Below, in pieces: positions 1 to 64,000 of a DNA stretch of 64,000 bases. The notes beneath the pieces are model-generated. The model was given only the letters and a program-made list of their open reading frames with translations. It did not search any database and had not been told where the DNA came from. Every line of letters starts with the position of its first letter. The first letter of the stretch is position 1. The position numbers and the translations under genes are program-made. The DNA comes from Podarcis liolepis (lineage: Eukaryota). The stretch lies in the NCBI GenBank assembly GCA_965112155.1, contig OZ218099.1. The stretch is one strand, 5' to 3'.

Positions 1-33
1 GGTAGGGGTTTTAAGTTTCATTCCTGTGATGAA

Positions 34-140
34 GTGGATAAAGTGCTGGGACTGAATGTGAGAGATGCAGACTGAAATCCCTGCTGAGCCACAAAGCTCA
101 CTGGGTGGCCTTGAGCCAAGTCAGTGTCTCTCAGCTTAAG
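34..140 (+). mobile_element. Degraded head of the same SINE family
   Basis: aagctcactgggtggccttgagccaagtcagtgtctctcagc resembles the reverse complement of 53285-53345. Confidence 0.55.
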
Positions 141-2631
141 ATTCTTGGGCCATTACTGTAGTCCTGTGAATTCTTTTGACCCAAAGTCTTAAAGGAGGGA
201 GACACAGGCAGGACTGTTTGCACAATACTTTTCCACGCCTCTTCCCCACCCTCATCACAATGCATAGAAAGCACACGTGCATTAGCTAATATAGGTTATG
301 ATTCCTGTGTGGCTCGGGGAGGATGGGAACAGGGCAGGAAAGGGAGCACATAAGCCTAAGCCCAGCTCCTAATCTCATAGGGCACAGAGATGAGTTCAGA
401 TATGCATCACATTTTAACTCTCTCAAACATGCCACCAGCTGAGATATTCCATTCTAGACAGTGTTCTTGGTAGAGCTGGAAGTGTTCCAAACCAAAGGTA
501 TTTCTCTGGTAGTAGACTTTAGATGCCAGCGCTCTCTTTCTCTCTCTCAAGCTCTTTTAAAAACGAGGGATAAGGTTTCTAACACATTGTTAATTTCAAT
601 TTAATGAGCCAGCTCGTGTTTGAGAATTGGTATCAGTGTTGCCAAAAGTGTATGAAAATAAGCTTTGAAAGGGGGAAGGATGGAGCAATACATTAACTGG
701 AGCCAAATTACTAATACAAAAGCATCTGGAATTATTTATCTAATTATCAAGGCAGCAATATTTTCAGAATTCTTTCAGCAATGAAACAGACTATTCATTT
801 GCACTCCTCGGTTAAAAAGTGTGGAAAGTGTTGCTGTCCTCCCACACCCACCAATAAACTATAATAATTCACTTTCTGATAACAAATATCACAATGGCAC
901 TGATTCTCACTAATAACGGAGAGATGGTGAGATGTCTACCAAAGAGGGATCATAGTGTCCTTGGTGTATACATGGCAGCTGGAGCCCATATGTAATTTGG
1001 TTGCAATGTAAACAGACCAGTGGCTATTGATGCCCAGTGAAAAGTTGGAAGACTTCATGGGAAAGTTTATTAAAGTTTAAAATCCCATATTGCTCCCTGC
1101 TACAACACTTGATTTTAAGGGTCATAGTCATGGCGGCTTAGTACATGCCATTCATACACAGAGATGGGTTCTGTGTGTGGATTGCCCTTTTGTCTACCTT
1201 GCACAGAAGAGTTTTCGGGGCGGGAGTGGGAGAAGAATGCTTCCAATAGTTGAGGGAGCTATGATGCAGAGATGTTTGTTTCCAGACATTTTGGGATCTC
1301 TATTGACTTCAGTGGGAGTTTCTAAACTTCTGTCACCTCGTCTGCAGATTTTATATACCATTCCATACCTTTGTCTCTCAGGGTGAGAAATGATATCAGA
1401 GTGAGTGTGGGATTCATTCTCTCTCTGTCCCCTCCCCCCGCTGCTCTGTCTATTTTTGCTTCTTGTGCAACAGCACACCAGCACACCTGCTGCATTGTCA
1501 TGCCTTCAGACCCCACCAGTTTCAAGGGGACTTACTAGCATGCTTGTTTTTATCCATAGAGTGTTACTTGTAGATAGGATTACAGCTTTTACTTTCATTG
1601 AATGGTATTTTGTTGGTTTACCAGTAGGTATGATTTCGGAAAACTTTTCATTCTTTCCTAGGATTTCTCCCCCCCCCCCCCCAAATAACATCACTAGCCC
1701 CTTTCCATGTCTGTGAAAGTCATAAGATTTGGCAAAGCTCTAAATCATTTTGCCAGATACATTTAATAAGCTGCTATAATTATCAGAAAATGAAAAACAT
1801 CCCTTTTACAGTGTGTTTCATTATTATTTTTTGAGTTGTGCTATTTTTGAAAATAATTCCTGAGTGAATCAAGGTGGCAGTAAATAACAATGTGAGATTT
1901 CATTGAAGACTGCTAGCAGAACTATCTTTCCACTTTAATAAACTGATTTGTTTATGGGCATTGGCCACGAAGGCTTTTTACTAGAATGTAGGTAGAGAGA
2001 AGATGACTGACTAATGCATTTGCTATAATAAAATCAAGGATTTGCATTGAACCATTTTTCAACCATGCACCAGCTTCATAGTTCAGCTATTGGCTTATTT
2101 CCTCCCCCCCCCCCCCCAGTGCCTCTGGCAATTTCTCATGCAGTGTTTTAATTGTTGTAACCTGCCCTGGGACCTTGGGGTGAAGGGCGAGTAATAAATT
2201 TTAATAAGAACAACAACAATAACATAATATTACTACTCAGGGGCAAGCCTAGGTTGGTTTGTTACAGAGAATATCAGAATTTTTGACCAACAACTGTTCC
2301 CTGGCAAGCAGACTGGTATGGTACACATGTGGTTGCCACATTTATACAATACACAGTTAAGTGCATGCTTACTGTATTGTATGTGTGTGCTCAGAAACAT
2401 ACATGAGGTGACCCTGCAGCTATTAAAACTAACATTTTTGTTTATTTTTTGCTTCTGCAGCTTCCTTGAGTGTGTCAGGGCTGTTGCATCCATTCAAAGA
2501 TGTGCCCTAACTGGCCTTGATGCAACAAGCACTGTCTGCAAATATAGTAACAGCTAGCCAGAAGTGATCACTAATTGCAGCAACGGAAAATGAGCTGTGC
2601 CTAAGGCATAAAACATGACCAGGACTCTGTA

Positions 2632-2873
2632 CGGTTGTACCTTGGAAGTTGAACGGAATCTGTCCTTGAAGTCCACTTGACTTCCAAAGCGTTAGAAAAA
2701 CCGAAGCATGGCTTCTGATTGGCTGCAGGAAGCTCCTACAGCCAATCAGAAGCCCCATTGGATGTTCGGCTTCCAAAAATATTTCGCAAACTGGAACAGT
2801 CACTTCTGGGTTTACGACTTTCGGGAGCCAAAACGTTCGGGAACTAGGCTGTTTGACTTCTAGGGTACGACTG
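2632..2873. mobile_element. Tc1/mariner(pogo/Tigger)-type MITE, family A
   Basis: Ends cggttgtaccttgg / tagggtacgactg, flanked by TA on both sides. Homologous to 22713-22926. Confidence 0.85.
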
Positions 2874-4793
2874 TAGCTTTTTTTGTGGATATCCTGGGCC
2901 ATATATTGCATGCTCCACACAAATGTTTCCCCAAGGACAGTTGTGTAGTGAAGATTTGAAATACCTGAAATGGCCGCTGGCTTCCAGTTGCATGGCACTT
3001 TATCGTGCATTCCTGCATAGTTGCTGTTCAGTAGGCACATGGAACCAGTCACCCTTATCCACCTTCCAGAATACATGCATTTTATTTTATTTTATTTAAA
3101 AAGATTTAATAAAGATATTCAGAAAGTAAGGAACCATTGTGGTGTTATGAAGCAGCTACAGGAGAAGAAAAGCTAGAGGTGAAAACAAATCATACTGTAT
3201 GAGAAAACCCCATGGCATCTGGTTGAGGCAGATAGCCAGGCAAATGCTTTATTTATTTCATGGCCACATACTGCGCCCCCCGCCAGCAGTCAAGACATGA
3301 TTATTTGTTCCATCGAGGTCTCTTGGGCTGGAGTGGCTCCCCAGGGGGCAGAGCTTCAGCGATGTCCTTCACTGGGAGGGCTGAGGAGCTGGCAAAGTCA
3401 TGGCTGCACAGAAGCAGCCGTGGGAGCACCAGATTGGCTTTGCTGGTGTGTCTGCCATTTCCTGACCTCACTGCCTCCTGTTCTTCCTGCTAAGCATCAA
3501 CAGTAGGAGGCTGTTGCAGTAGCACCACATGACCGGGAGAGCCATCCCTGGTCAAGATTAGTTTTTAAAAGGAGTATTGCATGTTTGAGATGTGACCTCA
3601 GACGCTGTTTCTGGAATCACTAAGCCATACACGTCACCCCGGGGTTCCAAATCTACCAATCTCCACACATCTGTTCGAGGCCCTGGTTAAATGGAGCAGC
3701 TCTTTAGCCCAAGGTGTAGTCATGGTTGTCCAGCCATGAACCCTCCAGTTAATGTCTAATTTGTGATTATGAGGATAAACTGTCAATCTGGAGTTGAATC
3801 AAAATGATCTATATGACTTGGGGCACACCAGTTATAGTCAAACAGTTGGATGTTGGGATAAATGTAAGTGCTGTTCACACTGACACTCCTCTTACTGCAT
3901 AGTTTGTTAATTACCTTCTACCTTTAATGAGGGGGAGAGGTGGTGGAGGGAGCGCACAAGTTCAGAACCCGCTTTTGATCTTGCCCTATATAGAATTCGA
4001 TGGTGAAGCAATATCTGAACAGGTCCCAATTACTTGTTAAGGGATGCTGCTTTTAATCCTGGCACGCAGAATATTCACAACAAATGTTCAGTGTCGTGGA
4101 TGAGTAACACATACAATAAATTTGTTGCAACTTGTTTTGGGGGAGCAGTAATAATCTGGGAATCACTTCTCTGCTGGGTTCCCAAGTATGTTTTGACTTC
4201 AGTAGAACACAATTCTGTGCACATTTAGTCAGAAGTAAGTCCTGCTGAGTTCTGCTAGGCTGTCTTGATACCAAACCACTGCATTTGGTGACCAAATTGG
4301 CAAGAGATTTGTTCGCTTACTGTTCTGCAGAGGCCTTTTTGGTCTCCTAGTCTAGGCTGATATTACCAGAGCAGTGCCACAAGGCCTAAGTTGCTCTTTG
4401 TCACTTTGGATTGCGCTAGGCAAGTCACTTCTTTTCACTGTACATCTTGTTATCCCATTTATCTTGCAGCAGTAACTATTTATTTCTCACATTTATTCCC
4501 CACCCTTTCTCTAAGGACCTGGCGGCAATTTTGGTCCTTAGAGAAAGGACCTTGAGGCAGGGCCAGCTGCTCCCATATGAATTTGCCTCAAATGTTAATA
4601 CCCTCATCAGGCACCTAGCTCTGAGTAGCCCCACCTTCTGAGGTTAGGTGAGCAGCTGCCAGGAGCAGGATCATTCCCCTTTTCTACACCCTATTTATAG
4701 AATTCCCTACCAACCTGACAGTCCCTTTGATGATGATAGTGTGCCAGCTAAAATGATTTTATTTGCCCAGACTTTTAGTGGCAAATAATAATA

Positions 4794-4940
4794 ATAGAAT
4801 CATAGACTTGTAGAATTAGAAGAGACCACGAGGATCATCTAGTCCAACCCCTCAATGCAGGAATCTTTTGCCCAACTTGGAACTTGAACCCATGACCCTG
4901 AGTTTAAGAGCCTCACGCTCTACCAGCTGAGCTATCCCAG
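4794..4940 (-). mobile_element. tRNA-Lys(CTT)-derived SINE with CR1-type tail
   Basis: The minus strand reads gggatagctcagctggtagagcgtgaggctCTTaaactcagggtcatgggttcaagttccaagttgggc, followed by ggggttggactagatgatc...tctatgattctat. Confidence 0.8.
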
Positions 4941-7900
4941 ACTGAAAAATCAAGAATGTTACTGTGCTGCTGCATTTGGTTTTATTGGTGTATTTTTTGT
5001 TTGTTTTGATGTATTTTATATTTGCTTGTTTTTTCAAAACTATTTTGCTGTAAGCTGTCTGGAGGACTATGCTCAAAAGGCTGGGTAAACATTTTAAAAT
5101 AAATAAATACACAGATGTCACTCCCATGTTATCCTGTGAGACACGACTATGCCAAGATTACCAGTGAGATTCATGACCAAATAATATTTTGAACCCAGGT
5201 CATTCCGGTCCAATTATAGCATCCTAGCTGCTTATTCTCCAGATATATCAGACACTCCAGACACTTATTCTCCAGATATATCATATTACAAAAGCTATGA
5301 ATGACAAATTACAACATAGAAGCAAATGCCAACCGATGGAATTAGTGTTCAATGCTGTGTCTAAAAGAGAGGCTTTTGCTGTGTGGGCTGAGGTGAACTG
5401 ATGGTAGATTGTAACCAGAAATGATATTTTTGACACATCTGGTCTGAAATATGTTTAGGTTTTGCCTCCTCTCAGTTGAGTGCATTGTTTATTTATTTCC
5501 CTTGTATTGTGTGCTTGTATTGTGTGCTTTCCAACCAGCTCAATAGACTACTTCCCTTTAACATCATGAATTCAGGAACTTAATTTCTGTCTGAATTTCT
5601 GTCTACAGCCCCATTCATGTGTGCCACTTAGCACTTAAAGCTACATACAAGCAGGGCAAGGTGCTAAACTTCATCCCACCCCTATGTAACTGTGCCCATC
5701 GCCACCGACAAGTTGGAAGGCAAAGTCCAAAGTGGGGAGCCTCATTTACTAGTGGAGGCTGTACCATGATTTAGATGCCCAATTTTGCAGGGCCCTGTGT
5801 GATGTGGGAAGGCTCAGCAAGCAGAGGAGTATCTCTGCTCCAGCTCATAGAAAGCGGTTGGCTTAGCAATGCAGAGTGTCTGTAGAGTTTACCATACTTG
5901 GAGACGCCTGTGCTGCTTGTGTGTAGCCTTTGCATGCAAGCAGCATGCAAGTGTGAACTGAATCCATGGAACAGAATTACATTTGAGGTGATAGGTAGGA
6001 CACCCCCCCAAAGCACTGGAAATAATGCAGGGGAACAGGTTTTTGTTACTCAACGCCATCCAGATGTAGGTCCTAAATTGGAATCAGTGTGGATTGAGTT
6101 ACCCGCTAAACCTTTCCATCAAGACCTTCCCTTCCTTAAACATACTTAAATATAAGTGTTTTCAGGAAAAATATAGGCATAAATTACAGAAACGCATCCA
6201 CTACCTCTGGGCTGCACAGTCCCTAAAAGGCACCAGAACTTACTCAGCAGAAAGTTACTCTTTCGTGGCAGCCCTCCTTCCTTATCATGCTGAATTCGGC
6301 CTTGAACTACTTGCCTCCTGGCTCTCTATCTGCTTTAATAGACCTCCCTTGTCATTCATATGCCACCAGGAATCATGGGAATGCAATTTCCCGTGGGACA
6401 GGCAATAGCTCTGCTTTGCACATAGAGGGTCTCAGGTTGAATTGCCAGCATAAGCTCCTTCCCTTGGGATCTCTGCTCAAGGAATCTTTAGAGCTTTTCA
6501 TTTTCTCACCCTCAGACTGGGATGTACACTCCCACACATTTCACTGCCTTAATGTTTGATGAGCCTGGGGTGGCACCCGCTTAGGACTCCAAGTTAACCC
6601 TATGCCACCCAATCAGCAGACAGGTAAAAACAAGCATTCTCATTTTATATACAAGCACCCCAGGACAGTAAAGTCCAGTTCCTTCACAGTCTGTGATAAA
6701 AGTCATTGTTTGATGTTGTTCGCCTGCATGTTTGAAGTGGGCCTTCGATGTCTTGCTCTCCTTGCTTTCCAAATTTACATATCCATCGTTTCAGGGCATG
6801 CCCGTGTCCACCATGCATTTAAACTTTATCTGAATATCTTTGATGTCCTCTATCTGGGCCATTCAGATGAATGTAGCTGAACTGCGTATGAACAAATGGA
6901 TCTTGTACCTCCAGTGCAGGCTTTACATTTTCAGACATATCTGCTTCCAGAGTAAGGAGCCCTCCAGTGCCGCTGGCTGTAAATGAAAGCTTTTAATAGG
7001 GTGGTTTGCTGCACACCCTGAGAGGAGCTCTCAGAGGTTTCCTGTTCTAACATCACTTATTAACATCATCTTGAGATGACTCATCTCTGCCTTTCAGTTC
7101 GTCTTGTTACTCCCACCTCTGGCACGAACTTCAAACGGCTTCAAAGGGGAAAAAATATATAATCAGCATACCAGACTGCAATAGCGAAGGAGCATCTCCT
7201 GGCTATTTGCTTAATTTTTGCAGGTACAAACCTTTCCACATATGAACATGTGGGATAAGCAGCCGTGTGGCTCCTCTCTTCCATGGTAATGACAGAGATG
7301 TGGGGCTTTTTTAAAACATCAGCAATAACAGTATGCCCATCGAACATTTTTTTTTTTTTTGAACAATCAATTATCTTTGCCTGGGGTAGGGGAGGAGGGA
7401 ACCAAGCCTAGCAATTGGGCTCTGTGTAGATGCTTCAAATTTAAAAACAAAATTTCCCAATTTTAATAGAGGAATGATTTCCCTTATATTATCGTATTTT
7501 ACTTAGTCACCTTTAGGTTGAATGCATTTATTCTTTTAATGGTTTCCCCTTTCAGTATATTTATCCCCTGCCCACTTTCTAGCCTGTTTGAAAAGATTCC
7601 CTCCGTACATTGGGATGAGTCACTCAGTTCCTGTGACATTTTCTACCCCCTCCAATGGTTATGATCAATTCTTTCTGTTCTCTTATCTCCCTGTATATAC
7701 CATGCAGAGCCTTTAAAGTTCAAAAGTGTTATCTTGTTCTCTTAGTGGCAGGCTTATCTCGACATAAAGTTGGTTTCATTCATATTGTTCCCTCCTTTAA
7801 ACTTAAGAACACGCATCCTGGGCTTTTTGATGTTCACTCTTGGTGCTTCACATTAAATCCCCATCTTTTTAATTCTGAACCTGGAACATTCCTATTTTCC

Positions 7901-10829
7901 ACCCCACCCCAACACCAACAGAAGCAGCTAAGATATGAGGCAAAATTGCAGCTGCGAGACCAAATCTGCAATGGGTGTTTCACTTACAGTAGGTACACTC
8001 AGCGCCTCCTATTGGCTCAGACTGAACATCATTTTTAAGGATGGAAAGGCATGCTTTTAAAGCATTACATGGCAAGGATTTACACCATGACAAATAATAA
8101 TGCCTGTTAGCTACCAAGTTATTTTCAAGGTTTAGGGACTGGGATATCTAAAGGATTGCCTTCTGTTACTCAGACCTGCTAGGATATTAAGATCAGTGGA
8201 GGCTTTGTTAGCAGATAGCTTTTTACAATATTTTTCTTGCTGACAACATGGATGGGCCTTCTCTGTAGTGGCACCCACTCATTGAAACACTTTCTCTCCT
8301 GCTAGACAGGAGGCACTCACAGGAGACTGTCAAAACACATTTCTTTTGCTCTGGCTTTCTCCAACTAGTTCGTTGGCCCATTTTAGATATTATGTACATT
8401 CCTGACACTGGACAACATCTAACTAATGTGTCTTGCTAGCACAAGTGTTTACACTTGCATAACAGAACATCCTTCCTCTGCGTGCCTTCTAAAGTTCCAG
8501 AGCAGATTTGGGGAGGACACAGGGGGAGGAGAGGAGGAAGCGCCATTGCACAAGTGTAAATCCTTGCACTGATGGGAATCTTGAGTTGGATGCTGCCTGT
8601 TTATTGTTTGCTATTGATCTTCTTTAAGTCACTGTGTAGGGTTATATTTGCATCAGCCCTAGCTGTGATAATCATTGAGTAGGATTGACCTTATACTCAT
8701 AATTTGAAACCAGAGTTTGAAACGGATATGCAAACCCTGGTTATGAGTGAATCTGTTTATATAGTTAAAGCAAACTGTAGAATTAATGTGTGGGAGAAGA
8801 AAAGAAGAGGGGTATGGAGTATGCATGTCTGCATCATGTTTCTGATCTCAGTTGTGACTGCATTGTAGCCTGATAGCTCCATGCCACCAGAATGCTGTTG
8901 GTCAATGGGAATTTTCATGCTGGCCAGATGTAAAAGGAGAGAGGGTTCCTGCCTCTTTATAGAGTTGTGTAGAAGAGGGAATTTCAGCAAGTCATGCGAA
9001 GCCCTGGGTAGGAGTCTTTCATGGCCACCATAGTTGTGTTGCCAGTTTTTAATCTCTCCTTATCCTTTGAGGCTTGTGTGGTACTAGGGAAGTTTATACT
9101 TTGCGTACATTTACGTGAATTGGTGCTCAACACGCAAGATCTTGTTAGAAGATAAATTCCAGATTCTGCACAGGCCTTCTTCAAATGTGCCAAAAGTGAT
9201 TGGTCATAACAGCAAGCCTCTTTTTCGAAAACAGCGATAACATAACTTACATCTGAATCTATGACTCATTCCATAACTGCCTCAGAACTTACAAGGCCAA
9301 CTTTTGCCTCACCAAATGTAATTAAGAGAGCTGGGGAAAACACACAAATCTTGGCTTTCCCCACTTCCACCATAAGACTTGAGGTAGACCAGGAATGGGT
9401 AGCATCCTGCCCTCTGTATGTTGTTGGACTACAACTCCAATTGTCTCTTGACTATTAGCCATGCCAGCTGGGGCTGGTGGGAGTTGAAGTCCCCCAACAC
9501 ATAGAGGGCCACAAGACCCCCATTTCTGAGCTAGACAACATTTTAATAAGTGAGAGAACAAATTTGCAGTATCCTACCTAAAAAGCGATACCATGAAAGA
9601 ATTGCACTCTCATAGAACCTTCCGCTAGCCTAGAACATGGGCAGAATAGAGGGAAAGGATCATAGAGAGAAGGAGCAGTGAAAGAGGACGTTTATTACAG
9701 AATTTGTGGCAGACAAGGGTGACCTTAGACCCATTAATTTCTCACCCATAATTAAAATGGGAATAACAGTGATCTACCTCATGGTATTAGTGTGAGGGTG
9801 AATGAAATAATAGTTGTATAGCATCTCACATGCTGAAAATCCTATAGAGATGACTGATGATGATAATAAAAAGAATTTGGGCCTCTGGTGAGCACCCTTG
9901 ACCTAACTATCCATCCTTCCTGTCTCCAGATGATGTTTCACACCTGAACCATAGTACATTAGCCTGCCTTTTATGCCTCTCTTTTATTTCCATTGTTAAC
10001 ATATTTATAGCAGGCAGTATTCACTGTGATGGCTTTTTTTTTTAAGCCTTAAGTGGTTTCACAATGGTGCTGTATATTATAGTGCTGGACCCCTCCAAAA
10101 AAATAACTTTGGGGAAAGGTAGTCGTTTATATGTTCCTAGGGTCTCTGATGCCCTATTCATAGGTGATAGTAAGGAACACAATATCCCTGGGATAATGTT
10201 TGGTTTTAGATTTCAAGGAAACTTGAAGTATATTTTGGCACTGGACTTCACATCAGCCCACTGCCAGGCAACAAGCCTCAGCTTTCCTCTTTGGAGCTGG
10301 AGAGGAGGGGTGGGGATTGTTTTGGGCAATGGGCCTATGAGGCTCTCGCAGCACAGCTCCACAACAGCAAGGCTCGCAGTGCCAAAGTAATAAATTCCAG
10401 CTGCCTCCTTCAGCTTGGAACTGGGAAGGAGGAGACCTGGGATCTTCCCCATTCTTACGCAGGGCTGAGCACCTCCATAGCACGGCACAACTGTGGGGAG
10501 GATCCTCATTCCCTCCCCAGCTCCAGGGTTTGGTAGAAGGTTGAGTCATGACACACTTGCCAAAGGACGAGGCAACATTGGTGGAATTGTGGACCTCTGG
10601 GCGTTATGCTTGGCATGTTATTTTTAGACCCATTCCTTAATTATACTCAACACTGGATTTGTCTTTATTAAGCTTGCAGTATACTGAGTCCTTGTTTCCA
10701 TTGAATTTTCTACAATCCACTAATCTTTTCCTGGGTAGTTTAAGACCTTATCAGCGTATATGTCGTTAGATCTCTCCACCTCCTCTCGTTTGCATCACTT
10801 TGTCCTTGCTAATGTTGACTCTTACAGGC

Positions 10830-10935
10830 CAGCGCTCCCCAACCTGGTGCCCTCCAGATGTTTTGGATTACAGCTCCATACAGCCAACTCATGCTAGCTG
10901 GGGCTGATTGCAGGGCACCAGGTTGGGCAAGTCTG
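10830..10935. repeat. High-copy palindromic MITE (ccctccagatgtt...aacatctggaggg family)
   Basis: Arms ccaacctggtgccct / agggcaccaggttgg. Related copies lie near 9400-9527, 12788-12926, 14530-14627, 14755-14880, 16455-16545, 50495-50560, 58448-58560 and 63130-63263. Confidence 0.7.
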
Positions 10936-11242
10936 TTTTAAGCTGTTGTGTGGATTTGTCATCCAGCTTAGAGAGCTACTTTTCTGCCCTTTTCCACTTT
11001 GTTTGGGATTTCACCATCTTGAATTAATTGAATGTGATCTGCAACTTTACTAGCTCATTGTCCATCTCTTGGCTCCATATAATTTATGAATAAAGTAAAC
11101 AGAACCAGTTGCAAGAGGTAATCTTTGAGAACCTTATGTTTCTATGTTTCACTTCTAATAATGGTAATAATGATCAACCCCTAGCTCTTCTCTCTCTCTT
11201 TTAATTCACGTACATAATGTTTGGTGGTCACTGCTCTGTGCC

Positions 11243-11446
11243 CACTGGCGGAAGAAGAGGAGTGCAGGGGGAGCTCACTGCCCCCGGCAGCGCGATCCCG
11301 GTGGGGTGCCATCGCGGCTCCCCCCCCTCGTCCTGCAGGCGGTGTGCCCCACGCCCAGGACGTGCCCCACACCCCCAGGATGCGTGCCAGCCTCGCCCTT
11401 GCCTGCTCTCCGCCCCCTGGTACCGGAGCATGAAGCTCCGCCACTG
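11243..11446. mobile_element. GC-rich hAT MITE, 204 bp
   Basis: Ends cactggcgga / tccgccactg. Perfect 8-bp TSD tctgtgcc at 11235-11242 and 11447-11454. Confidence 0.85.
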
Positions 11447-12600
11447 TCTGTGCCTTCTTAAGACCTTCTGAGACAGAATGAGTCAACAAGTTTGATATTA
11501 TTTGTTTCATTTATGTATCATTTCGGTTGAAGTGATTTCACAGAACAATAGAAACATATACAAAACAATTGCATATATAAAAACAGATAAAATGGTTGCA
11601 TATATAAGAACTATTAAAACAATTAACGCATATTAAAATGACTGCACATACAAAAACAATTTCCAGTCAAATACAGATAGATACCAACTGGGACAAATAA
11701 GCTTTGTTGAAAGAGGGAACTTTCAATGTTTTAGCAGCCATTACTCTCACCTATGGAACCTAGAGTAGGAAGTGCCTACCAGCAAATTGTTCTGGGACCT
11801 TGGGATCAGAGCCTTTATACTCAGTAGAAAAAGGGAAGGGTTTTGGCTGTTGTGACCAGGAAGGCACACTATACAGGTTAAAGCTTACTGAGATCCCCAG
11901 TTGAAAGCAGCAACCCAGAATAGTACCTCAGGAGACCCAGAACCATGTTTCATGTTCACTCTAGAAGGCCTTTGGCCACCACACTTCATATTAATTAGCA
12001 GGAGCAAAAACCCAGAGAGTGACATAATGAGAAATGTAGTTGCCTGCTCTTCGAGCTCTTGGGGATATTTCTCATTTTTCTCTCTGAACTGACTCTAGAA
12101 AGTAAAAAGACTCCCTTCATTTCACCAGGGAGTTAGTCCCTGGCATAACTCTAGCAGCCTCCTTTCTTCTTTCACCTCACGATGAAAAACAAAAGTGGAG
12201 GTTACAGTGTAAGGACACAACTCACTGAAATCCTGAGAAAGCCCAGGCCACAGTTACCATCTAGTTCTAATCTGTAGTCAAGCTTCAGGTTGTTAATTAT
12301 GCTGGTTAACAGGTTGGCACTTTTTGCCTGAATTTTAATTGAACAGACCAAAGAAAGTACTTCATCACAAAACACATAGTGCAATTCAACATTGCATTAT
12401 CACAAACATTCTGTCTGCTCAAGCAGATCACTTTGCCAGATGGAACAGCCCCCCTCACCTCCTCTGACACACTGTTCTGGGGGTTCTCCAGAGCTGTTCA
12501 GAGCAACTTTTGGGGTGAGGAGAGTGGGGTGAAAGCACCATTGCGCAAGCAGAAGCTCTTGTTTAGAGCTTGCTTTAATGGAGTGTGTCACGTGAATGCG

Positions 12601-12642
12601 TGCTGCTGCTGCTGCTGCTGCTGCTGTTGTTGTTGTTGTTGT
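12601..12642. repeat. Compound (TGC)8(TGT)6 microsatellite
   Basis: Read directly from the sequence. Confidence 0.95.
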
Positions 12643-12745
12643 AATTCATTGCTACAAGACATGCTGATGGTTGAAAGGGGATTAGAAAAATTCATGGAGG
12701 ATAAGTCAGTCGGTGGCTATCAACCATGATGACTAAATAGAACTA
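12643..12745 (+). mobile_element. CR1 ORF2 terminal fragment
   Basis: Translates as ERGLEKFMEDKSVGGY, resembling the CR1 ORF2 end (KRGLDKFMEDxxINGY). Confidence 0.6.
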
Positions 12746-15700
12746 ACTTTGCAGGCCAATAACTATTTCTTGAAGTTCACCATTACATAGCCTTCTCCAA
12801 CCTGGTTCACTCCAGATGTTGGTGGATTGCCGTCCCCATCAGCTGCAGTCAACTTTGTCAATGGTCAGGGAATGATGGGAATTATAGTCCAGATCACCTG
12901 GGGTGCAGTAAATTTGGAAAGGGTGGCATCTAGGACATCATTGGTATAAGAATTCAGTCCATCCTGTGAATCTCATGCAGTGGGCTATTCCTAGGAAAAC
13001 TCCCACCAGAGCCAAACAGTTAGTTATCACAGAGTTTTGTGGCATGATTTGCTTCTATGGTAAAATAAATGCCATAGATATCTAAGTTAACACATTTAAA
13101 AGGTTGCCCTCTTCATTTAGGACTTCACATTCACACTGCAAAAGTGTAAATGTGTTGCTCAAGTCAAAAGTAGTGAATCCAAGCATTTCAAAAAACACCC
13201 AAATAACTGCTGTTAGTAAGAAGAAACTTGCAGCCCAATCAGTTCTTGGAGCCACATACTGCCTGCTGTACATGTGTTCAGCATCAAGTGTAATGCACTG
13301 CGTTAATACACTGTTGAACCAGTGGTCTAAAGCTGGTAATCCAAGACAGCTTTGGGACATAGGAGGAAAGTGGAAACCTGCCTGTTGCACTGGCAAGAGC
13401 CACCAGATGCAATGTAATGTTGATGTGCAAAGCTGTTTCATGGGTCAGAAATGGGCAAAGCAGGGGCAAGGACCCATATGTTCCAGCTTAAAGGTGTTCC
13501 AATAAGAGCCAACTGCATTAATTCAGGCTGTGAATCTGTAAGACCTGGAAGACCTCCTATGAAATACATGTTGATCTGACATGTATTCAGACTGGTGTAC
13601 GAATAACCAGGATCTGGCCCCTAGTTTCCCTCCTGTCTGAGCAACAGCAGAGAAGCTAACCCACACAGTAATGCTACAGAGAGGACGGCTCAGCACTTAA
13701 CAGAATCCATTACTCTCAATGTACGGTCTTGGTAGTGGCTCTCCCCCCCCCCCCCCGGGCTAATGGGAACAGCTTTACACCTATTACATGGACATTGTGA
13801 AATTCTGCACACTTCAGGAGACTTTCTTGGAAATGAAAAAATACTTTCCTTTTTTGTAGCCTCCCATCAGCTTTGTGTCAACATTGGAAGCCTTCTGCTG
13901 TGTTTGCAATATAAACGACTACAGCGGGATTCTGGTAGTTTGGAGACAAGGGCTGTTTTTAGTTCTAACCATTTTATGACTAGCGGTTCAATTACTTATG
14001 TTCTCAGCTATCAAATGGACACTGTGATATTTATTTTAAGAGTGTGTCAAGAGGCTTGATTCGTGTACATTTGTAAATTAGGCACTGTGAATTATTGCTG
14101 TTAGATGAGAGGCTGATGCCTTAATTAAGCTATTAATAGCCAGCCATAATACCCAAACTCTATCCTGTGGTGTAACATATGGAAATGAAACACTGAGACA
14201 AATAAACCGTTTTTGACATGTTTTGCCCTAATCTAGCGATTTTTTATGCATGTAGGACTCCAATATATACACAGAGATTCCTCGCTTGAAGCCGTGTTAC
14301 ACATTATGTTCTTTTCTTTGTGTGAATTTTTTATCCGTTGATATAAATGGATTTACACACACCCAAACTACAGGATGGGCATTGGATTTCTGTGTTTCAA
14401 AACTTTTCCCCACGTTTTACATCAGAGGACTGGGACAACATGAATGTGACTGATTTTCTAGTTTTACAGCAGTGAGATGTTTTTGTTCTAGATCGTGAAC
14501 TGCACTTCTATTGCAAAGTGTGTGTAAGTCAGCCTTCACTACCAGAAGTTTTTATCTAGAACTCCCATAGGGCTGATGAACAGTTATGGTCCAAAGCATA
14601 TGGTGGACAACAGATTGGTGAAGCCTGGTGTAAGATTCAGGGGGCATTGAAGGCATGAAACTTTTGATTGATGTGCAGGTTACACTTGTCATCTGGAAAT
14701 TGTCCAAAACAGTGTATGTGTGGTGCCAGCTCTGCGTGGTAGCTGTAATATATGAAATGGGTGCAGCCAGCTGTGCCCCTCCAGATGTTGTTAGATTCTT
14801 TAACTCCCATCAATCCCAGCCGGAAGAGTCAGGGATGGTGGGGCTTTTAGTCCAGCAACATCTGGAAAGCTACTGCTTCTTTAACTCTGGTATAAAGCAA
14901 TCTTGCAGTGTGAACTAGACTCATTGTGCCTCCATGTTGGATCAGATATTCTTGATGGAAGTCGATGTTGGTGTGGAAATGCTCCCATGTGATCAAGGTG
15001 GTCCACTTGGCAATCCATCCATTCTACACATTGCAGCTGTTGCATTGGTAACTCACAATGTGAAACAACAACAACAAATAAGCTTGCTGTGGCATAAGCT
15101 TTCACAGTTCAGATGCAATTTTAAGAGGTCTTCATGATGCGACAGCGACATAAGAATTGGCTCCAGGAAACATGAGCTAAATGCAACTTGCGTCCGCCTT
15201 CCTTCAGATGTTGATGCATTCAGAGCAGACTTTAAGAATGAAGCTCTGCAGGATCTTTAATCAGGCAGTTCAGAGGGGCTATGGGAACAGCTTGTGGGAA
15301 GCGTGTGATTAACAAAACGAGGAGCTATCAAAGAACGGAGAGGATGGTTTTGGAGAACAACCTATTAATGAGGTGGGCGTAACCTTAAGTTAAAACATTA
15401 ACAGACTTTCTTTTAAAAATGGTATTGCTGGGCATTACACAAGTCCCAGGTCATTGTCATTTTAAGAAAAGTCAAAGGCTGTAATTTACCAGTGAGAGTG
15501 ACTGACAGCCTGACCCCTGCTAGGCACTGCACAAATGTAACTCATGGGATTTGTTATTGTCACCATCTCAGAACTGGCATAAGCATGCAATTGCTGAGCT
15601 TTAGGCCATGCAAGAGGCATACTCAAGTCATGATGAGGTTGCCAGCAGCCCCTTCCCCGGGTCACAGGTACTGTTGGAGCAGTTCTGTATCGTTCGCACA

Positions 15701-18025
15701 GGCACAGGCTCTGGATTGACACTGTCTTTCCCCTGGTAATTCAGAAATCATTGCACGGCTCAGTCTCACTTGTAGTGCTCAGGATGCTAACTTCAGCTGC
15801 AGCGGCATAAGTCAGTGTTTGCAACTAAAGTAGCCCCTCAGGACTGACTGCCAGAACTATAATGTTCAGTCCGCATCTTCTCTTCTGTGATAATGTTTTT
15901 TATCTCTACCATAGAGCAACATGTAGAAAGTTAAGAGTTAAATGTAGTTACTCTGTACCTCAGGTTTTTAGGTGCTTGTAGCCATTATCAGCATTAGACA
16001 GGTGGTTGCGAGACTGGGTGAAGATTTATTTCTCACCATTGGAAAGTGTCTCACCTCTAACTTCAGCAGAGCTTCATTTCAAATTCTGTTCTGTGAAGTG
16101 ATAATTTTGAACAGAAGCCCTCAGGGAGACACACACACACAACACCCCACAAGAGTTGTGCATGCACAGCTCTCTGCAAGCCACCAGTGCTTAAAACCTG
16201 AACTTTCAGTTATCTTGGTACAATATCATATGTGCAATGTTCAAAGCCTTCCCCAACCGCATGCAGCCTGCACTTGCATCAGTATCAGAGCTACTGTAAT
16301 CCATAGGCTTTCACTGCTCTACATGAACAAGCTCTTTGGCATTATTCTCACCAGCAAGTGCTTTTAACTTTTGTTTAACAGATGCTTAATGCACCTTATC
16401 TCCACTTGTTTTGTCACAGAAGCCCTGTAACATTGCAGTTCTAATGCACAGAACAGGAATAGGGAACCTGTGGCTGTCCAGATGTTGTTTGACTTCAATG
16501 GCCAGTGATCAGTAATATTTGGAGGGCCATAGGCTTCCTGTCCTTGGTGTAGTGCATGAGAGGCGATCAATGCTTGCATGGACTGAGCACACACATATTG
16601 GGCTCTATACCTGTTTTCCCTGTGTGTAATGCATGGATGGGAGGTCAGCCCAGGAAACGGCGCTGCGCATAAACTCTACAAATTTATTGGGTTAGAGAGA
16701 CACCCACCCATCGCAGCTGAGGAAGTTACTTATATTCATTCCTGGGATTCTTCTGTTCACCATCATTTCTTCTTTAGAAATCAAACCTCCAGGATAGTGT
16801 CATTTAATTTCACTAAGCACAATCCCCTTTCATGGGGGGGGGGGGGAAGTGGTGAATGAACATAGAATACAAATGAAACAGAAACCAGTCATTCCCAAAT
16901 AACCCTAAATAACCCTACAGCAATATCTGTAGCTCTTTGCTTTTGTCCATGTGAATGTAGCCTTGGATAGGTACAGTGAATGATCTTTGCAGTTTAATGC
17001 CAGGCTAAAAATAAAACCTTCTTTCCGCTAAGGTTCAAAGCCCAGTGCTTTTTGAGCATCATCAGTTGGATGCATTTCAAACTATCACCTGTTGCAAGCT
17101 GACTGTTCTGTAAGCAAGTTATGTAAGTAGGATTAATAAAGGTTTAAAGCCTGGTCATGCTGTGTAGCTGGATCAGTTCAGACGTTCTTAGTGGCAGTGA
17201 AAAAGCAACACATTTATTGTCGCTTGATCAATTTGCAAAAGAGCGCTAAGCTTTCTATTTAAAGTAGCTGCCTCATGATTTAACACAGACTTAGATTGTA
17301 CTGATACTAAGATGTCAAGAGAGTGTTTAGGGCTGAAATCAATCACGGTGGCGTTTTTAAAACTTCAACAGACCTTTAGAATAGAATTGAGCCTGCAGAT
17401 TTTAAAGGAGTCGTTTCTTCTTTAATCCAATATACAGTATTTCTGGAGAATCAGTCATGCAAAGGATTATTAGATGGCATTCCAAGTATGGAAGACCTCA
17501 CAAAGGACAGTTTTGTTATATGTGCAGGAAGCTGTATATTGAAAAATTGGGAGGATAAACAGTTCCTGGCAAAAAGAGAAAAGGCATAATTCACAAATGT
17601 ATCAAAAAATAGTTTTGATTAAAACAAAGCCCTAAAATAAGGTCTGTTCAATATGGAACTAGCCATTGGGAGTGGAATTGATCTATATTCTGGTCTACTA
17701 CCCTAGAAAATGTCTTCACAGAACTGCTGTAGGTAGAAAGACAAAAGTAATTATTATATCTGAGGTGGTGATAGAGAATTTGGTTACCACTGGTGACGTC
17801 ACCTGTTGTCACACTTGCTAGATAAATATACATCCCAGGTTGAGGGGAAAGGCAAATTTCCTAGATACAATAAATTGTTGGCATCCATCTGTCTCAAGAG
17901 ACAATGCCTTATAAAAGCCATGGATTCAGGTATGGGGAAGACTACCATTGCTTAGTATGCCTAGCTCAGGCCTGTTGGTTGAAAGCATTATTCAAGCTAG
18001 AACTATTATAACATGAACTATTAAA

Positions 18026-18291
18026 ACACTGAGGTCCTGCTCCAAGGGCTTTCTGGCGGTTCCCTCTCTGCGAGAAGTCAGCTTACAGGGAACCAGGCCC
18101 TGTGGAATATCCTCCCATCAGATGTCAAGGAAATAAACAACTATCTGACTTTTAGAAGACATCTGAAGTTTAGGGAAGTTTTTAATGTTTGATCTTTTAT
18201 CATGTTTTTAATATTCTGTTGGAAGCCGTCCAGAGTGGCTGGGGAAACGCAGCCCGATGGGCGGGGTATAAATTATTTTATTTATTTATTT
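18026..18291 (+). mobile_element. LINE 3' end (L2/CR1 group)
   Basis: Near-identical to 55771-56044. Ends gatgggcggggtataaat followed by (ttta)n. Confidence 0.72.
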
Positions 18292-18419
18292 AGGAGGGCA
18301 AGCCTTGCTAATGGAAACCGGTGCTATTCGTGTAAAGAGAAGGTTTCACTTCACCAACCCTTTTAAATATTAGTTTTTAAAAAATCAGTACAACGTGATA
18401 AACATAGCATATGACACAA

Positions 18420-19160
18420 ACTTTAGTGCTTCAAATAACATCAGTTGTGATCCTACTCCCACCCAACTGTTTAGATAAGAAAGACACCATAGAAAACAAA
18501 CACTAAACTTTTTTTAAAAAACGCTCAGAAATCTATCCAGATTTCCCTTTCTAATACATTATAACCTTTGACCAATGTTCCATAAATCCTGAAAAATCAC
18601 ATTCTCTGCCTTTCCCCCTAGCCTGCTGAATACAAGTCAGTTTTTCCATTTCAGTGTGACATGCCAGACATTAAATAACCACTCATTCAAATCTGGTGTT
18701 GTATTTACTTTCCAGTGTGTAGCATAAACACTTTAAGCAGCTACTAGGGAATCCATCAAAACATTCTTCCTTTTACATTTACTTCCTTCGTTAGTCTCCT
18801 CAGAATGACTTTTGGTTCTTTTCTATGTCTTCCCCTCTCATCAAATCCCAGGAACTTGCCTCCACTGGGCAATCTCATAAAACATGTCAATCTGTGTCAG
18901 TCCTAATGGATTCCCAGTAGCAATATATAATTGCTTGGATTCAAAGGCATATTATGTGAGCAGAAAGGCACTTCAACTTGAACACCGTACCTCACAACCT
19001 GAATATCCCAGTTTCCCCAGTCCCTCTGCAGTTCCAGAAGGTTCCTTGACCCCCAGGAGTGGTTTTATGGAGGGCGCAAAACATTTTTTTATGTGGACCC
19101 TTCTGTTCCAGAAGATCTCAGTGAAACTGTTGAGGGACATTTCCTTCTCATCCCTCCTCC
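18420..19160 (-). pseudogene. Degenerate L1/Tx1-clade ORF2 C-terminus
   Basis: Hand translation of the minus strand gives YCYWES...*HVL*DCPVEASSW (resembling the HxxWxCP..FW Zn knuckle) and LVAA*SVYATHWKVNTTPDLNEWL. Boundaries are approximate. Confidence 0.55.
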
Positions 19161-22100
19161 TCCCGCCTTCCATATTCTCTCTTGAAAGTGTAAGAGTGAC
19201 GTGAACTGAATGATCACGAACACCCCAGATTTCAAATTATTTCCTGAAGGACAAGGAGGATGTTGCTCTTCCTCTGCTTGTTTTTGTCAGCACCAGTGTA
19301 TATTGGCATTTGTGTCACAATGTGATATTTCCAGGGAGAGATGTGATCTTTGCAAATACCATGGCAAGCTTCAGCTCCTGAGTGTGCCGAGAGCTGTCAG
19401 AGCTGGCATCACAGCCCGCTTCTCAGGCCGAGCTCTTCCTGTGATGGTATATCATTATGTGTGACACTGTTGTTGTGTGCGTGGCAAGTGTCATGCGTAA
19501 TGGTGCCAAGCTGCTGGAAAACAGCAGGAGAATTGACAGCAAATGCCCATTCAATTCCCACCCAGAAACTACATTGGCAGACAAGGGCCCTCTCCTCTCC
19601 TCATCCTTATTTCTCAGTGTTCAAGGCCAATCTTCATGAGTGATGGGTGTGACACCTTCCCTTACAAAACATCCCCCACATCCCAGCACCTCTGGGAAAT
19701 AGAGAACATTAAAACTTGCATAGAGCACTGTTGATATGCGGTTGCCAATCTGGGCTGCTACCCACATGTGCAGATGTCTACAGTACTAGGTACCACACAC
19801 TTAGTATGTAGAAGTCTCCAAATATGCTATGCTGTGTACAAACGAACTGCTACTGTATAGTGAGAAATAGACAATGTATTTATTTATGAATCGCTTTCCC
19901 ATGAAACATATTGAAGTGATTTGATGACCAAAACGTCTACAACCAAAACATACGTAATCATCAAATACAAGTCTCACACAAGCTGAAATTGCCTGCCCAC
20001 TGAGGAGCCTGTCTCCTGCGTCTCTCAGTGATTCATGGCTTCAGCCTCGATGTCTCCCTCTCAGCTTTTCCTGGGAGTGGGTAACTTTGCTGCATGTCTG
20101 CGTTGGGTGTAGGTGGATCATTTAGTTGATCCTGATGCAGAGATGCGCCAGAATTAACAGCCCTTCAGAGGAAGCACAGCCAAATCCAGAGCTCTTACAT
20201 ACTCTCAAATGAACCTTTTTGGGGGGATAAGATTGAAACATGCCTGCAGCTGTAATTCACTCATAAAGAAAAGAAACAAAAAAGTGTGCCCAAGCTGTCA
20301 GAAGTTTTGGGATCCCTAAGCAAGCCTGCCATGGATTCTTTTGCTGTTTAATGCCATTGCCAACAGGGAATTAGCTGCTAAACAGAACATAGACATGTCA
20401 TGGTCCCTGCCCATGGCTTGATGCTTCCTTCTTCCCAGTCCTTGGGGACAATAGCACTTGGACCTTGTACATGAGATTGCTGTACATGGGACAACTAAAA
20501 TATATGACAACCTACACTGTTTTTGCCTTTCCATTGTCTCCTGTGTGTTTTGGCAACATTTGTGCCCTTTTCATTAACCATCTGGCAAGGATGCTGCACA
20601 GAGAAAAATCACTTCTGGTTAAATCCCCTTGAAATCATTGAGATGCCAATTCTTAAATTCAACTTGGGACCAGTCTTTCATTTAAATGGGACTTAAGAAC
20701 AGCCCCAACCAAAAAATGCCCCCCGTGTATTCCAGCCTTGATGTTCCACAATAAAGGCAGATGCACCCCTCTTTTCTCTCTGTGGCTCTGTTTCTCATAC
20801 TTAACCATTATGATTCAACAGTTGAGTTTGCTTTCTGTTATTGGTTTTGTTTCTAGGAAACCCTTCATCAAAAGACAACAGGGTGGTTTACAGTGCGCAG
20901 TAAAACAATAAAATCAAACAACAACATTGCAACCAATAAAACAATAAAATTCAAACAAGAATTTGCAGATCCATAGTAGCACAGCAGCAAATTAATAAAT
21001 ATAGGTAACCCAGCTCTAATGAGTGAGGATGGCACAAAGGCCTGGGTGAATAAAAGATGGTGATGAATTATCAGTGCCAAAGATGCGGGACACGGCACTA
21101 CTGCAGAGAAGGCCTTCCCACAGGTCACAGAACAGGCGATGTCCACAGCCAGGACCACAATAGGATGGTGGATGGTGCAGCGAGAGCTGGCTCATTTATG
21201 GAGACACTAAATAGCAAGGAAGTTGTCATTTTGTGGAAAAAAATACAAAATTCCTGAGCTTCCCCACCTTTACAAAAAGGGGCAGGAGGTTTAGAAAATA
21301 AGTGCTTTCCCCTTAACAAGCACAGTTGTCAGTTTTTATTTTTTATAGACCAGAAGAAGCAGAATTCTTTGGGCTTATTGTCTCCTTCTGGAAGCCCTCA
21401 AAGTAAATGACTTTAATTGCTTGGCTTTGCCTACCTCAGCTGAGGCTGAAACAGCCTGTATTCACTTATCATTTATGTATCATATATAAAAATCCCATGG
21501 TTATTTCCCCTCCCTTCTCTTCCTGAAGTGGTGGTTTGTACATGTGATTATTCTGAGTGATATCCTCAGCAAGCTCCAGGGAAAAGAAAGCCTCCAGTGT
21601 CATAGGAAACATTATGAGAAGATTGATGCAGGCAGATTTAGCCGTAGGTAGGGTTATTTGTTTGACTTCAGAATCAAAACATGTGGGAGGTTGTTGCCGA
21701 CAGGCTTATAGTAATGCTGGCAAAGCAACAACAACAAAAAAGGGAAATAAAAGAATCACATCTAGTGGGAGGGTGGGAAGAACCACTTTAATTCATTGTG
21801 GTGTGAGCATAAGGCATTTGACTTTCAGACAATCTTATGGGCCCAGCTCTACTATTGGTTGCACCCAGTAGCTTTTCCATAGATCAGGAGGTAAAAGCAG
21901 AAACTAAAGACATGACTCAGTCTGTGTGTTGAATGTGGCAATGTGTGCCATAGCAGGTGGATGGGAAGTAATGAAGCTGGAGGGAAGTAGTCAGGAATTG
22001 AGCTAATCATCCCCTGAATTTACTTTAGAAAGAAACTTGTAGCTTTCGGACCAGTGTAAGAGACAGAACAACAGAATTAGAGAAAAGGAAAGGCCAAAGG

Positions 22101-22712
22101 GCATCTTGTTCATTCCTGTAGATATATTCATGCAATTCATGGTGTCAGGATGGAATAGAGCCACAGGGTGTCATGGGGAGGCTGGCCGGATGTTCAATCA
22201 GCTCTTTAATGTGTGGAAGGAGGAATTTCAGCTGAAATTCCTAATTCTTCAGAGCTATTAAAGGTGCTTGAGCTCTGTCTTCTTTTACATCTGGTCACCC
22301 TATTCTGTTCATATTTGCGGCAAGCCTCTGGTGCACCAGATGAAGAATGTTAGATTAAGACTCTAGTAAACAAAATCCCATTACCATTGGGCCACAAATG
22401 CAGCACTAGAACAGAAAAACAATGCGCCAACGTGGGAGAGTTTTTGGGTTTTGTTTGCTTCTTCCTTTGTTCTGGAGAGGTTCAATTTTTTGCTATTGCA
22501 GTAGGTTTTTTTTTAAAGAAAAGAAAAGAAATAAAGTATTCTTATTTCCAGTCTTATTGGAAATAGTACAGCCCCCCTGTACTCTTAGGGCAATTGTAAG
22601 CATTAGGTTTATGTGGCATGTACTTCAAGATATTTTCAACCAGGCATGGTTGTCACCTATAGAGGTAAGAACCAATTAGAAAATCCAAATTAAGGAGTTA
22701 CCTTCAGCGGTA

Positions 22713-22926
22713 CAGTCGTACCTTGGAAGTTGAACGGAATCTGTTCCGGAAGTCCATTGGACTTCCAAATCACGGCTTCTGATTAGCTGCAGGAAACCGC
22801 ATAAGCCCGTTGGATGTTCGGGTTACAAAAGAACATTCACAAACTGAAACAATCACTTCTGGGTTTGCAGCGTTCGGGAGCCAAAACGTCCGGGTTCCAG
22901 GGTGTTCGACAACCAAGGTACGACTG
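22713..22926. mobile_element. Tc1/mariner-type MITE, family A
   Basis: TIR cagtcgtaccttgg / ccaaggtacgactg with TA flanks. Confidence 0.9.
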
Positions 22927-22928
22927 TA

Positions 22929-23122
22929 CAGTGGTACCTCAGGTTACATACGCTTCATGTTACAGACTCCGCTAACCCAGAAATATTACCTCGGGTTAAG
23001 AAATTGTGCAGCAGTGGCAGCAGGAGGCCCCATTAGCTAAAGTGGTGCTTCAGGTTAAGAACAGTTTCAGGTTAAGAACAGACCTCCAGAACGAATTAAG
23101 TTCTTAACCCGAGGTACCACTG
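22929..23122. mobile_element. Tc1/mariner-type MITE, family B
   Basis: TIR cagtggtacctcaggtta / taacccgaggtaccactg with TA flanks. Internal (tc)aggttaagaa repeats. Confidence 0.9.
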
Positions 23123-24349
23123 TACTAGCTTTATGATTAGGTGGCCTATCTAAAAGGCCATCATATTCAATTATTTACTTTTATTATTTTATTGTTAATA
23201 CAGGGGATTTCCTCTTGGACCAACTGTTTCATGCCGTCTCTGGTCTCAGGCTCATCCTTAGAGATAATCTTGCAATTGTTTCCTGATAAACGCTGGAGTT
23301 ACCTTTTTGTACAGCAGCTAAATCACTCAGGGTTGCATGCTAGAACCCAAGGTTCGGTTTGGGAAGGGGTTCTTCCTCAGTAATATTACCTGTGACTTAA
23401 TAGTTGAGCAGCAGTTCCATGGTCCCTTGAAAGTTACACCTCTTGTGGTGCCAACACTAAAGGTGTCCCCGAAACCATTTGCCATGTGAATCACTTCAAC
23501 AGTGAGTTTTATCAGCAAGGTCAAGGGGGAAGTACTCAGAGCTTTGTAACAGTGTTGAATGGTTACCGGTATATCTTTCTTGTCACTCAGAAACACCTTT
23601 TTCTTGACACTGCTGATTATTAAAACCCATTACATAGTCTTTAGTACATATAGTTTATTCTCTTCATGTTATGTCTTTTAAAAAGCACTTCCTGGTTGTC
23701 AGAAAGGTCAATAGTTCCCAAACAAACCATTATTTTTGTGTCATTGGTTTTGACAGCACCTCAAAGGTCTTTCAAAGAGTTGGAAGTCAGTGCCACTTTT
23801 GAGGTGATTCTAAATTGGCTTTAATAATAAGCAGGTGCCCCAGATAATTTTCCCAGTCTGGCACTTCAGCCCTGTAGAATTTGAGAAATTTTGGGAAGTG
23901 ATTCCTTTTAACTTCTTGGTCATTTGTTTGTTTTTGGTGTGCATCTGCAAGTTTTGGAGTCTCATTGAACTCTTCAGCCAGAAATTACTAAAAACTAGCC
24001 CTCTTTTCTCTCCACGTCTTAACTATCACACCTTCTCTGAAGAAATCCTAGTGGCTATAGCTCTGTGAATATGCCAATAATCTTTCTAATTGAATTTTTA
24101 ACAACTTCACAAAACTATGCTTCACAGGTTCCTTGGGAAAAGCCATAATGGTTAAACCAGTTTCCATTTGTGGTATAAATATTGCTAAATTATTCTGCTC
24201 CAAAATGGTAAATTTTATATCAAGATGAGTTGACATTTAGGCATAAATTAGGCTTCTTAAATTTCAGTATTTAAATGCCCATTCTTGTAAAAAGGAACTT
24301 CTTCCTTCCTGTACCTCTCTTTTATGTCCATGCTTGTTTTCTTCCCTAG

Positions 24350-24519
24350 GATCGTTCCTGTTCTAGAACATTCATCACCACAAACCTCACCAAGCAACCT
24401 GTCCAGCTCTGACAGTTTAGATGTCACCAGGACATACTCCCAAAGAGCAAGTCGCTATGACCTGGATGAAATCGATGCTTGCTGGCTGGAACTCTTCAAC
24501 ATGGAGCTTAAGGAAATGG
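24350..24519 (+). CDS. JADE2: JADE2 internal exon (EPC-like N-terminal region; R-IVPVLEH...SRYDLDEIDACWLELFNMELKEM)
   Basis: Polypyrimidine tract and acceptor ttttcttccctag|G. Donor ATGG|gtaaat. The peptide matches the JADE2 motif SRYDLDEIDAxWLELxNxELKEM. The phase-1 end joins the next exon (G|AA = Glu). Confidence 0.93.
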
Positions 24520-24744
24520 GTAAATGTTGTTGTTGTTTTTAATTCTCTCTTGGGTTGCACACTCACCAGTCTTAAACCAAAGACAAATTTTCACAACCAG
24601 TAGGCTTTCATGCATATTGTAGAAAAAAGAAGGGAAAAATTGTCCCAGTCTATGAAGGATGATGATCTTTGAGAAGTTGATAGGCAATAGGCAAAAGTGA
24701 ATCTAGATATAGGATAAGGCTGCAGTTGGTTACTGGACATTGTC

Positions 24745-24937
24745 TATTCTCTGCCTCCACATCAGAGGCAGTATGCTTCCAAATGCCAGTTGCAGGAAAC
24801 CATGGTATGCTGGGAATGCTCTTCTGCTCATGTTCTGTTTGTAGGTTTCCCACAGGCATCTGGTTGGCCATTTTGAAAACAGGATGCTGCGCTAGATGGG
24901 CCTTTGACTTGATCAGCAGGCTTTTCTTATGTTCTTA
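24745..24937 (+). mobile_element. CR1 LINE 3' UTR
   Basis: ctctgcctccacatcagaggcagtatgc...ggcatctggttggcca...ctagatgggcc, ending in the tail ttcttatgttctta. Confidence 0.7.
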
Positions 24938-25401
24938 CTGATATTTTTTTTAAATAGCAACCATTACTTTGGGATTATTGTGACTCTTTTCATATCCTAC
25001 AAATGTTATAAGCAAAAAAGGGAGGAAGAGAAGTTATATAAGATGTATTCTTTCTTTAGCAGTACATTATTTGCCTAGGACAATTATTTTGCACTAGTGG
25101 ACATATCTGCCAATCACTTTGTCCCTTCCAGATTTGGGTAGAGTGAGTTTGGGGACAACCCCATGGACCAGGACTCTGTATGTTACCAAGGCAAGATAGC
25201 TCCATGTTACTGATTTCCTCTAGCCTCTTGCTGTTCTGGTGAAGGGTCATATTTGTGAGCATAGCTCACCATAGCCTATCTGAGCCTTCAATATACTCAG
25301 TTCTGTGAAGTGGAATGGTGCTGTGGCCTCCAGTTTTTGCAAGGTTGACACAGCCGTTTACCAAACATATTACAGGAAATAAGCTGGGAATTTACCACAT
25401 A

Positions 25402-25756
25402 CAGCGGTGCCTCGCAAGACGAAATTAATTCGTTCCGCGAGTTTTGTCGTCTTGCGATTTTTTTCGTCTTGCGAAGCACGGTGTCGGGAAAGTTTTGGAA
25501 AAGCTTCAAAAATAACCAAAGTCTTTAAAAACCTCAAAAAAGTCTACCACACCACGTTCTATGAGTTGCTCCTCAAAGTCAAGTCGCAACTGTATTAACA
25601 GTGTTAAGAAAAAGGAAACAAACTTGCAAGACATTTCCGTCTTGTGAAGCAAGCCCATAGGGAAAATCGTCTTGCGAAGCAGCTCAAAAAACAAAAAACC
25701 CTTTCGTCTTGCGAGTTTTTTGTCTTGCGAGGCATTCGTCTTGCGAGGTACCACTG
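25402..25756. mobile_element. Tc1/mariner-type MITE, family C
   Basis: TIR cagcggtgcctcgcaagacgaa / ttcgtcttgcgaggtaccactg with TA flanks. Many internal gtcttgcga repeats. Confidence 0.9.
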
Positions 25757-25875
25757 TATCTCCTTCACTGAGGGTTTCCCTCCCTTCTCAGGACTAAGCT
25801 ATATTTATTCAGTATACATGCACAGCCCCCACAATCACACTCTTATGAAAGATCGGGTTGAGGTAGATGTCACAG

Positions 25876-26841
25876 CAGTGGCGTAGCGTGGGGGGTGCAA
25901 GGGGTGCCAGCCGCACCGGGCGCAACATCTGGGGGGGCGCACTCGCCACCTCCAGAGTCGCCGAAGAGCCTCGGGGCTCAGCTCCTTTGGGAGGAGGGGT
26001 CGGGCTGGGTGACCAGGGGGAGTAGCAGGCGCTAGCAAGGAGGTCCGGAGCCGGAGCCTGGCCAGGATCGGGCGCGGGCGCGGGATGGGGCGCAAGAGGG
26101 AGGGGAGAGTCGAGCCTGTCCGCCCCGCGAGGACTGCTGCGAAGAGGCGGGAGGGAGAGGAGGCCCCTTGGGAGGAGCGGGCAGGTGCTGGGGCGGCAGT
26201 GCCGGGCGGGGGCCGAGGGGTGGGCGCCCCCCTGCGCGGGCATCGCCTCGCCGCCGCCGCGGGCTTGGCTGGGTGACCGGCCGAGGGGAAGCGCCAAACA
26301 AGGCCAGGATCCAGGCCCCCGCTCTCCTTATTTGGCGCCCATTTCCGGCTCCCGGGTGGCCCCCTCCCACCCGCTCTCGCTACCAGTGGAAAGAGAGACG
26401 GAGGAGCAGCGGAACCCGCAGCCTTTGCAGGCGCTGCCGGCCGGGAGAGGGGAGCGCGGCCCCGGCCAGCCGAGGGATCTTGTGGCGAGGAAGGAGCCCA
26501 GTCTGCGCCCTCCTTCCCCACAGAGCTGCAGAGGGAAATCAAGGTTCTCCTGCTAGTTTCTCTTCTTCTCTCCCCCCCCCCACTGCGTTACAACCGTGCC
26601 CCCCCTCTCGGTGCACATAGCACGATTGCAATCTCTCTCTCACCCCCCCCAAGTTAAACTAATGGAGCAAGCCAGCGCCAAAGATTTGTAGAACTGTGAA
26701 TACCCGGCCCAGGCAGCAGCAAGAAGCTGGCAGCGGCGGCAGGTTAGGGGTTAGGGGCGCAAATTACTTGCCTTGCCCCGGGTTAGGGGGCGCAAATTAC
26801 TTGCCTTGCCCCGGGTGCTGACAACCCACGCTACGCCGCTG
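25876..26841. mobile_element. Non-autonomous hAT element, 966 bp, GC/CpG-rich
   Basis: TIRs cagtggcgtagcgtggg / cccacgctacgccgctg (1 mismatch). Perfect 8-bp TSD tgtcacag at 25868-25875 and 26842-26849. Confidence 0.9.
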
Positions 26842-29379
26842 TGTCACAGCATGTGTGTAAAGGTGTGATAAACTCCATAACACATTTATGTCATTTCTCT
26901 AGGGCTGTGTCCTACATTTTTATCCTACACTAAAGCTGCAAGCCTGCGCAAACTTATTTCTGAGTATGCCACATTAAAGACAGTAGAAATAGGATTGTAA
27001 AGCAGTCCGGGAAGTTTTGACTTAGAAGTGTCCAAAGTCTTGCTTTAATTAGTACCTTGTTTCCCTTCCCTTCCATTGCTGGTTCCAGAAATTCTCATAT
27101 TGCAGTGGGAATTCCCTGCTTAAAAGTGGGTGTGGGGACAGATCTGTAGATTTAAATTGTAGATTTGTTGGCACATTGGTCCGAAAATGCAAGGTTTCCA
27201 AGAAGTCAAGTGACACCTTATTGGGGCCATCCTGAGAAAATAAGGCAGCTTTAGAGTTGTACCAAATTAGGACCCTAATAGGGGTCCTAATTTTAGCTTA
27301 TGGAAGGCAGTGTATTGGCTGTTGCCTGTTCCTCATCTTGTATATTCTATTTTAAAAACAAACTAGTTCTTGTCCTCAAAGGAAAAGCAACAATGAAGAA
27401 TTGCACAGAAGCTTACTGCTACATAGAGGGTAAGGAAAATACCTATTAGAACCTCCACCCGCCTGATGACATGGAATTGCTCTACCTAGTATAATTTCTA
27501 ATGCCTTTTCCATGCTAGTTTATATCCCCACCCCTGAGATGGGATTTTTAGCTGTGCTGATTACACATGCCTCCCAGAAATAAACAAATATTCTACTTTT
27601 CTGTAGTACTTTCAATATAAAGTAGACATCTTTACCCAGAAACAGAAAAGCCTCAATATAAACAAAATGCACAATTAATTCATCAAGCACAAAACAGAAA
27701 AAGTCAATTTTCTTTATCAGAAGCACATGCCGGCTATCAGCTCCCCTACTTGGTGAAAATACGCAATGTAAAGAGCTGCCAACCGATAACGTGATGAACA
27801 TTTAACTGTGTCTGATGGTTTTATTGGTTGCTGCTGCTGCCATGTGCGATAATAAAGAAAGTTGGTCTAAAGTAATTTGGATCAAACACTGAACTACATT
27901 CACATATAGGACATTATAGGCAGCATAAGACTGTTTTCCTTTTAAGCAGAAGCTGGGCCATTTATGTTTTTATTAAGATTTCACGCCATATACTGTGATC
28001 TCCGTTTAATCCAAAGCTATTGTATGATTGTGACTAGTGAGACTTCAAAGGCATGAAAAGTCCCTTCACTGTTACATAGCCATCTCCCCCCCCCCCACAG
28101 AGCCCCCCTTCTTTTCTATCCTCCTGATTCACTAGCTGAGCTCAGTCTCTTTCTGCCACAAATATATTCTCAGAGAATTTGCAAAAAGACAGTGGGTTTT
28201 ATCTAGTGAAGTCATCCCATTACTGCAAGGACTTCCACCTGTAGCTCAAAAGTTCTTCCAATGAATCTCAAAGTTAATCTCAGCCATTCTAACGATTTCC
28301 TTTGACACAAACTTCTCTGCATCACTGCACATAGGACTGAGCTTAGATTTTCAGTGTCCATATTCTCGTGCTCCGGCTCCCTCCTCTGTGGTTGGCATCT
28401 TAGGTTCCTCCTTGGGCAACAGCTATGGGCACTATTGCTTCACAAGAACACCATTTCATAACTTATTCCCCACAAGAGACAGAGAAACAGTGGGAAACCA
28501 ATGACCACCACCCCAATCCTAGTATATGTGAAGAGGACCTCCAGCTTCTATTGCAAGCAAAGTCTTAGCCCAGCTCAGAGCCATAGTAAGATAATTTATT
28601 CCTTTTTTTGCCTTTGGAGGCAAGCAGAACAACTTTTCCAGCTCTGTTCTTCTATACCTCTTGGGGGCTAGTTGAGAAGCTGATGACCCCATTGCCTGCC
28701 TCAAGCATTATACCATGGAAATATCTGTTCGTGCTGCAGACACTAAGGAGGAGATACGATCATTCCAACTGACTTCCACCTTTTGTTGTGATGGGGGTAC
28801 TTTTTCTTTAGCAGTTGCCCAATGGCCCCAAATACTGCAAATCCAGCTTTTCCAAGTAGCCCTACTTCCAAAAATTTAACACAGCCCTAACTAGAAGAGT
28901 TACCTGGCCTGTTTATTGAAATGCTAAGACTCTTCAAGGTATATTCCATGCTGGTGGTCCTAGGCTGCTGTCCTATTCTCGGACTAAGTCCAATTTAATT
29001 CCTTAGGGCTTATTTTTTGAACGTATGTAGGATCATTTTGTTTTGTTAATTTGTTAATTAGTTACAGGATGTAACTGGAAGTAGGCGATGTCTTTAGTCA
29101 CCTGAGAAGAAGTGGGTATGAAACAGTTCCAGAGGGATGGTCACAAGATCACATGTTCTAAATGAGTTGTTCTTTAATAACTCTGAACTTAGAGTAATGA
29201 AGGATGTAACTGCACTATAATGTCCTCTATAATCTACTGGTGAAGGTAGAAAATAATAGAAAAAGAACCAGCAGGAAGACTCCCAAGAGAACATGTGGCT
29301 TTAAGCCAGAGAGCCCAGAGTCTGAAAACACAAATAGCAGCTTGCCCTAGAATCCAGTCTCCAAAGGAAGCTCTTTAAA

Positions 29380-30530
29380 AATGGACAACTGACTAAAGGA
29401 ACTTTTAAGAGCTAAATACACATAAATAAACCACAGCAATGCTGATGAAGGGAAAACCAGAAAGCCCTGTGTGGTTTGTTTGATGGCAATAAAATAAGTG
29501 GGCCACAGATTCAGCAAAAGATTAATGGTAGGTGTCTTGGCAGTTTCTAATACAGGAAATCAGCAAGCAGGCAAGGTAAATGCTTCTTGTTTTAAAAGCC
29601 AGCTTGTGTAAAAATATTCATTGGACTGTAAGATGGCATGATACTGTATATTAAAGATTGCCTTAATATATCCTTTCATATTCAGTCATGATGCTATAAT
29701 TCATAGGATGCAGGAGTGTGTGTTTGTAGGTGTTTATGTAGGTGTAGACTGTAGGCAACAAAACCATATCAAATTACTAGTGAAAGACTCAGAGACCACA
29801 ATATGTGATTTTCAAATCCATTGTGAAATGCACTTCAGATTGTTCGTCTAAAGCATCCCGTGGATCTTGGAATTCAGAATCAAAGCCTTCCCTACTGAAC
29901 TGTCTGACCAAAGACTTGGAAAGCATGCTGTGACATCAGAGCAACTAAGCCAATTGCAATTGGAGAGTTACAATATTGGGGGTCTTCTTTAGGCATTTAA
30001 TGGCATAGAGATCCTTGCATCTTTAGAGTAAGGAACCTGGCCACTTGCAAGAGTAACAAGCCTACTGTGGCATGAGAGCATTAGCATCAATAGTAGCAGA
30101 GCAATCAGAGGGGATGCAGTACTGTCAAAAAAGAAGTTTAACAATATTCATTGTCTGTCATCCAGGCAGGCTCGCACATATTAATACTGAACTATCAAGT
30201 CATATGAGTGACTGATTTTCAATACATATGTCTAAGCAATACAGAATTCATAAGAATCAGTGCTAAATTCTGTTACCTGTATAAATTATACAAATTGGAC
30301 AACTTCACATACTTTATTTTGCAATTTAACAAATTTGCATAATTCAAACATGGGGAAGGCAAGGAGCCACTGGAAATCTTTGACATCACCTGTCTGACTT
30401 CTTGATATCTCAGCACAATTTAAAGCATATATTTCACACTATTTATGCCATTTTAAGCATATCTTCAAATCCATAAGAAGCAGAAATTACTCTTTTTAAA
30501 GCTGAAAGCTGATATTCTCAGGGAGTTGAA
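29380..30530 (+). pseudogene. Possible highly decayed hAT (Charlie/Buster) transposase
   Basis: Short peptides occur in the expected order: PCVVC (BED-finger-like), IHCLSSRQAR (resembling HCxxHRQAL) and TEFIRISA (resembling VNFIRARA). No long ORF remains. Confidence 0.35.
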
Positions 30531-31977
30531 TTCTCTGCTTTTTCCTGCAATACGGCTATTGTTTATGCCAGAGGTTTTCAACCTTTTAAAGTCTACAGCT
30601 TAAAACTACATTCTTTCTGCTTCCCATCTTCCCTTGTTGAGTGTACCCTCAGCCTAGAAACTGTCCAGCACTGGCATTTTCATCCCTCCATCACTCTTGA
30701 GTATGGTAGACAAAAGTGTGCCAACTAGCCCTGGTGGAACGCTGAATGCATCAGCTCCCATGGTACAAAGGTCTTACTAAGACTGATAAGTTTAAGGGTA
30801 CCTGGTGATTCCCCCAGGTGTTTGTTACTTGATCTGAAGGGCACATTCAAACTCCAGTCTCACAGCTCAGTCTTTGGAGACACTTAGTTTAGGACAGTGA
30901 TCACTCGTGATTTTTGGTTTACCTCACATAATATTTTTATTCAATTTTAGCTTTGAGGTGCTTTCTCCCAAAAAGTTATATGCTGCAACGTATTTGCAGC
31001 TCCACTGTGCTGTTTACGTTTCTCTCTTTTATTGTATTATCCTTTCTACCATTTTTCTTGCTCTGTTTGTCCTCCTTTGAGTCTTGTAGCTGCTTTCTCT
31101 ACTTGCATAACAGAATGAAATAAAGGCATATTTGAGGGGTGGGAGGGGAGAAAATTGTAGCTGCTCAGGTACCGATGGCCAAGCTAGGAGTCCTTCCTGT
31201 TCCCCCAAGAGTCTCTTGTGCCCTTCAAGTGGGGAGGGTGGCCCCTACCGATTTGAGAAATCCTGATCTAATGCACAGTCTCCAGTAAGGCTTAATTAAG
31301 GTCTATTTATTCCTCAAGGAGGAAGGGAAAGCAGTTATTAAATTGAGCTTGGGTGCGTGGGAGCAAAGCTCTTCTCATGAGCAGTTGATTTCCTGATCAG
31401 TCTTGTTTGTACTGCCAGTAACAGCTGATTAGAGGCACTGTCAATAATGTCTCTGTGTTCGGCTTTCTCGTGAGGAGGGGGGCTGAGAGATGAAGATACA
31501 CTTGTAGATGGAACTGTAGGAGATGTTTCACATATAATTTCCTGAAATACAGTTTAGTATATTGGTCTTTTACAAAACAGCTAGCACTTGATTTTGAAAT
31601 AATTCTCTTGTACACTTTGTAGACCCAGAAATGTGTATACTTTACAACTGGTTTTGACTTTAATCATCAGTATTCTATATTTTACTCAGTTTTTGGACCA
31701 GAGCACATAATATGCCTTCTACCAGATCAGACTGTTCATCCATCAAACCCAGTATTGTTCACTTTGCGTGGCAGTGACTCTCCAGGGAGTCAGGCAGAGG
31801 CATCTTTAACATCACTTGCAATGTGGTTTCCTAATTGGAGATGCCAGAGATTTAACTTGGGGACAAAGCATGTTCTCCAACACTGAATAGGGTAGTAGTC
31901 TGGCTAGTGCTTTCTGTATTCTGCAATGTGTGTCTTATGAATGGGTAAGGTGGATAAGTAGAATGCAAACCCTACTC

Positions 31978-32423
31978 CAATGGTTTTCAGACTTTCTTGT
32001 CTGGACCAAACTTCCTTGTCTGAATAAAAATTTGTTCACGCCACACCAATTATTTTTTTTTACTGATAAGAAATACATTGGGAAACAAAAAGAAACAACC
32101 CCTGGCAGTGCTTGATTTATAACAAGTGAAATCAATTACCTTATAAGATGATCGTGGGGCATCCAGCAAGTATAAAACAACAAGTCTTCTCCAGCACTCT
32201 TGAACCGTGATTCTGGATCATAGCTAGGATTGTCCTCAGTATCGATTGATGCTCCTGTTCTCATTTTGAAAAGATACCTATCCATATTCTTTAATATAAA
32301 TATATAGAGATACAGTACAGATACAGATACTATACTGTACTGAAATGTTTAAATGTTTCTTTGATTGTCCTTGAATCTTCTTGCCACACCAATACGGCAC
32401 GCCACACCCTTTGAGAACCTCTG
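31978..32423. mobile_element. hAT-Charlie-type non-autonomous element
   Basis: Ends caatggttttcaga / tttgagaacctctg. TSD ccctactc / ctctactc. Confidence 0.62.
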
Positions 32424-34210
32424 CTCTACTCTGTTGCCCTTTTCATGTTCCGATCTTTATTGAATTAAAGATTGGTTAAAGATTCTTCAAACTCCCCCCC
32501 TCCCCTGAGCTGTGTTGCAATCTATTTTATTTTGTCTTTGCAATGCCTTGTAGGTATATTCCATTTATAGAACTGATCTTCTTTTGCGCTTCAGTGAATG
32601 AAGTCTGAATCAAAATCACTGATATATTGGTATTGTAACTGAAGTAGTGCTTAATACTGTTCCGTCTTTCATCTCCTTGGCACTGTGTATTTTACTTCTT
32701 GAATTGTGGGTGGGATGTGGGAAGCCATGTCCTTTTAAGCATGGATTCTACTTCCTTTAATTGTCAGGCCCACTTCCTTCTATCTGCTTTCCAACCAGTT
32801 CCTGTGGTATAGATCATCCTTGTTCATGTCTGACTACATATTGCTATTCATATATTACAAACAGGAGGAGGATGCCATTAAGAGTCAGTTCATCCATTTG
32901 TCTTCCACATGTATGGTTACCAAGCTCTTTGATTTTGTAGGGGAAGTGAACTCATCTTAGGATAAAGTTTGCAGGAAATACCCTATAATCAGTTTAGAAG
33001 GCAGTTTTCATTTTCTTGGAACTCTTTTTGGTAACCCATGTGTTGCACAAGAAGCCTTCAAGTGAGGGCTGAATTTTTTTGTTCTCATCTCTTTTTATAT
33101 GAATAAGAAAACCAGTAAACCCACTGCCACTTAACACTGTGCTAACGGTTTTGAATGGAGGATGCAATCAATCATAGGAATTAGATGTGAACTAGCAATT
33201 ATAGAAGCCTTGGAAACAGATCTGGAGCTTGGTCTCACTTAGTTTTTCACCACTGTCAATCTGAAGCAGCTCCATTGGACATTCCAGAGCTGATTTTGTT
33301 GGTCTTTCATTAAATAAGTTATTACTTTTTACAGAACATGTGCAACATTGCTATTAAAATTGATTTTTTTCAAATGTATGCAGCCGTGGGATGTATTATT
33401 AAGTTTATAATATGAAGTATTTAAAAGGCCTCAAGTGATCAATACAAATAAGTGCTTTATAACTAGAGAGACCCGAGGTCTCATTGACTTCAATATTTGC
33501 CTTCATGGGGGCGCAGAAGCATAATGCGAGGAAAATGTTCTGCTGCATTAGAATTAAAAACCCATGCAGATCTCTCTGGGACAGCACTTGAGGAGCTAGT
33601 AATGATTCAGTTACTGCTGGAAAATCCATTAGGATTACCACTTCTGATGTAGTGGATGTTCTTACAAAGAATGATAGAAAAAATGACAAAGCCAGATTTG
33701 TTGATGTTCCGATCATTTTACTTTGCCTGTGGTTGCGATCCTGTTACAGACTTAATCCTACTAAAAAGCACCATTGAACTCAGTGGGATAGAATTGTGTT
33801 GTAACGTAAGGAAAAGGGCCTTTTCAGTTGTGGCATTCCTTCCTTAGAGAAGCCCAGCTAGCGCAATCACTACTGTTCCTTGAGAAAACAGTGAAAACAG
33901 GTTTAGATAATTCTCCACGTTCATTTAATCCTACTCCAGGGCCCCCAGTACAGGAGCAATGCTTCTTTGGGAGCATTGGGGAGGTATGTAAGTTGCTGCT
34001 TTCCCTGCCCCTATCTCCTGGTAAGCCCCCCTCATACACACACAGGAACAGGGCTGTATAGGGGCAGCACTGGGGGCACTTTGCCCAGAACCTCCTCAAA
34101 ACCGGGAGCCAGTTATGTATCCGGACTTGAGAGGATACTAGGAACAAAATAGCCTCATAATCAGAGTTGTCTCAGAACAGTTCTGTGATAGGAGAGCTTT
34201 ATTACAGAGG

Positions 34211-34211
<1 letters not shown>

Positions 34212-34241
<30 letters not shown>
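34212..34241. repeat. (TG)n microsatellite
   Basis: Read directly from the sequence. Confidence 0.95.
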
Positions 34242-34244
<3 letters not shown>

Positions 34245-35064
34245 ATTATAAAGTGACTTCTAAAAACATTTTGCCATCATCTTAAATTTAAGAAATAATT
34301 GATGTTGGTGGGTGGCATAAAGGGTGCTAATTGGTTCCTGTAAATCTTTTAAGTGCATTAGCGGGATGTGCTCATAATGAAATATCTAGGAGCTTCATAG
34401 CGCACGCTTGGCTCATCTGCTAGCTGTATTTTGTTTCATTTATGGAGAAGGGTTTGTGTGGCACTCATCACTGTATCACCTGAGCATCTTAATGCACCAC
34501 TTTAAAAAGAAGCAAGCATTGTGTTGTTCCTTTTATTCCCTTTACAAAGGAAGCAAAATCAGAGGTAAATATTTAGAAGGAAGGAAGCACGGAAGGGTCC
34601 CATCAATTTCTAAATAATCCCCTTGACGTTCATGGGATATATCCAGAGCTGGTGATTTGTCAACAAGTTCACCTCCTGATCCTAACAGAAAGCAGGTTAT
34701 ATGCTAAGAAGGTTTTTAAAAATATACCCCTTCCAGCTCAGAATTTCTGGACCCCACCATGATGTAGCCAGATTGCATGATTTATCTTTTGACAGAACTC
34801 TGCCTCTAATTTCCATTGGAATATTTGAAATGATTTGGTATCATTGTCACTGAACAATCAGAGCACACCAACACACCAGGGTTTGGGGGATTAAGGGAGA
34901 GAACCAGTCCTATTTATTTCTCGTGCTTTGAAATCCCAGTTCACATTCTGATAGTTTTAATAGTTTTTATTCTTGCAGAATCCCTGTGGGGTAGGTAAAG
35001 GGCATTTTCAAAATAAAGCAGACAGATTTTAAGTGCCTTTCTTAAAGCTATCTACAGAAAGAAC

Positions 35065-35073
35065 ATTATTATT

Positions 35074-35104
<31 letters not shown>

Positions 35105-35122
35105 CTATTGTTATTATTTATT
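35065..35122. repeat. (ATT)/(TTG)n microsatellite, likely the tail of a minus-strand LINE
   Basis: Read directly from the sequence. Followed by aaatttatataccacccttcat. Confidence 0.85.
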
Positions 35123-36546
35123 AAATTTATATACCACCCTTCATTTACAGCATAAGAATACCAAATGAGAACACAAAATATGTAACAACGACAACTAAAC
35201 CAATAATCCCCCTCCCACAAAAACGTATAAAAGGTCATAAATTAAAAGTAAGATAAACATTTGGTGCATAGGAAATACTGTCTCTGATTTGAAATCTGCC
35301 TTATGCTGCTTTTAAAAAAAGGATGCCCACATGCTTACTGCTGAAATTTGCCAAAAGAGTAAAATAAAAAAGAAGACAAAAGACTTAGGGCTTAGGCAGT
35401 AGAGTTTCTTCCTGTTAAAATTGTAGGATTGCAGCAATATTTATTATATCTCAGTATCTAAGAATGGTTATATATGTTATACATATTAGTATGCGTGTGT
35501 GTGTCTGTGCGTGCGCACACACACAATTAGGTTTGTGCTGTTGGGAATCAACTAATGGCACAGCCAGTGGCCTTAAAATTGTTGCTCATGAGCAATTTTA
35601 TCATCCTCTCCAATATACTCTGCAGGGCGAAAGGAGTTCTGGTTTCAGTAAATTGATTTCAGTTGAAGTGCAGTTTAGCTGGAAATAAGTCTCAGTTATT
35701 GCACAAGGTGGTTCATCTGTTAATATTTCTCTCTGGCTTATTAAGCAATTCATTATCAGAACACTTCAAAAGTAGAAAAATGTGTATTTAATGGGAAACT
35801 GTTGATCCTCTTGCCATGGGACTAATATGAGCATGCCAAACCACCACACCTCTACCACAGAACATCATTATGAAGACGTGGTTGATGAGAGTCCAAAGAA
35901 AGAGAATTCTCAATGGGATGATTGGAGCCTCACCCTTGCCTGATGCTAATCTCAGCGGAGAGATTGGATTGGCAATGCAAAGTGGGATCCTTTTTTAATA
36001 GTGTTTTGTAGTACTGCCCTGGGGGTAGAAATACTGAAGGACAGGATATATAAATATAATCACAAACCAACCAACTAAACAAACAAACGGAGTTCTGTTT
36101 GTAAGTTTTGAATTTATGACTACTTATTTCAGACCGTTGTGAGGTTTTGACACATTTCATTGCCTTTTGCTGTCTATGAAAAACACTAGAGTTGACAACC
36201 TTCTTGCTGGCATTGCTCCTGTACCTGTATTTTTGCTCTAAAGCAGGACTGGCAGAAATTAAGCATTTGACACTTTCCTCAGAACATAGATCTGATGGGA
36301 AGCATCACCTGTTCTGTTTCTGCCTGTCATGCAGTTTTTAGGTGCAGCAGTCCTTCCTTTTAAAAAAGTTGGCAATTAGTAAACATCCATCAAGCAGTAT
36401 TTATATCCATTGTAACTTATTTTACACAAGGAGGGATATAAATAGATAGCTTCCTTTCCCTAGTGGTTGAACCACGGCTTTCCCAGGCCTGTTTTTATGT
36501 AGCAGGTCCCCGCTATCAGAATGCTCATTATCCAAAATCTCAGTTA

Positions 36547-36715
36547 CAGATAGGTAGCCGTGTTGGTCTGCCATAGTCAAAATAAAAAAATTCCTTCCAG
36601 TAGCACCTTAAAGACCAACTAAGTTAGTTCTTGGTATGAGCTTTCGTGTGCATGCACACTTCTTCAGATACTTAGTTGGTCTTTAAGGTGCTACTGGAAG
36701 GATTTTTTTTATTTT
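36547..36715 (-). mobile_element. Penelope-like retroelement terminal remnant with partial inverted repeat
   Basis: Flanked by the 16-bp direct repeat tccaaaatctcagtta (36531-36546 and 36716-36731). About 45 bp at ~36579-36623 recurs inverted at 36671-36715. Contains the hammerhead motif. Confidence 0.8.
36634..36671 (-). ncRNA. Minimal type-I hammerhead ribozyme motif in a Penelope-like element end
   Basis: The minus strand reads GUAU-CUGAAGA-A-GUGUG-CAUG-CACAC-GAAA-GC-UC-AUAC. That gives stem I GUAU/AUAC, core CUGANGA, stem II GUGUG/CACAC, GAAA, a palindromic AGCU stem III and the cleavage triplet CUC. Confidence 0.8.
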
Positions 36716-38362
36716 TCCAAAATCTCAGTTATCCAAACACAAAGAATTATACCCAAACCTCACTACACAAATGGCTGATTCAGATATCTTGAACAGCCGA
36801 GAGTTTGCCCACTTCCTTACTTGTTTGTGTTTTGCTGGTTGGCGGCAGCCATTTTAAGCAGAAAGCATGGAGGGAGGACGAGAGATCAGACAAATTGGAG
36901 AGCTGGAGAGATCAGACAAATCCCCCCCCCTTGTTTGACTTCTGCTGATTGGCTGCAGCAGTCTCAGTCAGAAAGCAGGGGGGGAGGAAGAACCGACAAA
37001 TCACGAATTAGATATGTCCCCATAGGAAATAATGAAAGTCATCAACTTGTTATGCAAACACTCGCTTAACAAACAATTTCCTGGGATATTGAAAAGCAGG
37101 GCCTGCGTGTGCTTTTGAATTTGTTTGTGTTAGTCTAATTACATAGTCCCTTAGCACTGTGTCTGGGATTGCTATAGAGATTCCAGCTCTCTTTCAAGGG
37201 GCTGCTTGCATATTACATTTCCCCTGCTGCTCTAGAGTGAAAAGCACTGAACTGTCTAGAAATGGTGCTGGCTCTGCACTTTCTCTCTCTCTCATGCCTG
37301 TGACATAAGTGAAGAACAAGATACTTGATGGCCAAGAGAGCTCCTCTGTTGAACACTGTCAAAAGCCAATAGTTCCACTCAGTAGTTCTTTTGGTGTTTT
37401 TTTAAAGAAAACTTTATGAATAGCAATAACTTTATATGATGCTGAGGAAGATAAATGGAGCATAAATGGAAAAAGAACTTTACCCTCAGGCCTCGTCGTT
37501 TAGCGATTCATAAGCCATTAATCGCCTCATACCCATCAAGTACATTTGTCACTTGAATAGGCTCCGGGGTACTTGTGAGTGGAGCTTGGCAAACTAATTA
37601 CAGTGCTAATGTAATTACACATAAATGGAATGCAAGTGTATGTGTGTAAGAGACAAGAGAAGGAGATTGGCCGTATAACCAACGAGCGTTCCCGTTCATG
37701 CAGGCATCGCATATAATTCTTGCTTACTGTTTAAAAGCCCCAGTGGAGCGCCAGTCTTCTGCTCGCCTTCAGAACTAAGCAAAGCCAGCCAGGAGATGGA
37801 AGAGGTTTTTCAGCATCTCTGTCCCATTTCTTGTGGGTTCAGCTGGCGATATCACTAACAATGAAAAATTTACAGTCTTCACTGGCCAGAGGGAAAAGGC
37901 TGTAACAGAAGGCGTAGGGTAAGGATACAGTTGCAGGCATAAGAAGTTTGTTTCCACTTTGAATTAAATAGGCACCCTCTCAGTGCTTTTGTCAACTCTG
38001 GCTTGGTGTTATATTTCTTTTGAAAACCCTCTCCGTACCTTCTTCACCTTTGTCCTGCTTTGTGAAAGGAGAGCAGTTTGGACCCAATGCTAAGCCATAG
38101 TTTGTTTAAACCACGGTTTGTGAAGAAGTAGGGTTCCACTCACAGACAAACAAAGGAACAGTGGTTTATTTCATTTGAGGTTGGTTTCTTGTCCCCCTGC
38201 CTCTTTTTAGCATTTCAGGGCTGGCTTCCGTTACAGAGTTTTTATTGGGAGTAGTGACTTTCTTATTTCTTTTTATACAAGTGTTCATCTTCCTGCTTAA
38301 CTGGTAAGCTGAACGATGCAAGCTCTGTAGGCCTACTTCTTCAGAGAGGTGGATAAATACTA

Positions 38363-38563
38363 CAGTGGTACCTCGGGTTAAGTACTTAATTCGTTCCGGA
38401 GGTCTGTTCTTAACCTGAAACTGTTCTTAACCTGAAGCACCACTGCCGCGCCGCCGGAGCACGATTTCTGTTCTCACCCTGAAGCAAAGTTCTTAACCTG
38501 AAGCACTATTTCTGGGTTAGCGGAGTCTGTAACCTGAAGCGTATGTAACCCGAGGTACCACTG
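38363..38563. mobile_element. Tc1/mariner-type MITE, family B (opposite orientation to 22929)
   Basis: Perfect TIR cagtggtacctcgggtta / taacccgaggtaccactg with TA flanks. Internal taacctgaa repeats. Confidence 0.9.
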
Positions 38564-41500
38564 TACTAGTTTATAGTACATTCTCTGGAATTCCATTTGC
38601 ACCTCCTATCTATTCCACAGGTTGACAAAGATCCTTACCTCTTCCTTGTTCCAGTCTTTGACTGCATGTATGTGGGGTGCCAATTGCTGTGAAATCCTTG
38701 TATCCTTAGCAGCAGCAGAGGGAGTCTATGAGAGAAAGTCTTGTCTGCCGTAGCTGTGGCATAGACACTGACCTCTCTGTGTGTTTTAGGTCCCAAGAAT
38801 ACCAATTTAGATTACACATATTAAGTTTATTCACCTTCCAAGGAAACATGAAGAAGTACCAGGTGTGTATATGGGCTTTTTATTGTCCTTTACTGGACAA
38901 TACTTGTCACATGCTCTTCACAGCCTTGATACCTAGGGTCCAGCATGACTGCCTCAAGGGAGCATGCATGCCTGGGTTGCTTGGGTCCATGGAAATGGCT
39001 TTCTGGAGTCACTCTTCGGTCAACAATGTACTAAGTACAGAGGATTCGCAAATGTGGCTTTCCCAGAAGCAGAGCTGCAAAAAGCACTTGAGTGTGGAGG
39101 AGCAAAGGTTGGTGTTGTCTGCTTCCTTCGTGTGGGTTTTTGCATTGGTTTTTAAAATTGGATAAGTTGCTAAGAGCAAAATTATGCTTTTATTATGCGT
39201 TCCTGGATAGATGTTAGGAAAATGGCCCAACCTTTTTCTCAGGTTTTTTCTTCCCACAAGGGTGCTGCAGAGCTAGGCTGGAGAGAGGGGGCTAGTCAGC
39301 AAGGAGGTTTGTGGAGGAAGAAGCCTGCTGTCAGGTAGAGTGAGGACAAGGTGCAGAAAACGTTGCCCTGTTCCTCTGTAACCTTGCAAAGTGAATGGCT
39401 GGGATGGAGATTTGGGGGGGAAACTAGGATGAAATCAAGATAGTCTGATCAGACATGACACCAAACCATGGTTAATGCAAGTCAGGATTGCCATGGTTTC
39501 AGATTATGGTTTGTTGGCTCCCAATAAACCATACAAACCATAGCTAATTCGTTGGGAAGCGAGTTGAGATGTGGAAATAAAACCACAGTTAAGCTAACAA
39601 ACCATGGCTTAGCATTAACTTGAAACATAGATTCATAGCAAAGACACTGCCATAATTGCTGTTCTACTTAATATCTGTACTGGCTCTACCTCAGATTTAA
39701 TGTATGAGCATTAAGAAAAATGTGGTCAGTTACAGTAGACTATTTGTTGTCCTCCACCTTAGTTTACCTGTTAGACTGCATAAAAGAAAAAAGAAAAGAA
39801 AAGCAGGAATCATGCAAACTAGGGCTTCCAAATATTGAAACTTGTTTGGTTGACTGGCTTTGAATTTCTTAACAGTTGGTTGACATAGAAATAATTGGTT
39901 TACATTGAAATAAATACATGTTTTTTCTCAGCACAGGTGTCATTTAGGTTATTTGTAGAATGGAAGTGCTGATTTCTCATTTAATAGCACAGCAGAATAA
40001 TTTGTTTAGACAGACCTTGCTTCAACTTGAATGAATTGTTCAGTTAATGCTTTCAGTCCTATGAAATGATACTTCCAATAATATATAAACAAAGAATCCT
40101 CAAGCTAGCTAGCTTTGTCACATCTGGCCTGCAATACACACTTCAGGTTCTGTAGCAGTGAAGAACAAGTAGAAAGGCACTTGTTTTCCAAAACATAACT
40201 GGATCCTGAAATGCTTGATGAACTGACTTGTTCTCCTCAAGCTCATGGAAAGCATTCCAGTCGCTTCAGGGCTAGGGTCCTCCTCCCCACATTTTCCAGA
40301 GGCAGGGCCCTTCAACTTTTGTTGATGCAGAAGGAGATGGATCTCCCTCCGTGTTCCCATGTCAGACCTGCCTAATGTCAGAAATACAGAGTCTTGTCAG
40401 AGCTCCAGAGAAATTTGACAGTCCTCCCCAAAAGGATAGCTTTGATCTTTTACCCAGCCTGTCATGAATTAGGCAGGGCAAGTGCAAGGGAAATGGAACA
40501 TTAGTCCATTCGGTACCTCTTTGCTCCCTCTTACAACTGGGTGGTGGGAGTGCACAACAGTGTCTGCAGGTTCTGTGGGTGGAATGAGCATCTGGGGGCA
40601 GAAAGGTAAGGACAGCAAAGGGATTGCAGCCTAGACAACAGAGGTATTTTGTTGTAGAACACTCCGTTTTCTCTTCTCACTGCCATCCCCCCACATCACT
40701 GCTCAGCAATGGCATGATATAGGCTCTGCTCCTTTGGTGGGGGGGGGGAGCGGCCTGACCAAAGGGGCCTTCCCCAGCCATTCCTTACCCTGGTCTTCAC
40801 TCAAACAAGAAGGGAAAAGGGAATAGAAGCAGCTCCCCAGGAAGAGGCAAAGAGAGAGAGGCACCACAATAGCTACAACAGGTTTTCTAGCATTGTGATC
40901 CTACTCAGTCCTCAGAGAAAAGGCATGTGTCGTGGTCAGAAACCTGCCAGGATTTGATTATCTAAATGCACATAGCCTCTCCTTCCTTGACTCAGGATCT
41001 CGATTAGGGAAAAGGCTTACCATTTTAAAGGGTGCTAATATGCATACTCAAGCTCTCGCTGGACAATGCTTCTTTATACTGCCATCTTCAGTAGAAGCCA
41101 GTAGCTATAAAGCCCCTCTCAAAAAGTTGTCTGTGTGTACTGTGCCATGAAGCAGTATATACTAAGACTGTGTACCAGCCACAAGATTCAACCTGTACCT
41201 GTAGCTTTGGGAAGCAACCCATCTGTTTTAGCAACTTTTATGTCTTTTCAGCTCAACACATTATTTGAGACCAGATAGATCTGTTAGAAAAACGAATCTG
41301 TTGCTTTCTTTCCATTCACTACAATGGGGAATATAAAAACAGGGATATAACTTTTTTAGTTTTACAGAGGTGCATGAAGGTTGCAGACATAAGAGCCTCT
41401 CCAGAATAGATTAAGCCTGCAAAATTGTAGGCAACTGATTTTTATTTTATTTTTTAAAATGGGGTTTCTGTTCCCCATAACATATTTTTGCAGATACAGA

Positions 41501-42481
41501 AAGAGAGAGCTCTCTATCAACTATGCTTCACTTTGCCTTTTTTCTTTTTTTAAAAAAGGCCACCCAGGTCTACCTGGGACTTTAGCAAGTTCCTGATCCA
41601 TTGCTTTGTTAGCGGCACAATCTAACTACAGAATATGAAAACCTCACCCAAATCACCCCTATTTGCCTTATAATTTGGGAAGTACACAGAGTCAATGCAT
41701 GCTTCCTATTATATATCAAATTAAGATTCTGAAAGCATCCTGTAGTCATCCATGAGGTTTGCCAACAGCAAAACTGGTACTGTTAGGTTTCTCTGCATGT
41801 TCTAGCGTAACTATTCTAGCATTTGAAAGCCCTAGTAGGGAATTGTGTTGTCTGGCTGGCTGAATCCCAGACTGACATAGACATGCAAGATGCCAATCCA
41901 GATCCTTGCCTAAACTTGTCAGGCCAAGGAAAACAGCATGAAAATGGATGGCTCTTTGAGACGCGCTTTATGTTGCCCAGGTGTCCAAGCACATTGTAGA
42001 TCTGCATGTTTTCTGAGCCAATTACTCCCTGCCAAAATTCAGATAGTGGTATCTGAATAAATTGTTCAAATTGCATACACCTTATTCTCTCAACAATGTT
42101 TAACTCTCCCTCTCTGTTTTAATATTGTGCCTATCCTTGGTCTTCTGCACAGCTGTTAACACAAAACTGCTCAGATTTCTGCATTATTTTCCATAATTTA
42201 TTCTGTGTACAACCTTAGGTTTTTCAAAGAATTTAGTGTTCTTGACAAGAGGTGGGGAAACAGAAATGCGTAAAGAGAGAGAAAGGACTGGATACTGAGA
42301 CCTAAACGCTTGTGAAAGGGGTGTGTACTGGGAATAGCTACAGGGCAAAGAGAATAGAGAACCAAAGTCCCAGCTCTCAATCACTGGCAGTGCTTCACCA
42401 AATGCTACAAAAAAACAGCTTCTTTCTACTTAATAGCTTTAACTAGGAAGTAACTACTTGTACCATAATCATACCCTAGAT

Positions 42482-42712
42482 CAGTAGCTCCCAACCTTTT
42501 TTGGCCATGCCCCACCTAAGCATCTCTAAAATCCTGATGCCCTCCCCCCGTGAGATGTAATTCTTATTATTTAAAAAGTGAACTCCTATCCACGTGGAGG
42601 AAGCCTAAAATGAGTTATTAACTATTAATAACTCATTCTCAAATTCCCACCCCCTTAAAAATCAAATTGCCCCCCCCCCTGTGGGGTGTGTACCCCACAT
42701 TGGAAACCATGG
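42482..42712. mobile_element. hAT-Charlie-type MITE
   Basis: Ends cagtagctcccaa / ttggaaaccatgg. Flanks ccctagat / tcctagac resemble the Charlie target NTCTAGAN. Confidence 0.58.
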
Positions 42713-42844
42713 TCCTAGACCCAAGCCCAGGAGGGGGTGACATTTCAGGATCAGGACATCCTGGACTGCAGGCCCATTACCATGAAGAAGAATAAAAGAG
42801 GCTAAATTGCCAGACTTAATTATCTGTAACTATATGGAGTATCT

Positions 42845-43196
42845 GGACGCGGGTGGCATTGTGGTCTAAACCACTGATCCTAGGGCTTGCCGATCAGAAG
42901 GTCAGCGGTTCGACGGGGTGAACTCCTGTTGCTCGGTCCCAGCTCCTGCCAACCTAGCAATTCAAAAGCACGTCAAAGTGCAAGGCAAGTAGATAAATAG
43001 GTACCGCTCCGGTGGGAAGGTAAACAGTGTTTCCGGGCGCTGCCCTGGTTTCGCCAGAAGCGGCTTAGTCATGCTGGCCACATGACCTGGAAGCTCTTCG
43101 CCGGTTCCCTCGGCCAGTAAAGCGAGAGGAGTGCTGCAACCCCAGAGTCGTTCATGACTGGACCTAACAGTCAGGGGTCCCTTTACCTTTACCTTT
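42845..43196 (+). mobile_element. Sauria SINE, near full length
   Basis: Head ggacgcgggtggcattgtggtctaaacc, core aagtagataaataggtacc, and (ACCTTT)n tail. 14-bp TSD tatatggagtatct / tatatggggtatct. Confidence 0.9.
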
Positions 43197-46100
43197 TATA
43201 TGGGGTATCTACTAAAGGTGCACCATATATATCCACTACCCCCTGCACACTTTTACAAGGCCATTCATACCTTGAAAAAAATTGGGGTGGGGATATTTGG
43301 AGACCTGGGGAGGAAATGGCAAAATTCTTACACCTTTTTAGGCTCTCTTTTAGGTTGCTGGCTCTGTAGAGCAAACACAAACAAACAAACAAACAAAACA
43401 TGCTTATAGATGAAATTCTAGAATTTGTGGTTTGAGACACAAGAGAGTCCCGTGCCACTATGTGTGACATGCTGTCTCAAGAGCAACAAGCCCCAAAGAG
43501 TTCCTGCTGGCATTTCCTAGTCTGAGGCACCAACAGGGTCTGGCAGCAGGAGGGTGGAGCAAGCACTACAATAATCAAGGGCATTAACATCACAGGGAAA
43601 GTGGGAGTCCATGTTGCCAATAGGATTTCTAAGCCCCAGGACATATGTGGCTTCTGAATCCTGGCTTGCTTGGAAGCCGTTGACCTTAGTTTCAGAGACG
43701 TACATAGGGTCCCTTGCATCCTTGCAAGGAGCTGATACAGCACCCACCCACCCGCCGAAAAATATCACTTTACTGCACACTTTTGTGCCATGCTGCAGGA
43801 AGGACTGGAAGCTTCTCCTGCATTTGAATTCACTGTGACAGCGGCGGCGTGCCACCACACACATACATTGTACACTCCATAGTCTGGGAGGTGATTTCTT
43901 CCCCCTCCCTGGGTCTGCGCCCCCCAGCGGGGGCCAGTTTCACAAACCCCTGGGTATGTCTCTGCTTGGTTTCCAGTTCACATATGGCAGTAAGCTATGG
44001 TAAACTTCACTTCCTACTTTGTTTTGTCCACGCACATGAAGGAAGGAGTGAAGCAGCAGCAAGGGGGCTCTGTGTACTTGCATGAATTTCCATTCATTCA
44101 TTCGAAACATGTACCTCCTGCTCTGCAACTGGAAAAGCTCCCAATTAAAAAACTAGCAAACCAGGCTTTCAGTACATGACGAAAAGAAAAGGGGATGGGA
44201 AGCGAAGAGGAACAGAAGCTCAACCTATTATTCTGTAACTACTACTTTTGCAGTCTGGATCCAACCTTTACACTATCTTGCAGTTGTTACTTTTCTGCCC
44301 GTATTAAGAGAAGCCTTTTATTCCTCCCCTCTTTTGATCCTCACATTCAGTTCATCACATCATTGTCCCAGGGGTCATGGCCAGAGGTTAGGGTGCACCA
44401 CCTTAGAGATCAACAGGAAGCCCATTTGATAGGAGCACCTGCAGAAGAGCCTTTGAAGATAGCTTACATTGATTGGTCAGATGTAACCAGTGTATTTGGT
44501 CTCAAGGGGAGTGCATAGAAGAATGGATCTGAGAGATGGGGAGCAATGTCTAAAGGGCATTTGTTATTTGCGTAAAATTAATATGTATGCTCATCATATT
44601 CTCATGTCTGGCAGTCATACATCCAGAAACATAAGAAACTTAAACAAAGGGACCTAAAAATCCCAAAGGACACCAATCAATGCTCTAATATTTCAAAATA
44701 GGAAAAAAGGAAGCAGATCTGTGTTACAACTTTGTACTGGGTGCAGAGGAATAATTATTGCGCCCTGAATATGTGCTACAGGAGTGTAAGTTGTGGATTT
44801 GCCAGTTGTGTTTACACCACTGATTTTGCACTGAATGCAATGTGTGCATATTACAGATAAATCACAGCATCATTCTGCACCACGAACATATGGTGTGAAC
44901 CATAACTGAAAATCACTTTTATGATCCTGCTTATGAATAAGATAATCTGTATTGCTCTACAAATTTGGTTAGGTGGTGGTAATTGTGTACTTTTGATTTA
45001 ATTGTGGTCATCTAACCTGTTTTCTTTTGCATATTCATCATTTATTTATTGATTTAGATTTCAGTTGGGGAAATATGATGCAAATACCCTTAGCAAAATA
45101 AAATGTGTAGCAGCAAGAGTGTCTTGCAAATATAGCACTTCTCAAAGTACCCCTCTGAGACACCCTGCTTATTCAGTGTTTTTAAAGGTAAGAGCTATGG
45201 TGCTCTAGTTAGCCTTATTGTACATGCTCAATGGCAGACTGTTCCATTGAACAGTGGGGTTGCATTCCTATTGGCCTTGGAAAAGTGTTGGAATGGAAAA
45301 AAAACCCTCAAAGAACAAGTTGAGTGAGAATGAAGGCTTGGTGAAATTTTAACATTTGTAGATTTTCCTGCTTTAGTTGCTAGTTTTTATTTATTTATTT
45401 GTATCTTTTAAAAAACTGTATATCATTTCTCTCCCATTATCAACATCTTAGCTAATTAACAAAATATCAATAAAATGTCCAAATAACAATTATTAAAAAA
45501 CAAATAATCATGTGACTAAGGTAGCAGCCAGAAATTACTTTTGCTAACAAGACGTGTTTGGTATAATTTCAAAGTAAAGATTCCTGCTGTGGATCAGCCA
45601 CTGACAGGATCACATTACTAGCTATTGTTACTGAGAAATCTGGTATAATGAGAATAAAAAGCAAAGTAAGACATACAAAAAGTAAGCAGACCACCCCATT
45701 TTAGCATATCAGCTGACTAGGGAAAACAAAGAACCACTACCACAAAAAGGGGTAGATTTTAAGAGTGCAAGAAAAAAAATTATAAAATACAGTTAACATA
45801 AATACCAAAAAATACAAAACAAATTAATTTTTCGCTTTTTGTAAAGTTTGTGAATGCCCCCTCCCCTTTAAATTTTGTGCAGGGGGTGTAAAGCAAACTA
45901 ATAAACACATTGTGAGCAGTTGCCATTACTGTTAAAGTGGATCAGTTTTCACAAGCTTATTTGCATCAAAGCATTCTTTTTAAAAGTTCAAACAACAGAG
46001 AACATCCTTGCAAGACATAAATGTTGATACTGCCAAAGCAAATTATTGGCACTGGTTTGACTGATCTCATCCCTCTTTACTACCCACTGTTTGCCACTTT

Positions 46101-46609
46101 AATGGACACATCCTTTTATTACTAACTGTGACACATAAACTCAGCCTTCAGAACCAAAAGCAGCTTTCTGAACAAGACCTTGTTTTACCAATCCATTTGT
46201 CTATTCAACACTATAAAGTGTTTCTTTTATGTACAATGACCTTGTAAAAATACCCTTTATAGGTAGTTACTTATGTAGCTCAGGTACAATGGCAGGTACT
46301 CCAGGGAGTTGCTTCCAGGACTTAAAAGCAAGACTGGTTAACAGAACAGTCATAGTCCACAAAGGGAGCAGGATTGTTGTTTCTTTAAGTAGGCACCAAT
46401 TATAGTCAAGGGAGGCAAGCATTCTTTTCTATGCCCAGCTTTGGCACCTATTTCGATTGGGCTAAGGTGATGAGGCTCTGTCAACGATGTGCTCCTTTTG
46501 TGTCGGTTGTGCTGCGATTAAACATAACACCCACCCTTTCTCACTGCGACAAAGTTTGAGAACCCTTGACATTAAAGTAATTTGAGCGTCGTTGTTTTTG
46601 GTCTTTTAG

Positions 46610-46821
46610 AAAAGCCAGAAATGGATGAATTCACCTTGGAAAGAGTACTGGAGGAGCTGGAGACGCTGTGCTATGAGAACATGAACGTTGCCATCGAGAC
46701 AGAAGAAGGTCTCGGCATAGAGTACGATGAGGATGTCGTGTGTGACGTGTGCCGCTCGCCAGAAGGAGAGGATGGCAACGAGATGGTTTTCTGTGACAAA
46801 TGCAACGTCTGCGTGCACCAG
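46610..46821 (+). CDS. JADE2: JADE2 exon, start of PHD1 ([21 protein letters not shown]...[27 protein letters not shown])
   Basis: Acceptor gtcttttag|A and donor CAG|gtgagt. The sequence [27 protein letters not shown] matches JADE2 as I recall it. Confidence 0.97.
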
Positions 46822-49395
46822 GTGAGTAGCATTTCTCACTTTGCTGAGGCAGTACAGCCCCCTCCCCCCGAGGACTTAGTTGCCTGACACACACCAGAAC
46901 CAAGAATGACAGCCATCCTCCAGCCATTACTGCTGTGGCTTGTCACGTCCTCTCATGACATGGGAAAGTTTGGGCTTTTCTTCACAGTTAGCATGTGCAT
47001 TGAGACAACAGTCTTGCCTCAGAGGTAAGAGAGAGGAATCACTGTGCTAGGGAATAGAGGGTGCTGCCAAACTCATCCTGCTTATAATCTCCTGCCTGCC
47101 TTTTGCATTTCTTATTCTTCGGTATTTATGTTCTTCATATGTTATTTCTCCCTGCATTTTGTTTTGTATTGTATTGTGTTCACATTATTGCGTACCATGA
47201 TATTGGAGGAAAAAGAGACATCCTTCAGGCCCACCTGAACATAGGCTTAAGTATATTCACACATGCCTGTGTTGACCAATAGCTTATGCTGGTATAAAAA
47301 CAGTAATATAATGGGTGTAAGGCATGGGGCTAAGTTCTTAAGTTTCGCCCCATGATTTCCTTCCCCTTTTTTATTCAAGTATAGTTGAATCTGGTATATC
47401 TTTAACTACTCATTTACATGCCCTTTTGTAACAAAGTTCTGGTTGATGATTTAATGGCCTTGACTGAGCTGAATATGGCTGTGACTAAGAGAGGATCTTG
47501 GATAAGTTGCTCGCAATCAATTTAATAGACAAATACGTAGCAAATATCCTACGCAGGTCTGTCCAGTCAAGTTTCCCGACTGTCCTTTAGAAGGAAAGAA
47601 AATCCATTGAAGGCCATTGAAGTCAGGCCATCAATAGTGTGAACCTGACTCTGGGATGTTCTGTGTAATCATAGGTAGCTTCCTTTAGGCAGAGAGAACA
47701 GGCTTTCCCCTCTTTCTCTTTTGGCGGAGTTTCAGTGCTGCCACTTGCTAGCAGGATTTGCACCAGAGCATTTTGGGATTTAGAAAAAGAGTTGTTGAGG
47801 AGGACACAGGGCACAGCTTCCATCACTGGTGTCCATTTCCTAGTGGATCACAGTTATGCAAGTCTGATACGTTAAAAGAAAAACATTATCATATCTTCCA
47901 GAGATTACTCTTAGGATGTTACAAGACCAGCATTACAAAGAGGAGTCAGCTTTAGTACAAAAGGTGCATGTCCTTAAATAGGACATGGAAATGAAATGTC
48001 GTATTTCTACAGAAGTAACCACATGTATATGGAAAAAGTAGTCAGCATCATAGTGCTAGGAAGGCTATGGGCTTCTAACATTTCCTTTCCAGTGAGTCTT
48101 CTTTTGTTTTTTGTTCCCTGCCCTCTTCATGTCTATAACAACTCCTCACTTATATGACCAGCCTCTTGTCACTTTTTTTTCTGCTTCCGTGTGTTGTGAC
48201 ACAGTATAAGATGCTTTAAACACATTTTCCCCCCATGAGTTCTAATGCCAAAGAGGCCCAGGAATCATAAAGATTTCTTACACGGCAGAATATAGTGTGG
48301 GCAGGCTATATCCCTGGGTTGATCCAGTATAATGGAAGAAAAGGGTTTCGATAACTCTTTAAGTGTTGTGTACATGAAAGAATTTCAGAACATGCTCTCC
48401 CCCCACCCCCCGATCAACTAAATACAACAAGCTGCACCTGTCAGACAGCTGCAGAAGTTCACTTCTCCTTTGTATCTGTTTACCCTCATCCAGACAAATT
48501 CTTCCCTGGTTTATGTGCTTGAGCAATATATGCAAAAAGACACAGAAATGGTCCCTTGTGAGGTTTTTTATTTGCTTGTTGGTTTTGTCTAATTGCTTCA
48601 TTTGCTGATTTCACAATTTCCCCCAATACATTCAACAGCTACAATTTTGAAGAGAAGCCCAGCAGGGACAGCTGTATTTCCATGGTAGAAAAAGTTCATG
48701 GTGTTGAACTTTTGTCTGTCTTACATGGGACAGAGCCTTTGTCAGAAAAAAAGGTGGTGCTTAATGCACCTCATTGGAGAGTTTCACGCTGTGTTAAGAA
48801 GCAAACATTTCTTCTCTCACTCAAGGCTTGGGCTCATGATTGAAGGATTGCCTCCAGGAAGGCAGGAATTGCTATGTCAGACTGGCTGCATCTTGACCAG
48901 TAGCAACCAGCAACCGGTCCCTTCTGTAGCCTCTTTAAGACATTGCAGTAAACTGAAATATGGCTTACCAAAACCATGCAACTGAGCTGGCTCTCAGAAA
49001 GAAGCTTCCACCCACTTTGCTCCTCCTCAGTCCTTTTAGCTGTGCTACAGGTCATGGTTAACAAGGTGAGGCCTTAACTAGGATCCTGGGTTCAGATGTT
49101 CTGCTCAGCCAAGCCTTAACTTAGCTGCCCCACCATACTGTGCTAAAAGAACCGGGGAAGAGCAAAGCAGGTGCAAGCTCATAGTTTGCCTTATCATGAC
49201 ATGCAAACCACATGCAGACGAGGAAGGCATGCCTTGCAATTGCCCACAAAGTGTGTCACCAGCAGTTTCTGTGCACGCTAAAATTTTACGACCTTATTTT
49301 GGCCCTCTACCAAAAAGCAGATGAGAAAACTTTGCCTTTAAAAAACAACAACAGTCATATGAATTTCAAAATTGGAAACAGGTAGGGGTGCTGAG

Positions 49396-49702
49396 GGGGG
49401 CGCGCGGGGGGCGCTATGGGTAAAACCTCAGTGCCGTCGTTCGGTCCCAGCTCCTGCCCACCTAGCCGTTCGAAAGCACAATTAAGTGCAAGTAGATAAA
49501 TAGGTACCACTTTCTAGCGAGAAGGTAAACGGCGTTCCGTGTGCTGCTCTGGTGCCGGTTCGCCGGAGCAGCTTCGTCACGCTGGCCACGTGACCCGGAA
49601 GTGTCTGCGGACAGCGCTGGCTCCCGGCCTCTAGAGTGAGATGAGCGCACAACCCTAGAGTCGACAGACTGGCCCGTACGGGCAGGGGTACCTTTACCTT
49701 AC
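49396..49702 (+). mobile_element. Sauria SINE, different subfamily, with internal deletion in the head
   Basis: Same core and cctttacctt tail as 42845. 13-bp TSD taggggtgctgag / taggggcgctgag. Confidence 0.88.
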
Positions 49703-50449
49703 TAGGGGCGCTGAGAGCTGGTCTTTGAAGGAAATACATTTTCGTTTGGTTCATTAGTACCCTTTGCTACTTCTTTGGGTGCAGCTTGTGTGTGCCCCCC
49801 CCCCCTTTCCAAACAAGTATGCTGTTGATCTCAGTGTAGGGATGCAAATGACAGGTGAATTTGAAGGCAGTTGATTATAGATTCCTCTTTGCTCCTAAGG
49901 ATTTCTTCTTACTCCATTCTCTCTGGCACAGTTAAATCAAAGCTGTTTAAACACTGTGCTTCCAAGACACATGAGCTGAGAATGAAGAAAATGGATATTG
50001 GATTTTCTTTAAAAGTCCATAATGTGATTCACACACTAACCTACAAGTGAACTAACCTGGAAGGAAGAACACAACAATCTGGGACACATTGTGAATTTTA
50101 AGGAGCTTATAGTTAAAGATTGCAAACAGCTGCAGGAAAGAGCACAAATTCTACCTTTTCCAAGAGGAACTTTAAATTGTGCATCAACTGCTGTCTTGCC
50201 ACACACGTCAGATCAATTAAATGAATAAGTCAGGAGCTGGTTTTGGATTACCTTTAGGCTTTAAAATTTACCACCTACAGAGGGACCTGCTAATGAGGCA
50301 GTGAGCTTTTAACGTCTAATGTATTCATTCCAGTATGGGTAGCCCACACTGATGGGCTTGAGCTGTAGCTTGTGTGGAAATGAAACTGAGGTGTTACTCT
50401 TTCTCCAAGAGTGCCTTAGTGACTTTCAGGGTGGCTTGAATTCAACATG

Positions 50450-50745
50450 AACATAAGGAATTGCTTTTTACTGAGTCAAAATGGTCCATTTAAGCTGGGG
50501 GAGGGAGAACCTGTGACCCTCCAGATATTATTGGACTCCGGCTTCCATCAGCCCCAGCCTGCTGAATGCTGTATGCTCTGACTGGAAGCATCTTTCTCCA
50601 AGGCTTCAAGCAGGTCTCAGGCTTCTTTAATCCTGCTAACTTGAAATGCAAACACACTCCCTCCCCCATTTTTTAAACCAGGAGGTGCCAGGATTGAACC
50701 TGGGACCTGCTGTATGTGACAAAAACTATCCTCTAGAAATCCATG
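50450..50745 (-). mobile_element. Degraded tRNA-derived SINE (related copy at ~31700-31890)
   Basis: ggaggtgccaggattgaacctgggacc is a B-box region on the minus strand. aacataagg tail. Interrupted by a palindromic MITE fragment. Confidence 0.5.
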
Positions 50746-50756
50746 ACTCTTTAGTA

Positions 50757-50985
50757 CAGGCATGTCCAAAGTCTGTTTCGGGGGCCTAATCTGGCCCGCC
50801 GTTTGATTTAATCCAGTCCCCGTAGCAGTATACGTCCTGGGGTAAAATCCTAACAAAAGCCCAACAACGTCAATCCTAGAAACAGCTCAACAATCTTGGG
50901 GTCAACTTCAGCAACTTTGGTCAGCCCTCACGCATGTTCACTTCATCATATCTGGCCCTCTTTGAAAAAAGTTTGGGCACCCCTG
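50757..50985. mobile_element. hAT-Charlie-type MITE
   Basis: Ends caggcatgtccaaa / tttgggcacccctg. Flanks ctttagta / gtttagga. Internal ggccc motifs. Confidence 0.62.
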
Positions 50986-51488
50986 GTTTAGGATGTTAAT
51001 ATGCCTAAACTGCCTCAAAAAACGAGAGCCCAGTACCTGTGTTCATTCCTCCCATGTTCACTCCTCTCCCAGTTGTTCATTAGTAGCAAAGATATCAAGC
51101 TCTGGGATTGTCAAAACACCAGAGAGAGGAAGAGCTCTGTAATGAGATCATCATTCAGCCCCCATCATGGGTGAGGGCCAGTTTAAGTTTAGGGATGTCC
51201 ACAGTACATATTTATTTATTTATTATTTCCATTTATTAATTGCTTCCTTTCAAATATCTCAAAGCAATCTTGACAACAGTTTTTTAAAAAAATTATGTAA
51301 TTTAAATTAAATAATTAGTAAATTATTTGAAGTTCAATCTAGGCATAATTGCACAGTGATGTACCGTTTAAGCATCATACATAATATGTGGGTGTATAAT
51401 GAACGAAATCTGGAAGTTAATGCCACTTATATAAATCATTTAAACTTTGCTGTGGAATCCTGAAAGGCATGTTTGGAGCATGCCTGCC

Positions 51489-51490
<2 letters not shown>

Positions 51491-51524
<34 letters not shown>
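51491..51524. repeat. (CA)n microsatellite
   Basis: Read directly from the sequence. Confidence 0.95.
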
Positions 51525-51527
<3 letters not shown>

Positions 51528-51795
51528 GCATAACTTCTAGAATACTTAAGATTTGGACACGTGACTTGAACTCCAGTGCTTTGTAAATAATCATACTGAT
51601 GGATTCTCAAAGACTAAGAAAATAAGACTGAATAATGTAAGAAGTGCAATATGTCTACCAACAGGTTTAGCACATGGAATTAAATGTATCAGAGATAGCC
51701 ACATTTAATTTGCCTGTCTTGGTTGTAGTGTATTTTACAGTGTTGTTTTCCATCCCTCATAAAAACAACTTACTTTTTGCAATATGTTTACTTAG

Positions 51796-51963
51796 GCTTG
51801 CTATGGAATCCTGAAAGTTCCCATCGGAAACTGGCTTTGCCGAACCTGTGCCCTTGGAGTCCAGCCAAAGTGTTTACTCTGCCCAAAGAGAGGGGGAGCT
51901 CTGAAACCCACCCGGAGTGGGACAAAATGGGTCCACGTTAGCTGTGCCTTATGGATACCTGAA
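51796..51963 (+). CDS. JADE2: JADE2 exon, end of PHD1 and Zn knuckle ([56 protein letters not shown])
   Basis: Translated by hand because it is absent from the ORF track. Acceptor cttag|GCT, donor GAA|gtaaga, 168 bp, phase 0-0. Confidence 0.97.
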
Positions 51964-52421
51964 GTAAGATACTAAATGACTTTCTAGGTAGTAGGTAGAT
52001 GTTATGTAGATGAGATATATTTGGATTTCACCATGCCAGGTACTGTCCAGAATCATCACCTGTCATTCATGCCAAGGATTATGTTGAGCACACAGGACTT
52101 AAGGATGCCTGAAATTAAAAGCTTATTGTTGAGCACTGTGATCTCTAAACAGTCCATTCATACATTCAGAACCTTCTCCATGCAATGTGCTATAATTATC
52201 CCCAGGGCTATTCACACTACAGTTGTAACATGCATTGCAGGCATTCCATGGATACACCTGCAGTTTCCTGGTAGCAGTTTTCACGGTTTAATTCTGTTTC
52301 ACACATTACATGGTTGATGTGTCGAATTTAGTTTGTATCAGAGCCACCCTTAGAGTTCTGTTCTTATCCTTTGAGAAAATACAGGATGGCCAATAATTGG
52401 TGTGTTCTGTGTTGTGCTCAG

Positions 52422-52538
52422 GTTAGCATTGGATGCCCTGAAAAAATGGAACCCATTACGAAGATATCACATATCCCAGCAAGCAGATGGGCTTTGTCAT
52501 GCAGTCTTTGCAAGGAGTGCACGGGAACATGTATTCAG
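52422..52538 (+). CDS. JADE2: JADE2 exon, PZP/PHD2 ([39 protein letters not shown])
   Basis: Acceptor gctcag|GTT, donor CAG|gtaagc, 117 bp, phase 0-0. The peptide matches JADE2 as I recall it. Confidence 0.97.
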
Positions 52539-52692
52539 GTAAGCAGTTATGTATAGTCAAACTGTGCACCACCCATATCAGAAAGATAAAGAAATTGTTT
52601 TAATGAAATGCATGTTGAGAGTCACTGGCAAATAATATACACAAGCAACCAAAAGGCACAACCTGTTAAGCCTTGCTGGGTGTTTATAACCT

Positions 52693-53395
52693 TTGATTGA
52701 TTGATTGATTGATTTCATTTCTATACCACCTTTTTCTTCCAAGGAGCTCAAGATGGTGTACATGGGTGTCCCCCCTGTCAGAATGCTGGGTGGTGGTTGC
52801 TCGTGAGTAACCAGGCAGGACTCTGACCTGTCTTTTACAGGTTTTATTGTGCAAACTATTTACAGTGCAGATATACAAGGTTCATGTCAGTCTTAGTCAC
52901 TTGCAGAATCCGGGAGTTGCCCCTTCCGGCTTCTCTCCCAACATAAGAACTTAGACACCCCAAATCTCCGCCTCCCCTCCTTGTGTTTCACCCCTCTGCG
53001 CAAGCTTGGCGACGGAGGTGGCGTGTGTGCCTCCTGGCCAGCCGGGCTAGGTGAGGTGCTTGGGCTCTCAGCAGCATCTTTGAGCCCTCTCCTCGCTTGG
53101 CTGGCCCCTTCCCTCTCTTCTCCACTGAAGGCGTGGCTTTTCCCCTTGCTAGAAGAGGAACTGCTCCTTAGAAGCGTTGGAGGCTCCCTGTATTCCAATG
53201 GTGTCTCTGCCTCTCTCCCCTGTTCCAGTGGCAGTCACCTGACACCCCCCAAAAATTTACATCCTCACAACAGCCCTGTGAGGTAGGTTAGGCTAAGAGA
53301 TGGTGACTGGCCCAAGGTTACCCAGTGCCCTTCTTGACTGAGTGGGCGAACCCTGGTCTCCCAGGTCATAGTCCAACCTGCTAACCATTATGTTA
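52693..53395 (-). mobile_element. tRNA-derived squamate SINE (Squam3-like) split by the solo LTR
   Basis: Tail half at 52693-52775 ((ttga)n...aaggagctcaagatggtgtacatgg). Head half at 53245-53395 (atcctcacaacagccctgtgaggtaggttaggc...gaaccctggtctccc). Confidence 0.72.
52776..53244 (-). mobile_element. Solo LTR, 469 bp (possibly Gypsy type)
   Basis: TGTCAG...CTGACA termini with C-run TSD on both sides. AATAAA on the minus strand at 52843-52848. It interrupts a SINE. Confidence 0.78.
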
Positions 53396-55770
53396 CTTTA
53401 CATTGACCCCACTGGCTTTTATCTCATGTGCAGCTTTTAGTTGGAAGGGAAAGGAGATGGACTCCCCCTCCTCTCCTCTCCCAGTGTCTCCATGGAGTCA
53501 AGGGGGTTTGTGTGTAAATTATTTCCCTTCCTGTCAGGTTTTGCAGGAGGTAGCAGCAGAATGTTGATCTTTTTTATCTTTAGTTCCCAGGTAACAAGAT
53601 ATGCCACTGAATACAGTGGAGTGTTCTTTTCCACTTCTTTTATCACAGTATTTTATCTTATCCAAGCTCACTTTGATCTCTAGGAAGATTACCGAAGTGT
53701 TGATCTCTGGGTCCAAAGGGAGGATCTGTCAAAGATTGTTTGTATGTTGAGGCTGCAACTGTCGTGAGACAGCTATCTGGTGGAAGGAAAGTCATGTGCT
53801 ATATGAACAGAAAGTGTGAAGCCACCACCATAACGTTTGGGGCATTGTGAGGGAGAAATTTTAAAGCAATCCCTTTTAGCCTGAAGTGAAAGCTCTCACA
53901 CACGTTTCATTAAATCTTTCCAACATTTGATTCAATTCCATTTGCGATGGCTCTGGGTGGATCTGCTTATTCACCCTGCCAGATGGAGATATTCTGTCAT
54001 AATGGCAACTGCTTTTGAAGAACGGAAGGGCAGGGAAACGAGACGGCTACACTTGGCAGCGTTGGGTGGGGGGGGGGGGAGAGAAAAGGAAGAATTCAGT
54101 TTTCTCTGAGACTTCATCCTCTTAGCTCTGGCTCGCGTGTTAGTTTTGAAATGCTCTGAGCTGAGTGGATTTGCATGAAAGGTCACCTGAAATGGAAAAC
54201 AGGGTTTTATTGTCTCCTTTGCTGACATCCCACATTTCATAAGTCTTCATAAGACTGACAGTTGAGCTTTTGTTGGCACTGGCCTCGTAAGAGGGAGAAC
54301 ATTTTCACCAAAAGAAGGAATGAAAGAAATATGTAGATGATTCATTTGTTTAAACGTTTAAGCAATGACTAAGCATCAAACTGAAACATGGGGGGGGGGG
54401 GGAATTAGAATTCAGATCTGCCCCCACTCTCATCACATTAGGATTGCAAATCTCATTATTTGTGTTGATGTAGCATCTCCATCTGGGTTTGCTTATGCAG
54501 GTGAAATTTAGCATAGAAGACTCCACAATAGCTTTATAAAATAGCTTTTGGCCAAAGGCGGGGGGTAACTTTCCTGAAACCTTCCAGGCAAAGGGATCAA
54601 AATTCATGCAGCTCAGTGAAAGTGACAATAGCCAGGGACTTAGTGGAGAAAAGTAATGGAGTAGGTAATGGAGTAATGGGGTTGCTAGGAATTGTGTTAC
54701 TTGTTTTTATAATCGTATACAAATCCTTCCTCCTTTACTTGTATGATTATATTACTATGACCCACCCTGGAACCTTATGGTGAAGGTCAGATAAGAACTA
54801 TTATAAATACATTTGTTGTTGTTAAATTTATTACCCACTCTTCGCCAACAGGTCTTGGGGCGGGTTTCAACAATCTAAAATTAAGAATTAAAAACAGTTT
54901 AAACGGTTTTCAGCCATAGGAGTACCTTGGGCTCACAGGCAGAGCTGTGTCTTGAGCATTCTCTGAATACTCTATAATGAAGAAGCCACATGCACCTCTG
55001 TAAGAGGGGCAGACACAGAGAATGCCCTCTCCTGGGAGGTGGCGCTACCAAGAGGGCCGCCTCTGCTGATTTTAACATCTGGGAAGTGCTGTAGGGAAGG
55101 AGGTGGTCTGGGAGATAGTACCTTTAGGCAAGGCAACATCAGTGCAACTACACTGGTTTAGAGGTTCAACGGTGATACAGAGGATCATTCACAATAACCA
55201 CGTTGGCGGGTAAACATATGACTTTGGTTTTCAAAGGGGCAGGGATATGCAAGAGTACAGTACTAAACAATTCCCTTTTTGAAGACTAAGTCTACAACCC
55301 TATATACACATGAGTGTAAATCCCACTGAACTCATTAGGGGTTTTTGAGTAGGATTGCACTATAAGACATCTCCCTCCATGGTTTTTTTCTGGGGGGGAA
55401 TACATTTTTACTGCTTGCTAGAAATATTTGTGGTTGTGGTTATGATAACACTGATTGACTTGCACAGAATGCCCTCTCAATGCCCAACCAGGAAGAGGTA
55501 TTTGCCATGGAGATGGGAGTTATGGTCCAGCGCTACCTGGAGAACAGCATGTCACTGCCCTTAAACAATGAGATAGCAGTATTCCAGATAATCAACCAAG
55601 TTCTTTTTTGATAGCATCTAAGAATTGCCCTCTTTTACTCTGAGAGTAATCTCTCCTATTCTTAAAACTCATAATCTGTGGCCACTTAACATTCCAGTAC
55701 TCCTGTGAATAAGGGAAACCAAACAACCCCAGTAAGTCAGGGATTCATTATCCTAAACATTCATGGGTAA

Positions 55771-56044
55771 ACACTGAGATCCAGTGCCAAGGGCCTTCTG
55801 GCGGTTCCCTCACTGCGAGAAGTGAGGTTACAGGGAACCAGGCAAAGGGCCTTCTCGGTAGTGGCGCCCTTCCTGTGGAACACCCTCCTATCAGATGCCA
55901 AGGAAATAAACAACTATCTGACTTTTAGAAGACATCTGAAGGCAGCCCTGTTTAGGAAGTTTTTAATGTTTGATGTTTTATTGTATTTCTAATATTCTGT
56001 TGGAAGCTGCCCAGAGTGGCTGAGGAGGCCCAGCCAGATGGGTG
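55771..56044 (+). mobile_element. LINE 3' end (same family as 18026)
   Basis: Shares aaggaaataaacaactatctgacttttagaagacatctgaag and flanking sequence with the 18026 copy. Confidence 0.72.
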
Positions 56045-59000
56045 TAGGCTTAATATGAGCATTAACACAATTCCCAACTCCTTCTACCTTTCAGTATATT
56101 CTTCCCCCCACTCTGCTGTAGGGTTTTATTCTGCTAGCTGGGCTGGAGGAGGGGAATAATGCATCAATAACGTCTTCATTATCACTTTAATGCAAGGTTC
56201 TTTGGTAGCTACTGCTGAACAGGTACTTTTCGTTGTTGACCTGTCAGCTCAGCTTGCTAATTATTTCCTATTTGCATTTCGGGCAGAGTCCCTGACAACT
56301 GCTACTTGCCATCTGTCAGAGGAAACCCAGGATGGGTGGCATTCTGTTTGTTTTATCTCTAAGGTAGCGCGGATAATCTTTCCTTCATAAAAGGACACTG
56401 TGTAGGCTGTTGTTCTAGCAAAAGTCATAAACAATTTAATAATGATATTAATACTGTTTGTGACGCAAATAGGGAGGGGAGGGGAGAAACCGAGATGCAT
56501 TTATTTCAGTAGCTTTGCTAAGCCGGAGAGGCCCTTGCCCATCTTTCATCTCAGCACTGCAGCTAGTTGTGTGCACAACAGCACAAAGGATCTTTCCAAT
56601 CACTCATTTTAAAGTACCCCCAGATGTTACTCCAATATAAACACAATTGGCTCCATCAGTAGCTATCTAGCTATGTATGCAGTAAAATTACAGCTTTGGC
56701 TACCGGACAAGAAAACTCAATCAAAGCTGTTTACTGCTGGCAAAAGCCTGTAACCTCAAAATGCAATAACACTTAGGAAAGTGACTCCGCTGCATCTTTT
56801 CAACATAGTCTCCCATCCCCAGCCCAGGTATTTATATCAGGCAGGCCTATGATAAAAACCGCATGATAGCAGAACAGCATTGCTTTACAAATCTGGGCAC
56901 GGATACTGTGCATCCAGCAAAATGAATGAGAACTCAATACCCCGATCCTTAGGTCATGTCTGTGTCAGTGCATCCCACCACATCTCATCCCTGTATGGAA
57001 TGCAGTTGAAAATATTTGGTTAGATCTGCTGTTTAGGGACTATCGGATCACCACCCAGGACAGATTTCTGTTAGTAGCTCCACAAGTGGCAGAGTGTCCC
57101 ATAGCACTGTTATGGCTCTTTTGCCCTCCTTAAGATGCTGAAAATATGAGGACCAAACCTGACATGTCAGTATCAGACCTCTTTGTTTAACCCTATGTCT
57201 TCCCCAGTCACAGGGATAAGGGTCTGCCTTTTTAGAGGAAAGGGAGATGCTTAGGTGAGGGGGAAGTGAACTCTCTTTGCCCCAACCTCTTATATTCCCT
57301 TAGCATCGTCTCACCAGATGTTTTTCCTGGAGCTCAGCAGAGGAGAAAAGCACCTTAAGGGACCAGTGGGGCAGAGATAAAGCTGCACAGAGTGTGCATT
57401 TAAAACTGAACATAAAATTGTTTTTCCTCTTCCCTGAAATGCCCTCACACTCAATTGAGTACGTGTAGTATCCCGAAACGCTTCTCAACATCCTTCAGGA
57501 AGTGTCCCCTTGCGTTAATGCGATCATTCAAGCTGAAGCAGCCATGGTTCTTAACAAATATATCTGAACTATGTAAACTGCTCAGTGTGGTGTCTTCAGC
57601 AATAAGGTCTTCAGAACAGCTCCTTATTGCTGTTTAACTGGCCATTAGCAGCTGGAATAGACTGATTTCTTATGGGTTATGGCTTAAATAATTACCTGAC
57701 ACTCGGAGCTATTAAAAAACAGTTAATGAATAGTGGGTGGATCCATGAAGAGACAGCAGAGTTACATACAGCTAGCTGGGGAATATGTTATATTGGGTAG
57801 GAAATGGCACTTCAGATGTTGCTGCCTGGGGGAGGAGGGGGACAGAACAAATTAGATAGGGAGGGCTTTAATAAAATTGTTTGATTTTTTTTTCTTTAAA
57901 AGAACTGTTGACAGCTATTTAGCGACTGCAATGAGCGTTAATCAGTTAATTTTTATGTTACTAGCTTGCCAAAAGCTTGAGGCTCACTTTTTTCTCTCTT
58001 TCTTTTTAATATATAATTAGAGGACATATATCAAAGGGGAAGATACTGTTAAAGGTCCAGTCTTTCCAGGGGCATTGCAAGCCCCCAAGAGTGTAGATTT
58101 ATTCATGAACTTGTGACCCAGTCCGCGACCCAAAAATCACATTAGCTAAGGTAGTTCAAAAAGAACAGAACAATGAGGTAGAAATTCTGGTCTCACCACC
58201 ACCCTCATAAACACACAATAATATCATATGAGTGTTTCAGAAGGGCAAATGTATGCTTCTGCGCCATTAGTACTTTCGTTGCTCTGTTTTATAGGCAAAG
58301 GCAAAATCTCAACCAGAATTATTTGGGGAGTGGGGGAGAGTCTCTAAAGTCCATTTTCTTTCTACTGTTACTGCATTTTAGTACAAAACAAAAACCAACC
58401 CACTCATTTATCAGAACTTCTCCATACCTTGCTCCTTTTATATTAGGGTTGCACAGCCTGTGACTCTCATCATCACTCACCATTAGCCTTTCTGACTGGG
58501 GTGGATGTTTGTTGTGGCCTCAGAACATATTATGGAGGGTCACAGGCTCCTCTCCCCTGTTTTGGCACATGCACTCAGCTCTACTCAAAGGGTTAAACAT
58601 ATTACTTAGTTTAACAGATTACTGTCTATGTCAGCAATGTTTGTGTCATATATAAATACCCTCACCTTGGGTATTTACCTCCAGGAACCCTCCTTGGAGG
58701 AAAGCTGGTGTAGAAATGTAATAAAGTATCCTCATTTTTTTTGGCAGTGGCAAAAAAAAAAGTCTTATTCACCATTCAGACATTACAAGTAAAATGTTTT
58801 TTTCTGACACTGTTTTACTGAATTCCGTTTTCCTTGCCCTTCCCTGTGGCACAGTGAAAAAAGGATTCTGCAGTGTTGGAAACTGGTACATGTGGGATAG
58901 GTTTAAATGGGTAGGAGAGGATATATTGATTGCAGTTTATCCCACCAGGCCCCCATGCGTGTGGGTTAACAGAGTTTGAAAATCCCATCTTTGGCACCTC

Positions 59001-59436
59001 AATTAAAAGAATAGGAATTAGTCTGCAGGGCCTCCCTTTGGAGAAAGTTCAACTATAAAGTAAGCTGGCTTCCCCCTTCTTACCCCACTTAACGAAGAAC
59101 CAGGCAACAACTTGTAATGTAAGTTTAAAAATAAGATTTACCTACTTTATAATCATGCTTTGCTTCACAGCAACAGTAGCAGCAAAAGCCCCATACCTAG
59201 AGCTGCAGCAAGCAGGGCCATGACTACATCCAGCACTAATCCTCCAGGAGAGGAGGGGAAATGATGTAACCCACAGCTCTCTCTACCAGTTGTATTTCTG
59301 TGGTCTGAGTAGACACTCAGCAATTGCCTGTCAGCAGTACCGCTCTATGGTATTAGCCCCTTCTCCTGCTAACTAGCAAGGAATATGCATTAATTACGTT
59401 TGGCTGCTAATTTCCCACAGTTCCATAATTCATGTT

Positions 59437-59540
59437 TGTTGTTGTTGTTGTTTAGTCGTTTAGTCGTGTCCGACTCTTCGTGACCCCATGGACCAGGCAC
59501 TCCTGTCTTCCACTGCCTCCCGCAGTTTGGTCAAACTCAT
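59437..59540 (-). mobile_element. RTE-BovB LINE 3' end fragment
   Basis: The minus strand ends ggggtcacgaagagtcggacacgactaaacgactaaa(caa)n. 12-bp TSD ataattcatgtt / atagttcatgtt. Confidence 0.85.
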
Positions 59541-59637
59541 ATAGTTCATGTTACCCCATGCTAATTAGTATTATATCATAGCTAGCTGACCTTTTGACCA
59601 GCACACTGGCTTCAAGTATCAATAACTTTCAAAATGT

Positions 59638-59712
59638 GTGCATGCACACGAAAGCTCATACCAAGAACTAACTTAGTTGGTCTTTAAGGTGCTACTGGAA
59701 GGAATTTTTTTA
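59638..59712 (+). mobile_element. Second, 5'-truncated copy of the same Penelope-like end
   Basis: Near-identical to the reverse complement of ~36581-36657. Flanked by the 11-bp direct repeat tttcaaaatgt (59627-59637 and 59713-59723). Lacks CTGAAGA. Confidence 0.8.
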
Positions 59713-59929
59713 TTTCAAAATGTAGTAAGCAGGGCAAAGGCATGGCCCTTGTGTGCTCTGAATAATTGGTCACCAGGGGAAAATATGGAGAGGAGAAATA
59801 AAAACCCTGCATCGTTCTTTTCTGATTTGCAACTTCTCAGGATGTTAATGTTTGTGACATCCTACAGAAATTTCATTAGCCACCTTGGAATCCTTTTGGA
59901 TGAAAGGCAGTGTAAAAATAAACAAGCCA

Positions 59930-59950
59930 GTAGGTAGGTAGGTAGGTAGG

Positions 59951-59987
<37 letters not shown>
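59930..59987. repeat. Compound (TAGG)n(CAGA)n microsatellite
   Basis: Read directly from the sequence. Confidence 0.95.
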
Positions 59988-60678
59988 CTGTACTTTCTCT
60001 GGGATGCAGCTTGTTAATGTGAAATCAGTGCACTCTTCCTGCCCTTCCCCCCCAGAAGAGAGGCCACCTGGACAAGTTTTAAGAAGAGCAAAGAAAACAG
60101 CAGATCTCATCTTCACCCCATTCCACATAGCACCTCTTCCTGGATGGGCTTTCATTCTATTTTTGCTAGAACAAGGCTTCTGAGTGTAATCAGTGGAAAT
60201 ATAATAACAAATTGGGAAAACTTGGCCTGGCCATGCAAAATACCTGACCATCACACTGAGCCAATTTGGTGGGGCACAGGATCAGCTGTGCTGTATAATT
60301 AAATATCTCCTCAGCAAAATCAAGTAGACAGATCCCATGAGGAATGTTTACATGAAGGAAAAACAGCAAGAACATAAACGTAATGTGTAAGCAGGCTGTA
60401 GTTTACTGGATAGAAATGCACTGTGGAAGATGAATAGTGAGAGAGGGCATTATGGAGGGGTATTTTTCCATCTCAAGAAAAGTGAGGGGTCTGAACAGAG
60501 AGTAATGGGGATGTGGCACTTTCCACCATCACCCTCCGTTAATTTTACTGCTAGCTTTAATTACGGCAGGAAATATTTTGCTGTTGGTACTCTTGTAAAA
60601 GTGATCCTAGTTAACCATGAAATGGTTTTACAAGAATACTCAGGTCTTCGCTCTGCTTTCTCCCCCTACCTGTTGCAG

Positions 60679-61140
60679 TGTTCCATGCCTTCCTGCATCA
60701 CAGCCTTCCACGTAACATGCGCCTTTGAACGCAATCTGGACATGCGGACGCTTTTAGCAGAGAACGATGAGGTGAAGTTCAAGTCCTTCTGTCTTGAGCA
60801 CAGCAGCGGTGCCACTAAGCCACCAGACGAAGCACGGACGGATGCAGATCAAGGCAAGCTGGATATGGAAAAAGTAACGCTGAGGAAACAGAAGCTCCAA
60901 CAGTTGGAGGAAGACTTCTATGATCTTGTGAAGCCCTCTGAAGTGGCTGAGAACCTTGACTTGACTGAGGGGCTAGTGGATTTTGTCTATCAGTACTGGA
61001 AGTTAAAGAGGAAAGCCAATTACAACAAGCCTCTAATGATGCCCAAAACAGATGAGGTGGACAACTTGGCTCAGCAAGAGCAAGATGTGCTGTACCGACG
61101 CTTGAAGCTCTTCACACACCTCAGGCAAGATCTTGAAAGG
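60679..61140 (+). CDS. JADE2: JADE2 exon, end of PHD2 to EPC-like domain II ([16 protein letters not shown]...YWKLKRKAN...[11 protein letters not shown])
   Basis: Acceptor tgttgcag|TGT, donor AGG|gtgagt, 462 bp. Contains the conserved JADE/BRPF motifs YWKLKRK and LRQDLER. Confidence 0.97.
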
Positions 61141-61801
61141 GTGAGTAGAATTACAGGCTTTGTGAAATGTTCTGCTGTTCTCCCGTTTCTAGTAATTCTT
61201 TAACTCCAGTGGCCTGATTATCCTAACAATCACTTAAACTTCACAGCGCCCAGGCATAGCTTCTGTTCTGATCGCTATCTGTATATTCATTTTCGTTACG
61301 ATTTTTACTCAAGGAGTTCCATATTTTTCATTTGCCTGTCTAGATCATCCTTTTGTAAAGATAACGAGAAAGGCCCCAGCCTTCCTCTTTACCTTGGAGC
61401 TAGCGAGAAGGCAGAATTTGTCCCCACAGCTGAGTGAGCTTCCGAGGGTTCAGTACAACAGTGGAGAAATTCCCCACCCCCTTTCCAACTCAAGAGAGGA
61501 AGGTTTGGCTGGCACATGGATCCTCTTGGCCACATGGGACCAAAATGAGCACCAAACTTTTCCTCCTGTTCCTTGGGTAGCTTATGTGACAGAGTGAAGG
61601 ACTCAAAGCACTTTTGTCAGCCAGAACCAAAACAAGTCCCTGCTCCTCTTCCCCAGGTGACAAATGAGGGCTGCAGTCCTGTGTATATTTACCAGGGTTA
61701 GGCACAATCAAACTTTACTTCCATGTAAACCAAAAGTTGTGGGTCCATGCTTACTCCAAGCAAGCACAAAAATCAAATGGAAAAATGGGGGTAGGAATTG
61801 C

Positions 61802-61846
<45 letters not shown>
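61802..61846. repeat. Compound (GT)n(GA)n microsatellite
   Basis: Read directly from the sequence. Confidence 0.95.
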
Positions 61847-61850
<4 letters not shown>

Positions 61851-64000
61851 GAACAATACTATCTGTTGTAGGTCCATGACATGGGGTGTCTTTCAGCACA
61901 GACCCATTGGCTTGGTTAGAATTAGCTCTTGAAAAGCTCAGTAGGGAAGTCAAATACCCATAAATCCTGCAGTCCCTTCCACCCCACCACACATTTTGGT
62001 CCCTCCTAAGCAAATTAAAAGCACACTGCTAGGATAGCATAGACAGAAGGGTATCTTTTCTCATTAAATTTATTCTTTGTGATTAATTTTTATAGTAGGA
62101 ATCAGTTTCTAGATAAGGCCAGGGAATGCTTTGTTAATACTCTTTTCAAAGGAATGGTCAATGTTTGTGAAGTTGCTCAGTGTAACAATTTATGATGACA
62201 GACCTTCATCTACTTTTGTTTTGCCCTACTTTTCCCCTGCTGTGTCTAGTGCAGGCTGTGTTGCCGCATGCAAGACAGTAAAAGGAAATTTATTAGAGTT
62301 CTGCTTTCTGAAGTTCCACGTTGCCAGAACTCTTGGACTCTTGTAAATTTCTCTTTTATTAGCTATGCATACAAAAACAAACAGTGGCGGAACCAACTGT
62401 GATGCTACAGAAAGTAGAGGAGGTGGGGGCAGTAGAGGAGATGGAGTTGGCACTGCATAAACAACTGAGGAGATGGAAGACACAAAACAAATTGCCTAGT
62501 GAACATCTCTTGAGAAAGGAAAACACAGAGAAGCAGAAAGGAAAAGCCAGGAATGGGAAGCAAAGAGGATTTAATAGTGCATGGAAATAAATGTACAAGG
62601 GGTAAGCACTGACAGAGGATATTGCAGGTGTCATCCTTGTGACGGACTGCCCTAGTTGTGCCAGGTTCAGAGGTGAAACTGTGGAGGTTCAAATAAGCCA
62701 TGAAAATATAAGATCCGTCCTGATCAGGGAGGAAGATGAAGAATCAAAGCATTTTGTAAAACACTGTATTCACACTTAATTTTGATTCTTTCGCCTAGGA
62801 TTATATGTGTGCTTATGTTAAAATGTATCGCCTGCCTTTCTACCATAAACAGTACTCAGCAGAAATGCAATTCCTGATCTCTACCATGTGAAGCTGGGGG
62901 ACTTCATGCATTTTGTGTATAAATGCCACTGGGCCTTAGGAAGTGTTCTGTATGTAAGAGATGAAGTGACCCAAAGAAATTGCTCTTCATGAAGGAATTT
63001 AATGCTTCACTTTAAAAAAAGACACCTTTTTACCCCCTCAAAAAAAAAAAAAACCCAGCTAGTGTTAAGTTTCTTCCAACTCATTATTATTTCTGCACCA
63101 GCTGCTGCTACAGTCTTGAAAACAGGTTTGAAACCAGCATCATGCCCCCAAAATGCTATCCAGATCTCTTCTTATGATGAGGATGGGGCACCTGAGGCCA
63201 TCCTGATTTTGTTAGATTCAACCAGTCCAACAACATCTGGAGGACCACAAGCTCCTCATCCCTGTTTTATGATGTAATTCATGGTCAGAAACCTGTTTTC
63301 TCTGCTCTTTTACAAATATTTTAATTGATATTAAAAACTATATAAGAACCCAAATTAACTTTATCCATAAGATACAATTGCATCTAGGACAATATTGTTC
63401 ATAAAAACCACTATTGACACCATTTCAATTCAAAAGAACCAGGAACAAGAACAGGGCCAAGAAGAGGAATATCACAACACTTGAGTTGAGGCTAATAGCT
63501 CAAGTTCTTTAATAAAGTACTAGTTTTTGTGGAGCGGGTAAAGGGGCAGGATCCTGCATTAAACAGGAACAGTAAGTGACAGATCACAGGATGAGGCATG
63601 GATTGAAAAGGGGGGGGGGGGACTCTTGCCAATCTGAAATATCTTTAGAATTGGACTAAAAGATTTTAAAAGTGGAATAGAGATTTCCTGAACCAGATAT
63701 AACCTTTATCCTAGATGACATGATTATGCATTGAGAAACTGTGTTGGACTTACAAGATTGCTCTTCAGCCATGTACATTCCCTTCACCCTTTATTTTCTT
63801 CCTGTAACATAGGAAAATGATTCTCTTGCCTACATTTCTGATCTCTGTAATTTTAGGGTGTAGAAGCTGTGTTTTTAGCAACAAAGACAAACACAGCAAA
63901 ACAATCTTCCACCGAGAGCCACTGTCCTAACTTCCCCCGAGACTCAGTGAATTCAAAACAATGCAGCTGTAAAAATTAATTTATCTTAATCAACTTCAGC

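Follow-up and report, generated by a model that had tools for sequence, protein, structure and literature searches.

The stretch of Podarcis liolepis DNA analysed here (contig OZ218099.1 of assembly GCA_965112155.1; 64,000 nucleotides, hereafter the window) carries in an intron, antisense to the host gene, a motif that reads as a hammerhead ribozyme. This raised the question of what kind of hammerhead it is, how it came to lie there and whether this copy could still cut.

Read base by base, the minus strand from 36671 to 36634 forms a predicted minimal type-I hammerhead. Stem I has 4 bp (36671-36668 as its 5' strand, 36637-36634 as its 3' strand) and is followed by the first core box C3-A9 (36667-36661, C3 being 36667), an extra A between positions 9 and 10.1 (36660) and a 5-bp stem II with a 4-nt loop (36659-36655 paired to 36650-36646), closed by the G10.1-C11.1 pair (G36659-C36646). 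The second core box G12-A14 (36645-36643, with G12 at 36645) leads into A15.1-G-C-U16.1, a loopless palindrome that replaces stem III (36642-36639), and then into C17 (36638), 3' of which cleavage is predicted (36637..36638). Stem II and its loop together make a perfect 14-nt palindrome (36646..36659). The core boxes are intact and stand, with a UH site, in type-I order. The base-by-base check thus bore out what the first-pass annotation had described, namely all core nucleotides with stems I and II of 4 and 5 bp, and the base positions confirmed its cut between 36638 and 36637. Its description of the hammerhead as "complete" holds for the core bases but overstates the case for the whole, since stem III is unable to close in a monomer.

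Motifs of this type were defined by Cervera and De la Pena (2014; PMC4209133, available portions) as the min-HHR of metazoan Penelope-like elements, with four hallmarks. All four are shown by the 36634-36671 motif, which has an extra nucleotide between 9 and 10.1, the G10.1-C11.1 pair, a palindromic 15.2-16.2 with no or a tiny loop III, and a short stem I. This comparison supported the earlier assignment to a minimal type-I hammerhead of the Penelope kind.

The motif lies inside an insertion of 169 bp (36547..36715) placed between target-site duplications of 16 bp (36531..36546 and 36716..36731, plus strand). The duplications are exact, the longest match in 400 random flank pairs being 11. On the minus strand the insertion opens with an inverted piece (36715-36670), followed in order by the hammerhead, a spacer, then a U-tract, and lastly a tail of 32 nt. 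All but the first of these belong to a forward, tail-bearing piece of 125 nt (36547..36671, minus strand), whose 5' truncation falls at the outer border of stem I. The one-sided tail (36547..36578, minus strand) measures 37 nt if 36542-36546 are included, 5 nt that are common to the tail and the left duplication; the family tail extends over these 5 nt, so the target matched the RNA there. The second piece is inverted and tail-less (36670..36715, plus strand; 46 nt); 45 of its 46 bases are complementary to 36579-36624, the left arm of the 46-nt inverted repeat (36579..36624, plus strand), which is part of the forward piece.

Penelope-like insertions are known for an inverted 5' copy, an optional one-sided tail of 30-40 nt and short duplications (available portions of PMC8557442, PMC3846280, PMC2377424 and PMC8969392). 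The locus shows a one-sided tail of 32-37 nt between two reverse-transcription start sites, and an inverted 5'-truncated copy (the 46-nt arm) together with the 16-bp duplication.

Three further observations concern the insertion and its surroundings. The insertion landed in an older element that is moderately repeated (about 36510-36900), with a depth of about 50-100 times that of the flank and about 85-90% identity. Read on the plus strand, 36579-36715 folds into a 46-bp hairpin, a possible dsRNA substrate in the pre-mRNA; the folding energy of the 169 nt on the host-gene strand is -86.7 kcal/mol. On the minus strand, a reading frame (36653-36543) starts at an AUG in loop II and runs for 9 codons to a stop at 36626-36624, beyond which 27 more codons are open up to the tail end; position 36626 is variable in 38-50% of the family depth. 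Penelope termini contain the opening codons of the element's frame (PMC11167929 and PMC3846280, in part), but the indels seen in the U-tract speak against a coding constraint on the 36653-36543 frame.

The window holds a second copy of the family, of 75 bp (59638..59712, plus strand), with 11-bp duplications (59627-59637 and 59713-59723), each of its ends having 2-3 nt in common with its duplication. It is identical to the 36547-36715 insertion at 80/80 nt and lies on the sense strand in a later intron of the host gene. This copy begins precisely where stem II does on its 5' side, without the first core box and without a tail, and it stops, as does the inverted arm, at the U-tract. A 16-nt match at 44399-44414 was rejected as a family copy, there being no further likeness within 150 nt around it. 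Elsewhere in the window, 22926-23131, 25400-25765 and 38358-38572 are related short inverted-repeat elements, MITE-like, and 4877-4934 (minus strand) gives a weak tRNA match of 31.7 bits, perhaps the head of a tRNA-derived SINE.

We have surveyed the family in four of 24 listed sequencing runs: X1 and X3 (DNA, organism A), X2 (DNA, organism B) and X23 (RNA, organism H). The family was present in 13,864 contigs of X1, 11,334 of X3 and 8,693 of X2, and its summed depth over the element was about 1e5 times that of single-copy flank, a figure that is not a copy number. Two copies per 64 kb would scale, very roughly, to ~1e4 copies. The family is very large. In all four runs its 3' ends pile at 36541-36543 and at 36578-36579 (among the best 24 of 998 loose-end entries), corresponding to tailed and tail-less ends. 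Eight of the variants (40 of 139 entries listed) fall in the element, and just one of them in the hammerhead motif: a C to U change at position 17, at 19, 16, 31 and 10% of depth in the four runs, which still gives a permitted UH site. Scans of viral contigs, metagenome contigs and prokaryote genomes with the motif pattern gave 0 matches, as expected for an animal repeat, and these collections yielded no longer family copy. The available supplement of PMC8557442 likewise held no match to the motif. A search for literature on lizard Penelope families and on antisense intronic Penelope hammerheads found nothing on this family, which may already be annotated in Dfam or Repbase or listed in the supplements of the 2026 preprint. 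Neptune would be a tentative first guess for its clade.

The same runs bear on the age of the insertion. In X2 and X3 the left-flank contig has 2 further, unmatched letters beyond 36546; in X1 it ends at 36546 itself. From these 2 letters in 2 contigs, we read X2 and X3 as the empty site and X1 as a branch between filled and empty. No joint skipping the insertion appeared among the 15 of 68 joints listed. As two of the three DNA runs are apparently without it, the insertion is likely young and polymorphic.

Taken together, we consider it highly probable that the locus is a minimal type-I hammerhead within a 169-bp fold-back insertion with a 16-bp duplication, likely a truncated Penelope-like end-piece, in a copy that is predicted to be catalytically silent. 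According to this explanation, an element-encoded endonuclease would have nicked both target strands 16 bp apart. One nick would have primed reverse transcription in the tail through the 5-nt target match, and the synthesis would have copied 125 nt through the uncleaved hammerhead as far as stem I's outer edge. Priming from the other nick would have taken place at the second start site, the U-tract, giving rise to the inverted 46-nt piece, and the two pieces would have been joined at a 2-nt microhomology. The hammerhead would be a passenger, which in the parent element may work in dimeric form or together with the protein of the element. Any antisense RNA made here would fold into the 46-bp hairpin, which would remove stem I, and host-gene transcription reads the opposite strand. 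In both window copies the sequence runs across the cut site, which implies that their templates were uncleaved.

Against a Penelope origin, the insertion is a stub without an RT/GIY-YIG reading frame and too short for one, and in the available portions of PMC4209133 the turtle motif bears no mark of association with a Penelope frame. Membership is indicated by structure, and a derivative that is non-autonomous is possible, if unlikely. In such a case, the family would be a separate unit of ~130 nt, retrozyme-like and mobilised in trans by a Penelope protein, and the present copy a monomer offspring that would still be inert.

At the locus itself, the junction of arm and forward piece is the outer edge of stem I, with the inverted arm overlapping stem I by 2 nt (36670-36671; microhomology). 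The first-pass annotation had put the inversion breakpoint exactly at this edge (36671); the placement stands within the microhomology, but "exactly" must be softened, the position being ambiguous by 2 nt. The breakpoint is distinct from the cleavage site, which lies 34 nt away on the far side of the core. Nor is the stem I boundary special to the 36547-36715 inversion, since other family copies end there too. In X1, 31 contigs leave the family at 36670 into unlike flanks (agreement 0.41), and 95-97 contigs per run leave at 36671. The exits at 36671 are partly forced, because the window departs from the family sequence there, and for this reason the loose-end pile-up at 36671 was rejected as sole proof of a hot spot. 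Past 36671, 4 bases are common to all four runs and about 9-13 to three of the four, and beyond these common letters the agreement is only 0.35-0.36. Contig counts over-represent unique flanks. X1 also gave two single-locus head-to-tail joins, 36671 to 36541 and 36671 to 36578 (among the best 12 entries); a head-to-tail (pseudo-LTR) arrangement is absent from 36547-36715 and these two joins are at other loci. They may be natural tandem loci of family units.

The many copies that leave the family near stem I into unlike flanks (agreement 0.35-0.41; best 24 of 998 entries) and the two joins at 36671 speak for a separate non-autonomous unit, as does a preprint that derives vertebrate non-LTR retrozymes from Penelope terminal repeats, with a reptile mean of 176 bp (bioRxiv 10.64898/2026.07.22.740005, in part). 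Yet the family sequence continues past 36671 in the letters common to the runs, the exit counts carry the bias towards unique flanks, described retrozymes have canonical hammerheads in tandem arrays (PMC7229834, available portions), and Penelope insertions are characterised by just such an inverted arm and tail. The retrozyme hallmark of a canonical hammerhead in each unit of a tandem array is replaced here by a solo, minimal motif, and no circular-RNA joint was found among the 15 of 68 X23 joints listed. On balance, a separate unit is not what we expect, although it retains a real share of probability.

We have kept as a lead that the recurrent 5' boundary at stem I is a hot spot. In a bolder form, which we regard as decidedly doubtful, reverse transcription would halt at the outer edge of stem I throughout the family. 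The minimal hammerhead would then be less a cutter than a boundary signal, as a protein-bound fold or through a splice acceptor one base outside stem I, setting the 5' ends of tens of thousands of 130-nt stubs, and fold-backs breaking there would disable their own ribozyme. Against a strict boundary, nine of the 15 joints listed (of 68) resemble other fold-backs with breaks at 36569-36628, and the second window copy breaks at stem II. If true, the boundary reading would assign a non-catalytic function to the Penelope minimal hammerhead. From 36672 onward, other family copies carry a stretch of pyrimidines that closes with CAG one base beyond stem I and resembles a splice acceptor. An intron of D. 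virilis ends at the 5' end of helix I (PMC4209133, in part). In Fig. S3 of the same source, as available, a pyrimidine-AG lies near the stem I edge in ~19/56 motifs (counted by eye), not far above chance, and its turtle entry has none there. A splice acceptor just outside stem I is thus weakly indicated.

We then turn to catalysis by this copy. In the folding predictions, which leave out tertiary contacts and proteins, the pairing probability of stem I was 0.56-0.65 without the arm and 0.01-0.02 with the arm, the inverted arm being predicted to capture the first two bases of stem I. Against this, the hammerhead fold cost only 3.1 kcal/mol in constrained folding. For a growing antisense transcript, stem I reached 0.4 on completion and was at most 0.02 from 4 nt later (past 36630). 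The energies for two molecules were -28.0 kcal/mol for a stem II duplex, -11.1 for a double hammerhead and -12.0 for two monomers. Hence, owing to the stem II palindrome, two molecules would favour the inactive stem II duplex over the double hammerhead, and in that duplex stem III is predicted to be still unable to close. On these models, this copy is predicted to be catalytically silent.

The X23 RNA run was consistent with little cutting in the family. Both directions cover the element about equally, with a depth that is smooth over the cut site, and, taking one fifth of depth as the threshold, no pile-up of read ends was seen anywhere (1,447 reads, from some 12% of the run), X23 being from another, related organism, with 0 reads on the unique flank, and cleaved RNA being liable to decay. 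The library looks stranded (about 1 vs 20 at 36728-36853). Family RNA of the hammerhead strand thus appears to be present, mostly uncut, in organism H. A T>C change at 36620 was found in 168/463 reads of one direction and in 10/406 of the other, and at 0.1-0.3% of the DNA depth. Read on the minus strand, 36620 gives the A of a UAG within the stem of the fold-back, and the change may reflect either A-to-I editing or a variant that organism H carries in one abundant transcript.

The first-pass annotation had proposed that short-stem-III motifs of this kind cut as dimers, and that this copy could be rescued by the RNA of a second copy. The general statement agrees with the published record: min-HHR, reported in turtle and snakes, had no activity as monomers and low activity as dimers (PMC4209133, available portions). 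The rescue is unlikely, given that the motif lies on the non-coding strand of the host gene, that the arm takes stem I and that the stem II dimer is favoured; moreover, the window offers as a partner just the 59638-59712 copy, on the opposite strand and without the first core box. Cutting of the antisense RNA as a double hammerhead, formed with another copy by pairing of the stem III palindromes, would have in its favour that all core bases are intact, that the arrangement is sterically nested with 0 crossings, that family RNA of both strands occurs in organism H, that dimers of such motifs cut weakly in vitro (PMC4209133, in part) and that the anole ribozyme cuts with its protein (PMC11167929, in part). 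However, the energy of the active dimer is no better than that of two monomers and far above that of the stem II duplex, stem I is lost to the arm, host-gene transcription reads the opposite strand, X23 has no pile-up of ends, and 1/9 Xenopus dimer elements cut in vitro (bioRxiv 10.64898/2026.07.22.740005, in part). Cutting in this way is improbable.

The host gene was recognised by JADE-family exons on the plus strand on either side of the insertion (24350-24519 and 46610-46821) and by its EPL1, PHD and zf-HC5HC2H domains. The hammerhead lies antisense to it within an intron of 22,090 bp (24520..46609, plus strand) that runs from the EPL1-region exon to the first PHD exon. The best PDB matches are JADE1 and JADE3, neither identical. 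Of the earlier placement, antisense in a JADE2 intron, the orientation and the JADE-family intron stand on exons and domains; the paralogue is tentatively taken as JADE2, by exclusion, since the PDB alignments show mismatches to both JADE1 and JADE3. The same intron has a CpG island (25500-26600), a possible internal promoter, with a GC of 0.74 and a CpG observed/expected of 0.75 at 26001-26500.

The intronic position and the intact core could suggest a domesticated ribozyme that regulates the JADE gene, like the conserved amniote intronic hammerheads. Those are conserved in introns, whereas the present motif is minimal rather than canonical, antisense to the gene, and at a site that is apparently empty in X2 and X3; the perfect duplications and the 80/80 identity to the second copy are also signs of youth. 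We regard domestication as very improbable.

As to how readily such a motif arises by accident, the two core boxes by themselves are no commoner than expected by chance (5 matches in the window vs 5.75). The full descriptor, requiring both boxes, a stem II of at least 4 bp, a stem I of at least 4 bp and UH, had the 36634-36671 motif as its sole match on both strands of the window. Dinucleotide shuffles gave any descriptor match in 1/300 and a match of equal strength in 0/300, the latter by a strict filter chosen post hoc with the motif already known. The 38-mer folds into stems I and II, with a folding z-score of only -0.44. The covariance-model check proposed with the first-pass annotation turned out negative: hammerhead families were absent from the 13 Rfam matches at E<=10 in 34000-39000, Rfam had 0 matches within 36622-36680, and no hammerhead reached the gathering score across the window, which fits a motif that has no stem III. 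The Rfam mir-559 match (47.5 bits vs a gathering score of 95) and the lactis-plasmid matches only reflect the hairpin and were rejected. A chance match to the hammerhead consensus, with which the core-box frequency, the lack of an Rfam hammerhead and the small z-score agree, has negligible probability, being already refuted by the shuffle test and by a published turtle homologue with compensatory pairs, and the motif sits inside a tailed, inverted retro-insertion.

As a single locus this is of little weight, minimal hammerheads of Penelope ends having been known since 2014, with thousands of solo copies per genome. Its value is as a clean young specimen of Penelope integration, with two priming sites, tail, inversion and duplication. 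It also points to a very large reptile family, apparently still mobile, where the role of the minimal hammerhead can be studied.

Among known systems, the closest motif, nearly identical, is that of the painted turtle (Fig. S3 of PMC4209133, in whose available alignment there is no lizard entry). It has the same core and the same stem III pair, an extra base between 9 and 10.1, and likewise the G10.1-C11.1 pair, a 4-bp stem I and a 5-bp stem II. One stem I pair and one stem II pair are changed on both sides between the two motifs, making two compensatory pairs. Loop II has 4 nt with a palindromic stem II here, and 7 nt without a palindrome in turtle, and position 17 is C here and U in turtle. 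Published min-HHR are likewise mostly solo copies of truncated elements (PMC4209133, available portions).

The amniote hammerheads of RECK, CTCL and DTNB (PMC6155905, available portions) are also type-I and in introns of amniote genes, but are canonical and conserved across species, whereas the present motif is minimal, antisense and apparently polymorphic. Animal non-LTR retrozymes (PMC7229834 and bioRxiv 10.64898/2026.07.22.740005, both in part) share with this insertion that they are short, non-coding and related to Penelope termini, with a type-I hammerhead and monomer offspring in introns; they differ in their canonical hammerheads, tandem arrays and circular RNAs (PMC7229834), where we find a solo minimal motif and an inverted arm.

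Truncated Penelope insertions (PMC8557442, PMC3846280 and PMC2377424, available portions) have the same head-to-head inverted piece, one-sided tail and short duplication. Unlike those, the present insertion totals 169 bp and has no reading frame, and its duplication is of 16 bp compared with 8-10 bp in the rotifer examples. The anole Poseidon element PAc (Frangieh et al. 2024, PMC11167929, in part) has its tail between two reverse-transcription starts. Its ribozyme needs protein, and cleavage is dispensable for insertion; RNA-seq ends are absent at the cut, and uncleaved RNA served as template in vitro. PAc starts without homology, whereas here 5 nt of the target match the tail. The likeness to PAc is one of structure: an uncleaved template, no read ends at the cut, and two reverse-transcription starts that bound a tail about 90-125 nt downstream of the hammerhead region.
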